From assembly GCF_036321535.1 (NCBI RefSeq), contig NC_087436.1, positions 4,278,001 to 4,342,000 on the forward strand: a stretch of 64,000 bases of DNA. Reading direction: 5' to 3'. The position numbers and the translations under genes were made by a program. Source of the stretch: Camelus dromedarius (lineage: Eukaryota). Under the pieces are notes generated by a model. That model had not been told where the DNA came from, did not search any database, and saw nothing but the letters and a program-made list of their open reading frames with translations. Shown piece by piece: positions 1 through 64,000 of this stretch (position 1 is the first letter of the stretch; every line of letters begins with the position of its first letter).

Positions 1-1780
1 AATTCAGCAAGGTAGCAGGACACAACATCAACATACAGAGACCAGTGACATTCCTTACACGAAAGAAATAATTCCTTTTAAAACTGCATTCAAAAAAAAT
101 AAAATACTTAGGAATAAATCTGGCCCAGGAAGTGAAAGACATAGGCAGAGACCTACAAACCACTAACTAAGGAAATTAAAGAAGACCTAAAGAAATGGAA
201 AGCTACCCCATGTTCTTGCACTGGAAAAATTAATATGGTTAAAACGGCCATACTACCCGAAGCATTCTACAGATTTAATGTGATCCCTATCAAACCACCC
301 AGGACATTTTTCACAGAATTAGAACAAATCATCCTAAAATTTATATGGATCACAAAAGACCCAGAATTACCAAAGCATAACTGAAGAAAAAGAATAAAGC
401 TGGAGGAATAACCCTCCCAGACTTCAACAACACTACACAGCTACAAACAGAACAGCATGTACTGCTACAAAAACAGACCTACAGGATCCATGGAACAGAA
501 TAGAGAGCCCAGAAGTAAACCCACAAACTTCTGGTCAATTAGTCTTTGACGAAGGAAGCAAGAATATACAATGGAGTAAAGACAGTCTCTTCAGCAAATG
601 GTGTAGGGAAAACTGGACAGCTGCATGTAAGTCAATGAAGTTAGACTACTTCCTCCCACCTTACACAGAAATAAATTCAAAATGGCTTAAATACTTAAAC
701 ATGTAGACAACACTATAAACCTCTTAGAAGAAAACAAAGGCAAAACATTATCTCACATACTTCTCAGTAATCTTCTCCTAGGGCAGTCTACTCAAGCAAC
801 AGAAACAAAAGCACAAATAAACAAACAAATGGGACCTAACTGAGCTTATTTACAAGCTTTTGCACAGCAAAGGAAACCATAAGCAAAACAAAACGACAAA
901 CTACAGAATGGGAGAAAACATTTGTAAATGATTCAACTGACAAAGACTTAATTTCCAGATTATATAATCAGCTCATAAAGCTTAATAACAAAAAACAAAG
1001 AATCCAATCCAACAATGGGCAGAAGATCTAAATAAGCATTTCTCCAATGAAGACATACGAATGACCAATAGGCACATGAAAAAATGCTCAGTATCACTAA
1101 TTATCAGAGAAATGCAAATCAAAACTACAATGAGGTATCTCCTCACATCAGTCAGAATGTCCATCACTTAAAAGTTCATGAAGATAAATGCTGGAGAGGG
1201 TGTGGAGAAAAGGGAACCCTCTTACACTGCTGGTGGGAATGTAGTTTGGTGTAGCCATTATGGGAAACAGTATGGTAATTCTTCAAAAAACTAAAAATAG
1301 ACTTACCCTATGATCCAGCAATTCCATTTCTGCTATATATCCAGAGGGAACTCAAATACAAAAAGATACCTGCACCACCATATACAATAGCCAAGACATG
1401 GAAGCAAGTTAACTGAATTTTCAGCAACAGATGACTGGATATAGATGTGGTATATTTATCCAATGGAATACTGCTCTGCCATAAAAAAGGATAAAATAAT
1501 GCCATTTGCAGCAACATGGTTTGACCTAGAGATCATCATTCTAAGTGAAGTGAGCCAGAAACAGAAAGAAAAATACTGTATGGTATCAGTTGTATGTGCA
1601 ATCTAAAAAAAAGACACTATGAACTCACCTACAAAACAGAAGCAGAGTTGCAGAGTTAGTAAACAATCTTACAGTTACCAGGGAAAGGGGTGGGGGGAGG
1701 ATAAATGTGGAAGTTTGAGATTTACAAATGTTAGTCACAGAAACCTACGTTCAGTATCTGATAATAACCTCTAATGGAAA
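1..1780 (+). mobile_element. LINE-1 fragment: 3' part of ORF2 plus partial 3' UTR, 3'-truncated
   Basis: Typical ORF2 sequence (AAAGACAGTCTCTTCAGCAAATGGTG, GAGAAAAGGGAACCC, TATGATCCAGCAATTCC) with many stops and frameshifts; no poly(A) tail before the GC-rich block. Confidence 0.95.
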
Positions 1781-1849
1781 AGCCACTACAGCCACCAACT
1801 GAGGAAGCAAGAGAAGAAAGGTAAGTGAGCTATCCTGGGCTATAGCCCA

Positions 1850-2800
1850 GTACTCCTAAAGTCCTGGGCCCGCTGCTGCACTGCCCCCCGACCACACGGC
1901 GCCCTCCTCCCAGGAGCAGATTGACGTGAAGATATGCGTCCTGCCAACCTGCGGCAGCACAGCCCGCCCCCAGGAGAGATGGGAGCAAGTCCACCTGCCC
2001 CATGGGGGCAGCCCCCCTCCCCGCCGCCTCCTAACTGCACCGCCACTGCTTCCTGGGAGCCCACTGTCCTGGAAACCAGTGTCCCAGGAACCTGGGGCAG
2101 CTGCAAGGAGAGGCGCGCTACCCCTGGTGAGCTGGGCGATTTGCCCCCATCTCCCCTGCGGCATGGCCTGGGCTCAGCCTCTGCTGCCCCAGGTTCCCGG
2201 GACTCAAGTTACAGGTCATCCTGCTCCAGGAAGGCAGGCGCCCTGCCGTCAGAGGGCTACTGAAGTGATGGCGGGATTGGGGCTGCCCCGTGCAAGTGCG
2301 GGGATTTGCTCCCATTTCTCGCTGTCGCTGCCGCCGCCCCCGCACACTGACCACACCGAGCCCGCCTCCCAGGAGCAGACTGACCTGTCACCTGTGACCC
2401 GCGAACCTGGGGGAGCAGAGGCAGCCCTCAGGCCATGGGGGAGATGGGAGCAAATCCACAGGATCCCAGGGACAGACCCCTCTCCCCGCTGTTGCAGATG
2501 ATGATGCCGCCCCCGCCCCCGCCCCCACCCCCAAATAGCAAGCGTCTGCCTCCCAGGGGCAGGCTGACCACCAGACGTGCACCCTGTGAACATGGGGAAG
2601 CAGAGGCCGCCCCAGTCCAGGCCGCGGGGGAATAGGGAAGAAAATCCAGGGGCTTGCACAGGGCAGCCCTCATGCCACCACGGCCACCGCCGGGACCCGC
2701 GACAGCAACGCATCCTCATCCCAGGAGCTGGCCGTGGCCTGAAGGCCAGTCGGAGATGCTCCCTGGCCGTCCAGAGCCCTCTCACCTCCCGGAGCTTCAC
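1850..2800. repeat. GC-rich array of diverged subunits with an internally inverted block (possibly L1 5' UTR-derived)
   Basis: Variants of CCTCCCAGGAGCAGA(T/C)TGAC at ~1905, 2365 and 2549; GAGATGGGAGCAA at ~1976 and 2441; reverse-complement copies at ~2138-2206 and 2280-2320. Confidence 0.7.
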
Positions 2801-2802
2801 CT

Positions 2803-3168
2803 GCTTTCCCAAACCCGGGTGTAAGAGGCAGTGAAGACGCGGCGTTCAGGGATGACTAATGTGGGGAGGCGGGGGGGGGGACCACGAACCAGGACAGTGG
2901 CCCCTGACCCGCCTCAGGGTCCTAACGGGGCGCGTGGCCTGGGCCTCACCTCCGCACCCCTCCCTGTGCGCCTCCCCAACGGCACAGCCCAGGCCTCACC
3001 CGCCGGCTCCCCGACCTGCGCGCCCCCACCAGCGCCCCCTTACCTGCCTGGCAGCGGGAGCAGAAGTGAAGGCACGCGGCGGACCAGACCCCAGGCCGCG
3101 TTCCTCCTCGGGGAGTTGGTCCAGGAGCACTCGGCTCCCACCCAGCTTCCCACGCTTTGGGCGCGCTC
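2803..3168 (-). promoter_or_regulatory. CpG-rich module, copy 1, with minus-strand splice donor CAG|GTAAG (3044/3043)
   Basis: Homologous to 12662-13026; CpGs retained; CTTACCTG at 3039-3046. Confidence 0.55.
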
Positions 3169-5856
3169 CTCCCCCTCCCGCCCGCAGCGTGGACGCTTGG
3201 CTGCAGCTCCTGCAGTAGGGATGCTGCCAGTGGGGCCGGGCGCTGGGGTGGCAGGGCGGCGGGGCTGGCCAACCTGGTGGACCAGGCCGGCTGGGTCCCC
3301 AACCCCAACGCCCCCACCCTGCCACCCACAGGGTTCGGGCACCCAACTAGAACCACCACAGGAAGCTAATAAAGTTCCAATAACGAACACCAAATAAATG
3401 AAGATCTATCAATTGTCAGGCAAAGAATTCAGAATAGGTGTCCACTTACAGAAGTTTAGTGAACTACAAGAACACACAGGCAGACAGCTAAATAAATCAG
3501 GAAAACAATGCATAAATAAAATGAGACATTCAACAAAGTAATTTTAAAAAACTATAAAGAACTATATGTAGAGTTACGTATATAACTACAGAATTTAAGA
3601 AAGCAAGAAAAAGTAAACCATAGAAAGTATATTTAAAGCAATAATGGCTCAAAACTTATTGGGGAGAGAAATGGACATCTAGACCTATGAGGCCCAAATA
3701 GCTTGAACCCAGATGGGCCTACATCAAGACCTCTTACAATTAAACTGTCAAAAGTAAAAGACAAGGAAAGAAATTTGAAAGCAGCAAGGAAAAACATGAG
3801 AAACAACATGTGAAGAGACCCCGTAAGACTATCAGTGGATTTCTCAAGGGAAACATTTTAGGCCAGGGGTGATATATTCAACACATTGAAAGAAAAAAAT
3901 AGTGAACCAAGAATTTTACACCTGGCAAAGCAGTCCTTCAGAAATGAAAAAGTAACAAAGCCCTTGTCATTCTAAAACCATTAAAACTGAAGGAGTTTAT
4001 CACAACCAGACCTGCCTTACAAAAAATGCTGAGATTTCTTTGTGTGGAGGTAAAAAGATGGTAATAAAATTTGTGAAAACGTAAGAAAGGATAAAACTTA
4101 CTGTCAATAGTAAATACATATTCAAAATCAGAATCTGTAATATAGTAATGGTGATGTGCAATTCACTTACAACTCGTCTAAAAGCTAAAAACCAAACATA
4201 GTAAAATATTCATAACTACAATGTTATTAGTTATAAAATATAAAATAATTGTAACATCAATAATTAAAATGTGAGAACAAGAAGAAATAAAAGTATAAAG
4301 TTTAGTAATGCTATTGAAAAGTTAGGTTTTCATCAATTCAAAAGAGTGTTATAATTTTAAGATATTTTATGTAATAATTAGGGGAAAACCTGTAGTAATT
4401 AAACAAAAGAAGATGATACATCAGTCAAACAACGTTAATACCAAAAAACATCAGAAGACAAAAAAGCAATAGAATACAAAATAAGTAACAATACATTTGC
4501 AAAGCAGCCAGAAATCATTTAACAAAATGACAGTAGAATGTCCTTATCTATCAATAATTCTTTTAAATGTAAATAGATTAATTGTTTCAATCAAAAGTCA
4601 TAAAATAGCTGAAAGGATTAAAGAAAAAAACAAGTTTTAATGATACACTCCCCATGAGAACTTGCTTTAGCCTTAAAGACATGCATAGAGTGAAAGGAAG
4701 GAAAAGATATTTTAATTAAATGACACCTCAAGAAAAGTGGAAGTAGCTATACTTAAATCAAACAAAATATATTTTAAACAAAAATGATATGAAGAGAGAT
4801 GGTCACTGAATAATAACAAAGAGGTCAATCCATGAAGAAGGTATCACATTTGTACGTATTTATGCACCTAACGCTGAAGTGCTCCAACATATGCAGCAGA
4901 ACTAATGGAGCTAAAAGGAGAAATAACAGCAAAACAGTACCAGCTAAGAACTCTAATACCCCACCCTCAGCAACGGACAGATCATCTGGACAGGTAATCA
5001 GTGAGAAAACAGCAGATTTCAACCAAAAAGACATATAAAGAACTTTCTATCTGACGATGGCAGAATATAAATTCTTCTTAAGCAAAATGAAACATTATCT
5101 ATGACAGACCATACACTGGGTCACAAAACAACTCTTAGCAAATTCAAGAGGGTTGAAATCATACTAAGTATCTTCTCTGACTACAATGGTATGAAAGTAG
5201 AAATAAATATCTTAAGGAATTAAAAAAAGAAAAAAAACTGAGTCAAAAGTAAGGGAAGGAAGGAAATAATAAAAATTAGAGCACAAATAAGTGAAATAGA
5301 GAACAGGAAAACAATTTTAAAAGATTAACAAAACGAATAGGTTCTTAAAAAGTTAAACAAAATTGACAAATCTTTAGCTAGACTAAACTAGCCAAGGAAA
5401 AAAGAGAGAAGGCCCAAATCATTTTAAATGAAGGAGACATTTCAACTGATACCATAAACATAAAAAGGATAAGAAGCTACTTTGAACAATGATATTCTGG
5501 ACAACCTAGAAGAAGTGGAAAAATTCTTAGAAATACACATTTCAAAACTGAATCAGGAAGAAATACAGCATCTATCTGGCTAAATACTAGCAAGCAGACT
5601 GAATCAGTGATCAGAAATCTCCCAACGAAGGAAAGCCCAGGACCAAGTGATTTCACATTTTTTTATTTTACAAAACATTAAAAGAAAAAGTTAATGTCAA
5701 CTCTTCACAAAAAAGCCCAGAGGAGAGAAGACTCCAAAACTCATTCTACAAGGTCAGCATTTCCCTGATAGCAAAGCCAGAAAAGGCCATTACCAGCAAG
5801 GTAAACACAGGCCAATATTCCTGATGATGGTAGATGCAAAAATTATCAATAAAATA

Positions 5857-5970
5857 GAGAAAAAATGTGATGATGAATATATATATGTTCATTTATAACT
5901 GAAAAATTGTGCTCTACACTGGAATATGACACAACATAGTAAAATGATTGTAAATGAATAAAAAATGTTA
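5857..5970 (+). mobile_element. Severely 5'-truncated younger L1 (3' UTR tip only) nested in the older L1
   Basis: Matches the 3' end of the L1 at 59130-59245 (GAAAAATTGTGCTCTACACTGGAAT); flanked by a 19-bp duplication AAAAATTATCAATAAAATA at 5838-5856 and 5971-5989. Confidence 0.9.
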
Positions 5971-7989
5971 AAAAATTATCAATAAAATACTTTCAAATCA
6001 AATTCAGCAGCACATTAAAAAGATCACTTACCATGATCACGTGAGATTTATCCCAGAGAATCCAGGATGGTTCAACATATGCAAATCAATTCTGTGATAA
6101 ATTACATTAATAAAATGAATTTAAAAATCGTATAATCATCTCAATAGATGCAGAAAAAGTAGCTGACAAAATTCAAAATCTGTTTAAATAAGCACTTTCA
6201 ACAAACTAGGTATTGAAGGAACACACCTAACTACAATAAAGGCCATAGTGATAAGTCTACAGCTAACATCATACTTAATGGTGAAAAGTTGAAACCTCTT
6301 CTTCTAAAATCAGGAAAAAGACAAACATGTCCATTCTCACCACTCCTATTCAACACAGTACTTGAAGTTCCAGCTAGATCAATCAAGAAAGAAGAAATAA
6401 GCCCCAGAATTGGAAAGGAAGAAGTTGTAAATTGCCTGTATTTGCAGAGGGCATAATTTAATATATAGAAAACCCTAAAGACCTACCAAGAAACTTAAAT
6501 CTAATCAACAAATTTAGTAAAGTTGCAGGATACAAAATTAACATTCAAAAATCAGTAGCATTCCCATACACTAACAGTGAATTATCTGAAAAACAAATAA
6601 AGAAAACAATTTTATTTATATTAGCATCAAAACAAACAAAAAGACTCAAGAACAAATTGAATCAAGGAGGTGAAATCTCTCTACACAGAAAACTATAAGA
6701 CATTGATGAAATAAATGGAAAAAGACACAGATATATGCAAAAGTATTCTATGTTCATGGATTAGAAGAATTAGAGGAGTTTTAAAATGTTTATTCTGCCA
6801 AAAGTAATCTGTAGAGTCAGTGCAAACCCTATCAAGGTTCTAAAGACATCTTTACATCCTAAAATGTATATGGAACTACAAAGACCTCAAATGGTTAAAG
6901 CAACCCTGGGAAAGGATGAAGTAGAAGACATCACATTTCCTGATTCCAGGCTATTTTACAAAAATATAGTGATCAAAACAGTATGGTACTGGCATGAAAA
7001 CAGACATAGTCCAATGGAACAAAATTGAAAGCCTAGAACTAAATCCATGCATACAGCCAACTAATATTTGACAAGGGAGCCAATAATACTCAATGGAGAA
7101 AAGACAGTATCTTCAATAATTGGTGTTGGGAAAAGTGGATATTTACATGCAAAGGAGTAATACTAGACTGATATCTTATACCACGACCAAAACTTAACTT
7201 GAAATGGGTTAAAACATGTAAATGTAAGATCACAAGTCCTAGAGGAAAACAGAAGAGAACAAGCTCCTTGACATGGGTTGTGGCAATTTTTTGGATGTGA
7301 CACCTAAAGCATAAGCAACAAAATTTAAAATAAACAAGTAACACTCTGTCAACTGAAAAAAACTCTACACAACACAACAAAAAATCAATGAAATGAAAAG
7401 ACAAAATATGGGATGGGAAATATGTGCAAACCATGTATCTCATAAGGGGTTAATATCTAAAATATATAAAGAACTCATCATACAAATCAATACCAAAACA
7501 TCACAAATAATCCAGTTTAAAAATGGACAAAGGACCCACAAAGGTATTTTTCTAAAGGAGTAATATGAATAGTTGACAGGTACACAAAAAAATGTGCTCA
7601 ACATCACTAATCGTTAGAGAAAGGCAAATTAAAACCACAGTGAGATATCACTTCATACCTGTTGAAATGGCTAGTGTCAAAAAGACATGAGATAACAAAT
7701 GCTGGTGAGAACTTGAAAAAAAAAAGGAACTGCTGTGCACTGGTGGTGGGACCATATACCAGCACAACCACTATGGAAAATAGTATAAAAGTTCCTCAAA
7801 AAATTAAAAATAGAACAACCATATGATCTGGTTATTCCACTTCTGGAGTATGTATCTGAAGGAAATGAAAACACTATGTCAAAGAGATATCTGTACCCCG
7901 ATGTTTATTGTAGCATTACTTACCAGAGCCAAGACATGGAAATGACCTAAGTGTCCATCAAAAGATGAATGAATGAAGAAGTGGTGATA

Positions 7990-8011
7990 TCCATCTATGT
8001 ATCTATCTATC

Positions 8012-8068
<57 letters not shown>
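7990..8068. repeat. (TCTA)n microsatellite
   Basis: Directly visible. Confidence 0.98.
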
Positions 8069-8624
8069 CCTAATGGAATATTAATCAACCATCAAAAAGG
8101 AGGAAATCCTGCATTTGTGACAACTTGGATGGACCTTGAGAGCACTGTGATAAGTGAAATAGGTCAGATAGAAAATGACAAATACTGCATTAATTTACTT
8201 ACATGTGGAATCTAAAACAAATGAATTAACTCATTAAAAAAAAAAAAAGAGATCATACTTGTGGTTACCAGAGGCCATGTGTGAAGGAAAGGAAGAAATG
8301 AATGAACTTGGTTAAAAATAAACTTTCAGTTATAAGATGAATAAGAACTAGGAATGTAATTTACAACATGATGAGTATAGTTAACACTTTTGTGTGGTAT
8401 GTATGAAAGTTTTTAAGATCATAAATTCTGAGTTCCCATCAAAAGGAAAATTATTTTTTTTCTTCTTTGTATCTATATGAGATGAAGGACATTAAATTTG
8501 CTGTGTTATTCCATGATACATGTAAGTCAAATCATTATGTTGTAGATCTTAAGTTTATATAGTGGTGTTTGCCAATTATACCTCAATAAAACTGGGGGAA
8601 ATATTTACATCAAAAAAAGAGTGA

Positions 8625-10030
8625 AAAGAAGCAACAAATTTGGAGTAGAAAGATTTCAAACTCAGAATAAATAAAGAATTCTCATAAATCCATAAGAAAA
8701 GGACATCCAATCCAATAGAAAAAATGGCAGATGTCTATTAGTCATTGCCTTAATAATATTGCACAACAAGCAGGTGTCAGACCTCAGTGGCACACAAGAA
8801 TAAGTGCTTATTTCTCACTCATGTCTGCGGGTCAGCTGGGGCAACTCTACACTATGTGTTTCATTCTAGGGTCCAAGCTGGTAAATAGTATAAAGAATGG
8901 CTACTTGGAGTTTTTAATCTCATGGCTTGGCCAAATGCTCTAGTGGGCCAGCCCAGACACACAAGCACACTTCAAGTTGTTATTCACATTACTTTCATTT
9001 ATATACCACTGGCCAAAACAAATGGCTGACCAAGCCCACCAGCTAGAGGAAGTAAACCACACCCCTTCCAGCAGAATGCTGTACTCATCTAACAAGGACA
9101 TCTGTAACAATATTACAGGGGAGTGAAAAAATCAGTCAGCTACATACAAGAAAAGGAATTTTACAAATTAACAAATCAAATGATGAGGAAATACATGAAA
9201 ATTTGCTCAAAACCATTAGCATCAGGAAAGAGGAAATTCAAAATCAAAATAAAGTATCAACTTACATCTATCAATTTAGCAAAAAATGAAAAGTTCAATG
9301 CCAACTGCTGGCAAGGATGAAGAACAATGGAAATTCTTGTAAAGTTTTTCAACGTTAGGAAAGCAAATTGTCTTTATCTACTGAAGTTCAGGGGGCACAT
9401 ATTCTACATTCCAGCAGTTATACCTCTGGGTATAGAAAGTCTTGGCACATATCCCTATAAACATATACTGTAAGAAATGTTATAGTTGTGTTTATGTCAT
9501 ACACACACACAAACACAAAGCAAACCAGAAATACTGGGAACACACGAGGTGCTCATCATGGAAGAATAGGTGGATGGATAAATACACTATGGAAGATTCA
9601 TACAACATTCCATTCAGGAAGTGAAAATGGAAAACTACTTCTACATATTCCAACATGGATGTAACTCACTAAGATAATGCTGAATAATGAAGTGATAAAA
9701 TAACATAATTTCCAGCTACAGTTAAAAGATAGAAAAGTAAAGAGTCCATCATTTAGGAATATATGAAGTGAAGTATTTCACATATTTTTTTTTACACAGG
9801 GAGTAAAATATAATAAGATATATATGATACTGAATACATAGAGCAATTCTTAGTCTAGAGGTAAGAAACACAAAAACCAAGTGGGAACTGAAACACAATC
9901 AGGGAGAGGCACGTGGTGGATGTGTGGGGATGTTCATTTTCATTGATCAGGGGTATACATGCCTATCACCACTGCTATTATTGATACATTTATTTGTATC
10001 TTGTGTGTATATATGTCATAAATCTTCATT
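8625..10030 (+). mobile_element. Ancient L1 (L1M-type) 3' fragments interrupted by an MaLR/MLT-like LTR remnant (~8735-9130)
   Basis: ATCCAATAGAAAAAATGGCA resumes as AAATGATGAGGAAATACATGAAAATTTGCTCAAAACCATTAG; the intervening block resembles MLT1 consensus as recalled. Confidence 0.6.
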
Positions 10031-11747
10031 TGTATCTTATAATTTAAAATATATAAATAATATGAAATAGTGATTAAGGATGTCTAATTCATTTGTCCCT
10101 TTAAAGGAAATCTAAAAGTTATTTTTTAAAGAGTTCTTTTGAATTCGTTTCTATTTTTACAAATTATTCCATGTAAAATCAAATAGAAGTAGATTGAAAT
10201 AGAAATATACATTGAAATAAAATATAAATAGAAATATACTGATTGAAATGGAAATATACATCTAATACACTAATAATTAGAGTTAAAATTCTACTCATAA
10301 ATAATCTAATGCAAGTATCAACTCAATTCATTATGTATTTCAAGTGACATGCTTCAATTCTGTAATTTAAGGAGTCCTGGTTATTCCTCTGTGCCCATTG
10401 CCACAGTCCCTGGTTACAGCCACCTCTTCCCTTTCTTTAATGGGCTTTGATTTCTTTAATGGGCTCTGGGCTTTAATTTAGGCCAGATGTGTCCTTCTAT
10501 CCTTTCCCAGCAGATCTTTAGTCCCGTGGGTAAGTTGCTTCTCTTGTGTGAACTACGTTTCCAGAGGCCTCAATGCTCCTTAATGGGCTTGTAGGACCAG
10601 TCATTTCATAAGAGGGCAGCAAGCCCATTAGGGAAGGAGAATCGTTCCTAGTGCTGGATTGAGGGTTGAAATTTATAGTCAGTTTTACAGGTCACAGATT
10701 CATCATCCCATACACACACTATCCTCTCTCCCAGAGTTTGATTATCCTCCAGGGCATTTTGCTCAGAGCTTCAGTCTTCCAAAGTGCACCCGTCACATCA
10801 GGCCTTGGTCTATCAGCTTCAAACCAAAATCTTGTGAGGTTTATCTAGCGTTTCTTTTTTATTCTTACTGTGTAATTACTATAAATAAACTTTCATGTGG
10901 AAAAGAAAATAATTAATGGTATAGTATTCATTGCTAAGAAAGGAAAAAAATCTTCAAACAACACATTGGACATGCTTGTAGATGAATACCAGGCAAGCCA
11001 GAGACCAAAAAGTACTTCCAGAAAATTTCTTTCAGCATAGCTTTATATTGAAAAGAGTGAGCAATGCAAAAGTGCATTTGCTTTGCTGTGCTCAAACTTT
11101 CTTTGAAGATTTATTGTTATATAAATGAACTGGAAGTTCTTGAACATGTAAGATCTCATGAAAACGCATTAATGAACATACATGCAAAACTGTTTAAGTG
11201 AGAGTCACATTATACATTTCTAAGTTGCTCCAGGTCAACTTTTCCACTGAAACAGCAACTGGATCTTGAAAATTTGTCCAAAGATTAGTAGAGGAATAAA
11301 GCTAATTCTGTACCCTAAAGAGAAAAAACAAAGGTGTTCGTCTACTAGGAATGTTGTGAGGGACCAATAAGCACATAGCCTGTTTTATCATATTGATATT
11401 TTTAGTGATCAGTCATCATCAAGGAATCTACAATGGTTTTTCTTCTAATTAGTGAAAGTGACTACCTTTCCCTAAGCACATTCTAGAGTTTTCTCTTAGG
11501 ATTCAACTAATCAGTCACAGTGCTGTGACTGTCACCCTGTCCTCAGTGTTCTCAGGAACAATATCCCACACATCCTTGGATAGAGAAGACTACAGAATGC
11601 GGTTGGGGGAAACAGTCTCTTTAGAAAAACGGTTCTGAACTTCAGTCCTGTGCTTAAAGAGGGGACACTAAGAGAGATTACAAATCCATGTTCTTCAAGT
11701 TTGACTAGCAGAGGATAAGGTCAATTTAAATTTCCCCTTGGTGGGAA

Positions 11748-11843
11748 GTGCACATTTAGGGAAAGCACAAATACTAAAACTGGAAAGATACATTAGCATG
11801 GCCCCTGAGCAGGATACACACATATTCATGAAGCGATCCAGCA
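11748..11843 (+). pseudogene. RNU6: U6 snRNA retrocopy fused to the 5' end of a truncated L1
   Basis: GTGC...AGCACAAATACTAAAACTGGAAAGATAC--ATTAGCATGGCCCCTGAGCAGGAT-ACACATATTCATGAAGCGATCCA is colinear with U6; the ACAGAGA box is deleted. Confidence 0.9.
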
Positions 11844-11845
11844 TC

Positions 11846-12660
11846 AGACCTAAAATCATAAAAACTCCTACAATAAAACTTAAGCATAAACAACTTGACT
11901 TCAGTCCTGATGATGATATTTAACGTTAGACACTGCAAAGCAAAGGCAACAAAAGCCAAAATAAACAGCTGGGGTTACATCAAACTAAAAGGCTTCTGTA
12001 CAGCAAAGAAGACCATCAGCAAAATAAAAGCAACCTACTGAATGGGAGAAACGATTGGCAAACCCTATTTCTGACAAGGAGTGAATATTCAAAATACATA
12101 AAGAACTCATGCAACTTCATAGGGAAAACAAGCAATCTGATTTACAAATTGATGGAAAATCTGAATACCCATTTTTCCAAAAGAGACATGCAGACAGCTA
12201 ACAGGGACGTGAAAAGGGACAAAACATCACTATCATCAGGGAAATGCAAATCAGAACCACAATGAGAGATCACCTCACACATGTCAGAACGGCTGTCAGC
12301 AAAAAGACAAGAAATAATAAGACTTGGCAAGGATGTGGAGAAAAGGGAACCCTGGTGCACTATTCATAGGAATGTAAATTCGTGTAGCCATGATGGAAAT
12401 ATGGAGAGTTCTTAAAAAATTAAAATAGATCCATGGGATCCAGCAATTCCACTTCTGAGTATTTGTCCAAAGGACATAAAAACACTATGAAGTGATAACT
12501 GCACCGCATGTTCATTGCAGCATTATTGACAATAGCCAAGATACGAAAATAACCTGAGTGTCCATCAGTGGATGAATGGATAACAAATGTGATTCTCACA
12601 CACACACACACACACACATACACACACAGAGGAATATTATTCAGCCATAATAATTCAGCC
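11846..12660 (+). mobile_element. 5'-truncated LINE-1 (late ORF2), 3' end missing
   Basis: AGACCTAAAATCATAAAAACTCCTA, CATCAAACTAAAAGGCTTCTG, GGAGAAAAGGGAACCC; (CA)n at ~12595-12628. Confidence 0.92.
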
Positions 12661-12661
12661 A

Positions 12662-13030
12662 CTTTCCCAAACCCACATATGAGCTGCAGCAAGAAAGACG
12701 CAGGATTCAGTGATTACCAATCTGGGGGAGGGGGGGACCCCAACCAGAGCAGTGGCCTGGGACCTGCCTCAGGGTCTGCATGGGGACACGGGGCCTGGAC
12801 CTCACCTAAGCACCCCTCCCTGTGCGCCTCCCCAGCTGCACAGCCCAGGCCTCACCCGCCGGCTCCCCGACCTGCGCGCCCCCACCAGCGCCCCCTTACC
12901 TGCTCGGCAGCGGCAGCAGAAGCGACAGCAAGCGGAGGCCCAGACCCCAGGCCGCGTTCCTCCTCCGGGAGCTGGTCCAGGAGCTCCCGGCTCCCGCCCA
13001 GCGTCCACACGCTCTGGGCGCGCTCCCGCG
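12662..13030 (-). promoter_or_regulatory. CpG-rich module, copy 2, with minus-strand splice donor CAG|GTAAG (12900/12899)
   Basis: Paralog of 2803-3168; 94-bp core with 2 mismatches. Confidence 0.55.
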
Positions 13031-13032
13031 TC

Positions 13033-14170
13033 CTATGACGAAGGAGGCAAAAATATACAATGGAGAAGAGACAGTCTCTTCAACAAATGGTGCTGGGAAA
13101 ACTGGACAGCTGCCTCTAGATCAATGAAGTTAGAATACCCCTTCACGCCCTACACAGAAATAAATTGAAAATGGCTTAAAGACAAACATGGAGACAAGAC
13201 ACTATACACCACTTGGAAGAAAACATAGGCAAAACATTACCCGACATACATCTCAGCAATGTTCTCCCAGGGCAGTCTACCCCAGCAATAGAAATAAAAG
13301 CACAAATAAACAAGTGGGACCTAAGTGAACTTATAAGCTTTTGCATAGTAAAGGAAACCATAAGCAAAACAAAATGACACCCTGTGGAATGGGAGAAAAT
13401 ATCTGTAAATGTTTGACTGACAAAGGCTTAATTTCCCAAATATATAAACAGCTCATAAAATTTAATAACAAAAAACAAACAACCAAATGGCAGAAGATCT
13501 AAACAAGCATTTCTCCAATGAATACTACAAATGCAAAATAGGCACTTGAAAAAACGCTCAGTATCACTAATTATCAAAAGAAATGGAAATCAAAACTACA
13601 AAACACCAGTCAGAATGCACATCACTCAAAAGTTCATGAATGATAAACGCTGGAGAGGGTGTGGAGGAAAGGGAACCCTCTTACCCCACTGGTGGGAAGG
13701 TAGTTTGGTGTAGCCATTATGGAAAACAGTAAGGAAATTCCTCAAAAAACTGAAAATAGATTACCCTACGATCCAGCAATCCCACTCTTGGACATATATC
13801 CACATGAAACTCTAATTCAAAGAGATACATGCACCCCAGTGTTCATAGCAGCACTATTTACAATAGTCAGGACATGGAAGCAACCATCCATCGACATATC
13901 AATGGGTAAAGAAAATGCTGTATACATACACAATGGAATATTACTCAGGCATAACATGGAATGAAATAATGCCATTTACAGCAACATAGATGGACCTAGA
14001 GATTATCATACTAAGTAAATTAACTCAAAGACAAATATCATATGATATCACTTATATCTGGAATCTAAAAGAATAACACAAATAAGCTCATTTGCAATAC
14101 AGAAAGAGACTCAGAGATGTAGAAAACAAACACGGTTATCGGGGAGAAGGCGGAGGGAGAGTTAAATTGG
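13033..14170 (+). mobile_element. LINE-1 late ORF2 and partial 3' UTR
   Basis: [24 protein letters not shown] in ORF track; YDPAIPLL motif. Confidence 0.95.
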
Positions 14171-14171
14171 C

Positions 14172-14639
14172 AGTTACACATAGGTGGTGTTACTAGACAC
14201 AAGATAGAAATCTTAGGCACAGTGTTCTGTCAGAGAAATATTCTTATGCTCAGAGAGTCATGCATCTGCTAAATATTTAATAGATTTGTAAAAAGCTGTT
14301 TTCTTAGGTTTCTTTAAGCTTGTCTATAACCACTGTTCTAAGACAAAATAGAGAATCCCTTTCACTATGCATGTAAAGTCTTCCTTCTGTGTCAGGGACA
14401 CATAAATACATATGGCTGTTGCTACTAGTTATGTGAAAGAAACTTTAAACTTTAGTCAGAGTGTTCCTGCACTCTGGAAAGGAAGTTACACTCAGTAAGT
14501 GAGGCAGGCAGTCAACTGATAAAAGGACGTGTAGAAGTAGTGTTTGCTAGGGAACTTAAGACATTTTTCTGCACCTTGTATTCTAACATTCCATAAATGA
14601 GGAAGCCTGCCCAGATGCATGTAAACCCTTGTTCCCATG

Positions 14640-14700
<61 letters not shown>

Positions 14701-17700
14701 GATAGATAGATAATCACACTTCTTAAACAATCTATAAAAGTAGTTTTAGACACAGTGTTTCTTTCAGTGACAGAAAGTTACACACAATAAGTGAGGCGAG
14801 GATTAAGTAGTGTAACAGACGTGTAGAGTTAGGTTTTCTCAGCTTACTTGGAAGCTGAGTCATATCAAAACCTTTTAACAGTGAATGGATGTAAAGGCCT
14901 TTCATAGTATGTATAAAAAGTCCCATTGAAATGTTGATTATGTATAGATGTTGTCTTGAGCCCCATGATAGAAATGGGAGACAGTGTTCTTTCAGAGCTA
15001 TATGGCTGTACAGAATGAATCATGCACCTGTAAATTAAGAAATCTCTGGACACTCCTTTCCAAGGCTTCTGTAAGCTTTGCTATACATGGTGTTCTAAGA
15101 AGCAGAGAATGAGAGCGTCCTTCTCTCTGCATGAAAAGTCTTGTTTCCACACTAGGTATATATAAAGAGATACAGATGTATAGCTGCTGTAACTAACCAT
15201 ATGAAAGAACATTTAGGCACAAAGTTCTTTCAGGGAGAAGCTGTACCCAGTAAGTGATGCATGTAGTTTTAACAGTGAATGGAGATGAAAGTCTTCCTGT
15301 GTGAACGTAAAACAACAAGATAGACAGAAAACTTAGACACAACGTTCTTTTGGAGAAACACTGTTACACATAGTCATCCCCGCGGTGAATCACTTAACAT
15401 TATTTATAGAATCTGATTTTACAGACATCTCCAAGCTTTGCCATATGCAGTGTTCTTACGGACAATAGGTGTGAGCTCCATCACTCTGCATGCGAGGTCT
15501 GTCTTTCATGCTACATAGACAGGCACACCTGTTGTAACTAACTGTAGGAAAGAAATTTTAGGTGCAGTGTTCTTGTAGTGAATGAATCAAATAACCAGCG
15601 AGTGATACACACAGTCGAGTGAGTGAAGGACCGGTGGCTGTAGGTCTTCTCCTGCTACATAGAGGCTATGCTACATCCAGGTTGTTAAGCAGCCTTGGAT
15701 GACAAAGCCCTTCATCTGCATGTAAAAAACTGTACCTGGATTAGATATGTGGCCTTAGTGGGACTTTACAGAACAAGTCTGGACATGGCGTTCCTTCAGC
15801 AGAGCTAGTGTCAGTGAGTGATGCTGGTAGTGACGTGTTTGGCAGACTTGTCCAACTACTGCTTCTCGGGTTTCCTGGAAGCTGAGTCAGAGCCAGGTTT
15901 TAACGGTGAAGATATGCAAGAGCCTCTCAGGAAAGTCTTGCTTGAATGTACCTTATACACACATGCTGTCACTAGCTACGCAGTAAAAGTACAGGCACAG
16001 TGTCCTTTCAGAGAGACGCTGTTGTATCCAGAGTGTCTCGCATGCAGTGAGTATTTAAACAGATTTATAGAAGCTGTTTTCCTGGGTTTCTTCACACTGC
16101 TATTCTGTGTTCTAACAAAAAATAGGTGAGAGCACCTTCCAACCTGCATCTAAAATCTTACTCCCATATTAGATACAAATAGCTGTCCTTAGTGTCTCCA
16201 TGACACAGACCTTAGGCAGAGTTTTCTTTCAGTGGAAGGAAGTTTGCCCAGTGAGTGAAGCATGAGGTGAGTGAATAAAGGGCCTGTGGCAGCATTTCTT
16301 TCCTTGCTACGCAGGCGCGTCCCGCTGCCCAGGGCTCTAACAGCCCTGACATGAGCAAGCCTTTCCATTGCGTGTAAAGCCGTGCTATCACATTCAGTGT
16401 AAGTACAGAGTTGCTAATAGTCCATGAATGTAGGTTTAGACAGTCTCCTTTTGGTGAAAAAAAGGACAAAAATGTGCAGGCTGACAGCGAGTGGTTCAAC
16501 AGGCCTGTGGGATCACTGATGCCCACGCTGCCTGGGCGCTGGCTCACGCCTAGAACTCTGCCCCTGGGTGGGCGGCAGGGACGGTCTGCGTCCATGTAAA
16601 CTCCTGCTCCCGTGTTCCTTATACTTAGAGGTTCTTACCTCCTGGCTTGCAAAAATCCTAGGCACAGAGTCCTTCCAGAGAACTACTGTTAACTCCAGAG
16701 TCATGAGGTAGTGAATCTTTTAAGATTTAAATGCTATTTTCTCAGGTTTCTTTAAGCTTCCCCGTAGCCAGGGTCCTAAAAGGAAGTAGACGAGGGGCCT
16801 TTCAGCCTGTATGGGGACGCGTGTAGTTTTTCATATTTATACACAGATGTGTGCAAACTAACAAGCTTGTGTATATCTAATAAGGGAACGAGCTTTTACA
16901 CATACATGAGGAAGTTTCTCACTTGGGGGCTGGCTGAGCACAGCGAAGAGGTTTCTCTGTAGCAGGCAGAGCTCTGCTGCTCAAGGTCCTCTGTTCAGTT
17001 GAGCGTGTACATCACTCACTGGGTATAAGCTCCATTCACTGGAAGAGCACGGAGCCTACCATTTCCTTCATAGCGCTGCTAACAGCTGTCTGTCTGTAAC
17101 ACGGAATCAGGACCTTACGTGCAGGGTGAAAGGAGCATTCATCTCTTGCCAGTAAGAAAATGGTTTATACCAAAGCTTGAAGAAGTATCAGAAATAAGCT
17201 TCTGTGAATCTGTTAAATGACTTACTACGTGCATGACTCTCTGTGTATAAAAATGTTTCTCAGAAAGAACAATGTGCCAGTGGTTTCTCTCCTGTGTCTA
17301 GTAACAGAATCTCTCTATATGAAATATGGGAATAAAACATTCAGGCACTTGGAAAGCTTTCACATACCTTCCCTCTTAAAACCAAGGTGTGAATCATCTT
17401 TCAGGTGGCCTTGGAAACTCGTTCTGCGGGTCTGATGCAGCGTTCACTGCCAGCTTCACTCACTGCGGGTACTTCCTGCCACTGAAAAGTCACAAAGTCA
17501 ACACCCTCTTGCAGAGTAATAACAAGCGCAATGCATAACTAATAATGCAACAAGCTGCTACATGCCGGTGAGAGGGATTTGTTGTCCATGAGCTGTTAGA
17601 ACACTGGGTGCAGGGCAGCTTCTAAGTAGCAAGAAAAGCGCTACTTACAGGTTCTTTATTCAACTGACTACACGCACCACCCTCTGGGAATAACTTGCGC

Positions 17701-19988
17701 TCACTGGGAGAAATCTCTCCTAAAATGTCTTTCACACAGCTAGTAAAAACAGCTACAAACGTGTAATATGGAAGCCAGATTCCCCATACAGGCTGAACGG
17801 TTGCCTCCTCTACTTCCGTTCAGGACACTGGCTGTAGGGAAGTAAAGGAACTTGAGAAAACAGCATTTAAATCTGTTAAAAGATTCGCTACCTGATGACT
17901 CTCTGGATTTAACAATAGTTCTCTGGAAGGACTCTGTGCCTAAGATTCCTACAAGCCAGCATGTAGGAGCCTCCAGCTGGACGCTGAGTCATACTGAGAG
18001 TGGTAACAGTGCATGGGTGCTGAAGCCTTTCTGACTGCGTGTCACACGGTTTCCACATTCTCTGTGTGTGCAAGTTCTTAGCAGCTACGTGGAGGGCATC
18101 GTGAACTCAGAGTTCTTTCACAGAAATGCTGTTATGCCCAGAGAGTCGTACATATATTGAATCTCTTAACAGGTTTCTAGAAACTGTTTTCTCAAGTTTC
18201 TTCAAGCTTCACTATACCCAGGAAACATGTGAGATCCTTTCACTCTGTGTAAATTTTGCTTCCACATTAGAGTTTCAGAGCTCTTGTTCCTAGCTATATG
18301 AAAGGAACTTCAGACGCGCGTTCTTTCAGTGAACTGACATTATGCCCGATGAGAGGTGCATGATGCCAACTGCCTAAGGACCTGGATCAGCACTGCCTCT
18401 CCTGCTCCTCAGAAGCTTCCCTGTACCCCATGTCTGAGAGCCCACAGGTGAGAAAGTCTTCCCCTAGTGGAAATTCTTGCCCCCATATTAGGTATATACG
18501 GACTTGGTTAAAACTAAACTAAAGACATTTTAGACATAGTGCTCTTTTAGGAGAAAAAAGGCACCTACGGTGTGAGGCTCGTGGGGAACTGTTGAACAGA
18601 CCTGCCAAAGTGCTGTTCCTCAGGCCACTTGGATGCTGAGTCACATCGAGACGTTTAACACTGAATGGATGAGAAAGACTTTCCAAGTCCTCTCCCCATG
18701 TTCCCAACATACAGATGTTCTTACTGACTACGCGGTAGGAATCTGAAGCTCAGAGTTCTTTCACAGAAACGTTGGTAGATTCAGAGTCATGCATGTAGTA
18801 AAAAATTTAACTATTTTCTCAGGTTTCTTCAAGCTTTGTTATACCCAGTGTTCTGACAGGAAATACAAAGGACATTTTTTCACTTTGCATGCAAAGTCTT
18901 CTGTGTTGGAAGCTGTTGTCACCACCTATAGGAGAGAAATTGTAGACATAATGTTCTTACAATGAAGAAAGTCATGCTCAGTGAGGGATGTATGTAGTCC
19001 AGTGAATACGGGCCCTGTAATCTTTCTCTAATCAGAAGCTTAGTTACAGCTTGTGTTCTAAAGGCCATGGGTGAGAAAGCCTTTTTTCTGCACGTAAAAA
19101 TTTGTTCCTGTATCACACACATATAGACTTACTAGTACTCTATGGAAGAAAGTTTAGACGATTCTGTCAGTCACAAAAAGTTAGACTGTGAATGAAGCTA
19201 GCAGTGCATAGATTAACAGCCCTGGAAGGTTCATTTTCTCTGGCTGCTTGGGTGCTTAGCCATACCTGATGTTTTATCAGTGAATGGATGGGAAAGCCTT
19301 TTCCAGGGCATGTAAAATCCTGTTCCTAGATTTTCAATATTTAGATGTTCTTGCTGGCTACATAATAGAAATCTCAAGCTCAGAGTTTTTTTCACAGAAA
19401 TATTGTTATTTCCAGAGTTTAAAGCATGGACTAAATCATTTAACAGGTGGAAAGAAGCTGTATTCTCAGAATTCTGAAAGGTTCCCTTGTCTACCTCACC
19501 ATGCCCAGTGCCCTTACGGGGAACAGATGAGACCGCCTTCCGCACGGCTTCGAAGCCTTGCTTTCATGGTGAGCAGAGTGCTGCTGTCACCAGCTGGGAC
19601 GCAGGACCTCTTAGGCACAGTGTCTTTCAGGGGAAGCGTTGCACCCAGTGAGTGACGCACACAGCTAACTGAATGGAAGACCTGAGGCAGCAGAGCTCTT
19701 GCTAATGAGACGTTGTTACAACCAATGATTTCACAGCCAATAAATGACAAAGCCAATCCCTCCTCATTTAAAAGAATGTCCCCACATTAGATATATGGAG
19801 ACTTTTGAATAGCACTAGGAAAGAATGTTTAGACACTGTTCTTTCCTTGAAAAAAGTGACATGCAGTGAGTGAAGCTTGTGGTGAGTAGTGCAAGAGACG
19901 TGTAGAACTGCTGATTCCCAGGCTACTTGGATGCTGGATCACAGCCAGTGTTTTAAGAGTGAATGTTTAGCAAATGCTTTCCTAGTGC
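14172..19988. repeat. Diverged tandem satellite, ~220-bp monomer with three alternating types (A-B-C, ~650-670 bp)
   Basis: Anchor AG(G/A)CACAGTGTTCTTTCAG recurs at ~14216, 14456, 14748, 14978, 15216, 15335, 15561, 15781, 15994, 16215, 16438, 16661, 18106, 18312, 18532, 18748, 18944, 19155, 19378, 19614 and 19830. Confidence 0.9.
14641..14711. repeat. (GATA)n microsatellite within the satellite
   Basis: Directly visible. Confidence 0.98.
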
Positions 19989-20504
19989 TGTAATAGAGAA
20001 CAAATCTGACTCTACATTGGATCCGTTCCTTTAATTTTAACCAGTGTGCCTGCCCTGCTTTCCAGGTTTAGTCTTCCCAGCTCTGGACATTTTGTGAAAC
20101 AATGTTGCCTTTAGCCTGAAGTCTACAGGAGAGCCTATTCTCGGGGCTCTGACCTTTAAGGACGGTAGCTCTTCTGCACTTACATTGAGAGAGCAAGTTG
20201 CAAACCTCAGAATAAGCTTTGTTTTGTTGGAGGTTTTACAAGGACAGCATGACCTGACCCACATGGATGGCTGAAAGAACAAAGAATGCCTGCAGCAAGA
20301 AGTTTGCAACAACCAACCACACCCTCTCCCCTGTTTTGTTTTGTGAATAACATGAGCCTGTATTCTGACTGGAGCAGGATGGCTATCCAAGACATTAGTC
20401 TGTCATCCTCTGGGTCTGCCGGCCTTTGCAAATAAACTCACTATTCCTTGCCCAAACACCTCGGCTGTCGTGCGGCGAGCAGAACGAGTTCCGATTGGGT
20501 AACT
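19989..20504 (+). mobile_element. ERV1-type LTR
   Basis: Starts TGTAATAGAG; AATAAA at ~20431; ends GGGTAAC(T); no internal ERV1 sequence follows. Confidence 0.75.
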
Positions 20505-20529
20505 CTCCCCTGTTTGTCGCAGCATCAAC

Positions 20530-21200
20530 AAAGCTGATGCCAGTGGAGTCCCTTCTATCCTGAAAGGGGCAGCAGTTAATTCTGATGGGAATAGACACTT
20601 TACAGATACGAGTCTGCCCACAGGACCTCAGCCAGCATCTCTAAACAATGTTGAAACCACCAATACAGGGTCGCACATGGTATCACCTCAGACCAAGGGA
20701 CCCACTTTATGTCAAAAAGAGCAGGAGTGGGCAACACGGCCAGGGGACCCACTGGGTCTGATCACATGATCAGGCACCAAGCAGCTGTTAGGACCACACC
20801 TCCACCAGTGATCCAGTGTCAGCCCAGGACGAGCTGCCCTCCCCAAGGAAGCTGTGTGTATTCACGTCAGTCACATGTATGCAGTGCTCCATCACCGACA
20901 GAACTCAGGACAGAGGAGCAGAAAGGTGAAAGGAGGCCCTACCCTGACCGAGCGACCCACGTGAGGCCCTGGTGCTTCCTGTCCCTGCAGCCTCCGCTTC
21001 CCACCCTGGTTGAAAAAGGTGAGAACACTTCTACCAGGGCACATGGCACTCCAGCTGCTATCCGAGCCCTCTGGGATCTGCAGGTCAGCACCTGGACGGG
21101 GATGACTCACCGCGAGGCCTGGGAGGAGGGAGACTCGGTGTCGACAGGGAGGGCAGGGAAGGGTGCGGTCTCGGGTTCTGCGTGGCCTTCTCTTGCTGCT
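20530..21200 (+). mobile_element. Decayed ERV-L/MaLR-type internal fragment (integrase region and downstream)
   Basis: GGGGCAGCAG..GGAATAGACAC (GIDT) and TCAGACCAAGGGACCCACTTT (SDQGTHF) integrase motifs. Confidence 0.7.
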
Positions 21201-22138
21201 CTCCGGCCCTGTGTTGGTTGCGTGGAAAAGTACAGCAGGCAAGACCCAAAAAGGGGATGCTGACCTCTCTGGGATGAAGGTCAGGGTCATACATCCAGGC
21301 AAGACACTGAGACCAGCGGAGGCGCCAAATGATGGTTAGGGGAACCTACAAAAGACAGAACAGGAGGGGACAATGAGTCCTTAGACAGATAAACCATTGT
21401 AAGTTTATCCCAGGAAGTGAGACCCCCCGGGGCGCTGGAGTTGCTCCCAGCGCACACCAGAGAAGTAGATCTGAACGGAGCCTCCAGGACCACCCTCCAG
21501 GATCCCAGAGCACATCCCTCGGCTGCAGGCAGCACAGGTACCAGGAAGCAGCTCTGAGGCCAGTCAGAAGGATCACCTCCTCTGAGGATGGTGGCTCCGC
21601 CCAGGGTCCTGCCCCCTTCAGGAGCAGCCCCACCTCCAGCGACAGATGGATGCAGGGGCTTTGGGCTCAGCCCTACTGCCCCAACTTAGGACAATTCTGG
21701 AGGGCCCTTCCAGCCCGAGAGCTTTGTCCCTTCCCGCACCGCTGCAGCTCAGACGCGACCCTGGGACCCACTGCAATACATGGGAGGCAAGAGGGCCCAA
21801 GGCTCCCAACAGCCACTCTCAGCTCAGTTCCACCAGAGGTGACTAGTTTCTACAGCCCTGTCACCTAATTACATTCAGAAAAGGGGAGGGGGAAATCTAA
21901 ACTTGACATAGCTTGGCTTTTTCACTCCTCATTTCATGGCAGGAGGTTATAGAGCCAAAGGTTTGTAAGAACCATCCTGGTGTCAGATGAACATGACAAC
22001 ATTGATGGGGAACACACAGCTGCTGCCTTGAAGCCCCCTTTTGTGAGAGAGAAGAAACGACAGTGTGAGTTCCCTTTAGCTCTGAGAATGAGATGTTAAC
22101 TGGTCCTGCTGTGGAAAATTCATTCAGAAACTAGTCAG

Positions 22139-22270
22139 CTTTCTTGTTTCAGGGAGGGGGGGAAGGTAATTACGTTTGTCTATCTATTTTTAATGGTGGG
22201 ACTGGGGATTGAACCCAGCACATCGTGCATGCTAAGCACATGCTCTGCCACTGAGCTCTACCGTCCCCCC
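22139..22270 (-). mobile_element. tRNA-Ala-derived SINE (vic-1 type)
   Basis: Reverse complement of AGCTCAGTGGCAGAGCATGTGCTTAGCATGCACG..GGGTTCAATCCCCAGT; duplication GAAACTAGTCAG at 22127-22138 and 22274-22285. Confidence 0.92.
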
Positions 22271-22869
22271 TAGGAAACTAGTCAGAAGTAGAAAGGGCCA
22301 AGAATAGCCAAGACAATGTTTGCAGAAGGAAAACAAGAAACAGAGCTTTTCCTACTAGACAGCAACACCTTTTTAAAGGTGCAGTAGTAATTAAGGCAGC
22401 GCGGTTCCGATGTGAGAAGAAACAGACCAACGAATGGAAGAACCGTAAGGTGGACTCATACACACGTGGAGACGATTTACAGCAGGGGTGGTGCTTCGGG
22501 GAAGGGGGCAGAGGGCGGTCCTGTGAATAAAGGATGCCAGGGCCACTGAATACAGACCACTTAAAAAAGAAATGGAAACAAATGTGATGCTTCCTCATAC
22601 AAAAGTCAACTGCTGAGAGGGGGCAAGGAAGCAGCTGTGGTTATGAAGAAGGCAACATCGAGGATCTGACTGTGACGGTGGACACACAGACCTACATAGG
22701 TGAGAAAATTGTGTAGACCCTAATTCACACACACACACAAATGAGTGCAAATGAAACTAGGGAAGAAAGCCCGTGTCAATGTCCTGGTTGTGAAGGTTTA
22801 CAACATTTCCTCAAAATGTCACCATTATGTGAAGCTGGGAAAAGTGTAAAGAATCTTTCTGGATTTTTA

Positions 22870-23012
22870 TTATTATATTTTTATTTATTACTTTATTTGG
22901 GGGGAGGTAATTGCATTTTTATTTATTGATTTTTAATGGTGGTACTAAGGATTGAACCCAGGACCTTGTGCTTGCTAGGCACACATTCTTCCACGGAGTT
23001 ATCCCCTCCCCC
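22870..23012 (-). mobile_element. tRNA-Ala-derived SINE
   Basis: GGATTGAACCCAGG B-box and T-rich tail with GGGGGAGGTAATT. Confidence 0.9.
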
Positions 23013-23084
23013 TCTGGACTATCTCTTAAAACTGCATGGGAATCTGCAATTAACTCAATACAATTTTCTATTAAATTCAAGGTA

Positions 23085-23534
23085 CAGGCAGACCTCAGAA
23101 ATACTGCAAGTTCAGTTCCAGACCATGTGGTAAAGCAAATGTTGCAATACAGCAAGTCACACAAAGTTTTGGCTTCCCAGTGCATGTAAAAGGGACCCCT
23201 ATACTTCACTGTAGTCTATAGATGTGAAAGAGAGTTGTCTAAAAAAACAACATGCACACCTTAATTTAACAGTATGTTTGGTGGGAAGAGGGCAGAGCTC
23301 AGTGGTAGAGCTCGTGCTTAGCATGCACGGGGCCTGGGTTCCATCCCAAGTCCCTCCATAAACAAACAAACAAACAAACCTAATCCCCCCCCAAAATAAA
23401 TAAAAATATTTTCTTGCTAAAAACTGCTGACCATCACCTGACAAGGCAGGATTACCACAAATCTGTAATTTGTAAACTAACACAGTGTGTTCAAAGTAAA
23501 ATAAAGCAAAGCACAGTAAAACACCGTACACCTG
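23085..23534 (-). mobile_element. Internally deleted Tigger1-type DNA transposon with a nested SINE
   Basis: TA-CAGGCAGACCTC ... GTACACCTG-TA termini; GTTCAGTTCCAGACCA and AAAGCAAAGCACAGTAAAAC subterminal motifs. Confidence 0.8.
23283..23405 (+). mobile_element. tRNA-Ala-derived SINE
   Basis: AGCTCAGTGGTAGAGC..GCTTAGCATGCAC..GGGTTCCATCCC; A-rich tail. Confidence 0.92.
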
Positions 23535-23588
23535 TAAGTTAAATTTTAAATGCAAAAGGCAAAACTACATGCGTGTGCCCCGGGAGAC

Positions 23589-23940
23589 TGCTACAGACTG
23601 AGCTGTATCCCTTCCCAAAGTTCCTTTGTAGAAGCCCCACCCCCAGTGGGGTTGTACCTGGAGAGGGGGCCAAATTAAGGTTAAGCAAAGTCCTCAGGGT
23701 AGAGCCTTAATCTGATAGGACTGGTGTCCTTCTAGGATGAGACACCAGAACCGCTCTCTTCCCCACCCCTCCACTCCTCCTCCTCAGCTCATCCAAGGCC
23801 ATTTGGACCCAGAGAGAAGGCAGCCATCTGCAGACCAAGGACAGAGGTCACTCCAGAAACCACCCACAGTGGCACCCTGGAACTTGAACTTCTAATCTCC
23901 AGGACCGTGAGAAAATAAACATGTTATTCTGTTATTGTAT
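23589..23940 (+). mobile_element. MaLR LTR (MLT1A/B-like)
   Basis: AATTAAGGTTAAG, CTGATAGGACTGGTGTCCTT, AGAAGGCAGCCATCTGCA, GTGAGAAAATAAA. Confidence 0.8.
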
Positions 23941-24929
23941 CCTGAGCTGATAAATACCCTGAGCTGATAAATACAGAAACATACACAAGACTGTTCAGTG
24001 TCATATTCATTACACTAGCCCAAACTGGAGAAAACCCAAAAGCCCATCAATTTCAGGATGGATAAATGATTAGTGATATAAATGTATATATACGAACATA
24101 AATACAGTGAAAGACTACACAACAAGGAACACAGGACTATAAACCAACTATACTTCAATTAAAAATAAAAAAATAAAGGAAAAAAAAGACTACACAACAA
24201 GGAGATAAATGAAACACAACTACAGGCAATAAAATGGATCAATTTCATAAACCATGCTGAATAAAGTGATGGACACAACATCATCCAATATGTATTTTTC
24301 TACTTTTTCAGAAATAAAGTAAAACTTACATATAATGTGCAGGAGCGAATGCTTAGATGATAAAGCTAGAAACAGAAACAAGGAAGTGATTACTATAAAA
24401 GATATTAGCATTTCTCCAACTGGTTTTAATAAACTGTTACAATGTATTTGGTATTCACTACAATGATAAAAGGGCACATGGCGTGGGACCCTGGACTCCA
24501 GTCCCAGCTGCCTGTGTGACCGTGAGCAAGTTGCTTCGTTTCTCCATGTCTGAATTTCAAGGCTGTAATCAGGGGATCTATCTCATGGGGACATTTTGAA
24601 TATTGATAATATCATATATCTAAAGCTGAACAGGACCTGGTACTTAAGCTCGCAGATGTTAGCAAATATATTTTTTAAATGTTCTAGCCACTTTTAGCAT
24701 TTAAGAGAATCTATCAGATTTGTGATTTAGTTAAATTGTACAAGTTTCATTCAATATATACATTCATTTAAAAATTGGAGCAAATTACACTTGTAAAAGT
24801 GTAAGTTTTGGTTTATCAGGTGTGAGAGCAGTATACAAGTATTTAACGTTTCTTCCTTAGAGAAATGTTGATTAATAGTCACAGATTAAGTAATCAGAGT
24901 TCAAGGAAGGTGTAAATAAGAGTATTCTT

Positions 24930-25615
24930 GGCAGTTTGGTACAGCCATTATGGAAAACAGTAGGGCAATTGCTAAAAAAGCTAAATATATACTTACCATT
25001 TGATAAAGCAATCCCACTCCTGGGCGTTTTACCCAGAGGGAACCATAATTTGAAAAGATACATGAACCCCAACGTTCATAGCAGCACTATTTACAATAGT
25101 CAAACATGGAAGCAATCTAAATGTCCATCAACAGGTGACTGGATAAAGAAGTTGTGGTATATATACAATGGAATACTACTCAGCCATAAAAAATAAAATG
25201 CCTGCAGCAACTTGGATGGACCTGGAGATCTTCATTCTAAGTGAAGTCAGAAAGAGAAAGAAAAATGCCATATTTTATCACTTATGTATTTAGTCTTTAA
25301 GGAAAGACAAATGAAGTTACTTACAAAACAGAAAGACTCACAGACATGGAAAATAAGCTTATGGTTACTGAGGGGAAAGGGGGTGGGAAGGGATAAATTC
25401 GGAGTTTGAGATTTACAGTTACTGCTACCATATATAAAATAGCGAAGGTCCTACTATATAGCACAGGGAACTGTATTTAATATCTTGTAGTAAACTATAA
25501 TAAAAAGAATATGAAAAAGAATATATGTATGTATGTATGTGTATGACTGAAACATTACACTGTACACAAGAAATTGACACCACATTGTAAATTGACTATA
25601 CTTCAATTAAAAAAG
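24930..25615 (+). mobile_element. LINE-1 3' end
   Basis: GCAATCCCACTCCTGGG, ACAATGGAATACTACTCAGCC, TATACTTCAATTAAAAA tail. Confidence 0.93.
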
Positions 25616-26829
25616 AGAGAGTGAGTATTTTTTCTCTTCAGGCAGAAGGAATCTCTCCACAAGCCTCCCAGAGTCCTGCCCTGTGGGCCTCCTGTTACAT
25701 ATGCTCCTCCTTCCAGAAGCCGGCCCCTCCTCCAGGGCCCTGGGTTTGCCTCCCTCTTGCTTTCACAGGGCTTGAGGGCCGCTATCATCCCCACCTGCCT
25801 CTCGGTTGTTAGCCTCTACCTCCGCAGCATCACACCCAGCCACCATCCAGCCCTGTTCTACAGGGGGAAATAAACTCATTGTTGACTCAGTGCCCTCTCC
25901 ATCACCAGCTATTTCTCTTTTCTCCACCTCTTCAAAGATTACCCAGGTTTAACCATCCAGGAGCATCAACTTCGCTTACCAAACACATCCACTAGATATA
26001 TTCCACATGTGTTTCCATTTAAATTCAATTCCCTCCAAACTGGCTTCGAAGAGCTGACAGCTGCAGCTGAACTGTTCTTGAAAAGCTAGCAGAGAGTGGG
26101 GGGGTATGCCAACCAAGGAACAGTTGTTTGCCTTCACCTGCCTGGACTGCTGGGCTGCATCCCCCCAAACAGGTATCCCCCTCCCTGATGCTCCCCCCTC
26201 TTCCTGGTGGGGACCCAGACAGGAAAGGCCACCTTGATTCCAGAGCCGGGGTACTGGGGACTCCTCAGATTCCATCACCCCCTCCCCTAACACTATGAGG
26301 AGCTGAAACCAGTTTTTGAAATTGTCTTTTTTTCTTTTCCCCATCATAACCTGGAAAGAACACTGACCAAGATGAAACCAATGGGTTGTTCTCTCCCTTG
26401 CCTTGAGACCACTGGCACTCTCTATGGAGTGTGTGTCTCTCTAAGTAAACTTGCTTTCTCTTAAACAAAACAAAAAAAAGACGAAATCAATAAAGATCAT
26501 TTACTATAAAACCACTGAAACTTTCCTTAAAAGCTCGAGCTTGTGATAACTTGAAGGTGACAGAATTTAGGATGGTGGTCCCTACTCCCATCATCATCTG
26601 CATCTTTCATGGAGCCTTAGCCTCCTGGCCTCCATCTACCAGCAATGCCGCCCTGTGGTGAGGTCCGCCACCAGCCGACCTCTGGATAAGGGACTCAGGA
26701 CCGGCCGCAGCCTTAAACCGAGCACCCCGAGGCCCGCGCAGATTTTAGCACCCGTCTACCCCGGGCTCTGGCTGAAATAAAAACAAAGCAGCTGGTTGGG
26801 TGCAGGCCTTGAGGAAATGACCCCAGAAC

Positions 26830-27017
26830 TATGGTTTTCAAACTCCGGTGTTTATCAGAATTACCTGGAGGGCGTGTTAAAACACAGATTACTCAGTGCC
26901 ACCCCTAGTTTCCGATTCCATGGGTCAGGGTGGGAGCCCCAGTTTGCAGCTCGAACAAGCTCCCAGGTGGTGCTGATTCTGCTGGTCCGGGGACTACTAT
27001 GCTTGGAAACCCGCTGT
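26830..27017. mobile_element. MER5A-like hAT element
   Basis: TCAGAATTACCTGGAGGG..TTAAAACACAGATT..AACAAGCTCCCAGGTG..GCTGATTCTGCTGGTCC. Confidence 0.8.
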
Positions 27018-27279
27018 CCTGGTTATCTAAGTGGTAGGGCAGGCCTGCAAGAGACTCCGCAGAAGACATCCCCTAAAGATGCTGCTCCGAGGACCCTCGC
27101 CCCAGAGTGCACAGATGTGCTAGATTTTCACCTTTGGGTCTAGCCACCGACTCCTTCCCAAACTCTTCTCGCTCTCCCTGCTCAGGAGCCCGGACCCACA
27201 CCCAGGGGGTTTTTAAGACTTGGTGGCTGTTTTCGAAACTGCCCGAGGCCCTCAGACTAAAGAACTGAAATGAGCCGCA

Positions 27280-28500
27280 AAGATACGGGGAGCGAAATCC
27301 ACCTTCCCGGGCTCCTGGGCAGAGGAAGCATTCCCTGCTGGGGCCCCTGAAACCCCTACCTCGGTTGTCGCCGATCCGAAGCTGGAAAGACATCGCCACG
27401 ATGAGGAGCATTGTAAGATACTGGTAGAAGGGCGGTCCAATAATGAAGATCAGGACTCCGCATCCTGGGACCGCGCTCACCGCGAGTGAGACCCCGAACC
27501 ACCGGTGGAGCGCTGTGATCAGTTCGCCGTCCGGGCCTGCGGAGGGGAGGGGAGGGGTGCTGAGCCTCGGGGCCCAGGGTCAGGAAGGGAAGGGGCCTTC
27601 GGGGTCGGAGTCCGCCCAGACTGGCCCAAGGAGGGTCCAGGATTCTGGGGAACTTCGGGGGCACGACAGAGCCCCACCCGTGAGGAGTGACGTGGGCGGC
27701 ACCAGACCGGATGCGACCTGCGGGCATCCGAGGGCGCGGGCTCCCGGCTCACTCACCGAACAGCACGGGCAGCATCCACAGCTCTGCGTAGAGGATCTCT
27801 GGTTTGTGACTTGCCTGTCCTCTCGAATCTACCTCAGACTTAGGGCGCGAGGAAGCCCCAGGCACCGGAGCAGTGCCGGGAGCAGCATCTGCCGGTGGCG
27901 GGGTGCAGGGAGGGAGGGAGCTGGGGAGGGCGGCCTCCTCCTGCCCGGCCTGCCCCGCCCCTCACGCGCCCCCAGACCTGCATCCCCGGGGCCGGCCGCC
28001 GCGTCCCACCTCAGCCGCCGCTTCCCCAGGGGCCGCCGCGTCCCCCAGGGCCACCGCGTCCCACCGCAGCCGCCGCGTCCCCCAAGGCCGCTGCGTCCCA
28101 CAGCAGCCACCGCGTCCCACCGCAGCCGCCGCGTCCCAGCGCCTCTCTGAACCAGCGATCCCCGAGCAGGGACGCTGTCAGTCACCAACTCTGCGGGCTA
28201 AGGGGCCTGGAACAACCCCCAGGACCGCTAGGCTGGAGTTTGCCAGGGTCTCTGGCCAGCTGCACAGATGGGGCTCCTTGGGTGCCAAGTGGAGGGAATC
28301 CGGGAATGGGAGCAGGGGATGAAGCGGGGCGGCGGAAGAACGGAACCCACGCGGCCTTGGAAGACTCCACCGTCCTCAAAGCCTCCATGTCTCCTAGAAG
28401 GCCCTTCTCCCCAGGCTGAGGTCTCCCCCAGCCCGAGGAACCACACCTGCCCACCACGGGGGAACCTGCAGCCGCTCACGGAGCGGGCGGTGGGACCCTG
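27280..28500. promoter_or_regulatory. CpG island with candidate minus-strand first-exon donor CG|GTGAGT (27757/27756)
   Basis: High CpG density, GC boxes (CCGCCC), ACTCAC at 27751-27756. Confidence 0.7.
27995..28138. repeat. GC-rich minisatellite, ~8 units of 18-19 bp
   Basis: GCCGCCGCGTCCCACCGCA and GCCGCCGCGTCCCCCAGG variants in tandem. Confidence 0.92.
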
Positions 28501-29033
28501 AGCCCAGCTGAGTGCCTGCCCCCACCATTCAACACCTCTTTCCGGAAAACGAATGCTCCAATACCTGAAACAACTTGTTTGGAGAGAGGAAAACTTGCAT
28601 GATGTGATGAAAATGGTCCTTGACCTCTTTGATCTTCCTGCCTAGAACCTATAATCCCACTCCAATCATGGCGAAAACCTTTGCGCCTCAAATCTGTCAA
28701 GGTCATCAAAACCTATAGAAGCCTGGGAAAATGTCACAACCAAGAGGAGCCTAAGGAGGTGGTGATGATGACAGGCAACGTGGGGGTCCTAGAACAGATA
28801 ACGAATACATGGTAAAAATTAAGGAAATGGGAATAAGTAGGCACTGCTTCATAATAATGTGTCACTATTGGTTGTTGATTTTAAAGATTATTACCAGTGT
28901 GTACAATACACTCTATAAAGGATGCAATGATAGGGAAAACTGAAGCTATAATATGGAACTCTCCTATCTGCTCAGTTTTTCTATAAATCTCACACTGCTG
29001 TAAAACGTTAAGATCTAGTAGTAAAATTAAATA

Positions 29034-29250
29034 CAGCCGACCCTTTAACAACACGGGTTTGAAATGCACAGGTCCCCTTGTGCGTAGATTTTTTCAGTAG
29101 TAAGTAAGCTTGGGAGTTGGCTGACTCCATCTGCTGAGTGGCAGGCAGGGAGGAACTTGGTATACAGAGGGGTGACTCTGAGTTATCAGTGGATTTTCCA
29201 CTGTGCGGCGGGTCGGTTCTCCTAATCCTGGTGTGGTCAAGGGTCAAAGG
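29034..29250. mobile_element. MER8/Tigger2-derived MITE
   Basis: CAGCCGACCCTTTAACAACACGGG ... TGTGGTCAAGGGTCAA terminal inverted repeats. Confidence 0.8.
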
Positions 29251-29984
29251 TGATCAGGAAACATTTACAAATGAAATGGGACATCTAGACTTTGCCTCTA
29301 AACAATCTAAGTGTAGGAAATATAATACAAACAAGATTACTGGTTATTTTGAAGCTGAACAATAGATAGACTGGGCTCATTACACTGTTTCTCTACCTCC
29401 TTTTGATCTATTTTTCATAATAGAAAGTTTAATTGAAAGGAATGAGTTAAATCTATATGCCCAGATATGGGAAAGAAAAAAAAGTTTGAGTATGTTACGA
29501 AGATTAGTTAGAAAGGGGAGTATTATTTGCCATCTTATATCTTTCCATACTGTTTATATTTGTATTTGTGTGTTTAAAATACAACATTAATTGGATAACT
29601 TGGTGCACTTCCTACAAAGGAAGAAAGTCTATTTGAATGACAACGACATTTTTAGTTAATCCTCCAATCTCAAGGTATCTTTTTTAATCCCTAAACAGAG
29701 TAATAGGCTTCTGTGTAACAGGCAGGCTATAAATCCGTGAGTTTCCCCCCTTCTGTTTTAGCAGTGTGGTTGGCTTACCTAGCACATGCGGGGAACAGTG
29801 TGGCACGCACACTCACCACATTAAAAAAAAAAAAATCACCTCTTGTTCGAGGAAAAGTTTTGTTTTAAATAAAGTACATCCTTTTTAGGTGCAATGGGAA
29901 AGTAAATCTTCCTCCCTACCAGTCTCCTAAACTGTGATCCATGAAGATGATAATGAAATCTGGGGAAATACTTACTATTATTTA

Positions 29985-30077
29985 AAAAAAAAATTTAACA
30001 CAGGTACCGGGGATTCAACCCAGAACCTCATGCAAGCTAAGCACGTGCTCTACCACAGAGCTGTACCCTCTCCCCTC
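29985..30077 (-). mobile_element. tRNA-Ala-derived SINE
   Basis: GGGGATTCAACCCAG..GCTAAGCACGTGCTCTACCAC. Confidence 0.85.
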
Positions 30078-30387
30078 TGGGGAGATATTTTAATAAATGA
30101 AAAAGTCCAACAAAGAGGGCCATTTACAGAGAATAAAGCTGCCCAGGATGATGAAAGTGCCAGGGAGTTTGGGGTGTTTTTTGTTGTTGGTTGTTGATGT
30201 CATTCTTTTTGCTTTGCTTTTGTCACAAACCGTAAAAGACTACCGTGGTGACTGCTGCCCTTCTGTGGAGCCAGGGTTTTAACTTCCATTAAAAAAATAA
30301 ATAAGTACACTTAATTACCTCCCCCCAAGAATTTTTTTAAAAGCTTTCATTTGCTCTATTCGTGATCCTGTTGACCACTTTGTAATA

Positions 30388-30547
30388 TTTTGTTTTGTTT
30401 TTACTTTTTTTTTTGGTGGGGGAAGGTAATTAGGTTTATTTATTCATTCATTTATTTATTATTTTTTTTATGGTGGTACTGGGGATTGAAGCCAGGACCT
30501 CATGCATGCTAAGCATGTGCTCTACCACTTGAGTTATACCCTCCCCG
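30388..30547 (-). mobile_element. tRNA-Ala-derived SINE
   Basis: GGGGATTGAAGCCAGGACCTCATGCATGCTAAGCATGTGCTCTACCAC with T-rich tail. Confidence 0.92.
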
Positions 30548-30806
30548 TCTCCAATTGGTAATGTTTTTATTAACACATTAAAAAAAAGCATTATCAAAGC
30601 CCTCAAGTGGAGATAAACTGTTCTTATAAATGTAACCCCTGTCTCAGGAATGACAGAGAGAAGCAGTTTCCTCACTCCCTCCACCGGGATCTGTAACCAG
30701 GCTATGTCTGTGGGCTTGGCCATCGACCAGCCTCTCTTCTCAATCTACTGCTACAAAGAAGAGACAGGGCTGGACAATGGTCTCTTAGACAATTCAAGTC
30801 AATAAA

Positions 30807-31290
30807 GGGGCAGGGTACAGCTCGGTGGCAGAGTGCCTGCTTAGCGAGCACGAGGTCCTGGGCTCAGTACCCAGTACTGGCATTAAAAATAAATAAATAA
30901 TCCCACTCCTGGGCATGTATCCAGAGAAAAGTATAATTTGAAAACACACATGCACCCCAGTGTTCGCAGCAGCACTGTTTACAATAGCCAAGACATGCAA
31001 ACAACCTGAAATATCTATTGACAGATGAATGGATAAAGATGTGGTATATGTACACAATGGAATACTACTCAGCCATAAAAAGTAAATAAAATAATGCCCT
31101 TTACAGCAGCATGGGTGGACCTGGAGATCATCATTCTAAGTGAAGCAAATCAGAAAGAAAAAGAAAAATCCCATATGGTATCATTATATGTGGAATCAAA
31201 AAAAAAAAAAAGACACAAATGAACTTACTTAGAAAACAGAAAGACTCACAGACATAGGGAACAAACTTACGGTTACCAAGGGGGAAAGGG
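30807..31290 (+). mobile_element. tRNA-Ala-derived SINE head (30807-30898) abutting an L1 3' fragment (30899-31290)
   Basis: SINE A/B boxes, then AATCCCACTCCTGGGCATGTATCCAGAG of L1. Confidence 0.88.
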
Positions 31291-31597
31291 GCAGCAGTCA
31301 CCATCAGTGCCGGCATGAAGGTTTCTGCAGGGTCGGCAGGTGGGGCAGGTGGAGGGCAGGCTCACGGAGTCTACATCTTGTGTCTTCTGCAACCTGTGAT
31401 CTTCTGATTCTCTGCTTTGTTACCAATTCATAATCATTCATACAGGTGTGTCATATTTTAAAATATAAACATCAGAGTTGGTCATTGTAGAAAACGAGCT
31501 GGTGTAGACAAATCCTGTTTCCAATATCCTGAGACAACTAGTGTTGATGCACACTTCTCCCCAGTGTGCTTAATTTTAAAGTAAGGATTTAAATTAC

Positions 31598-31740
31598 GGG
31601 GGAGGAGGCTATAGCTTAGTGGTAGAGCGCGTGCTAAGCATGCACGAGGCCCTGGGTTCAGATCCCCAGTACTTCTGTTAAGTAAATAAATAAACCAACC
31701 TAATTACCTCCCCCTGGACCCCCCACCCCCAATTTAAATT
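31598..31740 (+). mobile_element. tRNA-Ala-derived SINE
   Basis: TAGCTTAGTGGTAGAGCGCGTGCTAAGCATGCACGAGGCCCTGGGTTCAG. Confidence 0.92.
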
Positions 31741-32362
31741 ATGAAAAATTTCACACATTCAGAACAGTTGTATAACAAAGACTCATGTACCACCCCCTCC
31801 CACTTAAAATGTTAGCATTTTCCACAGTTGCCTCACTACTCTCTTCTTTAAAATAGATACCACTGAAACATCTTTCCTTTCCGTCCCCACAGGGAGTCAT
31901 TGTCCTGAAGTTGGTGTGCGTCTCCCATGTATGTTCTGCTACTTTCTCCAGTGCATTTGCAGAAATATTCTTTGGCAGTTGTTTTAGAATAAATGGCATC
32001 TGATATGCAAACAGTTTTGTTCTTATAATTAGTTATGATGTGTTTGCTTTTTTTTTTTAAATCCTGTAAATGGAGAGTGTCAGTCATTTACATAAAGGGG
32101 ATAATTTTAATGCGCTGAATTCCCTCATTACATCACCTAGGCTCCAACAGTTATCTGAGAGGAGATAATGAATCTAACTTTACTGAATCTTTTTGTTTCT
32201 CCAATTTAATGTTAAAAATCAACATAATAACGCGTGCAAGTTGTAAAAAAAGGTCTTGGGGTTATAAAGTAAGTCTCAGTCTCTTACTAATTTTTTTTTC
32301 AACTGTATGTATTGTGAATATCTTTTAGTTTAAATTGCTTTTCACCTTCTTTAAGGTGTCTT

Positions 32363-32392
32363 GTTTGTTTTGGGGGAGGGAGGTAGTTAGAT

Positions 32393-32443
<51 letters not shown>

Positions 32444-32770
32444 TATCTTTTTTTTGATTTAGAGAGATACATACTGCATGTTTCAGAAGGCTAGAGAAAG
32501 GCCATGAGATGTGGCGGTTGTGCACTCAGGTTAAAGTAAGAGTAGATATAGACTCTGTAGACAGAGTGCGTGTTATCTGGGAAGAAAAGGGAGCGAGAGA
32601 GGGAGCGAGAGAGGCCGCGAGGCATGGTGTTGTCAGTTTTTATGGGCTCAGTAGCTTCACATGCCAACAAGTGGGATTCTTATGTATCTTTTAATGGAGG
32701 TACTGGGGCTTGAACCCAGGTCCTTGTGCATGCTGAGCACGCACTGTGCCACTGAGCTACACCCTCCCCC
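32363..32770 (-). mobile_element. tRNA-Ala-derived SINE with (TTTA)n tail, interrupted by an LTR-like insert (~32450-32680)
   Basis: Duplication AAGGTGTCTT at 32353-32362 and 32771-32780; SINE head at 32690-32770. Confidence 0.85.
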
Positions 32771-33798
32771 AAGGTGTCTTTTGATGAATAAAGTTCTTAA
32801 TCTTAATATAGTCAGATTCATCAGCCTTCATGGTAAGTGCACTCCTTGTCCTGCTTAAGAAATCCTTCCCCGCCTTGAGGTCTAGAGACGTTCACTCTCC
32901 TTTCCACTAAGAATGCTGGCGTTTCTATCTTAATGTTTAAATCCTTGAATCATCTGGGGTTAATTTTTTTAAATTAGGCATAATGTTGGGATATAATTTC
33001 ATCTTTTTATAAATTGATAGTTTTGTGCTTGAGCCATTCTCTTAAGGCTACATCTCCAACTTGCGGCCTCTTCAAATCATCTCCCTGACATTTCTCAGAC
33101 TCCTACATGGAGCGTGAGTTAGCCACAAGGCTGCTTTGTGGCTGCCCAATCCCACACTCGCAGCACCCTGCCCACCCCACCCCGTTCTCTGGAGGACCAT
33201 CTCCACCTTCCCATCCCCTCCCCTCCCCTCCTCCGAATGCTGGTGGGCCCAGCTCTGAATTGACAGGGGTTTCCACTGCTTTGACTCATTTCTTCTGGCA
33301 CCAGAACCCCTTGGCCTTGGGAATGCGTGAGGAGAGGATGCTGTCGACTCTTCCCCTAGAAACAAGTGTTTGGGCTTGAACCCCAGAAGGCAGGAATCCA
33401 GGTTTGGGGGTGCGAGGACCACACAGGGGCCAAATCTAGTCTAAAGGAGGCTCTGTTTCCCCTTGGCATGCTGGGGCCGGACCCCAGGACTTCACTGCAC
33501 CAACAACCACTGCAACTTCTGGGGACTGAGGAGTAATTCCTGCCATTTAACAAAGAGGAAAATGAGATTCTGAAATTCATTATCTTTCAGGGTCATAATG
33601 GAGGCTCTAAAGTGGCCCCACGGTTCAAGGTCCTTGAAGGCCCTAAGTCTGAACTTTCGAATCTACCCTGATTTCAAAGCTCACATCATGTGCACTGCCT
33701 GGCCACTCTGGCCCAAACTGTGTGACCCCGGCTTCCAGCTCTAAAGAAACTTGTTTAGTCATGTAAAAAAAAAAAAAAAAAAAACAACATACGGAGGA

Positions 33799-33900
33799 GA
33801 GGGGCAGGTATAGCTCAGGGGTAGAGCACGTGCTCAGCATGCGCAAGGTCCTGGGTTCAATCCCCAGTAGTTCCGTTAAAAAACAAAACCAAGCAAAACC
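33799..33900 (+). mobile_element. tRNA-Ala-derived SINE
   Basis: TAGCTCAGGGGTAGAGCACGTGCTCAGCATGCGCAAGGTCCTGGGTTCAATCCCCAGT. Confidence 0.92.
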
Positions 33901-34343
33901 ACATTGCTGTAAGTAACGCACTAGAGCCACCCGATGAGGGCGTGCTGTCAGTGACGCATGGCTTCAGCGGGCTTTTACGGCCACTTCACATTCAATCAAA
34001 ACCTGCGGGCTGTTCTTTTGCGACCACCGGTGTATCAGGTGAGATAATGGGCAATGGCTGAAACTAGCAAATGGAAGGTTATAAACTGGATAGTCAAAAC
34101 GTCTGGAAGGTCCAGCCCATAGGTGTGAAAAGTTTATAAGCAAATTTGATGTTTCCTTTTATATGTATCCTTGTGCTTAGCGTTTGATATTGTCTTTAAG
34201 AATTTGTAAATGATTACTCATTAGCTCTGTTATCAATCATAAGTAAACTATTGGAGAATAAAAAACTATGAAAATGACATCTACTATAGCGTCATGAGAC
34301 AAATATAAATATAATTTAAGTAAAAATTTTCTTTTTATTTCAG

Positions 34344-34447
34344 AGACAGATCACCTGGCTTGAAGATGATATTAAACCTAAAAGTACTGCCAAGGAATTT
34401 TGTATACTTCCAAGTGATACGCACCACTCATGAGCATAAGGGTCTTG
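34344..34447 (+). other. Candidate internal exon of an unidentified transcript
   Basis: Acceptor TTTTCTTTTTATTTCAG| and donor TTG|GTAAGT, both near consensus. Confidence 0.55.
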
Positions 34448-37400
34448 GTAAGTCAAATGTTCATCAATTTCTGAGTTCTTCAATATTATAACAAATGGTT
34501 AAGTTGCTCAAGGATTTATCACAGCTACCTATTTTGTAACACGGGTCCTATGTAATAAATTCTAGAGTCAATACACCCATGTGACCCCAAACCACTATTT
34601 GTTTTCTCTGGCTGTGCAGGGATATTACAGTCAACTATGTGACTGCTAAAGATCAGCGCAGGCTGAGCGCTCCTTTACATGGCATCCACACCCAGGTCCG
34701 CACTCACAGCTGGAGAGCAGCAGCCGGCAGGGGCCCGCATCCCTGGGGAACGTGTGCAGCGGCAGGGGCGCTCTGCGTTTATGGTGAGCCTGCCAGAGAG
34801 CCAAGCATCACTGTCGTGCTCAGCCAGTGACAACCTAGCAAAGGCCCCAAGCAAAGCTGGAGCGGGCACGCCGCCACAACGTGGTGGGCAGGAGGGTTAG
34901 GGGTCACCACAGGGAGGGGCACCCTCCATGCAGGAGACTATTGGTTGTTTTTGTGTTGTGTTACTTTGTTTTGTTTTTAACTATCTGAAGCAGAGAGAAT
35001 TTCCATTAGTAGAATTCCTAAGTGTGTCAAGAAATAAACCCCAGTAAGAGAGGAAACATATTGAAACAAGGTGTCCTTGTGTCCCTATGTCCTTGTTTAC
35101 AATCTGTTTGATGGAATTAAATCCTCCCTTCATTTTGAAAGCGATGTATTTGCCTAAATAAGTATAATGTCAAGTTAATCCACTTGCAGGGAGGATTTCC
35201 TATTTGGCCATCTCTCCCATTCGATGAGGCAGATGGTGGCTGCTCTAAATGTGCTTATTGCCTCTTTCCAAGTAGGCAACCCTGGGGTCAGAGTTTCTAT
35301 AAAGGACCCCAGGACCGAGCATGTCTCTATTATCATTTGCTGACGCTCACCTTCATTTCAGAGTCTTGTTTATATCCCTTTAAGACTGACGAGGAAACAG
35401 CCATTTTAAACTCCAGTTTTCTAAATGTAACTAACTCAGCAGCAGAGTTCCCTTTCCTGGCCTCTTCTGCTGTTGTTCCCAGCCTGCCAAAACTGTTATT
35501 TCCCTGAAACTTTAAAACTCTCTGACCTCCTGCTTATTTGGTTATTAATCTGTACCTTTGTGCTGTGGATACTTGTTTCCCATATGAGTTACAGATCCTC
35601 CTTACTGCCACAAATCACCTGCAGTTAAAAGTTCATGAGCCTGTACGCGGGGGGAGGGAGGTGTGCTCGGAAGCTGCTGGTGGTGTTCGCTGAGCCAGGA
35701 GGGCACAGGGCCGTTATCCAAGGTGTTGGAAAATCACCTTCCACTGCCACTGAGGCATGCTGAATTTGAAATGCTGCTTTCAAGAGGAGATATCCCACGG
35801 GCAGGTGGCTCCAAGAATCTGGTGCCTAGAAGGGAAGTTCAGGGTTAGAAATAACATGTGGGAATCCTCGGCATGGATATGGCTTTTTAAGGTCCTGGGA
35901 ACAGATGAGCTAAGCCAGCAGGGAAGTGGAAACTGGGTAAAGTGATGGGGAAGCCCTGAGGCAAAAGGAGCAGAATGAGGAGAGGCCGCATCAAGAGCAG
36001 GGCAGGAGGTGCAGGAAGGAGCTATGATGCTGCAAAGTCAGTGAGAGACAGACACCCTTAGAACAGAGAGGACTCGGATGTGGGAGGGCAGGGTCCAGAG
36101 GGCACTGTCCTGACCCCAGTGCCCGATGGGCAGAGAGACTGGCTTAGGCACAGGGTACTCTGTGGTATGTACTTTTACATAGTTGAGTAATTCTCCACAA
36201 ATCCCATGTTTATCCTTTCCACTGAGTTTCCATTTAAAGAAACCTTCTGAGACAGGGAATTCAATTGACCAGACCCAGCCTTTTCCTGACTCATCTGCTC
36301 ACTCATCATCACTTTGTTGCACTATGTCAGGCCTGGCAAGCCACTCAAGACCCAGAACTGTGCCAACAGGAGAGCTCCTGCCTTCGAGGACCTCATGCTC
36401 CAGGCAGGGATGATGGGCCTTGAACTAACAATGAAGGTGAAAACCCGCCATGTCTGATCCGTTGACTGCTACTGACTGGACAAGACAGTAATGCGTGGCT
36501 CTTCCAGTGAAAGCTAAGAGGACCAAGGTACCTGCACTTAAGAGAAAGAGTAAGAGTGGGAGGAAAGCAAAGGGCCGGGCAGAGGCGGTGGTGTGCAAAA
36601 TTAAAGGCATGGCATGGATCTCAGAATTATTTTGACACAAGGTCTGTGAACATGCTCACGTGAGACTGGCCTAGGAGGTAAGAGGCTGGCTAGGTTTTTG
36701 GAGAGTTCTACTGCCACCAGGACCTCAAGTCAGGAAGGAAAGTCTGTGACTATTTGAGACATAGATGTACGTTTCCATTCTTATCGGTAACGGGCAGATA
36801 GTGACCTGGAAAAGATGATGGAACCACAAAGGAGGCTTACTCTCCAGCGCCAACTTTCCCACCGTCAGAAGAGTTAGTGGAAAAGGAAAACTCCTGGACA
36901 AGGGCGTCGAGAGCCAGGGAGAGAGGCCTCTGGGAGCAGAATTAACGCTTAATCAGACGCTCTCCTCTCAGGGAGCACAGCCCACCCAGGCTCTGCCCAC
37001 CGGGACCTCAGAATGGCTGCAAACCAGCGGGCTGATGGTGACTTTCCTGGCCCTTCTCTGTGCTTGTAGCCTTATTGTACATGGGGCAGGGATTAGGCAG
37101 CTTTCCTTTTTAGTTTATTAGAGGATGCTGGATCAGGGAAAGCCATGTTCAAACTTGATACGGAGAGCAGCACACATACAGGTCACCTTGACATTCGGGA
37201 TGGGACTGGTGGACCTTTTGTGTTGCCTCAACTGAAGAAAGGAGGAGTGTGTCTTTCCAGATGAGCAAGAGACAGACAAAGTATTTGGCAGCTAGATCCA
37301 GGTCATGGTGACCATTGGTGCTGTTCACCAAACACTGCAGCATCCCTCCCTGTGGGCACGTGGTTCATTCACACGCCCCCTCCCCAGGTCCCGAGAGGCT

Positions 37401-40400
37401 GTGAAGCAGAGGCCCTTCTGAACACTGTGTGGGTGCAAAAGGTGGAAAGGAGAGTGGAACACAGTGTTGAGGGCTGCAGTGCTCACTGAGAAGGTGACTT
37501 AGACCCAAGACCTCAGTGAGTGCAGAGTGAGCCATGCAGACAGAGGTGCCCCTTGCGGGAGCCCGGAGCAAAGGCAGCAGCAAGGTCAGAGGCATTCCTG
37601 ATGAGACAGGAGCAATGCACGGTGCAGAACCAACCGGTGGGGCAGGGGAGCAGGCCCCGTACCTCCTTGATGGTAGGCTTCTAGCCAGTGATGGTTTCTG
37701 ACTACGTAACAGGCCGTGTTTGCACAAAGATGAGAACACACTCAAAACCTTAAATAAAATTCAGGATGTGAGCCTGGCTGGTGTGGCACATGCAGGTGCC
37801 CATGGGGATTAGTTCCCCCTTCCCTTTAACACTGGTTTATTGGGCAAAGGACTGAGGAGAGAAGGATGAAGCTGTGCTCCCCAGCAGGGCCAAGGCCCCC
37901 CGGTGATGAGGGCAATGATACCCAATACAGAATGTTCTCTGTAAAGGCCCCAACTGTATTTTGGAAAGAACCTAAAAGCATCCAGGTATTTTTCAATCCC
38001 AATATTGTAATGGGGATATTGAAACTCAAACAACTTGAAGAAATTTACCAAAGTTCCTCAATGTGTAGTTTGAATTCCGGGACCCCAAGGAAAAATTTCC
38101 AAGTGGATCTGTTTATTGTGTGAAAATGGTAAAATAAAAAGTCTCTTGCTAAACAAATAATTCTCTTTCATGCCCTTTCTCCCCTTATCTTCTCTGCTTT
38201 CCATCCCCATTAATGTACAGATTATGTCCCTTCATGGTACATTTTAAAATGCAGATTCTAATAGGTAAGCCATAGAGTCAGAGAGGCCGCGTTACTTGAA
38301 GCCACTCCTGCGAGGCCCAGATGCCCTGCCCCTCCCAGGCGCTATCACTGGGGTGGAGACAATAATGACTTTCTGCCCCAGGTGGATGGGAAACCAAGGC
38401 CGAAGAGATTAAGTAACTTTTATGAAGTCACACACCTGCTAAGGGCCAGTAGTTCCAAACTGTAGTCAAACTTTGCTTCCCTGGACGTGATGGAGCGCCG
38501 CTGCAGCAGCTGCAGGCTGGCGGCCAGACGTGGGGGCCGCCGTGACACGCTGCAGAGAGAACCCCAGCGCAGAAGCCACTCCACTGGTGCCCCGTTTACA
38601 AACTGTGCAAAGTGATTCCCTTCCTGGGCCTTTGATTCCTCCTCTGTAAAATGGGAGAGTTGGGTTAGATGAAATGTAAAAACTCTTCTGACTCGAACAT
38701 TTCATATTTCCAAATCCCGGCCTGGAGTTAGCTTTTCAGTGTTGGAAGTAATTTTTCTTTAGGAAACTGTTTTCCTGTAAGGAAAGGGATCATACCAGGA
38801 TGCTCTGGGGTGGGGCCTGCAGGATTTTGGGGCCTTCTTTTTATCTGGAACTCCTGCCACAAACTCCAGCTCAGGAGGGCGTAATGCACATGGCCTGCCT
38901 GGTGCCTGGTCTGGATGTTTTATTGTGTCTACATTTGCCGAACGGTTGGAGAAACAACTTCCCACCCACAAAGAAATACTTTTCTGTCTCTCATAAACAT
39001 CTTTGTAACTGCATTAATCATCTTTCCTTTCTGCAGAGGAAAAAAAACATCCTTACAATGTCATCTAAAACACCATTTTACATAATTCAGAAATAGCTGG
39101 GAAATTAATGTGTGTGAAATACCAGTAAATGTAACAGGTGAGAAATATATAAAGTCCCCAAATTTAAACCTCCATGCTTGTGAAGCACCTGTGCTCATAA
39201 TTTGTTTTAATAATTTGGAGCATTTGATGATTCCTAGATAGGCCATTAGTGCCTGCAGCACGTGGAACATTTTAACAAAACACAAGAAAAAGCATGATGC
39301 TTAATGTTATCTACCTGTAACTTCTAAAACACTAGAATGTTATTTCTAATGCTTTTCTCCTTTCCTTTACCAGAGAAGAGGGCCAAATGGAAAAATGACA
39401 GATTAATGAAGGAGAGGGACTTGGTGACAGGAGGGGGCGGGAGTCACCCACTCCTGGGCACAGGCTCGCTCCCTCAGTCCCAGCAGGTCAGGACATCGCC
39501 TGGAACGGGACAGAGAAATACATCAGTCCTGGAAGTCACCGGCAGTTTTCTTTATAAAATGGTAATCACAGGCCCCTGCCAATTAAAGGTTGTTCAAATG
39601 TCTCATCTCAAAATATATAATATGCAGTGCTGATTAGAATAAAGCCATCTTTATTTCTTCCTTATCAGGTCTGGGCACATTCCAAAAAAAAAAAAAATAT
39701 TTTCGATGTTACTTCCTCCAGGTCGCCTCTGCTTCTCCCCGGGCATCCGCCTTCACGTCCGTGGCCTCCACGGGCCACGCCTGCCCTGCGTGCACCCCTG
39801 GGTTCCTGAACATTCTCCCACCTACCCCAGGTCTTCCAGCTTTGGGAAGCTGTTCACCCACTCCACGATGTGAGTCCTACTCTGTGCTGGGCATGGTGCT
39901 AGGTTTATATAAGGACAGATGCAACGCCCTGCCTTCAGGAGTGCAGGCCTGCAGTGTGGAGAGCATGCGATGCCCCACTCAGAGCCCAGGCGAGGTGAGG
40001 GCAGGCTCCAGGAAGCCAGAGAGGAGGAGCTCCTCCACTCTGGAGGAACAGGCAGCTCTGCACAGACGGCCCCCCATCTGGTCCTCGGACTACCAGGCAG
40101 CAAGTGGACAGGTGAAGGGGTTATCAGTCAGGGAGGACTGTATCACAGCAGAGGAGTGAGACCATTTCAGGCATGGCAGATTGTGAAAAGTATTCGTTAC
40201 AGGGATCTCCTGGTAAAAGCAGCAGGGGACGTGACCTCAAGATGCAACAGGGGAGCACAGCGCTCTCCTGAGCAGGTCCAGGACTTGTCACCTGATTCCT
40301 GATATTAATCAACCTAGGGCCCTTTTTAGGAAAAGGATATAAAAATATAAAAACAACATTAAATGCAAATATATATATGTGTGTGTATATATATATATAC

Positions 40401-40549
40401 ACACTTATTTTGCATGAGAAAAACAAATACTTAACAATTGCAAATGCCACAAAAAATCACAAAATCTGGGAAAAAACAGATTTTATTTTCATTTGCTAGC
40501 TGGCCTGTCGTCATCATTCTCATGTGTCCTACCTCTTTTTTTTTCCCCC

Positions 40550-40730
40550 TGAAGAATGCAGGTGGTCTCTAGAAGCTGGAAAAGGCAAGGAAACAGATTG
40601 TCTCCTCTGGCCCCAGAAGGAATGCAGCCCTGGGGGCACCTTGATTTCATGCAGCAAGATAATAAACTTGTGCTGCCTCAAGTCACTGAGTTTGCACTCA
40701 CTTGTTAGAGCAGCAATGGGAAACTCTTAC
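40550..40730 (+). mobile_element. MaLR LTR fragment (MLT1C/D-like)
   Basis: CTAGAAGCTGGAAAAGGCAAGGAAACAGATT..GAAGGAATGCAGCCCTG..AGCAGCAATGGGAAAC. Confidence 0.8.
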
Positions 40731-40939
40731 TGTTGTGAATTCTGCACCTGACACATGTTAGTTATTCCCTGTGAAAGCACACCTTCAGCCTCCCTCCAGC
40801 TGCGTTTTCCTGGCGGGCTTGCGAACAGCTTGTCCACTTAATCCTACCTTGAGGATTAGAAGAGAAAGGAAGAAAACACAGTGAGAGCTCAGTGCTAGTT
40901 ATCTTCGTTCTTAGGGCAGCGTGCTGGTTATTGTGCCAA

Positions 40940-41258
40940 TATCTGACACTACATCTAACACCAGTGTGTGTGTGTTTTCCAACATCATTCAGTCCTCTGA
41001 CACTGACTGGATGTCCAGCAGTTCGATTCAGTTTAGGAGCTGTCTGAACTTGGTGCAGATTTCATGGGCTAAGGACTCGGTCTCACCACGCTACCCCCCT
41101 GCAGACACCAGCTGCAAAGGGGGTGCCCGGGATGCTGGTGGTTCTTCCTGGCCAACCACGAACTAGTGGGTTCCCATGACCTTCCCCTGTAGGTTCAATA
41201 CTTGTTGATAATGACTCACGGAACTCAGGTGAACACTTTATTTGTTTACGTTATAAAG
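40940..41258. mobile_element. MER21-like LTR fragment
   Basis: TCTGACACT, GGGTTCCCATGACC and GACTCACGGAACTCAGG motifs recalled from MER21 consensus. Confidence 0.6.
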
Positions 41259-41259
41259 A

Positions 41260-42075
41260 CTGTCTCAGGAACAGCAGGTTGTCTCCAGTTGAGTTCCCCT
41301 AGCAGGCCTTGGAGCGCCACTAAACTGGATGCTCTGGCAAGGGTGAGGGTGGGGCATTTGAACTTTTCGGCAAGCTCCCAGCCCAGGCATTTGAATGGAG
41401 GGTCATGTTGTATGTTTCTTTTTTGGAACTTGGAAGCCCCAGGAATTAAAGGTAGCAATTAGGTCCTGTGGCTTCCCTCATTCTGGCTAGCCAGCAGGGT
41501 ATCACCCATGTAGGCCAGCACAATGCACTGAGGGTGCAGTTCCCGCCAGGGGTCAAGGATGGTTGCCAGGGCCTTTTGGCACCCTTCTGAAGAGAAAGCC
41601 ATGCCCTGGAGAAACACAGTCCATGGGGAGTGTGGGGCTGGACCCTCGCAGTTGGCCTTGGGAACCATAAATGCAAGAGAAGGCCTGTACCCCTTTTTCA
41701 CGGGGACTGTGAAAAAGGCGACCTTGCTGTCTAGTATTGAGACATGTGGGTGGGTCATAGGGGGTCTCCCCAGCCAAGGGATGCCCTCTTGGGACTGGCC
41801 AGGTTGTGGCAAGCAATGTTCCAACCAAGGAGTGTTCCATGGTGAGTCTGAGGGCTCAGTTTGGCCTGCCCCCCATTTTTCTGTGACTAAGTTCTTAATG
41901 GTGGCCAGACACTCCCTACTTAAGGGCCATTGGGGAATTTTTGGTCCTGCCTTGGTGGTGTCCAGGGGCTTAGCAATAGGCTCCAGCCAATGTTGTTTAA
42001 GATGATTCTCAGGCGACCGGGCAGGGTCAGGGGATCACCCTGAGTCAGCTTCAGTGGGTCCCCCACTCGTTTCCC
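41260..42075 (-). pseudogene. pol: ERV reverse transcriptase, disrupted and truncated
   Basis: GPKIPQWPL..SPWNTP; ILDSKVAFFTVP..AFMVP; LQGM; YMGD (degenerate YMDD); PPFKCLGWEL; LQGLLGELNW. Confidence 0.92.
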
Positions 42076-42878
42076 ACCTCCAGGATTTTGATCTTATTGC
42101 CCCATTTTGCTAGGACATCCCGGCCGATGATGACTTGGAGCAAGTCTGGGACAATTATGGGGTCCTATGTCTCTTCCTATATTTGATAGTCTGGGAGGGC
42201 CACGGTGACAGGCACTCAAAATTTTTGTAGTTGTCCCATGAGGCCCCCAATTCCCCACACTGCCCCCTCTACTGGATCCAGTGGCTTGCCAGTACCATGA
42301 GCCAATTCCTTCCCGACCACCGACCTGTCGGCGCCTGTATTGAGGTGGCCTCAGACTTCCTGGCCTGCAACTCATACTCTGATTACAGGTCGACGATCTA
42401 GGTCCAGGACCGGGAATGTCTGGGCTTGACCCCATCAGATGGGGGAAGTGCCAAGTACTGCGAGTTGGGCAGTGATCCCTGGTGCGCATGTCCCAGTCCA
42501 GATTATTGTAATTTTTTTATTGGAGAATCACCTCAGTCCAAATCCCTGGGAGTAGCCAATTGTTTGCTGTGTCAAAATTATATCATTTTGGCCACCTGAC
42601 ATCAACACAGCCAATAAGCTCTGGTGGGATATTCAGACTGGCCCCCAGGGGGACTGGGGTGACCACCCCAGCTCCTGGCAGTCTCTGATCATGGCTGTGA
42701 AGAGATCAAAGCAGTCGGCACCATCCATAATGGGCCACAGGACTTGGGCGCCAGGTTGCAGGGCTTGACATTTGAGGGCTATGGCAGGGGTGTCCCCATG
42801 GCAGATGACGACTTCTCCCTCTCAGTCATCCGGGGGAGGGCCACGGGGACTTACTGGCCCTCCCGCTATCCGTTTTTT
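42051..42878 (-). pseudogene. pro: ERV pro with an N-terminal dUTPase-like domain, disrupted
   Basis: GADCFDLFTA..VTPVPLGASLNIPPELIG (dUTPase-like); HLNTGADRSVV (DTGAD with D to N); IIGRDVL. Confidence 0.85.
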
Positions 42879-44215
42879 GCCGGCTTCTCGGGGCACAAGG
42901 CTGCCCAGTGACCAGGTTTTTGGCAGATGGGGCAGGGTGTTTTTGGCCTGACAGTGGGGTCAGGCATAGGTTTTCTGCCTGTGCCTTGGTGCCTACAAAG
43001 GCATTCACTTTTCCAGTGCCCATCTTGCCCATAATAAAAACAAGGCCTTTTTGGTTGAGGGCCTCTGGGCCCAGGACACCTTGCCTGGCCACTGTGGCTG
43101 TTCGGGCCTCCGCGAGGGCCACAGCCTCGGGATGGATCTCATTTGCTACCCAAATTTTGTCAGTTAGGCTCCCTTTTTTTTGCCCTCTAGCAGTCAAGGT
43201 GTTGTGAATGGGGTTGATGGCGTTGGTAACTGAGAGCTCCTCTATGAGAATCTCTTGGGTCCCTGAGTTGAAGGTGACCTGGTCCGCCGCCTTTTGCAGC
43301 CTATCCAGGAAGGTTGAATACTCCTCCATGGGGCCTCACAGGGCCTTGGCCAGAGCCTCCCGGAGACCCGCCTGGGGCCAGCGCTCCATGGCCTCAATAA
43401 CCCGGTCCTGATAACATCGGCGAAGAGCTGCACTGGGGAGGGAGTGCACACGCTGGTCATTTCCCCCAACTGCGCTGCCTTTCATGGTTGAGTGTTGGCC
43501 GGACTAGCAACCCATTGCTCGATTCGCTCCTGGATCAGACTGGTGGCCATCGCCATTTGCACCGGTGTGAGAACTCCCCTGAGCAGGTGCCTTAGATCCA
43601 GGCCGGTGGGATTGGTGGCATCTATGATGCCCCGGAGGACTTGTACACACCCTGGGCTGCCTGGACCATATTCCTTGGTTTCCCTCAGGTCTTTATAGGC
43701 CTGGGTATTCCAAGGTACCCGCTGTGGGAGGCCTTGGGCATCTTGGATGACTGGAAAGGCCTGAGTGGCAAGGACCTTCCAGAAGGGACTGGGGTTATTA
43801 TTCCAAATATCCCCATCCCATTCCTCTGGATCTATGGCTCTTGGGGGGGGGCTCCCTGGGTTCCCTCCTTTGGCGTGGAGCTGGGAGGTCCAGCTTCCCA
43901 GGTTCTCTCGCAGCCTCTAGCCGGCTCCAGGTTGGCTCTGGGGTTTGTCTCCTCCCACATGGTCTTGGCCAGAGCCAGTAGTGGGAGATCTTTACGCCTT
44001 CCCATTATTATTTGGGTTGTTCTATGGCAGTCGGAGGGTTCCAGGACACCCTCACTGGGGAAACACTCCTTGTATTTAATGTTTTCATCCAGGACTCAGC
44101 TGTTCCCTTTCCATAATTCCCATATCCCAAGCGGTCCTTGTTGGCTATCACGTTTTCCAGCAAACCCCATGTCGTGCGTGCCCCCCTAGATCGGGATGTG
44201 GACTGAGCTTTCCCG
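42866..44215 (-). pseudogene. gag: ERV gag (MA-CA-NC), disrupted
   Basis: GKAQS N-terminal-like motif; FPSEGVLEP; CA start FPVIQD..YGPGSP; MHR GPMEEYSTFLDRL; knuckles CFYYGQDGHWKSEC and CPICQKPGHWAALC. Confidence 0.9.
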
Positions 44216-44709
44216 AGGGTGAGCTGAAGAAAGTGCCTCAGTTCCTCAGGCTGGTCCGGAGGGCAGTGCAGGGCCTGTGGATGGGGCTCAGGCCTTAGAC
44301 GCCGGGTGGGCTGCCAGGGAGGCTGAATGACGGGCTGGGGCTGTTGTGGGGAGCAGGATGGCTTAGTGTTTTCCCCACAGCACCGGTAACCGCACAGCCG
44401 CCGTTTCCCAGGCAGCAAACTAAGAGAATGGTTGTAACAGGGCTACTGGCCGCCCGGAAGTCACATTTCCCATTTTTAGGGTCGATTTCAGTTGCGTTGG
44501 TTGCATTGTTGTTTGTGCAACCCCGTAATTTGGTCAAATTGTAACTGGCTAGTGTCCGGACACCAAGGGCGTCAGGACTAACTTGGCGCCACCACAGGCA
44601 AGCCCAGTGGGCCAGGCCAGAGTTATCAGAAAAAGGCAAAGGGAAGGGAAGAAACGGGCCATTCTCATAAGGAAAGAAGCCACAAGATCGCGAGATGCCG
44701 GAAAGATGC

Positions 44710-44727
44710 TCCTCACGTGGGGCACCA
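44710..44727 (-). promoter_or_regulatory. Primer-binding site, best match elongator tRNA-Met
   Basis: TGGTGCCCCACGTGAGGA two nt after the LTR end; 16/18 to recalled TGGTGCCCCGTGTGAGGA versus 14/18 to tRNA-Lys(CTT). Confidence 0.75.
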
Positions 44728-44729
44728 CT

Positions 44730-45297
44730 TGTCAGGCTCAGGTGTCTCTGCTGGGCCGAGGGTGATCAAGCCTTTCCCGGGTTCTGAGCATCTCCAGCCC
44801 GACAAACCTGGGGACCCTAAAAAATCTGTCAGCTATCTTTTTTTCTGACGACCACCATGCGTGGGTTCCCTGGACTTTGCATCCCCAGTTGCTTGTGTGC
44901 GGAGTGAAGAAAGAGCCGAGAGCCAAGTGTTCAGGCGCAAGGCAGACGGGTTCAGGACGGGAGGGGACCGGGCCCGCGCTTCTACCAGCCTATCCGAGGC
45001 CAGGAGTGCACTGGACCCAGATCGCCCCCCAACTCCTGACAACCTCGGCATTTTGTTGAATTATCAACCAGTCAAGCAAAAGGGCTAGGGTGGGGGTCGC
45101 AGGCATGGGGGGAGACGGGTGGTGGTTAGTTTTGATTGGTGACCTTTAACGCATTGGGGGGCCTTTAGCGCTTAGAAGGTGTGGGGCCACTGTCCATTTG
45201 CTCGTCTGCCTGGCCCACGGTCACTGTGCTACTGCGCTCGGCCAAGTGTTGTCTTTTGCAAGCCAGCAGCTGCCGTTCTTGCTGGCCTGATCCTACA
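44730..45297 (-). mobile_element. 5' LTR of the class II ERV (~568 bp)
   Basis: TGTAGG...CCTGACA termini; two CCAAT boxes near 45134 and 45152; directly followed by the PBS. Confidence 0.8.
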
Positions 45298-46244
45298 GTG
45301 ATGACTTACTTTTTGTTTCCCTTGTGATTTTTGTTTTGTTTCAGAGCCAGCTCGCCTGCTTAAGCCTTACACATCACACCTGAGTGATCACTTGACCACC
45401 CCCCGAGTGACCAGTTGACCCCACTGTGTGACCCAGTCATCAGTTTGGCTCTTCAGTTGGCTCAGAGCTCAGGACGTTCTCAACTGATGTGGTTGCTCTG
45501 CCAAGGGTTCTTCCCTGCAACTGACAGACCCTGGATGAGCAGTTAACGTGCATTCCCTGGGGAGGTGGCCGTCTGGGCTGCTGTTTGCGTGGCTTAGTTA
45601 ATTAAGTCTGTGACACTCAGCGTCTCACTAACTTGTGATCTGATCACCTGATCGAGTAGCCTGGACAAAGGCTGGTCAGAAAATGGGCAGGAGTTCAAGT
45701 CTCTCTTCACCAAAACCGAGGCTCTATTCTATAAACTCCTCATCCTTCTCTAGACCGGGGAGCGACAGGGACAGAGAACCATGGCCTGTGATAGGGTGCC
45801 CTCCATGACCTCAGCCGGAAGACCCCACCCCGGGACTCTGGGGATCAACAGACAGACTCTCCCACTGACCTCATGTAACTGTCCCTTCTCACCACGCTCC
45901 CAGGCAACACTCAAGCTGACAGTGGCCCTGTCTTCATCAACCCATGGAAATCCTGCCTGGGAATTCCAGTCTCTTCCCTTTTAAAAAACTTCTGCATTTA
46001 GGCCTCTCCTATTTGCTTTCAGGTTTGCACACGTACATTCAGAAGAGCTGAGCTGTGAGTCCCCTTTCCTGTACCGTCTTTGCGAGGGTGGCATCTCCTG
46101 CTTCAGTGAAAGCGGTGTGGTGTGTTTGCTGTGCCTGCTCTCTGGAGGAGTGTGTATAAACCTGACGTTAGGAAATAGTACACTTTTCTAAATTTAGGAA
46201 AATATTTGAAGCAGCTGGCTTGACAGAAGATTCAAAAATATACA

Positions 46245-47025
46245 TTAAGTTTGTCATCATTAAAAAAGTCCACAAATACTAAACGCTAGAGAGGCTGTGG
46301 AGAAGAGAACCCTCTTACACGGCTGCTGGGAACGTAGTTTGGTGCAGCCGTTATGGAAAACAGTAAGGAGATTCCTCCAAAAACTAAAAATAGACCGTGT
46401 CTGATCCAGCAATCCCACCCTGGGTGTATATCCAGAGGGAACTCTAATTCAAAGACATACATGCACCCCAATGTTCACAGCAGCACTATATACAACAGCC
46501 AAGACACAAAAGCAACTTAAACGTCCATTGACAGATGACTGGATAAAGAAGTTGTGATATATTTCTATAATGGAATACTACTCAGGCATAAAAAATAAAA
46601 CAATGCCATTTGCAACAACATGGATGGATCCAGAGATGGTCATTCTACGTGAAGCCAGAAAAAGAAATATACCATGATATCACTCATATATAGAATCTAA
46701 AAAAAGAAATAAAGAGGACACTAATGAACTCGTTTACAAAACAGAAACAGACTTGCAGACATATTAAAAATCTTATGGTTACTGGGGGAAAGGGAGTGGC
46801 AAGGGATAAATTTGGGAGTTTGAGATTTGCAAATATTAGCCACTATATATAAAAATAGATTTAAAAAAACAAATTTCTTCTGTATAGCACAGGGAATTAG
46901 ATTCAATATCTTATAATAACCTTTAATGAAAATGAATATCAAAATGAGTATTATGTATATATATGCAACACTGGGACATCTGGCACATTGTAACTGACTG
47001 TACTTCAACAAAAATTAAAAAAAAG
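46245..47025 (+). mobile_element. LINE-1 3' end
   Basis: GATCCAGCAATCCCAC, TATAGCACAGGGAA, A-tail. Confidence 0.93.
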
Positions 47026-47049
47026 TGCACTACAAGTATTTGTTAGGAT

Positions 47050-47800
47050 AAGATAATCCTGATAAACTGCTGCTGGGAATGTAAACTGAAATAGTCCTTA
47101 CGGAAAACAGTATGGAGTCTCCTCAAAAAAATTAAAACAAGAACTAATTTGGGATCCAGCAGTTCCGCCTCTGGGTGTACAGCCATAGGAAATGAAAACA
47201 GGGTATCAAAGAGGTGTCTGCACAGCCATGTCCATGCAGCATTATACCCAACAGCCAAGACACGGAAACAAACTCAATGACCGTCCAAGGATGAGCGGAT
47301 AAAGAAGTCACAAACACACATACTCAGTGGGCTATTACTCAGTCGTCTTGTGGCAACTTGGGGGCATTAATCAAAATAAGCCAGACCCCACGGTATCACA
47401 TATATGTAGAATCTTTATTAAAAAAGAAAAGTCAAATTCATAGAAACAAAGAGAAGAAAAATGATTACCAAGGTTGGAGGGTGGAGAAATCATGAGTGTT
47501 TGGTAAAACGATAGAAACGTTCAGCTATAATATGAGTAAGGTTTCAGGAGCTGAAGTAAAACATGGTGTCTAGCGTTGGTAACACCGTATTGTATAACTG
47601 AGATTGTTAAGGGCAGAAACTATGTGTTCACACTGAGAAAAAAAGGATAAATATTTGAGGTGATGGATGTGTTAACTAGATGGAAAGAATTATTTTACTG
47701 TGTATATGTACTTCAAAGCATCGTATTAATATTCTACAATTAGAGGTCAATTATGCCTTAATAAAGCTGAAATTAAAATGTAAAGATAAAGAAATAAAAC
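47050..47800 (+). mobile_element. Older LINE-1 3' end
   Basis: GGAAAACAGTATGGAG, GAGGTGATGGATGTGTTAAC, CTTAATAAAGCTG. Confidence 0.85.
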
Positions 47801-48789
47801 TTAAAGAGATTTTACAATCTTTTTGCCTTCTTTTTTCAGTTAGTCACTAGCCTAGTCATTTTTTATTCTCTCTGTACTCAGCCAACCCTATAAATCCACT
47901 TCAATCCAACATACTTAACTGAGACCAGTTTGATGCAGGCTCTCAGATAAAAACTGGGGTGGAAAACAAAATGGAAAATCAAACACTTTATGGTGAATGG
48001 ACACAAATTTGAATACTAGCTCTTTAGTAGCGGTTAATTGTGAAAAACTGGGCAAGCCATGAATCTCAATATTCACACATGTATATTGGAAATAACAACT
48101 AGAAACAATGGTATCAACATTGAATTTGGGGGGAAAATTTTGTAAGCTGGTAAAAACTCTATAGAAAGTAAATATATTACTTGGTTTGCATAAAACAAAT
48201 AATCCTTATCATTTTGTTATTTATTAGAGAGACATATGTGGAGGCTGATAAATATGTTTCGCACAGAAATAAGATATACTCAGATGGCATTCACTGATAC
48301 CTGTTTCAGAGGAATGTATTACCAGTTCACATTAACTGTATCTTAAGCCTAATCCATTATTTATGAATATATACTCTGTCTAAGGTATTTTAGACACGTC
48401 AAGATTTTCATTTACTTTTGTCTTATCCTGTGGGGCTTTCCAGGGTCAGACCCCTTGCCCGTGTCCTCTGCTGTGGCTCCTCTCTGAGTTACCCAGATAG
48501 CAGATGCAGTGTCTCATGTAGATCTCCTGAGTTTCTCAGATGCTCAAAACCATCACCAAAGGGAAGAAGTTAACTACTTGGTGATCAAGAGCACGTGGCC
48601 CCCAGACATCTGGCACCTAGGGGTTGACAGTTTTGACTGCCCTGTTACCTCAACACCAACCAACCAGAGAATTATGCGTGAGCTGATCGAGTACCCTGCG
48701 ACCCCCCTCCACTACCAGCCTTTAATGCTCCTGCTTTGCTGGAACATTTCTGCGAGTCTGGGCTTTTCTTGGGCATGAGCCACCCGTGG

Positions 48790-49250
48790 TATATATACAC
48801 AAACACGATGCATGTGACTCAGCAGTGAGATAGTAAAATTCTGCCGTTTGCAGCACTGTGGATGGATGTATCATGCTCAGGGAAATAAGTCAGGTAGAGA
48901 AATACAGGTACAGTGTGACATTACATACATGTAAAATCTAAAAAATAAAACTAAGGAATGTATATGGCAAAACAGAAACAGATTCACGAAAAAGAAAACA
49001 AGCTAGTGGTTACCAGTAGGGAGAGGGAAGGCAAAAGGGAGGGCAAGATATGGGTATGAAATTAAGAGATATAGTCAACTACGTACAAAACACACAAGCA
49101 ACAAGGGTGTACTGTACAGCACAGGGACTTACACCCATTACTTTATAGTAACTTTTAATGGAGTATAAATTATAAAAATACTGAGCTGGACACCTGAATC
49201 ATGCTGAATATCATGAATCAACTGTATCTCAAATAAACAAACAAAATAAA
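48790..49250 (+). mobile_element. LINE-1 3' UTR fragment, preceded by an LTR-like fragment (~48385-48785)
   Basis: GCCGTTTGCAGCACTGTGGATGGA, TACTGTACAGCACAGGGA, A-rich tail. Confidence 0.8.
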
Positions 49251-50311
49251 AATGGCATATTCCTAACTGAAGACAAGTTTTCAGTTTACCAAGTAATTCA
49301 TACAGAACGTTCAGTTTTCTGCTTAGAAAGACTTGTTAAGTATAAAAATGCATAATGTTATTGGAGACAAACATATTGGTGACAAACATACATAAACTCA
49401 ATCATCAAGCCTTTGAAAAGACCACAGGAATAATCTTCAACCAAACAAAAGTAAACTACATGTTGGAAAATTACTCTGTGGGACAGGATCTTCTAAGCAT
49501 CAACAAATTCATGTAAACTGCAGGAACTCTGGAGACCTCCTCTTTGCACTTAAGAAAAAGGACGTACTAGAATTTCACTTTCCTTTAAGTAAAAGTGAGA
49601 TAAGGATTATTCAAAGCCTTAAATATTTGTTAAATGAAACCACACAGAAATGAAACATTGAAAAAGTGATAAGCGATGAGAATTGTAACTTACAAAAAAC
49701 TTTAGTTGGTCATATTCAAGATCTGATAAATGAATTTGATAGGAACTGCACAAGGAAATGTTTATACTTTGATTTTTAACCTTGAGATAGAAGTTTTATT
49801 CATTTAACATCTATCAATTTAATATTTCCTATTACTGGGCAAGATTCAGGATACAAAAAGAGAATGAGATTCGTAATATTTCTTACAGCATTTATTAGAA
49901 GTCAGGAGAAAGCGAAAGAAAACTGCGGGCCAACTACGCGCTCCCTTGCCTTCCCCCCAAATTCCTCCAGGACAGAAGCTGAGGCTGAGTCAGAAGAACA
50001 GGAGCCTCAGGAACACTGAAGACGTTCAGGGCTGTGGGGGTCACAGGGCAGAGTGACGTGTAACACACCATGACGGGGAAACAACAAACAAAGCCACGGC
50101 ATTTGCGCAACTGACGAGAGCAAGTAGCAGGCGAAGCTGGCTGCTCAAACCTGATGCCCCGAGAAGTGGAAAAGTGCCTCACGAGATGCCAAACGTCAAT
50201 AACAAAAACGTAGTTGAACACAGACAGGGCTTGTAACTTTGTCAGTGTAACTTTGGCAAAAAGGCATCAGACTGAAGAACAAGCCAACAAAACACTTCAA
50301 ACAAGGTGGTA

Positions 50312-50800
50312 CCCATATGTGATGGAAATTTATTCAGCCATATGTGAGAATGAAATCTTGCCACTTGCTACAACACAGATCCACCTAGAAGGTACTATGC
50401 TAAGTGACATAAGCCAGAGAAAGACAAACATCGTGTGATGTCACTTACATGTGGAATCTAAGAAGCAAAACTAATGACCAAACATAAAAAGGCAGTAACA
50501 GACTCTTCAATACAGAAAACAGACAGGTGGCTGGCAGAGGGGGGAAGGGGGGAGTCATGAACAGGTGGGGCAGATCAGGGGTCACAAACTTTCTGTAACA
50601 GAATAAAGGAGTCCAGCATCTGAAACGTACAAAATAGGGAATATAAATAGTCACTGACACTGTGGCGACTTTGCACGACGACAGACGGTGACTAGTCTTA
50701 CTGTGGCGATCACTTTCTAATGTGCAGAAATATCGAACCAGAACTGTTCACCTAAAGCCGTCAGTGTTGTAGGTCAAATACACTTACAAGAAAGAAGGAA
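50312..50800 (+). mobile_element. LINE-1 3' UTR fragment
   Basis: GAATGAAATCTTGCCA, AAGCCAGAGAAAGACAAA, TCACTTACATGTGGAATCTAA. Confidence 0.85.
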
Positions 50801-53800
50801 TAGAAAGAAAAGCAAGCCCTACACGAATGTTTAGCAACTTCTCCACGGGAGTGACCGTTCTCTTTTCATGCATGATGACATGACTGGTAGTAAAGACTGA
50901 AGGTTGGAAAAAAAAGGGAAGAAAGAAAATGATAAAAGAATGAAAGGATAACATAGATCAGAATTTTAAAAACTTAGAAACAAAGGCCTGGGAACTCAGA
51001 AAAGAATAAGATAATACTGAAAAATCACTTTTAAATGAAATTTAAGCTAAAACAAAGTGATAAGTAATGTTTTGTAGAACAAGCAAATGAAAAGAAGGAA
51101 ACTATTAAACACTACTGAGAAGTTCTCCTGGAAAAGAAACTAAACAAGAAATTGTAAATTATTTGATGGATGTGTCAAAAGCAGAGGATAATCTAATATA
51201 TGAATGACTGAGGGACCTGAAAGAGAAGCAAACAAAAAAAGAAGCAAGATGCAAAGCAAATTTTAAATACTATGATGCAGAATTTCTGAAATTTTGTTAA
51301 AAGCTTTGAAAACTGTAACGTGAGAGAACAAGGAGCACGGCCCTGCACTGCCTGACGGCACAGCGCCTCGCGCCGCCTGCGGTGACAACCACCCTCCTCT
51401 GTCGCCACGTCCCGGCTCACGCTCAGCAGCAGCCGCCCCACTGCTTCCACTGCTTGCTCCCCCTGCCGGCCACCAAGTCAGTGAGGGACGCGGCGAGAAC
51501 ACAAGCACGTGGGTGCCTTACCTTTCTTCCCCAGCCTCCATGTTCACATTGCCTCCTCCTGGTCCTCTTCACCACCAGCTGCTCCCTGAGAGCTTCTCTT
51601 AACAAGAACAGGAGAGAAGGTGCTGCCATCTGGGGGGAAGAGAGGAGTTGCACGTGTCCAGAGCCGCCGGGGGCAGGAAAACAGCCACATGGGGGGTCCG
51701 GGGAGGAGCCAGATTCTTGGGGTCCCTCCGGCAGGGTGGGTCCAGCCCTTCTGACTCCCAACCTGCCCCCTCCTCAGGCCACTCGGGGGGGCGTAGGCAG
51801 ATTCAGTGGTGCACAAGGGGGTCAGGAGCCAGGGCAATGCTGAGAGAGCGGTGGGGGGGTGGGCTACAAGATTTTCTACAAGGTCCCGGCACCCCAAGTA
51901 CCTGCACGGGACCAGCTCCTACAGGAGGAGAATTATCAGAAAAGGGGAAGAGGAGCTAAGGAAGAGCTACAAAGAGGAGTTTATGAATTAGAAATAGAAA
52001 ATGAAAAAGAGATGAATGAGAAATCAATTACATGGAGATCAAGGCTCTGCGGATCAGAATCTGCTTTGTCTGCAAAGCAGTGTTCAGTGTCCGAGGGCAG
52101 CAACGCCGGGACGCTGGGGTGATGCCGGGAGAGGGGAGCAGACGGCGAGTCACGATGAGAACGTGGGGCCCTGACCCTCCTGGGATGGTGCAGCCCCACC
52201 TGAGGGCCCCTGTGCCTTCATCTCCATGGTCCTCCCAGGCCCTCAGTTGCTCCACCTCTGCAGGGAGTGAGTGGGTCTCTGTCTCTCCCATACTTTTCCA
52301 GCCGTCACATTCCCTATGCATAACCAGGAATGAAGGCCTGTGTCCTCCCGCCCCTCCTACGGCAGCCACGCATTTCTGTGCATGACCTGGCCGCCCTCCC
52401 TCTCTGTTCCGCTGCACACTGCTTCCCTTCCTCACTTCTCTCCTGATTCGTGCTCACTTCCTTTCTCCTGGCCTCCCTCCACCAAGCGTGCAGCTCTCCC
52501 ATGTGTGCGCACTGCAGGGACGGCCATGGGTGTCCTGCCACCCTCTTCAGTCAGTCTACTGACCAATTCTCAGCATCCGCCCTAACCAGGGAGCCCCAGG
52601 CATGAACCTGATATTGTTTTGTCCCTGGAGGAGGGAGGGCAACCATCTTCACACAACAAGTGACTGTCCTGTGCCTGGGGTGACCTAAGGTGACTGGGAG
52701 GTACTTCATTCCACACCAATCCCATAAATCTCCTATTCCCTTAGGGAGGATGACAGCAAACTTAGATAAAGTAACTTGTGTCAATTCCCTTATTATGAAA
52801 ATGATTCAACACGGGACCTCTTAAATACACAACACCTGCCAGGGTTTGCCCTGAGCCTCGGAAGGACGGGGAGGGGTGAGACAGGGCAGGCCGGAGGACA
52901 GGCCACAGGCTGGGCGTGACTAGGGTGTGTGGATCAGGGAAGGCTGTCTGGGGAGAGCAGTGGGATCTGAGAGGGGCAGTGACCTCCTGACCGGGCCACC
53001 TGGAGGCTGTGTCTTGGGCCCAGGCAATCCCAGGAGACCAGGTCAGCAGGGCCCTGACGGCAAGCGTGTGAAGCAAGCCGAGCAGCCCTTCCCACAGTCC
53101 TCCAGACGGCCCGTTGCCCAGCTGGGCACGGCCCTCCCTCAGGTGGAGGCACGTTCTGCACAACAGCCTCGGGTGCAAAAGCAGGAGAGCCGGCTTCGCC
53201 CTCACCTGCTCCCCACGTGCAGCCACAGCCCCGCTGAGGCGCTGCACCAGGCTGAGTGTGGGAGACCCCAAGGCGGACATGGCGGGCCACGTGGCCACCA
53301 GCACCACTGAACGCCCTCGCTGGCTCTCAAATATGACCTGAACCTCACTTGCCCCAATCCTAGAACTGGGGGTCCTGGGGTGCTCGGGGCCTGTGGCCTG
53401 CTGCCTCCCCTGCTCACATGCCCTCACCCAGCTCCCCTGCTGGGTACTGGGTCTCCTTCCTCCTCCCAGCCTTCCCCAGTAGCCCCTCTGCCTCTGAAGG
53501 CAGCCAGCCCCCACCATCACTTCACTCCCCCCAGGCCTTCGTCTTCTGTGGGCTCTGAACCTACCACCCACTCCCAGGCACTTCCTGATGGGGAGTTGTT
53601 CCTTCCAGGGTAGAGGAGGGGCTGGGAGGCAGAGCTCTGCCTTTTCTGTGGGCACCAGCTTTCTAGCCCTTGGCTTGGCTCTGGAGTTGTTTCCATGGTA
53701 ATGGACTGATGAATTTTTTTTATACGTATTAGAAATAAAACACCTGTAGCTAAAAAGGAACCTGCATTTCAAATATTTTGTAAACAAAGTAGTGGAGCTG

Positions 53801-54439
53801 TACCTTGTTTATTGCCTCCATGTCTGCATGGTGGGGCAGCAGCTCTGCTGCAATGCCTTCGCAAGGGCTGCCGCGCACTGGGGCGCAGTGCTCCCGCTGA
53901 CGTCTGCAGCGCTGACGTTGGCACCACTTTTGACGGGGATGGCCACGCACTCCCCCGCCTCGCACTGTGCGGCCTGTCGGCATCATGCCAAGAAACAGAG
54001 TGTAAGCGCTAGGAATTCCAAGCCAACATGCCACAAGTCCCACCAGTTCATTATACTTAAAACAGATCAATTCATTTTTTATTTAAGTCGTTACATGGAA
54101 TCCATCTCACGTGGACACGGCTGGCTGCTACACACCTTCATGATGGCCGTCTTGTTCCTGCTGTCCTGTGCACTGAGCTGGCATCCTCACTCCACCAGGA
54201 GAGTCACCACGCCTGCATGGCCACTGGCACACGCCAAAAGGAGAGCAGTCCTGTGAACGGGAGAGGACTTTTTAGGACATTAGAGCGCACTAGTTCAAAC
54301 ATACCATTACTCACGTAATTGGGAACATTCAATAGCGTGCTATTCCTACCCCTTTAAAAGAAATATTTCATTTTCTTATGGAGAACACTACAAGCTCTCA
54401 CTACTCACCACATTAATGGAAGAACAACCTGTTTGAATA

Positions 54440-54690
54440 GAAAGAGCATGACCTTGAGATTCAGCCCAACTTGGGTCGGACTTCTACTTAAACTGTCACT
54501 TATTAGCTGTCACTTCGCCTTTCTGTGCCTCAGTTTCCTCATCAGCAAAACAGGGATGAAGGAGGAGTTATCTCACAGGACACCACCGTGAGGCTTCAGT
54601 GAAAATCTGTGCGAAGTGTTTAGCACAGCTCCTTGCACAAACAACAGCTCACCTGCTGGCAGACAATATGACTGTGACACTTACTGCTGC
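54440..54690. mobile_element. MIR SINE
   Basis: CTGTGCCTCAGTTTCCTCATC core; AAGTGTTTAGCACAG. Confidence 0.8.
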
Positions 54691-56181
54691 TTTACAAGGA
54701 CAACATTTCAATTAAGTAAAATGGTATCAGACCCACTATGCTGCTGTGAGGATCAGAGAGAACACTGGGCTTCCCAGGCGCTCTCTTCCCACGGGGCCAT
54801 CAAGAGGGCGCCAGCCTCGTCCCTCCTGCCAGTCGGCTGTAACCTCCCCAAGCAACCCTCAAGTCTGTCATCCACGGTTCCTTGTGAACAGAAGGAGTTT
54901 CCATGACCGTCTTCACAGAAGTGCGTTTTACCCCGGCTGGGAGCAGTCACAACAGTAAAATCAAAATTCACGCCACTGAAGTTCCTATTACAGATGTGAA
55001 CCGCGCTCTCCACCGCGACGGTCACACTTTTATAGTCAACCAGCACCACAGTAGTATTTCCATTACTGGCAAATGAGACATCCTTGGACGAGGCCTCGAA
55101 TCCTTGTGATTTTGAATAATTTTGTCATGAATCAAAAACATGTTCAATTTGAAAGTGCCTATAAAATAAAAAAAGCTCACTGATACTTAACACAAAAAGA
55201 ACATAATCATATTTTTAAATTTGTAAAGAAACTAAGCACAAAAAGAGGATTTTTTTTAAAGATCTTTGAGAGTGTTTTCATAAACAATAACATTGAGGTC
55301 TAAGAAGACGATCATTAACAAGACAGTAGCAGAGTTAGTCACATGGCTAACGGCTGGCAGGGCTGAGGTGGTGGGGGGCACCCACTCCTGTTCTCAGATG
55401 CAGCAAATTGCAAGTTAGAGAACAGAGACACTGAGTCAGACAGACACCAGCATCTGGCTCCAGAACTTGCTTGCTGGTTGACCTCGGGCAATTAACCTTC
55501 CTGAACTTCAATTCCCTCTGCTGTAGGAAGGATGCACTCAAATGGCAACTGCCCAAGTCCCTTCCTAACTTTTATTTCTAACAGGGTTGAATATGAACTC
55601 CTTCAGCCAACAAAGGCAATTAGAGTTACAGTGCATATTATCATCTCCAAGTAAAACCGCTAATAAAGCCACCCACAATATATGAAGAGTATTCATATTG
55701 AAATCTAAACTCACCATACTACTTTCCACAGCATCTAAAAATACACAAAGACTCTTTAAATGCCAGATTAACATTATAAATAATAATCTAAGGTATAACC
55801 GTATTTTCCTCCAGAGCAAGATCATTCCTAGAGCTCTTCCGAGCAAGACAGACAGTAACAAAGCATCAGCCAAGTGCAAAGTAAGACAAGCTTTACTGCA
55901 AGAAGGTCTAAACAGCAGCATAAAACTACAGAGAAATGCGAAATCATTCTACAGAAGAACGAGGGCTGCGGGGGGCTGACCCTACCGCCACAGAAAACTT
56001 ACACAGACATTAAATTGCCTTTCATTTTTACATTATGAGGGAGACAATGACTCAAATTAATATGCAATGCTGTGTAATACTGGGCTATACGTGACAGTAA
56101 TTTTTTAAGTCAACATCAGTCAGCACTATCACTAAATGCTATTATATTATCAGAAAAGAATGAAATGAAGTCCATCCGTAC

Positions 56182-56242
56182 CTGTCTGAATGACGATTCC
56201 CTGACCACTGGTTAAGCAGGCCTTTCCTTTCCACCCAGACAA
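56182..56242 (-). other. Candidate 61-nt internal exon of the minus-strand transcript
   Basis: Acceptor CTCTCACCTATTGTTTCTAG| and donor CAG|GTACGG. Confidence 0.5.
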
Positions 56243-56779
56243 CTAGAAACAATAGGTGAGAGTGTGAATAGTTTCCACATAATTATTAAAGGTTTTTATC
56301 TTGCTAAAATACAAAAATAGGTGATTCCAATGCCACCTATAGATACTTTTACTTTCCTCAAATGAAGACAAATAGGCTGGGAAGAAATTTTCTAAAAGCA
56401 GACAGACAACGCACATCCATCTAATCCTCCAGAAACTTCACCCCTGGATTTTTTCACAATTCAAAAGCTGCTTCCTATCCTAGTTTTAGCCAAAATACTC
56501 AAAACTATATTCAAATGTCAACCTGTTGTTTGAGTTATTTTATAAACACAACCCAGTAAACTATGCTGGTTTACAACAGCGCTTGGCGATGTTCTCCTTC
56601 TCAGCGGTATACGTAGGCTACAGAGGGCTACTCAGGGAAACTTCTCATGTGATGGGGTATTTGTTTCCACTCAAAGCTCCAATGGATTATTAAGTTCTGA
56701 GCTGTAAGAGGTGTATGGTAATATATTCTTACAGGTAGATGAATGTGAATGAAAACGAGCCCCCCTCTAAAGGCCCATA

Positions 56780-59250
56780 CACCTTGATCAAGTAGGATTT
56801 ATCCCAGGAATGCAGGGGGTTTTCAATACCTGCAGATCAATCAATGTGATACACCACATTAACAAACCGAAGACTAAAAACCACATGATACTCTCAGTAG
56901 ATGCAGAAAAAGCTTTTGATACAATTCAACATCCATTTATGATCAAAACCCTCCAGAAGGTGGGAATAGACAGAACACACTTCAACATAATAAAGGCCGT
57001 TTATGACAAAGCCACAGCTCACATCATACTTAATGGGGAAAGGCTGAAAGCATTCCCTCTAAGATCGGGTACAAGACAAGGATGCCCACTCCCACCACTT
57101 CTATTCAACATAGTTTGGGAAGTCTTAGCCATACCAATCAGATAAGAAAAAAATTAAAGGAATCCAAATTGGAAATGAAGAAGTAAAACTGTCACTGTTT
57201 GCAGATGACATGATACTATACATAGGAAACCCTAAAGAAGCGACCAGAAAACTAGTAGAACTCATCAATGAATTTGGTAAAGTTACAGGGTATGAAATTA
57301 ATATACAGAAGTCATTTGCATTTCTACACACTAACAATGAAATAGCAGAAAAGGAAATTAAGGAAACGATACCATTTACCATCATGCCAAAAAGAATAAA
57401 GTATTGAGGAATAAACCTACCCAAGGGGGCAAAAGACCTGTATGCTGAAAACTGTAAGACACTGATGAAGGAAATTGAAGACAACATAAACAAATGGAAA
57501 GATATACCATGTTCTTGGATTGGAAGAATCAATATTGTTAAATGACCATAATGCCCAAGGCAATTTACACATTCAGTGCAGTCCCTATCAAATTACCAAC
57601 GACATTCTTCACAGAGCTGCAACAGAAAATGTTAAAAATTTGTATGGAAACACAGAAGACCCTAAATAGCCAAAACAATCTTGAAAAAGAAGAATGGAGC
57701 TGAAGGAATCATGCTCCCTGACTTCAGGCTATACTACAAAGCTACAGTAATCAAAACAGTATGGTACTGGCACAAAAACAGACACAGAGATCAATGGAAC
57801 AGGACAGAAAGTCCAGAAATAAACCCACACACTTACGTTCTATTCATCTGTGACAAAGGAGGGAAGAAGATACAATGGAGGAAAGACAGTCTCTTCAATA
57901 AGTGGTGCTGGGAAAACTGGACAGCTACCAGTAAAAGACTGACATTAGAACATTCTCTAACACCATGTACAAAAATAAAATCAAAATGAATTAAAGACCT
58001 CAATATAAGGCCAGACACCATAAAACTCCTAGAGAGAAACATAGGCACAACACTCATGGGCATACATTACAGCAATATATTTTTTTCAACCCGCTCCTGG
58101 AGTATTGGAAATAAAAGCAAAAATAGACAAACGGGATCTAATTAAACTTTAAAGCTTTTGCACAACTAAGGACACCATCAACAAAATGAAAAGACAACCT
58201 ACACAATGGGAGAAAATATTTGCAAATAACGTGACTGACAAGGGACTAATTTCCAAAATATATAAGTGGCTCATACACCTTAATATCAAAGAAGCAAGCA
58301 ATCCAATCCAAACACAGGCACAAGACCTAGGCAAGCAATTCTCTAATGAAGACACACAAATGGCCAATAGGCACATGAAAAAATGCTCTGCATCACTAAT
58401 TGTCAGAGAAATGCAGATCAAAACTACAATGAAATATCACCTCACAGCAGCCAGAATGGCCATCATTGAAAAGTCTACAAACGATGCTGGAGGGGGTGTG
58501 GAGAGAAAGAAACCCTCCTACAGTGTTGGTGGGAGTGCAGATTGGTGCAGCCACTCTTGGAGGACAGTATGAAGATTTCTCAAAAGACTAAAAATAGATT
58601 TATCCTATGACCCAGCAATCCCACTCCTGGGCATATATCCAGAGGAAATCCTAATTCAAAAAGACACCTGCACGCCAATGTTCACAGCAGCAGTATTTAC
58701 GACAGCCAAGATACGGAAACAACCCCAAATGCCCATCAACAGGTGACTGGATAAAGAAGATGTGGTGTATTTATACAATGGAATACTACTCAGCCACAAG
58801 CACCAACATAATGGCATCTGCAGCAACATGGATGTCCCTGGAGAATGTCATGCTAAGTGAAGTAAGCCAGAAAGCAAAAGAAAAATACCATATGAGATCA
58901 CTCATATGTGGAATCCAAAAAAAAAAAAAAAAAAAGAACATAACTACAAAACAGAAACAGACTCACAGACACAGAGTACACACTTGTGGTTGCCAAGGGG
59001 GAGAGGGGTGGGAAGGGATAGACTGGGGGTTCAAAATTTGTAGATACTGACAGGCATATGCAGAATAGATAAACAAGATTATACTGTATAGTACAGGGAA
59101 ATATATACAAGATCTTGTGGTAGCTCACAGCGAAAATAAAATGTGACGATGAATATGTGTATGTTCATGTATAAATGAAAAATTGTGCTCTACACTGGAA
59201 TTTGACACAACACTGTAAAATGACTATACCTCAATAAAAAAATGTTTATA
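56780..59250 (+). mobile_element. 5'-truncated LINE-1 (RT domain through 3' UTR), least decayed L1 in the window
   Basis: ORF track: [19 protein letters not shown] region, [15 protein letters not shown]; complete 3' UTR ending CTCAATAAAAAAATG. Confidence 0.97.
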
Positions 59251-59744
59251 AGAAACCAAAAACTTAGTGTTCTTATAGTTTGACCAATATTTTCATCTAA
59301 TTCAAACAAACCATAAACACTTCTAATTTTACATCTGAAGTAGATGCTTTACAACTTATTTTCAGAACCTTTCAAGATTATACCCAGAAGTTTCTCCAAA
59401 GACACTCCAAAGATACTTCTGGCCGTGATGCACAGCCGCTGTGTCACTATGCAGTATCTTTCATGGTTTGGCATCTTTGAGTAAGAAATGCAAGCAGTCC
59501 CTCCCTGACTTTGGTTGCATCCATTCTAGAAGGCATTGCCCCTGCTCCTCGGTCCACAGTTGTCAACACTATGGAGGCAGCAGTAACCTGAACAGCAGGC
59601 TCTATGCTTTACGCAGAATCATTTTAAGATGGCCCCCAAGAACACATCTCATTTAGAAAACAGGGACCCGCTACAACAGCCAGTCTCAGCTCTGTAGCAG
59701 TGAAGCTCAGACTGCACGTAGCTGGACTTGGCAGTTGTCTACAT

Positions 59745-59960
59745 CAGGGCCTATAAACTACGAGCCAGACCCAACCAACCTCCAGTTTTCACGTCTAAGG
59801 TTTTACTAGCACACAGTCACCTTCATTCACTGCACATTGACTGTGGCTGCATTCGCACCACAAGAGCAGAACTGAATCGTCATGACAGAACCATGTGGTC
59901 CACAAAATCTAAAATATTCACTAATTGGTCCTCTGCCAAAGAAAAGTTTGCCAACCCCTC
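59745..59960. mobile_element. MER58A-like hAT element
   Basis: CTAAAATATTCACTAATTGGTCCT..GAAAAGTTTGCCAACCCCT terminus. Confidence 0.8.
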
Positions 59961-62289
59961 CTCTGCAGGAGATGTCGGAGGCAACACAAGACTTCTCCAA
60001 GAACCATCTCCAACGCACGTGAATTGGGCCGCTGCTAGCTACGTGTGGGCTGCGGGGTCACCTGGTGTCAAAACACAGACACAAACGCACACCACTAAGG
60101 CTCTTTATCATCCCATATCAACCCCGAAGCTGCCAGGGCAAAGCACGAGCGGTTACCACTCCCAACCACCAGAGCCCCACCTTTCCCGCTGTCTTTACTG
60201 GTAAATTATGTTAACACGAAAAGGCTGCCCTTTAAAGTTCATCAAAACATGATTTCACTTGCATAAAAAAAAGTTTGGAAAACAGAGGGTGAGGAAGGCA
60301 GGCACCCATATGGCATGTGTTCCTGAACCACCTTATTCTAGCTCCCCGTGTAAACCGCTCTTCCCCAGAAGGCCCTGCCGTGTGAACTGTCACTCCTAAG
60401 AAGAGGCCAGAAAACTACTAGGGAGGCAGTGAGTTCAAATTAAGGAGCACAAGGCGGTGTGGGTGTGCAGACTCCCTGCCTCACAGGCCTCACTCCTTGC
60501 TGGAATCAACACCAAATTCCAGGCTTCACCACAAAAATTCAAAAATTGTTTTAAATTTTAAAAAAAAATCAGTCTTCTAGCATTTCATGCTTCAAAGATG
60601 TCAGGATTTTTTAAGTGCCAAGTTGGGTTTTGTTTGTTTGTATTTTAATAAAAAGAGTTTTAAAGGCATTGTCAGCACTGCTGTGCCAGCATGGGGCTCT
60701 GCCCTCCGCTGTGTACAGGACACAAGGACAGAGGCCACCTGCCGCAGGGGGCGCGGCCTTCCCTGCCAGCTATTTGAGCCCCACTTCGCCACGTTAGAGA
60801 CTAAGCTCAGGACGATAATGAAGGGCGAAGTTTAAAAACGTCAATCTGGTGAGACAGACCTGTCCTTTTATGTGTAAGCTCCTTAACAGTGAAATCCTAC
60901 ACATTCTTCTGAACTTAACCTCGTGGGGCTTACGCAGCCTACAAAAAGCTTGTTAGCAGTTTCAAAAATAACCATATGTCCTGAGGCTGGCTGTTCCTCC
61001 CTTTTCAACTTCAGCACTTACTCACTTTTAAAACACCTATTTTAGGGAGAGTTCCATCCATCTCTGTTCTTTCTTCATCTCTGCTAATAACAGAGTCCCC
61101 TGCCCCCAAGTAAAAATACCCACTTTCCAGCTCTTGACTCTCCATCAGCCTCTCGAGAAACCTTAATATTTTGATAATGACTCTCAATTCTTCATTTTCA
61201 GCATGTTACTCTTTATTTTACTGTCTTGAGATTTCATCGGTATCCAACTTTAACCCTAAAATGTAATGTCCAAAACCAAGCCCACTGCCCCATTTCTGAA
61301 TGACTTGTTATAAGAAACCACGAGCACGACACTAAGATATTGGAAGCACCTTCCTTTTCACCCCTCCATCTGCGTCACTCTTCAGTGACCCTGGTATAAA
61401 AATGTCGGTTCCCTAGAAAAACAAACTCCTAACCCAGGTATAATGCCTCCTGGCTTAAAATACGGTTTCTCCTCAATGGTCATAACCACCCTCTCAGGAA
61501 CATGGTTCTCAGCTGGCTCTTTGAGCTGTAAACACGTACCCACACAAACACAAACTGACCCCAAGCCTACTCAACGACTTCCCTCTGAATTCCCATCAAG
61601 CTAACTTCCTAATTACATTTGCTCCTCACATACTCCAGTTCCAAAAGTCTTAAACATCTCTCCCAGCCTTTTTCTTCCTAAAAGACACCTTCCGCTGGCT
61701 CAGACACTCCAATATGTTCTGTGTAGTCCAATATCAACATTTCCCCAATGAAAAATGTACAAATATTTACATCTATAAGGTATCAAACACTTTCAGTCAT
61801 ATAGTGATCATGGATTAAAAACTGGTCCATTCCCCCTTTCCTACAGTTTTGTGCAACCTGTGTGTCATTGCCTCTGCCATTCATACGTAAAAGCATCTCA
61901 AAGACAGGGACCGCCAAATACTTTGTTGTTTCTTTGCTGCCCAAATATGCAATAAAACATTGCCATGATTTTTAACCAATCTATAGTCAAAGCAATAAAA
62001 TTCTGAAAGTTAGTAAGCAACTCTGACGGAGTATAATTTACTCTCAAACGAGTTGGTTGGTTTGTCTGTTCCTCCCCCAAAAAACAGCCTAGCAAGACTG
62101 GATTTCTCTTCCTATCTTTGTGAAACATGGGCTACATGACTTCCTCAAGGTAGGATTTAGCATTATTTGTCTTTGGTTCCACGTCTAACATTACATCCAC
62201 TACAAAAATACTTTTAATGTCAGCACCTATTTTAAAAAGAATTTAAGGTTCTTAACAAAAGCATAACAAGAACAAGACATATAAAGAAC

Positions 62290-62600
62290 AAGACACCTGG
62301 AGAAGTTCCAGAGGAGGGCAAAGTGATCAAAGGGATGGAAGAAATTATTTTAAACCAGACAGAGTCAGGGAAGATGATAGTAAAGAGGAACAATGAGAAT
62401 CTACAAAACCAGGAAAAGGCAAACTCCAGCTCATTCTAGCATTTCTCAAAACACAAGCTCAGGATGCGTCCTGGAACTTTAAAGAGGCTGATTTGAGGAA
62501 AATAAATGAATTGTTAATAAACAAATGGGCCAATAAATTTGTAGAATTCATTACTTCAGAAGAAAAAAGTACAGAATAAAAAGTGTTTGAGAAAGTTTTA
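62290..62600 (+). mobile_element. CR1/L3-like ancient LINE fragment
   Basis: CTGGAGAAGTTCCAGAGGAGGGCAAAGTGATCAAAGGGATGG resembles late CR1 ORF2. Confidence 0.55.
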
Positions 62601-63539
62601 AATAAGTGTAATCAAGATCGGGAATGGGAAATTTAGCACAGATAACCCGACTTAAATTTATTCCACAAAGCCTCTTTCAGCAGTGGCTTAAGAACGTGAG
62701 CCCACACGTCACCCAGAGGGCCTGTAATTCTCAGTATAGTACTGTCTATGTTGTTATACAAAATGCCACCCTATGCTTAACCCTTAAGGTCTGTATAAAT
62801 ATACGAAATGTTCATTATTTTCCTGCACCGTAATTTGGCACTCTGAGAGGATACCTAAAATACAAATCAAAGATTCTACAACTTCTTAAAATAACACAAG
62901 GCGAAAAAAATCATCCTCATTTGATAGAGAAGACAACCCAAATAAGCAAAGTCACAAGTCATCCCACCAATAAAAATGTGCTATCGATTAGGAACATGCT
63001 ACTCAAAAAAAAAAAAAAAGCATTTGGGTAAGGAAAAAGTCTAATAACTTTTTAATAAACTGGTTAAAGTGCTAAATGCTCTCCCCCAAATCAGTTGTGA
63101 TTCCTAAGAACTCTGAATTTCCCGAGTAATTGATCTCAGTTACCGTGTCCTCCTGATAACGCAGGAACTGCACCCAGGAAACAAGAGGGTAAGAATCTCC
63201 TGTACTGAAAGAAAAACTCTCAAGGAAGACTGCAGAGAAGGGGAGGAATTTTAATTTCAGAGGCTCCCATTTGGGAGCCCAAGTAAGAGTTTCCCAGAAA
63301 CAAAAACTACAGCGCTGTTTCCCACCCGGTGTACCAGGAAAAGCTACATACACAGGGATGTCCTCTGTGCGCACACACGCTCTGGCTTCCTCAGTTTCCT
63401 TCTGCCAATTACTGTCCAGAAACCTACCAGTGTCCACTCTGGGGAAAGACAGAACTCCTCGAAAAGAAACCTGCAGGCTGGCACATGACACGCACAGAGA
63501 GCTAAAAGGTTACGAAACACAGGACTGCCTGATGCCTTC

Positions 63540-64000
63540 TGCCCGCAGCGAGGACTCGGTTCCCTGCTCACCTATACACTCCCCACACTCCGGGAAAACG
63601 TCGGCAAAACTCCGCGGGATGCGCGGGCCTCCTCCCCCTCCCTTCACCCCCAATTCCCCTTCCCGGGGCCACTCACACGTTAGAGAAGAGCGGAGCGCTG
63701 GAAGTGGGCTGGTTCCCTTCCTCCTCCGGGCGAGGCGGCAGCTGCGGCAGGTCCGCGCGTTACCGAGGAAGCAGCGGCGCTGGTACCGCTAAGCCGGGCG
63801 GCCACCCGGGTGTCTTCCGCGCCCGCGGAGCAGAGGAGGCGGCGGCCCCAATTACCTCCTCTCTCTTCCTCTTCCTGGATCTCTTCAGGCTGGGTCTTCG
63901 GCCCGTCCCGGGCCACTTGTTCCCGGACAGTCACGTTTGGGAGGCTCCGGATTTCGTTTCCGTAGTTTCCTCTGGGCAGAAGCCGCGGGTCCCCCGGGTG
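63540..64000. promoter_or_regulatory. CpG island (continues past the window) with minus-strand donor GAG|GTAATT (63856/63855)
   Basis: Dense CpG; ATTACCTC at 63851-63858. Confidence 0.8.

What the first reader, a model, noticed from the sequence alone, without database searches (positions are those of the whole stretch)
14172..19988. Diverged ~220-bp satellite with A-B-C trimer higher-order structure
Seen: about 25 monomers, with anchor spacings such as 221, 223 and 223 bp at 15994-16661. Three diagnostic types alternate: A (CAGAGAGTCATGCAT..TTTCTCAGGTTTCTTCAAGCTT), B (CCCAGTGAGTGA..AAGGACC) and C (CTTGGA(A/T)GCTGAGTCA). Divergence is high, a GATA microsatellite is embedded, and a deletion near 15270 removes most of a B and a C. 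Inference: a relic layer of a former centromeric or pericentromeric satellite, possibly not catalogued. No CENP-B box was seen by eye.
Basis: partly seen in the sequence, partly recalled or inferred. Interest (0 to 1): 0.7.

Follow-up and report, generated by a model that had tools for sequence, protein, structure and literature searches.

The report
Fossil three-unit satellite with internal inversion
This is a real but long-dead 5.8-kb block of tandem repeat in a camel-family genome, built from three alternating kinds of ~224-base unit and later partly flipped end to end; it is an ordinary fossil of satellite DNA turnover, and nothing here shows that it was ever a centromere.

Summary
The array is real: 25 near-full ~224-bp units plus 3 fragments at 14174-19994. 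They form three groups in a tree (support 100/99, 93/88, 100/99), and 25 of 25 are assigned correctly in leave-one-out tests. One A unit sits at both ends of this inversion (16628-16817 and 17973-17781, K2P 0.15 against 0.55-0.65 among other same-class units), as expected of a staggered-break inversion with a breakpoint duplication. Decay looks neutral: no block conserved beyond permutation, no consensus fold for class A, no Rfam hit, no CENP-B box, CpG depletion as in the flanks. Best reading: a ~670-bp trimeric higher-order repeat, once homogenised, then frozen, cut at both ends and rearranged. A centromeric past is untested. No catalogue I could read lists it, but Dfam and Repbase could not be searched. 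A by-eye likeness to equid 37cen/CENPB-sat is only marginal (chance 3-5%). Interest 0.3.

The parts
14174..14212 (+). 3' tail of a C unit; left end of the array, abutting a truncated L1 3' end
   Evidence: class-C profile positions 186-224, E 4e-5; L1 matches at 14000-14175
14213..14974 (+). trimer 1: A 14213-14451, B 14452-14745 (with GATA microsatellite), C 14746-14974
14640..14712 (+). (TAGA)18.5 microsatellite expanded inside the B unit
14975..15332 (+). trimer 2, deleted: A 14975-15212, then a B(5')/C(middle) hybrid 15213-15332
   Evidence: B profile 1-71 and C profile 123-167
15333..16657 (+). trimers 3 and 4 (A-B-C, 658 and 667 bp)
16628..16817 (+). left arm of the breakpoint duplication (last 30 bp of C plus most of A 16658-~16850)
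   Evidence: 83.6% to 17973-17781, E 4e-51; K2P 0.149 over 188 sites
16857..17973 (-). inverted block, read on the minus strand from 17973: C tail, A 17943-17725, B 17724-17503, C 17502-17282, A 17281-17060, B 17059-~16857
17781..17973 (-). right arm of the breakpoint duplication; its outer end coincides with the inversion breakpoint
17977..18100 (+). 3' half of a C unit; about 110 bp (B tail plus C 5' half) are missing at this breakpoint
   Evidence: class-C profile 100-215, E 7e-11
18101..19994 (+). trimers 7-9 (643, 630 and 622 bp); the last C is cut at about position 167 where an LTR-like stretch begins
   Evidence: the LTR-like label is by eye and recall

Best explanation
A dead fragment of a satellite with a trimeric higher-order repeat. 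Step 1 (inferred): a ~224-bp unit was triplicated and drifted into A, B and C, whose majority sequences are 70-73% identical. Step 2 (pattern shown, mechanism inferred): the ~670-bp ABC trimer became the unit of amplification, probably by unequal crossover or gene conversion, giving at least nine trimers of equal age. Step 3 (pattern shown): homogenisation stopped, and each copy has since drifted about 0.3 substitutions per site with no sign of constraint. Step 4 (shown): local damage followed, namely a ~290-bp deletion, a microsatellite expansion, and ends cut off against an L1 remnant and an LTR-like remnant. Step 5 (structure shown, mechanism inferred): much later, a ~1.1-kb block was inverted through one staggered break, which duplicated ~200 bp (the A unit seen at both ends), and one resected break, which lost ~110 bp. 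It most likely does nothing today.
For: Three groups in the tree and 25 of 25 leave-one-out assignments. Lag peaks at ~220, ~440 and 626-662 bp; the trimer lag is the strongest in 2 of 3 blocks tested. Star-like ages: identity does not fall with distance along the un-inverted array (rho -0.02 over 85 pairs, 2177 of 5000 permutations as low). K2P within class is 0.55-0.65, and 0.52-0.62 without CpG columns, about twice that of 9 tRNA-derived SINE heads in the same window (0.28). No 16-column block is conserved beyond permutation (223, 318 and 894 of 2000); gamma shape 7.6; no consensus pairs for 9 class-A units; 0 Rfam matches at E up to 1; CpG observed/expected 0.33 against 0.29-0.31 in the flanks. 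Inversion: only the terminal A has a close partner (78% over the whole unit); the other 4 inverted units have best partners at 61-66%, so they were moved, not copied. The duplicated arm starts exactly at the breakpoint. Inverted duplications at one breakpoint, median 321 bp, are the signature of staggered breaks in Drosophila (PMC1885836, passages).
Against: With 7-10 copies per class the test for conserved blocks has little power; 4 of 8 C units keep an exact GCTGAGTCA. RNA-labelled runs hold 21-49% of the array's words, so transcription is open. The staggered-break model is borrowed from flies, and no outgroup sequence was seen. Copy number elsewhere in the genome is unknown because no assembly is held.
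Confidence: 0.78

Rival explanations
1. The fossil is specifically a relic of a former centromeric or pericentromeric satellite. This is compatible with the best explanation and adds a claim about origin.
For: Higher-order structure plus frozen divergence is how dead alpha-satellite layers look (PMC2729386, passages). The unit length is close to horse 37cen, 221 bp (PMC4847189). Unchecked notes put a tandem pseudogene block 4.15 Mb away on the same piece. Not all centromeric satellites carry a CENP-B box (37cen lacks it; PMC13477059), so its absence does not refute this.
Against: Only 5.8 kb, and no other unit in the 64 kb. No CENP-B box. No younger layer beside it. By-eye comparison with the llama major tandem repeat gave nothing above the chance level. 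Alpaca satellite units listed in PMC13751797 are 1.8-8.5 kb.
Confidence: 0.3
2. A locally born, non-centromeric tandem array (single locus or a few loci) that never had a centromeric role.
For: Isolated island; flanks of ordinary interspersed repeats with CpG-rich stretches at 27-28.4 kb and 63.6-64 kb. No look-alike among earlier findings, though those look-ups only see close matches.
Against: Both ends are cut, so the original array may have been much longer. Equal age of all trimers implies efficient amplification at one time.
Confidence: 0.45
3. A transcribed, functional repeat domain (repeat module of a long non-coding RNA, or a source of double-stranded RNA from the inverted arms), possibly read from the CpG-rich promoter-like region at 27.4-28.4 kb.
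For: 20 of 24 listed runs hold words of the array. Five runs on record as RNA hold 0.21-0.49 of them (X9, X12, X13 in one study; X17; X19), four labelled reproductive system. If transcribed, the arms would pair: 167 of 190 left-arm bases pair with the right arm; duplex -266 against -70 +/- 7 kcal/mol for shuffles.
Against: None of these runs was laid on the sequence, and RNA runs may hold it as DNA or intron. No conserved block, fold or Rfam family. Any inverted duplication at 84% identity would fold like this, so the fold is no sign of function.
Confidence: 0.08
4. The array is the internal repeat region of an old mobile element (L1 5' monomer array, or LTR-element interior).
For: It is flanked by an L1 remnant and an LTR-like remnant. 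Tandem ~200-bp monomers in rodent L1 5' ends are recalled, from no call.
Against: The L1 at the left is a 3' end. The array has no strand A-bias (AT skew -0.07 to +0.09 against 0.2-0.35 in the L1 flank). Twenty-five or more units in trimer phase is far longer than such arrays as I recall them.
Confidence: 0.08
5. The two similar A arms come from gene conversion between inverted copies after an older, clean inversion, not from a duplication at the break.
For: Inverted repeats about 1 kb apart can convert each other (general knowledge, no call).
Against: Un-inverting gives A-A-B-C, which needs an extra duplication or deletion. The similar stretch begins exactly at the breakpoint, and no other inverted unit is converted.
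Confidence: 0.15

Closest known systems
Dead alpha-satellite layers flanking primate centromeres (PMC2729386; passages read)
   Same: Once-homogenised repeat that stopped homogenising and decays; multimeric arrangement (one of their layers is dimeric); unit of roughly nucleosome scale.
   Different: Unit ~224 bp, not 171-172; within-class identity 58-61% against 71% for their oldest layer; 5.8 kb with no younger layer or active array in view; no sequence relation tested.
Equid 37cen (SAT_EC, 221 bp, 53% GC, CENP-A bound) and CENPB-sat (PMC4847189 passages; PMC11804003 Table S9)
   Same: Similar unit length. By eye, about 45 columns in the part shared by the two equid satellites resemble class-B positions ~92-135 (35 of 45 matches, gaps of 1 and 10; hand score 33).
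   Different: 36-43% GC here; trimeric, not monomeric. Random sequences of those lengths reach 33 in 3-5% of 1500 trials, while true cross-class relatives score 35-132. The comparison was by hand and picked after looking, so it is a lead only.
Camelid satellites: VpaSat01-13 (PMC13751797, text parts 1-3 of 8 and a motif search of the supplement) and the llama top tandem repeat of ~247 bp (PMC4053949 supplement)
   Same: Probably the same animal family.
   Different: VpaSat units are 1.8-8.5 kb and were found as high-identity arrays. 0 of 5 motifs were found in the supplement, whose cells are cut at 400 characters. The llama repeat gave no by-eye match above chance.
Manatee TMAsat, 684 bp (PMC8421680 abstract; sequence partly seen)
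   Same: Unit length close to the ~670-bp trimer.
   Different: Best by-eye stretch scored about 26, the chance level. The abstract reports homologues only in elephants and hyraxes.
Inversions with inverted breakpoint duplications (staggered breaks) in Drosophila (PMC1885836, passages)
   Same: Inverted duplication at one breakpoint, a few hundred bp, about 88% identity there against 84% here.
   Different: Those are chromosome-scale inversions in unique DNA; this one is 1.1 kb inside a dead tandem array.

Membership tests
Satellite with higher-order repeat (general class) | Head-to-tail units of constant length | tested here: met
   25 near-full units, majority length 223-226 bp, apart from one inverted block
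Satellite with higher-order repeat (general class) | Units n apart are more alike than neighbours | tested here: met
   58-61% within class against 49-51% between; 0 of 10,000 permutations; 25 of 25 leave-one-out
Satellite with higher-order repeat (general class) | High copy number and active homogenisation | tested here: not met
   Within this window only about nine trimers, K2P 0.55-0.65; genome-wide copy number unknown
Centromeric satellite relic | CENP-B box | tested here: not met
   0 matches with 0-1 mismatch in the whole window (motif recalled); not required in all mammals
Centromeric satellite relic | Position beside a present or ancestral centromere, with younger layers toward it | tested here: inconclusive
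   No other layer in the 64 kb; wider position only from unchecked notes
Centromeric satellite relic | Descent from, or to, a CENP-A-bound satellite | not testable with these tools
   No eukaryote genome or repeat library is searchable
Equid 37cen / CENPB-sat | Unit of about 221 bp | tested here: met
   223-226 bp against 221
Equid 37cen / CENPB-sat | GC-rich, 53% | tested here: not met
   43% in the array, 36-43% in class majorities; decay could lower it
Equid 37cen / CENPB-sat | Whole-unit sequence homology | tested here: inconclusive
   Hand score 33, a lower bound; chance 3-5%; no computed alignment
Alpaca VpaSat families | Unit of 1.8-8.5 kb in high-identity arrays | tested here: not met
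   that a long unit contains this repeat is not excluded because consensus cells are cut
Primate SATR1/SATR2 | Sequence match to the SATR consensus | not testable with these tools
   The passages read (10.1101/2025.08.04.668424) give no sequence; I recall SATR as a different, short-period repeat
Clustered ncRNA array (snoRNA or miRNA cluster) | Repeated Rfam-type structured unit | tested here: not met
   0 matches at E up to 1; 0 consensus pairs in 9 class-A units; classes B and C were not folded
Any Dfam/Repbase family | Profile match | not testable with these tools
   Libraries not available

The most novel reading that the evidence does not exclude
An uncatalogued satellite family older than the camelids, possibly reaching back to the common ancestor of hoofed mammals or earlier. 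It would survive as orthologous ABC-trimer fossils in other mammals and be a distant relative of the equid CENPB-sat/37cen centromeric satellites, giving a rare sequence record of an ancestral mammalian centromere repeat.
Probability: 0.1. Interest if true: 0.7.

Novelty: new member of a known kind. Interest (0 to 1): 0.3.

Why it matters
As it stands it is a clean small example of satellite life history in one place (unit, trimer, freeze, deletion, inversion) and a dated marker. At 0.2% per million years (the primate rate in PMC2729386) the inversion is about 37 million years old, so it should be shared by all living camelids, whose split is given as 11-25 million years in PMC13751797. The trimers read 140-160 million years at face value, or about 50-80 if dead satellites mutate 2-3 times faster, as that paper proposes. 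If orthologues exist in other orders and link to equid centromeric satellites, an ancestral mammalian centromere repeat could be reconstructed, which rapid turnover is thought to erase.

Tried and rejected
TRF misses the array at score 50. No assembly is held, so there was no genome-wide copy search. Exact-pattern scans found nothing: metagenome contigs 0 and 0, viral contigs 0; these collections are not mammalian and the patterns needed exact 22-24-letter matches, so the blanks say little. Earlier findings by sequence, relatives, near and 'satellite' in this genome: nothing; word searches gave only analogues. Host gene search: 257 reading frames against Pfam gave 3 hits, all in the retroviral remnant at 41.5-43.9 kb. 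This covered frames from about 25.6-30, 33-41.3, 50.5-56.8 and 59.1-64 kb plus a few others, only 2 of them from the array. One homologue search gave 0 hits and one Atlas search only sub-threshold cadherin-like leads, so the neighbouring gene was not identified. A ~110-bp half-unit substructure is weak (37, 508 and 40 of 2000 shuffles for A, B, C) and is not claimed. A zinc-finger origin was considered from a motif likeness in class C; the six-frame translations of the class majorities are full of stops, show no C2H2 pattern by eye, and the period is not a multiple of 84, so it was rejected. An assembly artefact for the inversion is unlikely because the arms differ at 25 of 188 sites. Six search terms, 5 of them motifs, in the supplement of PMC4053949 gave only 2 unrelated motif places. 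Paper searches that found no description of this repeat; subscription journals and repeat databases are outside that library.
Full report
Verdict. The array and its A-B-C structure are real. It is best read as a dead fragment of a trimeric satellite that was later partly inverted. A centromeric past is neither shown nor excluded.

Observation. Self-BLAST of 14000-20100 gives many same-strand and opposite-strand matches. A class-blind profile, iterated three times, finds 25 near-full units of 83-145 bits between 14213 and 19993. The best score outside the array is 4.5, and in 10 shuffled windows 7.8 (scores inside the array are in-sample). Three fragments complete it: a C tail at 14174-14212, a B/C hybrid at 15213-15311 and a C 3' half at 17977-18091. 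TRF does not see the array.

Three classes. I labelled units from order and motifs, then tested the labels. An IQ-TREE tree of the 25 units gives A (10), B (8) and C (7) with support 100/99, 93/88 and 100/99. Identity is 58-61% within and 49-51% between classes, and 0 of 10,000 permutations reach that gap; the nearest neighbour is of the same class for 24 of 25. Leave-one-out profiles assign 25 of 25. Class majorities are 223-226 bp and 70-73% identical to each other. Along the reading direction the order is c | A B C | A b/c | A B C | A B C | A || A B C A B (minus strand) || c | A B C | A B C | A B c.

Five units between about 16857 and 17973 are on the minus strand. The stretch 16628-16817 matches 17973-17781 at 83.6%, K2P 0.149 over 188 sites, against 0.55-0.65 for other same-class pairs. 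The other four inverted units have no partner above 66%, so the block was moved, not copied. The duplicated stretch starts exactly at the right breakpoint, and about 110 bp (a B tail and a C 5' half) are missing there. This fits a staggered break with fill-in at one end and resection at the other, the pattern described for Drosophila inversions (PMC1885836, passages). The mechanism is inferred; conversion after an older inversion needs one more event.

Decay and age. Identity does not depend on distance along the restored order (rho -0.02, 85 pairs), so the trimers are of about equal age. No 16-column block is conserved beyond permutation in any class, rate variation is slight (gamma 7.6), nine A units give no consensus pairs, Rfam finds nothing at E up to 1, and CpG depletion equals the flanks. 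Power is low with 7-10 copies, and 4 of 8 C units keep an exact 9-mer that I recall as AP-1/NF-E2-like, which I regard as a pick after the fact. Nine tRNA-derived SINE heads in the window differ by K2P 0.28, so the trimers are about twice as diverged and the inversion about half. With the 0.2% per million years quoted in PMC2729386 (passages) the inversion is about 37 million years old and the trimers 140-160. That paper finds such ages 2-3 times too high for dead alpha satellite, which gives about 50-80. The rate is a primate one, so these are rough.

Setting. The host looks camelid: the SINE and L1 ends match what I recall of camelids, and earlier notes on this genome say so (unchecked). The left end abuts a truncated L1 3' end; the right end is cut where an LTR-like stretch starts (by eye). 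No further unit lies in the window. No host gene was identified: 3 of 257 frames hit Pfam, all in a retroviral remnant. Unchecked notes place LRAT 8.4 Mb, FREM3 16.8 Mb and casein 65 Mb beyond the window and a TRAPPC9 pseudogene tandem 4.15 Mb before it. These are human chromosome 4 genes (recalled), and human 4 corresponds to dromedary chromosome 2 (PMC9547437, passage). The distance to the centromere is unknown.

Expression. 20 of 24 listed runs hold words of the array (11 studies, best share 0.66). Five on record as RNA hold 0.21-0.49, four of them labelled reproductive system. None was laid, and RNA runs can hold DNA or introns, so this is only a lead. If transcribed, the arms would pair (167 of 190 bases), which any such duplication would do.

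Comparison with known families. The alpaca catalogue (PMC13751797; parts 1-3 of 8 read, supplement searched with cut cells) lists units of 1.8-8.5 kb; its slide supplement could not be read. Horse 37cen is 221 bp and 53% GC. Its consensus and that of CENPB-sat (PMC11804003 Table S9) were compared by eye only. About 45 columns resemble class B with a hand score of 33; random sequences reach that in 2.9% (221 bp) and 5.3% (419 bp) of 1500 trials, while true cross-class units score 35-132. The llama 247-bp repeat and the visible part of manatee TMAsat scored 24-26 by eye, the null mean. SATR could not be tested. Nine paper searches found no description of this repeat; Dfam and Repbase were not searchable. 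It works like a dead higher-order satellite layer, and it is not filed as a member of any named family.

Scores. New member of a known kind; interest 0.3. The boldest reading not excluded is an ancient, uncatalogued satellite with orthologues in other orders and kinship to equid centromeric repeats: probability 0.1, interest 0.7 if true.

Noticed in passing
window 41400-44800, minus strand: Decayed retroviral gag and reverse transcriptase frames (Pfam Gag_p24, Gag_p24_C, RVT_1).
   Followed up: partly
window 27400-28400: CpG-rich, promoter-like region with a 19/37/55-bp GC-rich tandem repeat at 27993-28142 and a minus-strand splice-donor-like site near 27757 that would point transcription toward the array; by eye only.
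   Followed up: no
window 54750-64000, minus strand: A second CpG-rich region at 63.6-64 kb and exon-like stretches near 56180-56240, 55690-55900 and 55000-55190 suggest a gene or pseudogene; Pfam, homologue and Atlas searches did not name it.
   Followed up: partly
window 2850-3220 and 12700-13035: Two similar GC-rich stretches, each lying among L1 fragments; possibly the 5' region of a lineage-specific L1 or a small repeat family (similar translations).
   Followed up: no
window 14174-19994: No SINE, L1 or LTR insertion inside 5.8 kb despite the apparent age. With 9 SINE heads and 9 L1 3' ends in 64 kb about 1.6 would be expected, so this is not significant.
   Followed up: partly
window 14854, 15881, 17983, 18635: Four of eight C units keep an exact 9-mer that I recall as an AP-1/NF-E2-type site; not beyond the permutation test.
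   Followed up: partly
window 18101, 18744, 19374: The three right-hand A units share a variant start not seen in the left-hand A units (alignment), a hint of limited later exchange among the last three trimers; tree support is weak (89/68 for one pair).
   Followed up: no
window 19991-20750: An LTR-like stretch of about 510 bp starts at the cut end of the last C unit and is followed by an older retroviral-like remnant; labels by eye and recall.
   Followed up: no

Follow-up and report, generated by a model that had tools for sequence, protein, structure and literature searches.

An old, truncated class II endogenous retrovirus of the dromedary with a betaretrovirus-type layout and a probably deep, loosely fixed position

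The minus strand of the 64-kb window, by which we mean the whole stretch of dromedary DNA analysed here, carries a real endogenous retrovirus (ERV), of which the 5′ long terminal repeat (LTR), the primer binding site (PBS), gag, pro and the first ~260 codons of the reverse transcriptase (RT) are present. We read it as a class II ERV that is old and present in few copies, with a betaretrovirus-type layout and a deep position that the trees fix only loosely. With a probability of about 0.55, it is a neutral fossil, the 5′ part of an old provirus whose class II RT and protease (PR) lie outside the sampled groups as sister to the alpha/beta-like radiation. The provirus is dead, with many stops and frame breaks: 10 stops are spread across the ~530 codons of pro and RT, and the catalytic motifs have changed from DTG to NTG in the protease and from YMDD to YMGD in the RT. 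The retroviral coding remnants recognized in the initial annotation are borne out at their coordinates on this strand by Pfam matches to Gag_p24, Gag_p24_C, zf-CCHC, RVP and RVT_1, with the domain order gag-PR-RT. The peptides it quoted, namely GPKIPQWPL, LATILDPWRELHPQCIVLAYMGDTLLAS, PPFKCLGWEL, LQGLLGELNW, PCPICQ, FPSEGVL and YGPGSP, are all found in the translations, as is WGFQVP, but in a neighbouring frame.

The 5′ LTR is 642 bp long (44730..45371, minus strand), with edges placed where contigs of other copies diverge in two DNA runs; on the minus strand it starts with TG and ends with CA. These break points extend the element to 45371, beyond the start at 45297 given originally, while the locus itself stands. 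Only 2 nt past the LTR edge, which was defined independently from the contigs, lies a decayed PBS (44711..44727, minus strand). It matches the tRNA-Lys1,2 pattern at 14 of 17 positions (3 mismatches); this is the sole match to the pattern in the window, and at least one match arises in 8 of 100 shuffles. The Lys3 and Pro patterns, the latter with up to 3 mismatches, have 0 matches in the window. At the other end, the limit of the element at ~41270-41250 is where RT homology stops: the interval 36000-41260 holds no further retroviral sequence, RNase H, integrase, env and a 3′ LTR are absent from the element, and the window contains no second LTR copy. Consistent with this, tblastn with Pol proteins of at least 700 aa matches only the RT piece and PR within the window.

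Other copies of the element exist in the genome, for in the DNA runs X13 and X2, respectively, 27 of 36 and 22 of 27 mapped contigs are less than 95% identical to the locus. The contigs from these copies comprise ~86-88% identical pieces over 42536-44607 and many LTR pieces, and many additional contigs of less than 90% identity map onto the LTR. None of them covers the RT (40900-42536 is without paralogous contigs), which is no proof that the other copies lack pol. A close relative has the orthologous locus: one contig spans all 4801 nt with 66 differences, and the ORFs P0001 and P0258, the latter an orthologous ORF, are 96-97% identical.

The gag remnant of ~535 codons (42866..44473, minus strand) was delineated from Pfam matches (Gag_p24, E 8e-9; Gag_p24_C, E 3e-6; zf-CCHC, E 7e-6) and from reading of the frames. 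It comprises an ATG-GGA start (MGNVTS), a matrix (MA)-like part, the N-terminal (CA-NTD) and C-terminal (CA-CTD) capsid domains, the latter with the major homology region, and a two-knuckle nucleocapsid (NC), and it ends in a TAG at 42868-42866. With frames given as the upper coordinate mod 3, the ATG, MA and NC are all in frame 1; indels have shifted the two CA pieces into frames 2 and 0. P0258 reads from MA into CA in a single frame, and the contig comparison shows a 2-nt difference at 43843. The NC, in the ORF 42866-43138, has the two CCHC knuckles CFYYGQDGHWKSEC and CPICQKPGHWAALC, which align to both HTLV-1 knuckles; a two-knuckle CCHC NC is reportedly a marker of class II ERVs. The proposed beta-like character of MA and CA finds no support. 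The MA region has no Pfam match and no PDB match at E<=10, and the betaretroviral MA family Gag_p10 (PF02337) has no match in any of three frames at E<=1, though decay may hide it; YGPGSP is not beta-specific, since PGSP also stands at the corresponding position of HTLV-1 Gag. CA-NTD finds its best PDB matches in HTLV-1 Gag (6.5e-6), HTLV-1 CA and BLV CA, and at E<=1 it matches no CA of a betaretrovirus or lentivirus; the best match of NC is likewise HTLV-1 Gag (0.016). CA-CTD has a marginal match to 8erh, a ‘capsid protein p24’ (E 0.24), and other 8er* entries matched CA-NTD, as did HTLV-1 CA.

The junction of gag and pro retains a -1 frameshift signal (42834..42878, minus strand). The slippery heptamer A AAA AAC (42878-42872), in phase with the NC frame and one codon ahead of the gag stop, is followed by a 7-8 nt spacer and a GC-rich stem-loop (42864-42834) with a 10-bp core stem, 13 pairs in total and an MFE of -24.3 kcal/mol. 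The combination of heptamer and stem occurs once in the window, while the folding energy is not exceptional in so GC-rich a stretch (z -1.51; 16 of 200 shuffles fold equally well). From the heptamer the -1 frame continues into PR through a pro N-terminal region of ~155 codons (42411..42871, minus strand), recognized in the translations between the slip site and the protease, which has 4 stops and lies wholly in frame 2, as does PR. Betaretroviruses encode a dUTPase at this position, and a dUTPase had been claimed here; the region is domain-sized and in the same frame, but no dUTPase was detected in it. Pfam gave no dUTPase match at E<=10 in three frames of 42380-42880, phmmer against the PDB gave none in two frames of the region, and a profile of 8 lentiviral dUTPases, run over six frames, did not score the region above the whole-window background; these comparisons drew on Pfam, the PDB and the lentiviral profile. 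An AlphaFold model of the region was unusable (pLDDT 37.7), a search with a rodent ERVK protease region returned 23 close rodent proteins only, without dUTPase, and no relative of an IAP-type Pol turned up in IMG/VR. The dUTPase, on which the argument for a ‘beta layout’ chiefly turned, is not detectable. As for the separate frames that were likewise part of that argument, the step from gag (frame 1) to pro (frame 2) via the slip site holds, but the RT now lies in frame 1 like gag.

The protease remnant (42090..42410, minus strand; Pfam RVP, E 7e-8) has 5 stops and an active site that reads NTGAD (Asp to Asn), with the GRD motif retained; a G-patch (PF01585) has no match in three frames at E<=1, and decay may hide it. 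A candidate pro-pol slippery heptamer, the weak G GGA AAC (42069..42075, minus strand), is in phase with the PR frame and has no convincing downstream structure (z -0.27). Its -1 frame is frame 0 and the present RT is in frame 1, so that one further indel must be assumed for a pro-pol shift.

The RT remnant (41249..42034, minus strand; ~262 codons; Pfam RVT_1, E 9e-11) comprises the fingers, the palm and the start of the thumb. It is damaged by one TAA, the loss of ~17-18 finger codons and a local double frame slip near 41400-41450; the PDB alignments, to HIV-2 RT (64.1 bits) and HERV-K RT (62.9 bits), show the gap in the fingers. Searched exhaustively, a set of 1.84 billion protein representatives gave 218 matches, and, besides the ORF of the locus itself, no protein among these representatives is more than 38% identical to the RT. 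The top identities are to ERVK-like proteins, and the mean identities are 29.7% to alpha/beta-like RTs (maximum 34.6), 28.8% to lentiviral, 27.5% to deltaretroviral and 23.9% to gamma-like ones. The mixture of beta-, delta- and lentivirus-like motifs that drew attention to the locus is measurable, but it consists of small gaps among weak scores. The RT N-terminus is most like that of lentiviruses (13 of 21 residues identical in EIAV versus at most 10 in alpha/beta-like rows), and the motif C stretch is most like that of deltaretroviruses (15 of 28 in STLV-6, which also shares 7 of 10 residues of the thumb stretch). Our RT shares the QGM state with the alpha/beta-like rows and reads AFF at the site of the CFF found in most of those shown; the additional residue in their PVWVxQWPL motif is missing from it, as is the His ahead of YMDD. 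As read from the alignment columns, these states fit a position on the stem of the alpha/beta-like group.

Phylogenetic analysis places the element in class II, as had been proposed: in a 52-row RT tree with six gamma-like RTs as outgroup and a single RT copy for the element, it falls inside a 46-row class II clade with support of 100/100. Within this clade the deltaretroviruses branch first, then the lentiviruses (100/100, apart from our element), then the element, and then a clade of 36 alpha/beta-like rows, in which the labelled ones are IAP, rodent, marmoset and raccoon-dog ERVK, and bird and snake ERVs, with no row labelled MMTV, MPMV, JSRV or RSV. The node joining the element to the alpha/beta-like clade has support of 91/83, and the clade excluding it 97/92. 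A PR+RT tree of 22 rows recovers the same order, with the corresponding values 89/82 and 98/96. The terminal branch of the element is very long (2.8 changes per column with RT, 1.96 with PR+RT), and the tree tool flags the place of such rows as unsure. Moreover, random decay tends to shift a sequence toward the base of its true clade. On RT alone, approximately unbiased (AU) tests reject none of three other placements: p is 0.343 for grouping with the lentiviruses, 0.191 with the deltaretroviruses and 0.138 with a mammalian ERVK group of six rows. With PR+RT, the lentiviral placement is again not rejected (p 0.185), the deltaretroviral one is borderline (p 0.052), and a union of the element with either bird or rodent ERVK comes at a cost of 9.29 lnL (p-AU 0.025, for groups chosen after seeing the tree). 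The suggestion of a lineage outside the recognized genera is accordingly upheld in that the RT falls outside the sampled alpha/beta-like clade, but the AU tests leave several placements open. Nesting of the RT in an ordinary ERVK-type clade, the outcome set beforehand as speaking against the suggestion, is not seen in either tree, although it fails only weakly (p 0.138 with RT, 0.025 with PR+RT). Nor does the RT group with HTLV, STLV or BLV, as deltaretroviruses branch off first in both trees, even if the formal rejection is only borderline.

On the reading that we prefer, that of a neutral fossil sister to the alpha/beta-like radiation, the provirus would be an ancient germ-line insertion from which all sequence beyond the middle of the RT was later lost. 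The virus behind it would have had three ORFs as in beta- and deltaretroviruses, with gag, a -1 shift into pro and probably another into pol, and it would have combined priming by tRNA-Lys1,2 and a two-knuckle NC with an extended N-terminal part of pro at the site of the betaretroviral dUTPase. Its lineage would have arisen once the deltaretroviruses and lentiviruses had split off, with the alpha/beta-like (ERVK-type) radiation as its sister. Most of the beta-, delta- and lentivirus-like motifs would then be class II states, shared or ancestral, that are viewed through heavy decay, and not evidence of a mosaic.

The foremost competitor, a possible but somewhat unlikely one, is that the element is an ordinary betaretrovirus-like ERVK member, whose basal place and mixed motifs are artefacts of ~10-14% neutral decay, the RT deletion and the use of a single copy. 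Much of the anatomy speaks for it. Betaretrovirus-like class II ERVs (ERVK, including HERV-K/HML, IAP and rodent and carnivore ERVK; exogenous MMTV, MPMV, JSRV) have in common with our element the LTR, the Lys-type PBS (Lys1,2 here), the two-knuckle gag, the -1 shift into pro at a canonical heptamer with a stem-loop, and the long pre-protease region of pro. Moreover, the PR-RT spacing of ~44 codons is near that of rodent ERVK rows (49) and not that of lentiviruses (12); the QGM state and the top identities are shared with ERVK-like rows, and the AU test on RT leaves mammalian ERVK open for this very long branch. Against it, both trees put the element outside the sampled alpha/beta-like clade, which excludes it with 97/92 and 98/96, and a move to the base node of that clade incurs the 9.29 lnL cost. 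Identity to any sampled member is at most 38%, and it drops more toward the alpha/beta-like rows (29.7 versus a mean of 47% among themselves, minimum 37) than toward lentiviruses, deltaretroviruses and gamma-like rows (ratios of ~0.80-0.86). CFF, HYMDD and PVWVxQWPL, which most alpha/beta-like rows shown have, are not found in our RT, and neither dUTPase nor G-patch nor Gag_p10 was detected.

A bolder proposal, which we regard as doubtful, is that of a genus-level class II lineage in a mammal, which split near the parting of lentiviruses from the alpha/beta-like group and persists as few old copies with no described counterpart. Such a lineage would pair the three ORFs of a betaretrovirus-type layout and Lys priming with N-terminal features of RT and PR that are lentivirus-like. 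It is improbable that the element is instead a relative of the lentiviruses proper, a sister or stem lineage retaining a separate pro ORF. What recommends this is the GPKIPQWPL-type N-terminus of the RT, the rank of EIAV RT (11 among the 218 matches, 85 bits), the protease, whose best PDB matches are those of HIV-1 and EIAV, the Lys-type PBS, and the AU tests that do not reject it. Nevertheless, the best trees separate the element from the clade of EIAV, SIV/HIV, FIV-like viruses and CAEV, and the preference of the protease amounts to just 2 bits (29.0 for EIAV PR versus 27.1 for rodent ERVK PR). Lentiviruses encode PR in the frame of pol, which they reach by a single gag-pol shift, whereas in our element a gag-pro slip site leads into a pro ORF of its own and the RT is in another frame. 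Its GC content of 0.56 over 42-44 kb also contrasts with the A-rich genomes of lentiviruses. Lentiviruses further carry the accessory genes vif, tat and rev, and their non-primate members a dUTPase between RNase H and integrase; the part that would hold these is absent from the element.

Finally, a mosaic or deltaretrovirus-related provirus, in which a delta-like gag would be coupled with another pol, is very improbable, and we rejected a mosaic origin as the main reading, as the preferences of the individual domains are no more than a few bits apart. The HTLV-1/BLV matches of CA-NTD and NC (and marginally 8erh for CA-CTD), the motif C and thumb stretches, the three-ORF layout and the A AAA AAC that deltaretroviruses also use at gag-pro are set against the PBS, which is Lys-type where deltaretroviruses have a tRNA-Pro site, the low rank of STLV-6 RT (73 of 218, 59.7 bits), the AU values of 0.191 and 0.052, the mere 14.3 bits of BLV CA, the lead of a bird ERV on CA-CTD (15.9 versus 6.5 bits), the long pro N-terminal region, which is untypical of deltaretroviruses, and differences that stay within noise with no breakpoint seen. 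Deltaretroviruses also have a tax/rex (pX) region, which would fall in the 3′ half that is absent from the element.

Class II ERVs are common in mammals: screening of 452 mammalian genomes yielded 174,549 clade II RT loci (PMC11089739, Table 2). A further ERVK-like relic is ordinary by itself, and this one, a dead, truncated fossil, gives no sign of host function. What is unusual is its isolation, with no RT relative above 38% identity and a place outside the sampled alpha/beta-like groups, near the lentivirus split. The portions of the literature consulted, which include the horse section of PMC4133949 and parts of PMC11089739 and PMC8605555, describe no mammalian class II lineage so placed and no ‘equine U1’ group, though such portions cannot show that the family is undescribed, as the initial annotation had suggested for this host. 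The locus, while too decayed for certainty, may stem from a little-known old class II lineage. If better-preserved copies confirm its position, it would bear on the divergence of lentiviruses and betaretroviruses and on the ancestral layout of the class II genome.

Coding remnants of a retrovirus occupy the minus strand from ~45371 to 41250 in the order gag, protease (PR) and reverse transcriptase (RT), with Pfam matches to Gag_p24 (E=8e-9), Gag_p24_C (3e-6), zf-CCHC (7e-6), RVP (7e-8) and RVT_1 (9e-11). All the peptide strings quoted in the initial annotation, which had placed a divergent class II endogenous retrovirus (ERV) at 41260..45297, are found in the translations. The LTR edges were located by comparing contigs from public runs with the stretch at 80% likeness: in two DNA runs, contigs from other copies match as far as 44730 and 45371, beyond which they diverge from the window. 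This delimits a minus-strand LTR of 642 bp (44730-45371), with a TG start and a CA end, and the element therefore begins at 45371, 74 bases further out than first proposed. Two bases past the LTR lies TGGTGCCCCACGTGAGG, which matches the tRNA-Lys1,2 primer-binding pattern with mismatches at 3 of 17 positions. It is the sole match in the 64-kb window (8 of 100 shuffles had one somewhere), and the Lys3 and Pro patterns gave 0 matches. At the other end, RT homology stops at ~41270-41250. The window has no further Pol match and no second LTR, and 36000-41260 is free of retroviral Pfam domains in all three frames of the minus strand, so that the provirus breaks off within RT.

The window is repeat-rich DNA of mammalian type. 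Direct repeats with 79-84% identity, lying ~15.5 kb apart at 30908-31086 and 46419-46599, flank the ERV and are probably fragments of one LINE-like interspersed repeat family. The six sequences that match the Rfam tRNA model (35-39 bits; 22194-22265, 23288-23358, 30471-30543, 31605-31676, 32695-32766 and 33804-33875) look like copies of a tRNA-derived SINE rather than tRNA genes; a ~54-nt direct repeat is common to those at 30471-30543 and 32695-32766 and to a further copy at 30003-30056. A stop-free minus-strand frame of 348 codons (52765-53808), in which no Pfam family was found, lies in a block of high GC content (0.588); it may be an unrecognized exon, or simply open by chance given that composition.

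Within the ERV, the gag ATG at 44473 (MGNVTS), an MA-like piece and the NC share one frame, from which two CA pieces have been displaced by indels. At the orthologous locus in a close relative, MA and CA are joined in a single frame by the ORF P0258 (97% identical), and the compared contigs have a 2-nt difference at 43843 that matches this; gag was therefore once a single ORF of ~535 codons with a TAG stop at 42868-42866. One codon ahead of this stop, in the gag phase, is the heptamer A AAA AAC, which is used by beta- and deltaretroviruses. Downstream, beyond a spacer of 7-8 nt, is a GC-rich stem-loop of 13 base pairs, 10 of which form its core stem (MFE -24.3 kcal/mol, z -1.51, with 16 of 200 shuffles folding as stably); the combination of heptamer and stem-loop is unique in the window. 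The -1 frame from the heptamer runs ~155 codons into the protease with four stops and no frame break. This gag-pro arrangement is that of the beta- and deltaretroviruses and not of the lentiviruses. A second heptamer, G GGA AAC (42075-42069), lies in phase near the end of pro; the structure downstream of it is unconvincing (z -0.27) and the frame it opens differs from the present RT frame, so that we can only infer a pro-pol -1 shift. The separate frames originally described for gag, pro and pol thus hold for gag and pro, which are offset by -1 at the slip site, but RT shares the gag frame in the present-day sequence, and three frames are not literally seen.

The region between the slip site and PR, at ~155 codons, has the position and size of a betaretroviral dUTPase, and a dUTPase had been assigned to pro. 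However, none was detected: in this region Pfam dUTPase had no match at E<=10 in any frame, a PDB phmmer search returned no dUTPase, and a profile of eight lentiviral dUTPases scored no higher than the whole-window background. A weak likeness to two dUTPase motifs serves as a lead only, and the predicted structure (pLDDT 37.7) is too low in confidence for use. G-patch and Gag_p10 likewise had no match.

An exhaustive HMMER search of 1.84 billion cluster representatives with the RT read-through (E<=1e-3) recovered 218 matches, the only close one being a 99-residue ORF of the same locus (96%). The next best are ERVK-like Pol proteins of birds and snakes (36-38% identical, 103 bits), with EIAV RT ranking 11th (85 bits), a rodent ERVK Pol at 65.5 bits and STLV-6 Pol ranking 73rd (59.7 bits). 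Among solved structures, RT scores near-equally against those of HIV-2 (64.1 bits) and HERV-K (62.9 bits), PR is closest to the HIV-1 and EIAV proteases, and NC has HTLV-1 Gag as its best match (0.016). The closest structures to the CA-NTD are those of HTLV-1 Gag (6.5e-6) and the BLV capsid, and neither betaretroviral nor lentiviral capsids match it at E<=1; its only match in a word-based search was the orthologous ORF. Direct comparisons gave PR 29.0 bits with EIAV as against 27.1 with rodent ERVK, and CA 14.3 bits with BLV; on the CA-CTD a bird ERV outscored BLV. In this comparison the preferences of individual domains among retrovirus groups are small. The mixture of beta-, delta- and lentivirus-like signatures that had drawn attention to this element is real as an observation, and is best viewed as noise together with class II states that are shared or ancestral.

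An RT tree was built from 52 rows over 268 columns with IQ-TREE (LG+C20, careful search) and rooted with six gamma-like RTs. In it the deltaretroviruses are followed by the lentiviruses, the query and then an alpha/beta-like, ERVK-type clade of 36 rows, including IAP, rodent, marmoset and raccoon-dog ERVK, and bird and snake ERVs. The node uniting the query with this clade has support of 91/83, and that of the clade alone 97/92; a PR+RT tree (22 rows, 370 columns) has the same order (89/82 and 98/96). The trees include one RT copy of the query, on a very long branch (2.8 changes per column for RT and 1.96 for PR+RT), and no rows labeled MMTV, MPMV, JSRV or RSV. The mean RT identity of the query is 29.7% to the alpha/beta-like rows, 28.8% to lenti-, 27.5% to delta- and 23.9% to gammaretroviral ones, whereas the alpha/beta-like rows share 47% among themselves (minimum 37) and 33-35% with lenti and delta rows. 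An ordinary ERVK-type element, moved towards the base of its own clade by decay, is the main rival explanation, though a less favored one: grouping the query with six mammalian ERVK rows is tolerated by the AU test (RT p=0.138), but decay alone should reduce identity equally towards all groups, and the observed fall is to ~0.80-0.86 towards lenti, delta and gamma and to 0.63 towards the alpha/beta-like mean. This unevenness fits a lineage that branched at the base of the alpha/beta-like radiation or just outside it. Single RT columns agree with such a position: the query shares QGM with the alpha/beta-like rows, has AFF where those shown mostly have CFF, and lacks both their extra residue in PVWVxQWPL and their His before YMDD. 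Placement with the rodent ERVK clade or the bird clade, groups chosen only after seeing the tree, gave p=0.025 each for PR+RT; both constraints cost 9.29 lnL, so both trees collapse to the alpha/beta-like base node. A stem lineage related to the lentiviruses is not rejected statistically (RT p=0.343, PR+RT p=0.185), but is unlikely in view of the gag-pro signal and the GC-rich sequence. A delta-related or mosaic origin (RT p=0.191, PR+RT p=0.052 with deltaretroviruses) is contradicted by the primer-binding site and the RT rank and is highly improbable.

The element is dead: pro and RT contain ten stops in ~530 codons, and NTG stands at the protease active site and YMGD in RT, which has lost ~17-18 codons of its fingers and has a local double frame slip in the palm. 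On a rough neutral expectation, this stop density would correspond to ~10-14% nucleotide change, i.e. tens of millions of years. Contigs less than 95% identical make up 27 of 36 in one DNA run (X13) and 22 of 27 in another (X2). Gag and the pro N-terminal region (42536-44607) are matched by further host DNA contigs at ~86-88% identity, and the LTR by many below 90%, some with internal deletions of 88-285 nt; none of these contigs was seen over RT. The family is therefore not single-copy: besides this element it has several LTR copies and at least one other internal copy. All of 40900-45700 is covered, with 66 differences in 4801 bases, by a contig of a second organism, and the insertion is therefore shared with a close relative. 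In contigs of RNA libraries from two studies the ERV locus is continuous with both flanks, and another contig lacks 2 nt at 43843 and has 4 extra nt after 44008. The RNA-library contigs show the orthologous locus in a close relative and do not imply transcription, as DNA carry-over or an intronic position would give the same picture.

Finally, our search found no described counterpart in those portions of the literature that it covered, which does not show the absence of one. Taken together, we favor, at a little better than even odds (~55%), the reading of this element as an old class II ERV of low copy number and betaretrovirus-type layout, which would branch deeply, near the base of the alpha/beta-like radiation, and would now persist as a truncated neutral relic.

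Follow-up and report, generated by a model that had tools for sequence, protein, structure and literature searches.

On balance, we favour the reading that the stretch between the primer binding site (PBS) and the matrix (MA) domain of the provirus described here is the decayed 5' part of the gag gene of an old, low-copy class II endogenous retrovirus (ERV), in which it would have served as a membrane-targeting module. That this extension was coding and fused to Gag appears likely. An open frame, an ATG shared by the two copies compared, the absence of a start at MA and a pattern of hydropathy and sequons are directly seen.

In the mechanism that we propose, translation would start at the ATG at 44662 and run for about 150 codons into MA, which lacks a start codon and a myristoylation start of its own. 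The N-terminal hydrophobic segment, as a signal peptide or a signal-anchor, would engage the ER. A loop of about 45 residues with three sequons and Cys is predicted to face the ER lumen and to be glycosylated, and a second hydrophobic segment may be a stop-transfer anchor. On the cytosolic side there would remain a Pro/Ser-rich linker of about 50 residues, followed by MA-CA-NC. A protein anchor, and not myristate, would thus hold Gag at ER or secretory membranes. That the extension was translated, its topology, its glycosylation and its effect on assembly are predicted here from the sequences of the two copies.

Genomic setting, copies and classification

The window, by which we mean the whole stretch of 64,000 nucleotides that was analysed, is mammalian DNA with L1 and tRNA-type SINE copies. 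A decayed provirus lies on its minus strand from about 45373 to about 40760, where it is truncated past the reverse transcriptase (RT). The order is 5' LTR, PBS, a "leader" of about 500 nt and MA-CA-NC-(pro)-RT. All genes of the provirus are broken, the longest open frame having 191 codons, and no 3' LTR was found within the window. A second copy of the element lies on contig C26 of the same genome. The following features frame the leader.

44730..45373, minus strand: 5' LTR (TGTAAGG...CCTGACA), ends set by aligning seven other LTR copies of the genome
44710..44727, minus strand: PBS, 2 nt past the LTR end, read directly and aligned with the second copy
43927..44214, minus strand: MA domain, beginning with Gly 44214-44212, no ATG in either copy; weak Gag_p10 match
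42829..43916, minus strand: CA and NC (Pfam Gag_p24 8.1e-09, Gag_p24_C 2.9e-06, zf-CCHC 7e-06)
43916-43485 and from 43335, minus strand: CA-NTD and CA-CTD, respectively (Pfam)
43138-42869, minus strand: two NC zinc knuckles, the first degenerate, one intact by Pfam zf-CCHC
41462..42034, minus strand: RT fragment (Pfam RVT_1 9.3e-11; ORF map)

The 5' LTR features an AATAAA-type signal near 45058, which is mutated in the window, and a TTTAAA/CCAAT region near 45150-45135. The putative tRNA assignment of the PBS is Lys1,2-like. The MA domain of the window carries a further private frame break at 44074/44073. When the unbroken MA of the second copy was compared with Pfam Gag_p10, the match had an E value of 0.004 and 17.5 bits, which is under the cutoff of 23.9. 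Residues 53-81 of this MA align with profile positions 37-65, so that the profile would begin near the Gly.

Searching the window's genome (2.3 Gb) with the leader yielded one other locus, the copy on C26, with an identity of about 81%. The CA query returned the same two loci (two matches of seven candidates). With the LTR as query 13 places were found, namely the window LTR, the two LTRs of the second copy and 10 others, at none of which internal sequence was present within 1.5 kb. In the window's genome, the family comprises two proviruses and about 10 solo LTRs.

The K2P distance within the LTR pair of the second copy is 0.097, and the window LTR differs from these two LTRs by 0.20. The values suggest that much of the divergence between the two copies arose after integration. 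The elements appear to be old. A generic rate is about 2.2e-9 per site per year; at this rate the figure for the LTR pair corresponds to roughly 20 million years, and the pair may not date a single integration because a target duplication was looked for at the second copy and none was found. Flanking repeats of 6 bp were present at four of the five solo LTRs examined, two of them perfect and two with one mismatch, and the fifth was ambiguous.

A target duplication of 6 bp is linked to class II. Based on these duplications and on the weak Gag_p10 match, the element was filed as a class II (beta-like, ERVK-type) endogenous retrovirus. The nearest solved structures of CA are those of HTLV-1 and BLV (E 6.5e-06 to 0.0065), and the nearest solved structure of the RT fragment is HIV-2 RT. 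No other RT in the window's genome is more than 38% identical to this one. The second copy retains a weak IN_DBD_C remnant about 750 nt before its 3' LTR (E 0.0069, under the cutoff). An env domain was found in neither copy, the window copy being truncated after RT and the second copy internally deleted.

Reading frames between the PBS and MA

The features of the leader itself are given below, with f0, f1 and f2 denoting the three frames of the minus strand; the slash in the donor motif marks the cut.

44660..44662, minus strand: proposed Gag start ATG, the sole ATG common to both copies from the LTR end to 44123
44589..44662, minus strand: hydrophobic segment 1, 22-25 residues, read in f0 to 44616 and then in f2 in the window, in one frame in the second copy
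44614..44615, minus strand: frame break 1 of the window, one base fewer than in the second copy
44577..44585, minus strand: candidate major splice donor, CAA/GTTAGT in the window and CAG/GTTAGT in the second copy (consensus match)
44445..44588, minus strand: putative luminal loop of about 45 residues with three N-x-S/T sequons and two Cys (translation, sequon scan)
44370..44444, minus strand: hydrophobic segment 2, in f2 in the window; private frame break of the second copy at column 44442
44215..44369, minus strand: Pro/Ser-rich linker to MA, no sequon; holds frame break 2 of the window and a private stop of the second copy

A first-pass annotation of the window had described a pre-gag ORF that opens with an ATG just past the PBS, stops at 44549 and is continued through two further frames into Gag. 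All of its peptide strings were found on the minus strand in the frames that it had named. Frame f0 encodes M-R-M-A-R-F-F...L-A-C-G...S-G-H from the ATG at 44668, 41 nt past the PBS, to the TAG at 44551-44549. Frame f2 is open from 44765 to 44298 (156 codons) and encodes YNLTKLRGCTNNNATNATEIDPKNGKCDF, then PVTTILLVCCL, with sequons at 44540-44532, 44507-44499 and 44498-44490 and a stop at 44297-44295. Frame f1, which is open from 44442 to 44011 (144 codons), encodes KRRLCGYRCCG, a Pro/Gln-rich stretch and LGKAQS.

The window was aligned with the second copy, and openness was judged column by column in the alignment itself and not in a consensus. The two copies share ancestry and are not independent, and we infer the polarity of the indels. 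From the ATG at 44662 to the Gly of MA, four indels were observed. The window has one base fewer after 44615 (44615/44614), in a short T run, and one base fewer after 44307 (44307/44306), in a C run. The second copy lacks one base at the column of window 44442 and has three bases more after 44327. All three 1-nt indels sit in short homopolymers, and each frame break is private to one copy. Where the second copy is broken (at column 44442 and by a stop at column 44226-44224), the window reads through.

That two frameshifts must be assumed for the window agrees with the alignment, in which the second copy reads through both 44615/44614 and 44307/44306. The position of the second shift had been put near 44440, from f2 to f1; it lies instead at 44307/44306, and no assignment of the indels keeps a path with a shift near 44440 open. 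The supported path follows f2 to 44307 and then f1, and this join is unbroken in the second copy. The stretches 'WPTGLACG' and 'KRRLCGYRCCG...PQQPQP' of the annotation are off this path. The Cys/Gln-rich stretch of f1 at 44442-44307 is likewise off the supported path.

In the column frame that contains both the ATG at 44662 and the Gly at 44214, the two copies have no stop in common between 44819 and 43459. This span amounts to about 453 codons, of which about 201 lie ahead of MA, and it covers the extension, MA and the CA N-terminal domain. Its only stops are private ones, at 44768 and 43834 in the window and at 44226 in the second copy. Between 44760 and 44215 alone, shared stops number 8 in one of the other two column frames and 5 in the other. 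An ORF from just after the PBS into Gag, as had been claimed, is borne out to the extent that this frame is without shared stops across both copies. Other proviral copies had been named as the means to check for one ORF in frame with gag, and the two-copy alignment provides one such frame. Inside the LTR, no frame stays open in both copies for more than 76 codons.

The three 1-nt indels permit 8 distinct assignments. Only the one in which every gap is a loss links the ATG to the gag frame, and over about 151 codons this path has no stop in the window and one in the second copy. Under each of the other seven assignments, either the ATG is not in the gag frame or there are 2-8 stops, which are mostly shared. 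At most one stop was reached in 241 of 20000 column shuffles (p about 0.012). Ahead of the ATG, about 35-50 further codons of this frame are open as well, back across the PBS and into U5. This upstream openness must be due to chance, so chance openness does occur here.

Other measures of coding were less informative. By hand sums from the two copies, dN/dS came to about 0.81 along the extension path, against about 0.74 in bona fide gag; both values are near neutral and do not discriminate. With codon-usage log-odds derived from the provirus itself, the proposed frame came out ahead in two of three segments, but the leave-one-out control was right in only three of eight cases and the result was set aside. 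Conservation in this part of the alignment is highest in the block 44614-44443 (87%). The predicted RNA fold of 44640-44440 was not exceptional (z -1.58), and Rfam gave no match over threshold, the sub-threshold chance hits being located in the LTR only. A 10-nt direct repeat is present at 44765-44756 and 44222-44213. It was rejected as a capture signature, since chance alone would give about 0.2 such repeats and the second copy does not preserve it at the MA site.

Start codon

The ATG at 44662 has a purine at -3 and a G at +4 in both copies and is located 47 nt past the PBS. The ATG at 44668, which had been taken as the start, turned out to be private to the window, and the ATG common to both copies is the one at 44662. 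Three ATGs of the window in U5 are private as well. The other copies have ACG at these places, and the ATGs private to the window look like products of CpG decay.

No Met stands ahead of the MA Gly codon in f1, as the first-pass annotation had noted. The preceding codon is CTC in the window and GCG in the second copy, which is neither an ATG nor a shared near-cognate codon. An ancestral ATG at this position would need two changes per copy, and the next in-frame ATG that both copies have lies 45 codons into MA. A Met-Gly myristoylation start at MA is absent in both copies. A retrovirus must translate Gag, and neither copy offers an ATG at the MA start; the most likely start of Gag is therefore 44662, which gives it about 150 extra residues.

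Membrane-type features of the extension

Hydropathy and sequons were analysed in natural, unaltered pieces only. Segment 1, approximately the first 25 residues, reached a 19-residue Kyte-Doolittle mean of up to 1.66 in the window and 1.76 in the second copy. The loop contains the sequons NLT, NAT and NAT in the window and NLT, NYS and NAT in the second copy. In both copies, sequons were found only between the two hydrophobic segments. Segment 2 is borderline with means of 1.76 (window) and 1.51 (second copy), and it is interrupted by Arg-Glu in the second copy.

The combination of a hydrophobic segment with at least three sequons was compared to stop-free nucleotide shuffles of two natural pieces, the first 74 codons of the ORF of the second copy and 106 codons of frame f2 of the window. 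It occurred in 0 of 5000 shuffles of either piece, a result to be read with the test having been defined post hoc and the two copies being related. Taken singly, a 19-residue mean of at least 1.6 was reached in 379 (second copy) and 115 (window) of 5000 shuffles, and at least three sequons were present in 8 and 52, respectively.

The annotation had suggested a membrane-anchored Gag isoform of type I topology or, as its other option, a decayed accessory glycoprotein. Its general outline stands with respect to the open frame, the hydropathy and the sequons, but not in the details of its frame path. Segment 1 could be a signal-anchor and not a cleaved signal peptide because, at 22-25 residues, it is long. 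A hairpin with an uncleaved signal-anchor is as likely as the type I form.

No homologues of the extension were found by HMMER when the 209-residue read-through of the second copy (extension and MA) was searched against 1.84 billion representatives. The single match was a 103-residue protein with 99% identity to the MA of the second copy, which is apparently the C26-type locus itself. Word-index protein searches found no relative of the extension and, for the RT fragment, none among longer proteins. A protein search of the window's genome with the extension yielded just the two copies, plus three matches at E 0.34-0.88. Pfam gave no match on pieces of the extension, and neither flanking direct repeats nor a host-gene source for it were found. 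The AlphaFold2 model of the read-through (with X at its stop) was unusable, with a mean pLDDT of 47.7 and a pTM of 0.19.

Candidate splice donor and RNA libraries

The consensus of splice donors is MAG/GTRAGT. The candidate donor matches it at 7 of 9 positions in the window and at 8 of 9 in the second copy and lies inside the block of 87% conservation. Its cut at 44583/44582 is in phase 0, directly after the last codon of hydrophobic segment 1. The location of a candidate donor within an ORF is unusual.

Three runs of RNA libraries from three studies (X15, X16 and X19) each gave one contig over 43000-45400, and all three contigs are unspliced. They differ from the window by 27-29 letters in 2401 (about 1.2%) and by two indels each, both in gag, at word depths of 24-83; contigs of this kind do not prove transcription. 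No indel relative to the window was found in the extension, including at 44614/44615. Because the RNA contigs show the same state, the frame breaks of the window are real and common to a form that differs by about 1.2%. A splice joint at the candidate donor was not found in these contigs, from which rare spliced forms could escape.

Alternative explanations

The leader might instead have been an ordinary, non-coding packaging region that is open by chance, with both copies derived from a defective master in which the gag ATG was already gone. The hydrophobic and sequon pattern would then be a product of C-rich, T-tract and AAC-rich sequence. We regard this as rather unlikely. It can draw on the 35-50 open codons upstream of the ATG, where coding is impossible, on the 76-codon shared-open frame inside the LTR, on dN/dS values about neutral and on the lack of an extension homologue in the searches above. 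The 87% conservation of 44614-44443 is also what a cis-acting RNA element might show, although neither the RNA fold (z -1.58) nor Rfam points to such an element. A frame with 0 shared stops, compared to 5-8 in the others, is harder to reconcile with a non-coding leader, and so are the shuffle value (p about 0.012) and the membrane pattern that none of 5000 shuffles reproduced. Moreover, the only shared ATG falls exactly in this frame and has a good context.

Three further readings retain some coding function. As the second copy reads now, the leader could have encoded a stand-alone membrane glycoprotein of about 99 residues with a hydrophobic N-terminus, three sequons and a hydrophobic tail, unfused to a Gag that started by other means. 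The intact ORF of 99 codons in the second copy and its stop at column 44365, which is common to both copies in that frame, are in line with this, and it requires about as many lesions as the fusion. We nevertheless consider it improbable, given that Gag would then have no start codon in either copy and that the 76 shared-open gag-frame codons at 44442-44214 would be unexplained; the window also has a private stop at 44422 in that frame. A second, glyco-Gag-like isoform beside a cytosolic Gag with a non-AUG or lost initiation codon has its precedent in MLV, where an 88-residue in-frame upstream extension directs Gag into the ER (PMC3423011). The length of the leader is similar. For the element studied here such an isoform would be very improbable, since no ATG stands at the MA start of either copy and no near-cognate codon is shared there, the start codon of the extension is AUG and not CUG, and the virus, with its two zinc knuckles, its Gag_p10-like MA and target duplications of 6 bp, is not a gammaretrovirus. 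Finally, the leader exon might have supplied a signal peptide to spliced mRNAs, possibly that of Env, which would be compatible with the fused extension or with an otherwise non-coding leader. The donor-like motif (8/9 in the second copy, 7/9 in the window) in the best conserved block fits this role. However, the donor is a consensus match only, neither copy has an env to join and the RNA contigs contain no joint at it, and we give this reading very little credence.

Comparison with known systems

In literature searches on leader-encoded Gag extensions, only the IAP and glyco-Gag cases were found. Arrangements of this kind are rare, the mouse IAP elements being the best-known example. By function, the ER-targeted Gag of IAP appears to be the closest to the fused extension that we favour. 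Fehrmann et al. in 2003 reportedly described an ER-type signal in IAP Gag in place of the plasma-membrane start of MA. For mouse IAPEz, a preprint places an ER signal peptide ahead of Gag and in the same frame (bioRxiv 10.1101/2022.06.22.497016). The likeness consists in a class II ERV with extra coding sequence between the PBS and MA in frame with Gag, and in a hydrophobic ER-type signal, here predicted from hydropathy, that replaces the myristoyl start of MA. The extension described here differs in being longer (about 150 residues) and in having a second hydrophobic segment and three sequons. No sequence relation to IAP came up in the general searches. A host origin, as proposed for the IAP signal, found no counterpart in the window's genome, where no relative of the extension was detected beyond the two copies. 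IAP copies number in the thousands, whereas two proviruses and about 10 solo LTRs give no sign of an IAP-like success.

If our reading is true, an added N-terminal signal has redirected Gag to internal membranes more than once. The origin would be independent, in another host lineage, and the architecture would be a different one, combining two hydrophobic segments and a glycosylated loop with the lack of a myristoylation start. ER retargeting made the ancestor of IAP a very successful intracellular retrotransposon, and the element would provide a second natural case on the question of whether an ER-targeted Gag suffices for genomic amplification. It was apparently not sufficient here, because only two proviruses and about 10 solo LTRs exist. 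The two copies also illustrate that the 'leaders' of fossil proviruses can hide coding sequence which is visible only by comparing private lesions between copies.

The glyco-Gag of MLV (gPr80gag) is described as starting at a CUG beside the normal AUG Gag, with 88 unique residues that are cytosolic in a type II topology; its leader-encoded in-frame extension sends a form of Gag to the ER, where it is glycosylated (PMC3423011). Such an in-frame extension encoded in the leader is the common feature. In contrast, the element described here is a class II virus with an AUG start and no second start, its sequons are located in the extension between the hydrophobic segments, and its Gag is predicted to be cytosolic. 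The defining features of the MLV type, a non-AUG start beside an AUG Gag and a gammaretroviral genome, were not found.

In a doubtful extension of the favoured reading, to which we attach some plausibility, the membrane-anchored polyprotein would have been the only Gag of the lineage, and the same leader exon, 5' of the donor, would have supplied the signal peptide of Env. We know of no retrovirus for which one signal peptide serving two structural genes has been described. In the avian leukosis/sarcoma virus the gag AUG is 5' of the major splice donor and the first 6 gag codons are shared with the spliced mRNAs, and in avian leukosis viruses the first gag codons contribute to the signal peptide of Env. 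Here, in contrast, about 27 codons, which correspond to the whole hydrophobic segment, would be shared if the candidate donor were used.

RNA-library contigs across the leader region

The LTR, leader and gag region of the provirus (window 43000–45400) is spanned without a break by contigs from three RNA libraries, each from a different study, at a word depth of 24–83. These contigs differ from the window at about 1.2% of positions; compared to the window, the RNA-contig form has four additional letters behind 44008 and lacks two at 43843.

Short elements in the LTR and leader

Three further features were observed in this part of the provirus:

44577–44585, minus strand: donor-like motif, immediately 3' of the last codon of the first hydrophobic segment of the proposed Gag extension
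45053–44836, minus strand: LTR-internal ORF, with its ATG overlapping the conserved AATAAA motif
44756–44765 and 44213–44222: exact 10-nt direct repeat, near the U5 end and exactly at the position of the MA start codon

The donor-like motif lies within the block 44614–44443, which is the most conserved (87% identity) in this part of the alignment between the window and the second leader-bearing copy, on contig C26. The LTR-internal ATG is kept in all of the eight aligned LTRs. Its frame of 72–77 codons is uninterrupted in both copies and terminated by a common stop (44835); it may be a chance frame or, if transcription starts 5' of its ATG, an upstream ORF. About 0.2 repeats like the 10-nt pair are expected by chance, and the copy at the MA site is not preserved in C26.

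The second provirus

Contig C26, 22063101–22067547: second provirus (L008/L009/L017), both LTRs present, K2P 0.097

A search for a 6-bp target duplication around this provirus yielded no matching pair. An internal deletion was also observed. A weak C-terminal remnant of integrase (E 0.0069) was found about 750 nt upstream of the 3' LTR, and nothing recognisable as env was detected within the 750 nt between the two. This copy may be a recombinant, or it may be env-less.

Affinities and other repeats

No other RT in the same genome exceeds 38% identity to the RT of the window provirus, the lineage of which looks isolated.

Among solved structures, those closest to the capsid (43485–43916, minus strand) are deltaretroviral Gag/CA (HTLV-1, BLV) and not betaretroviral CA; HIV-2 RT is closest to the RT fragment (41462–42034, minus strand).

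Elsewhere in the window, several families of direct repeats were found:

14186–19487: direct-repeat families D10, D15 and D20, repeats of 60–100 nt at a spacing of 0.4–2.4 kb

This arrangement suggests a tandemly duplicated unit with no relation to the provirus.
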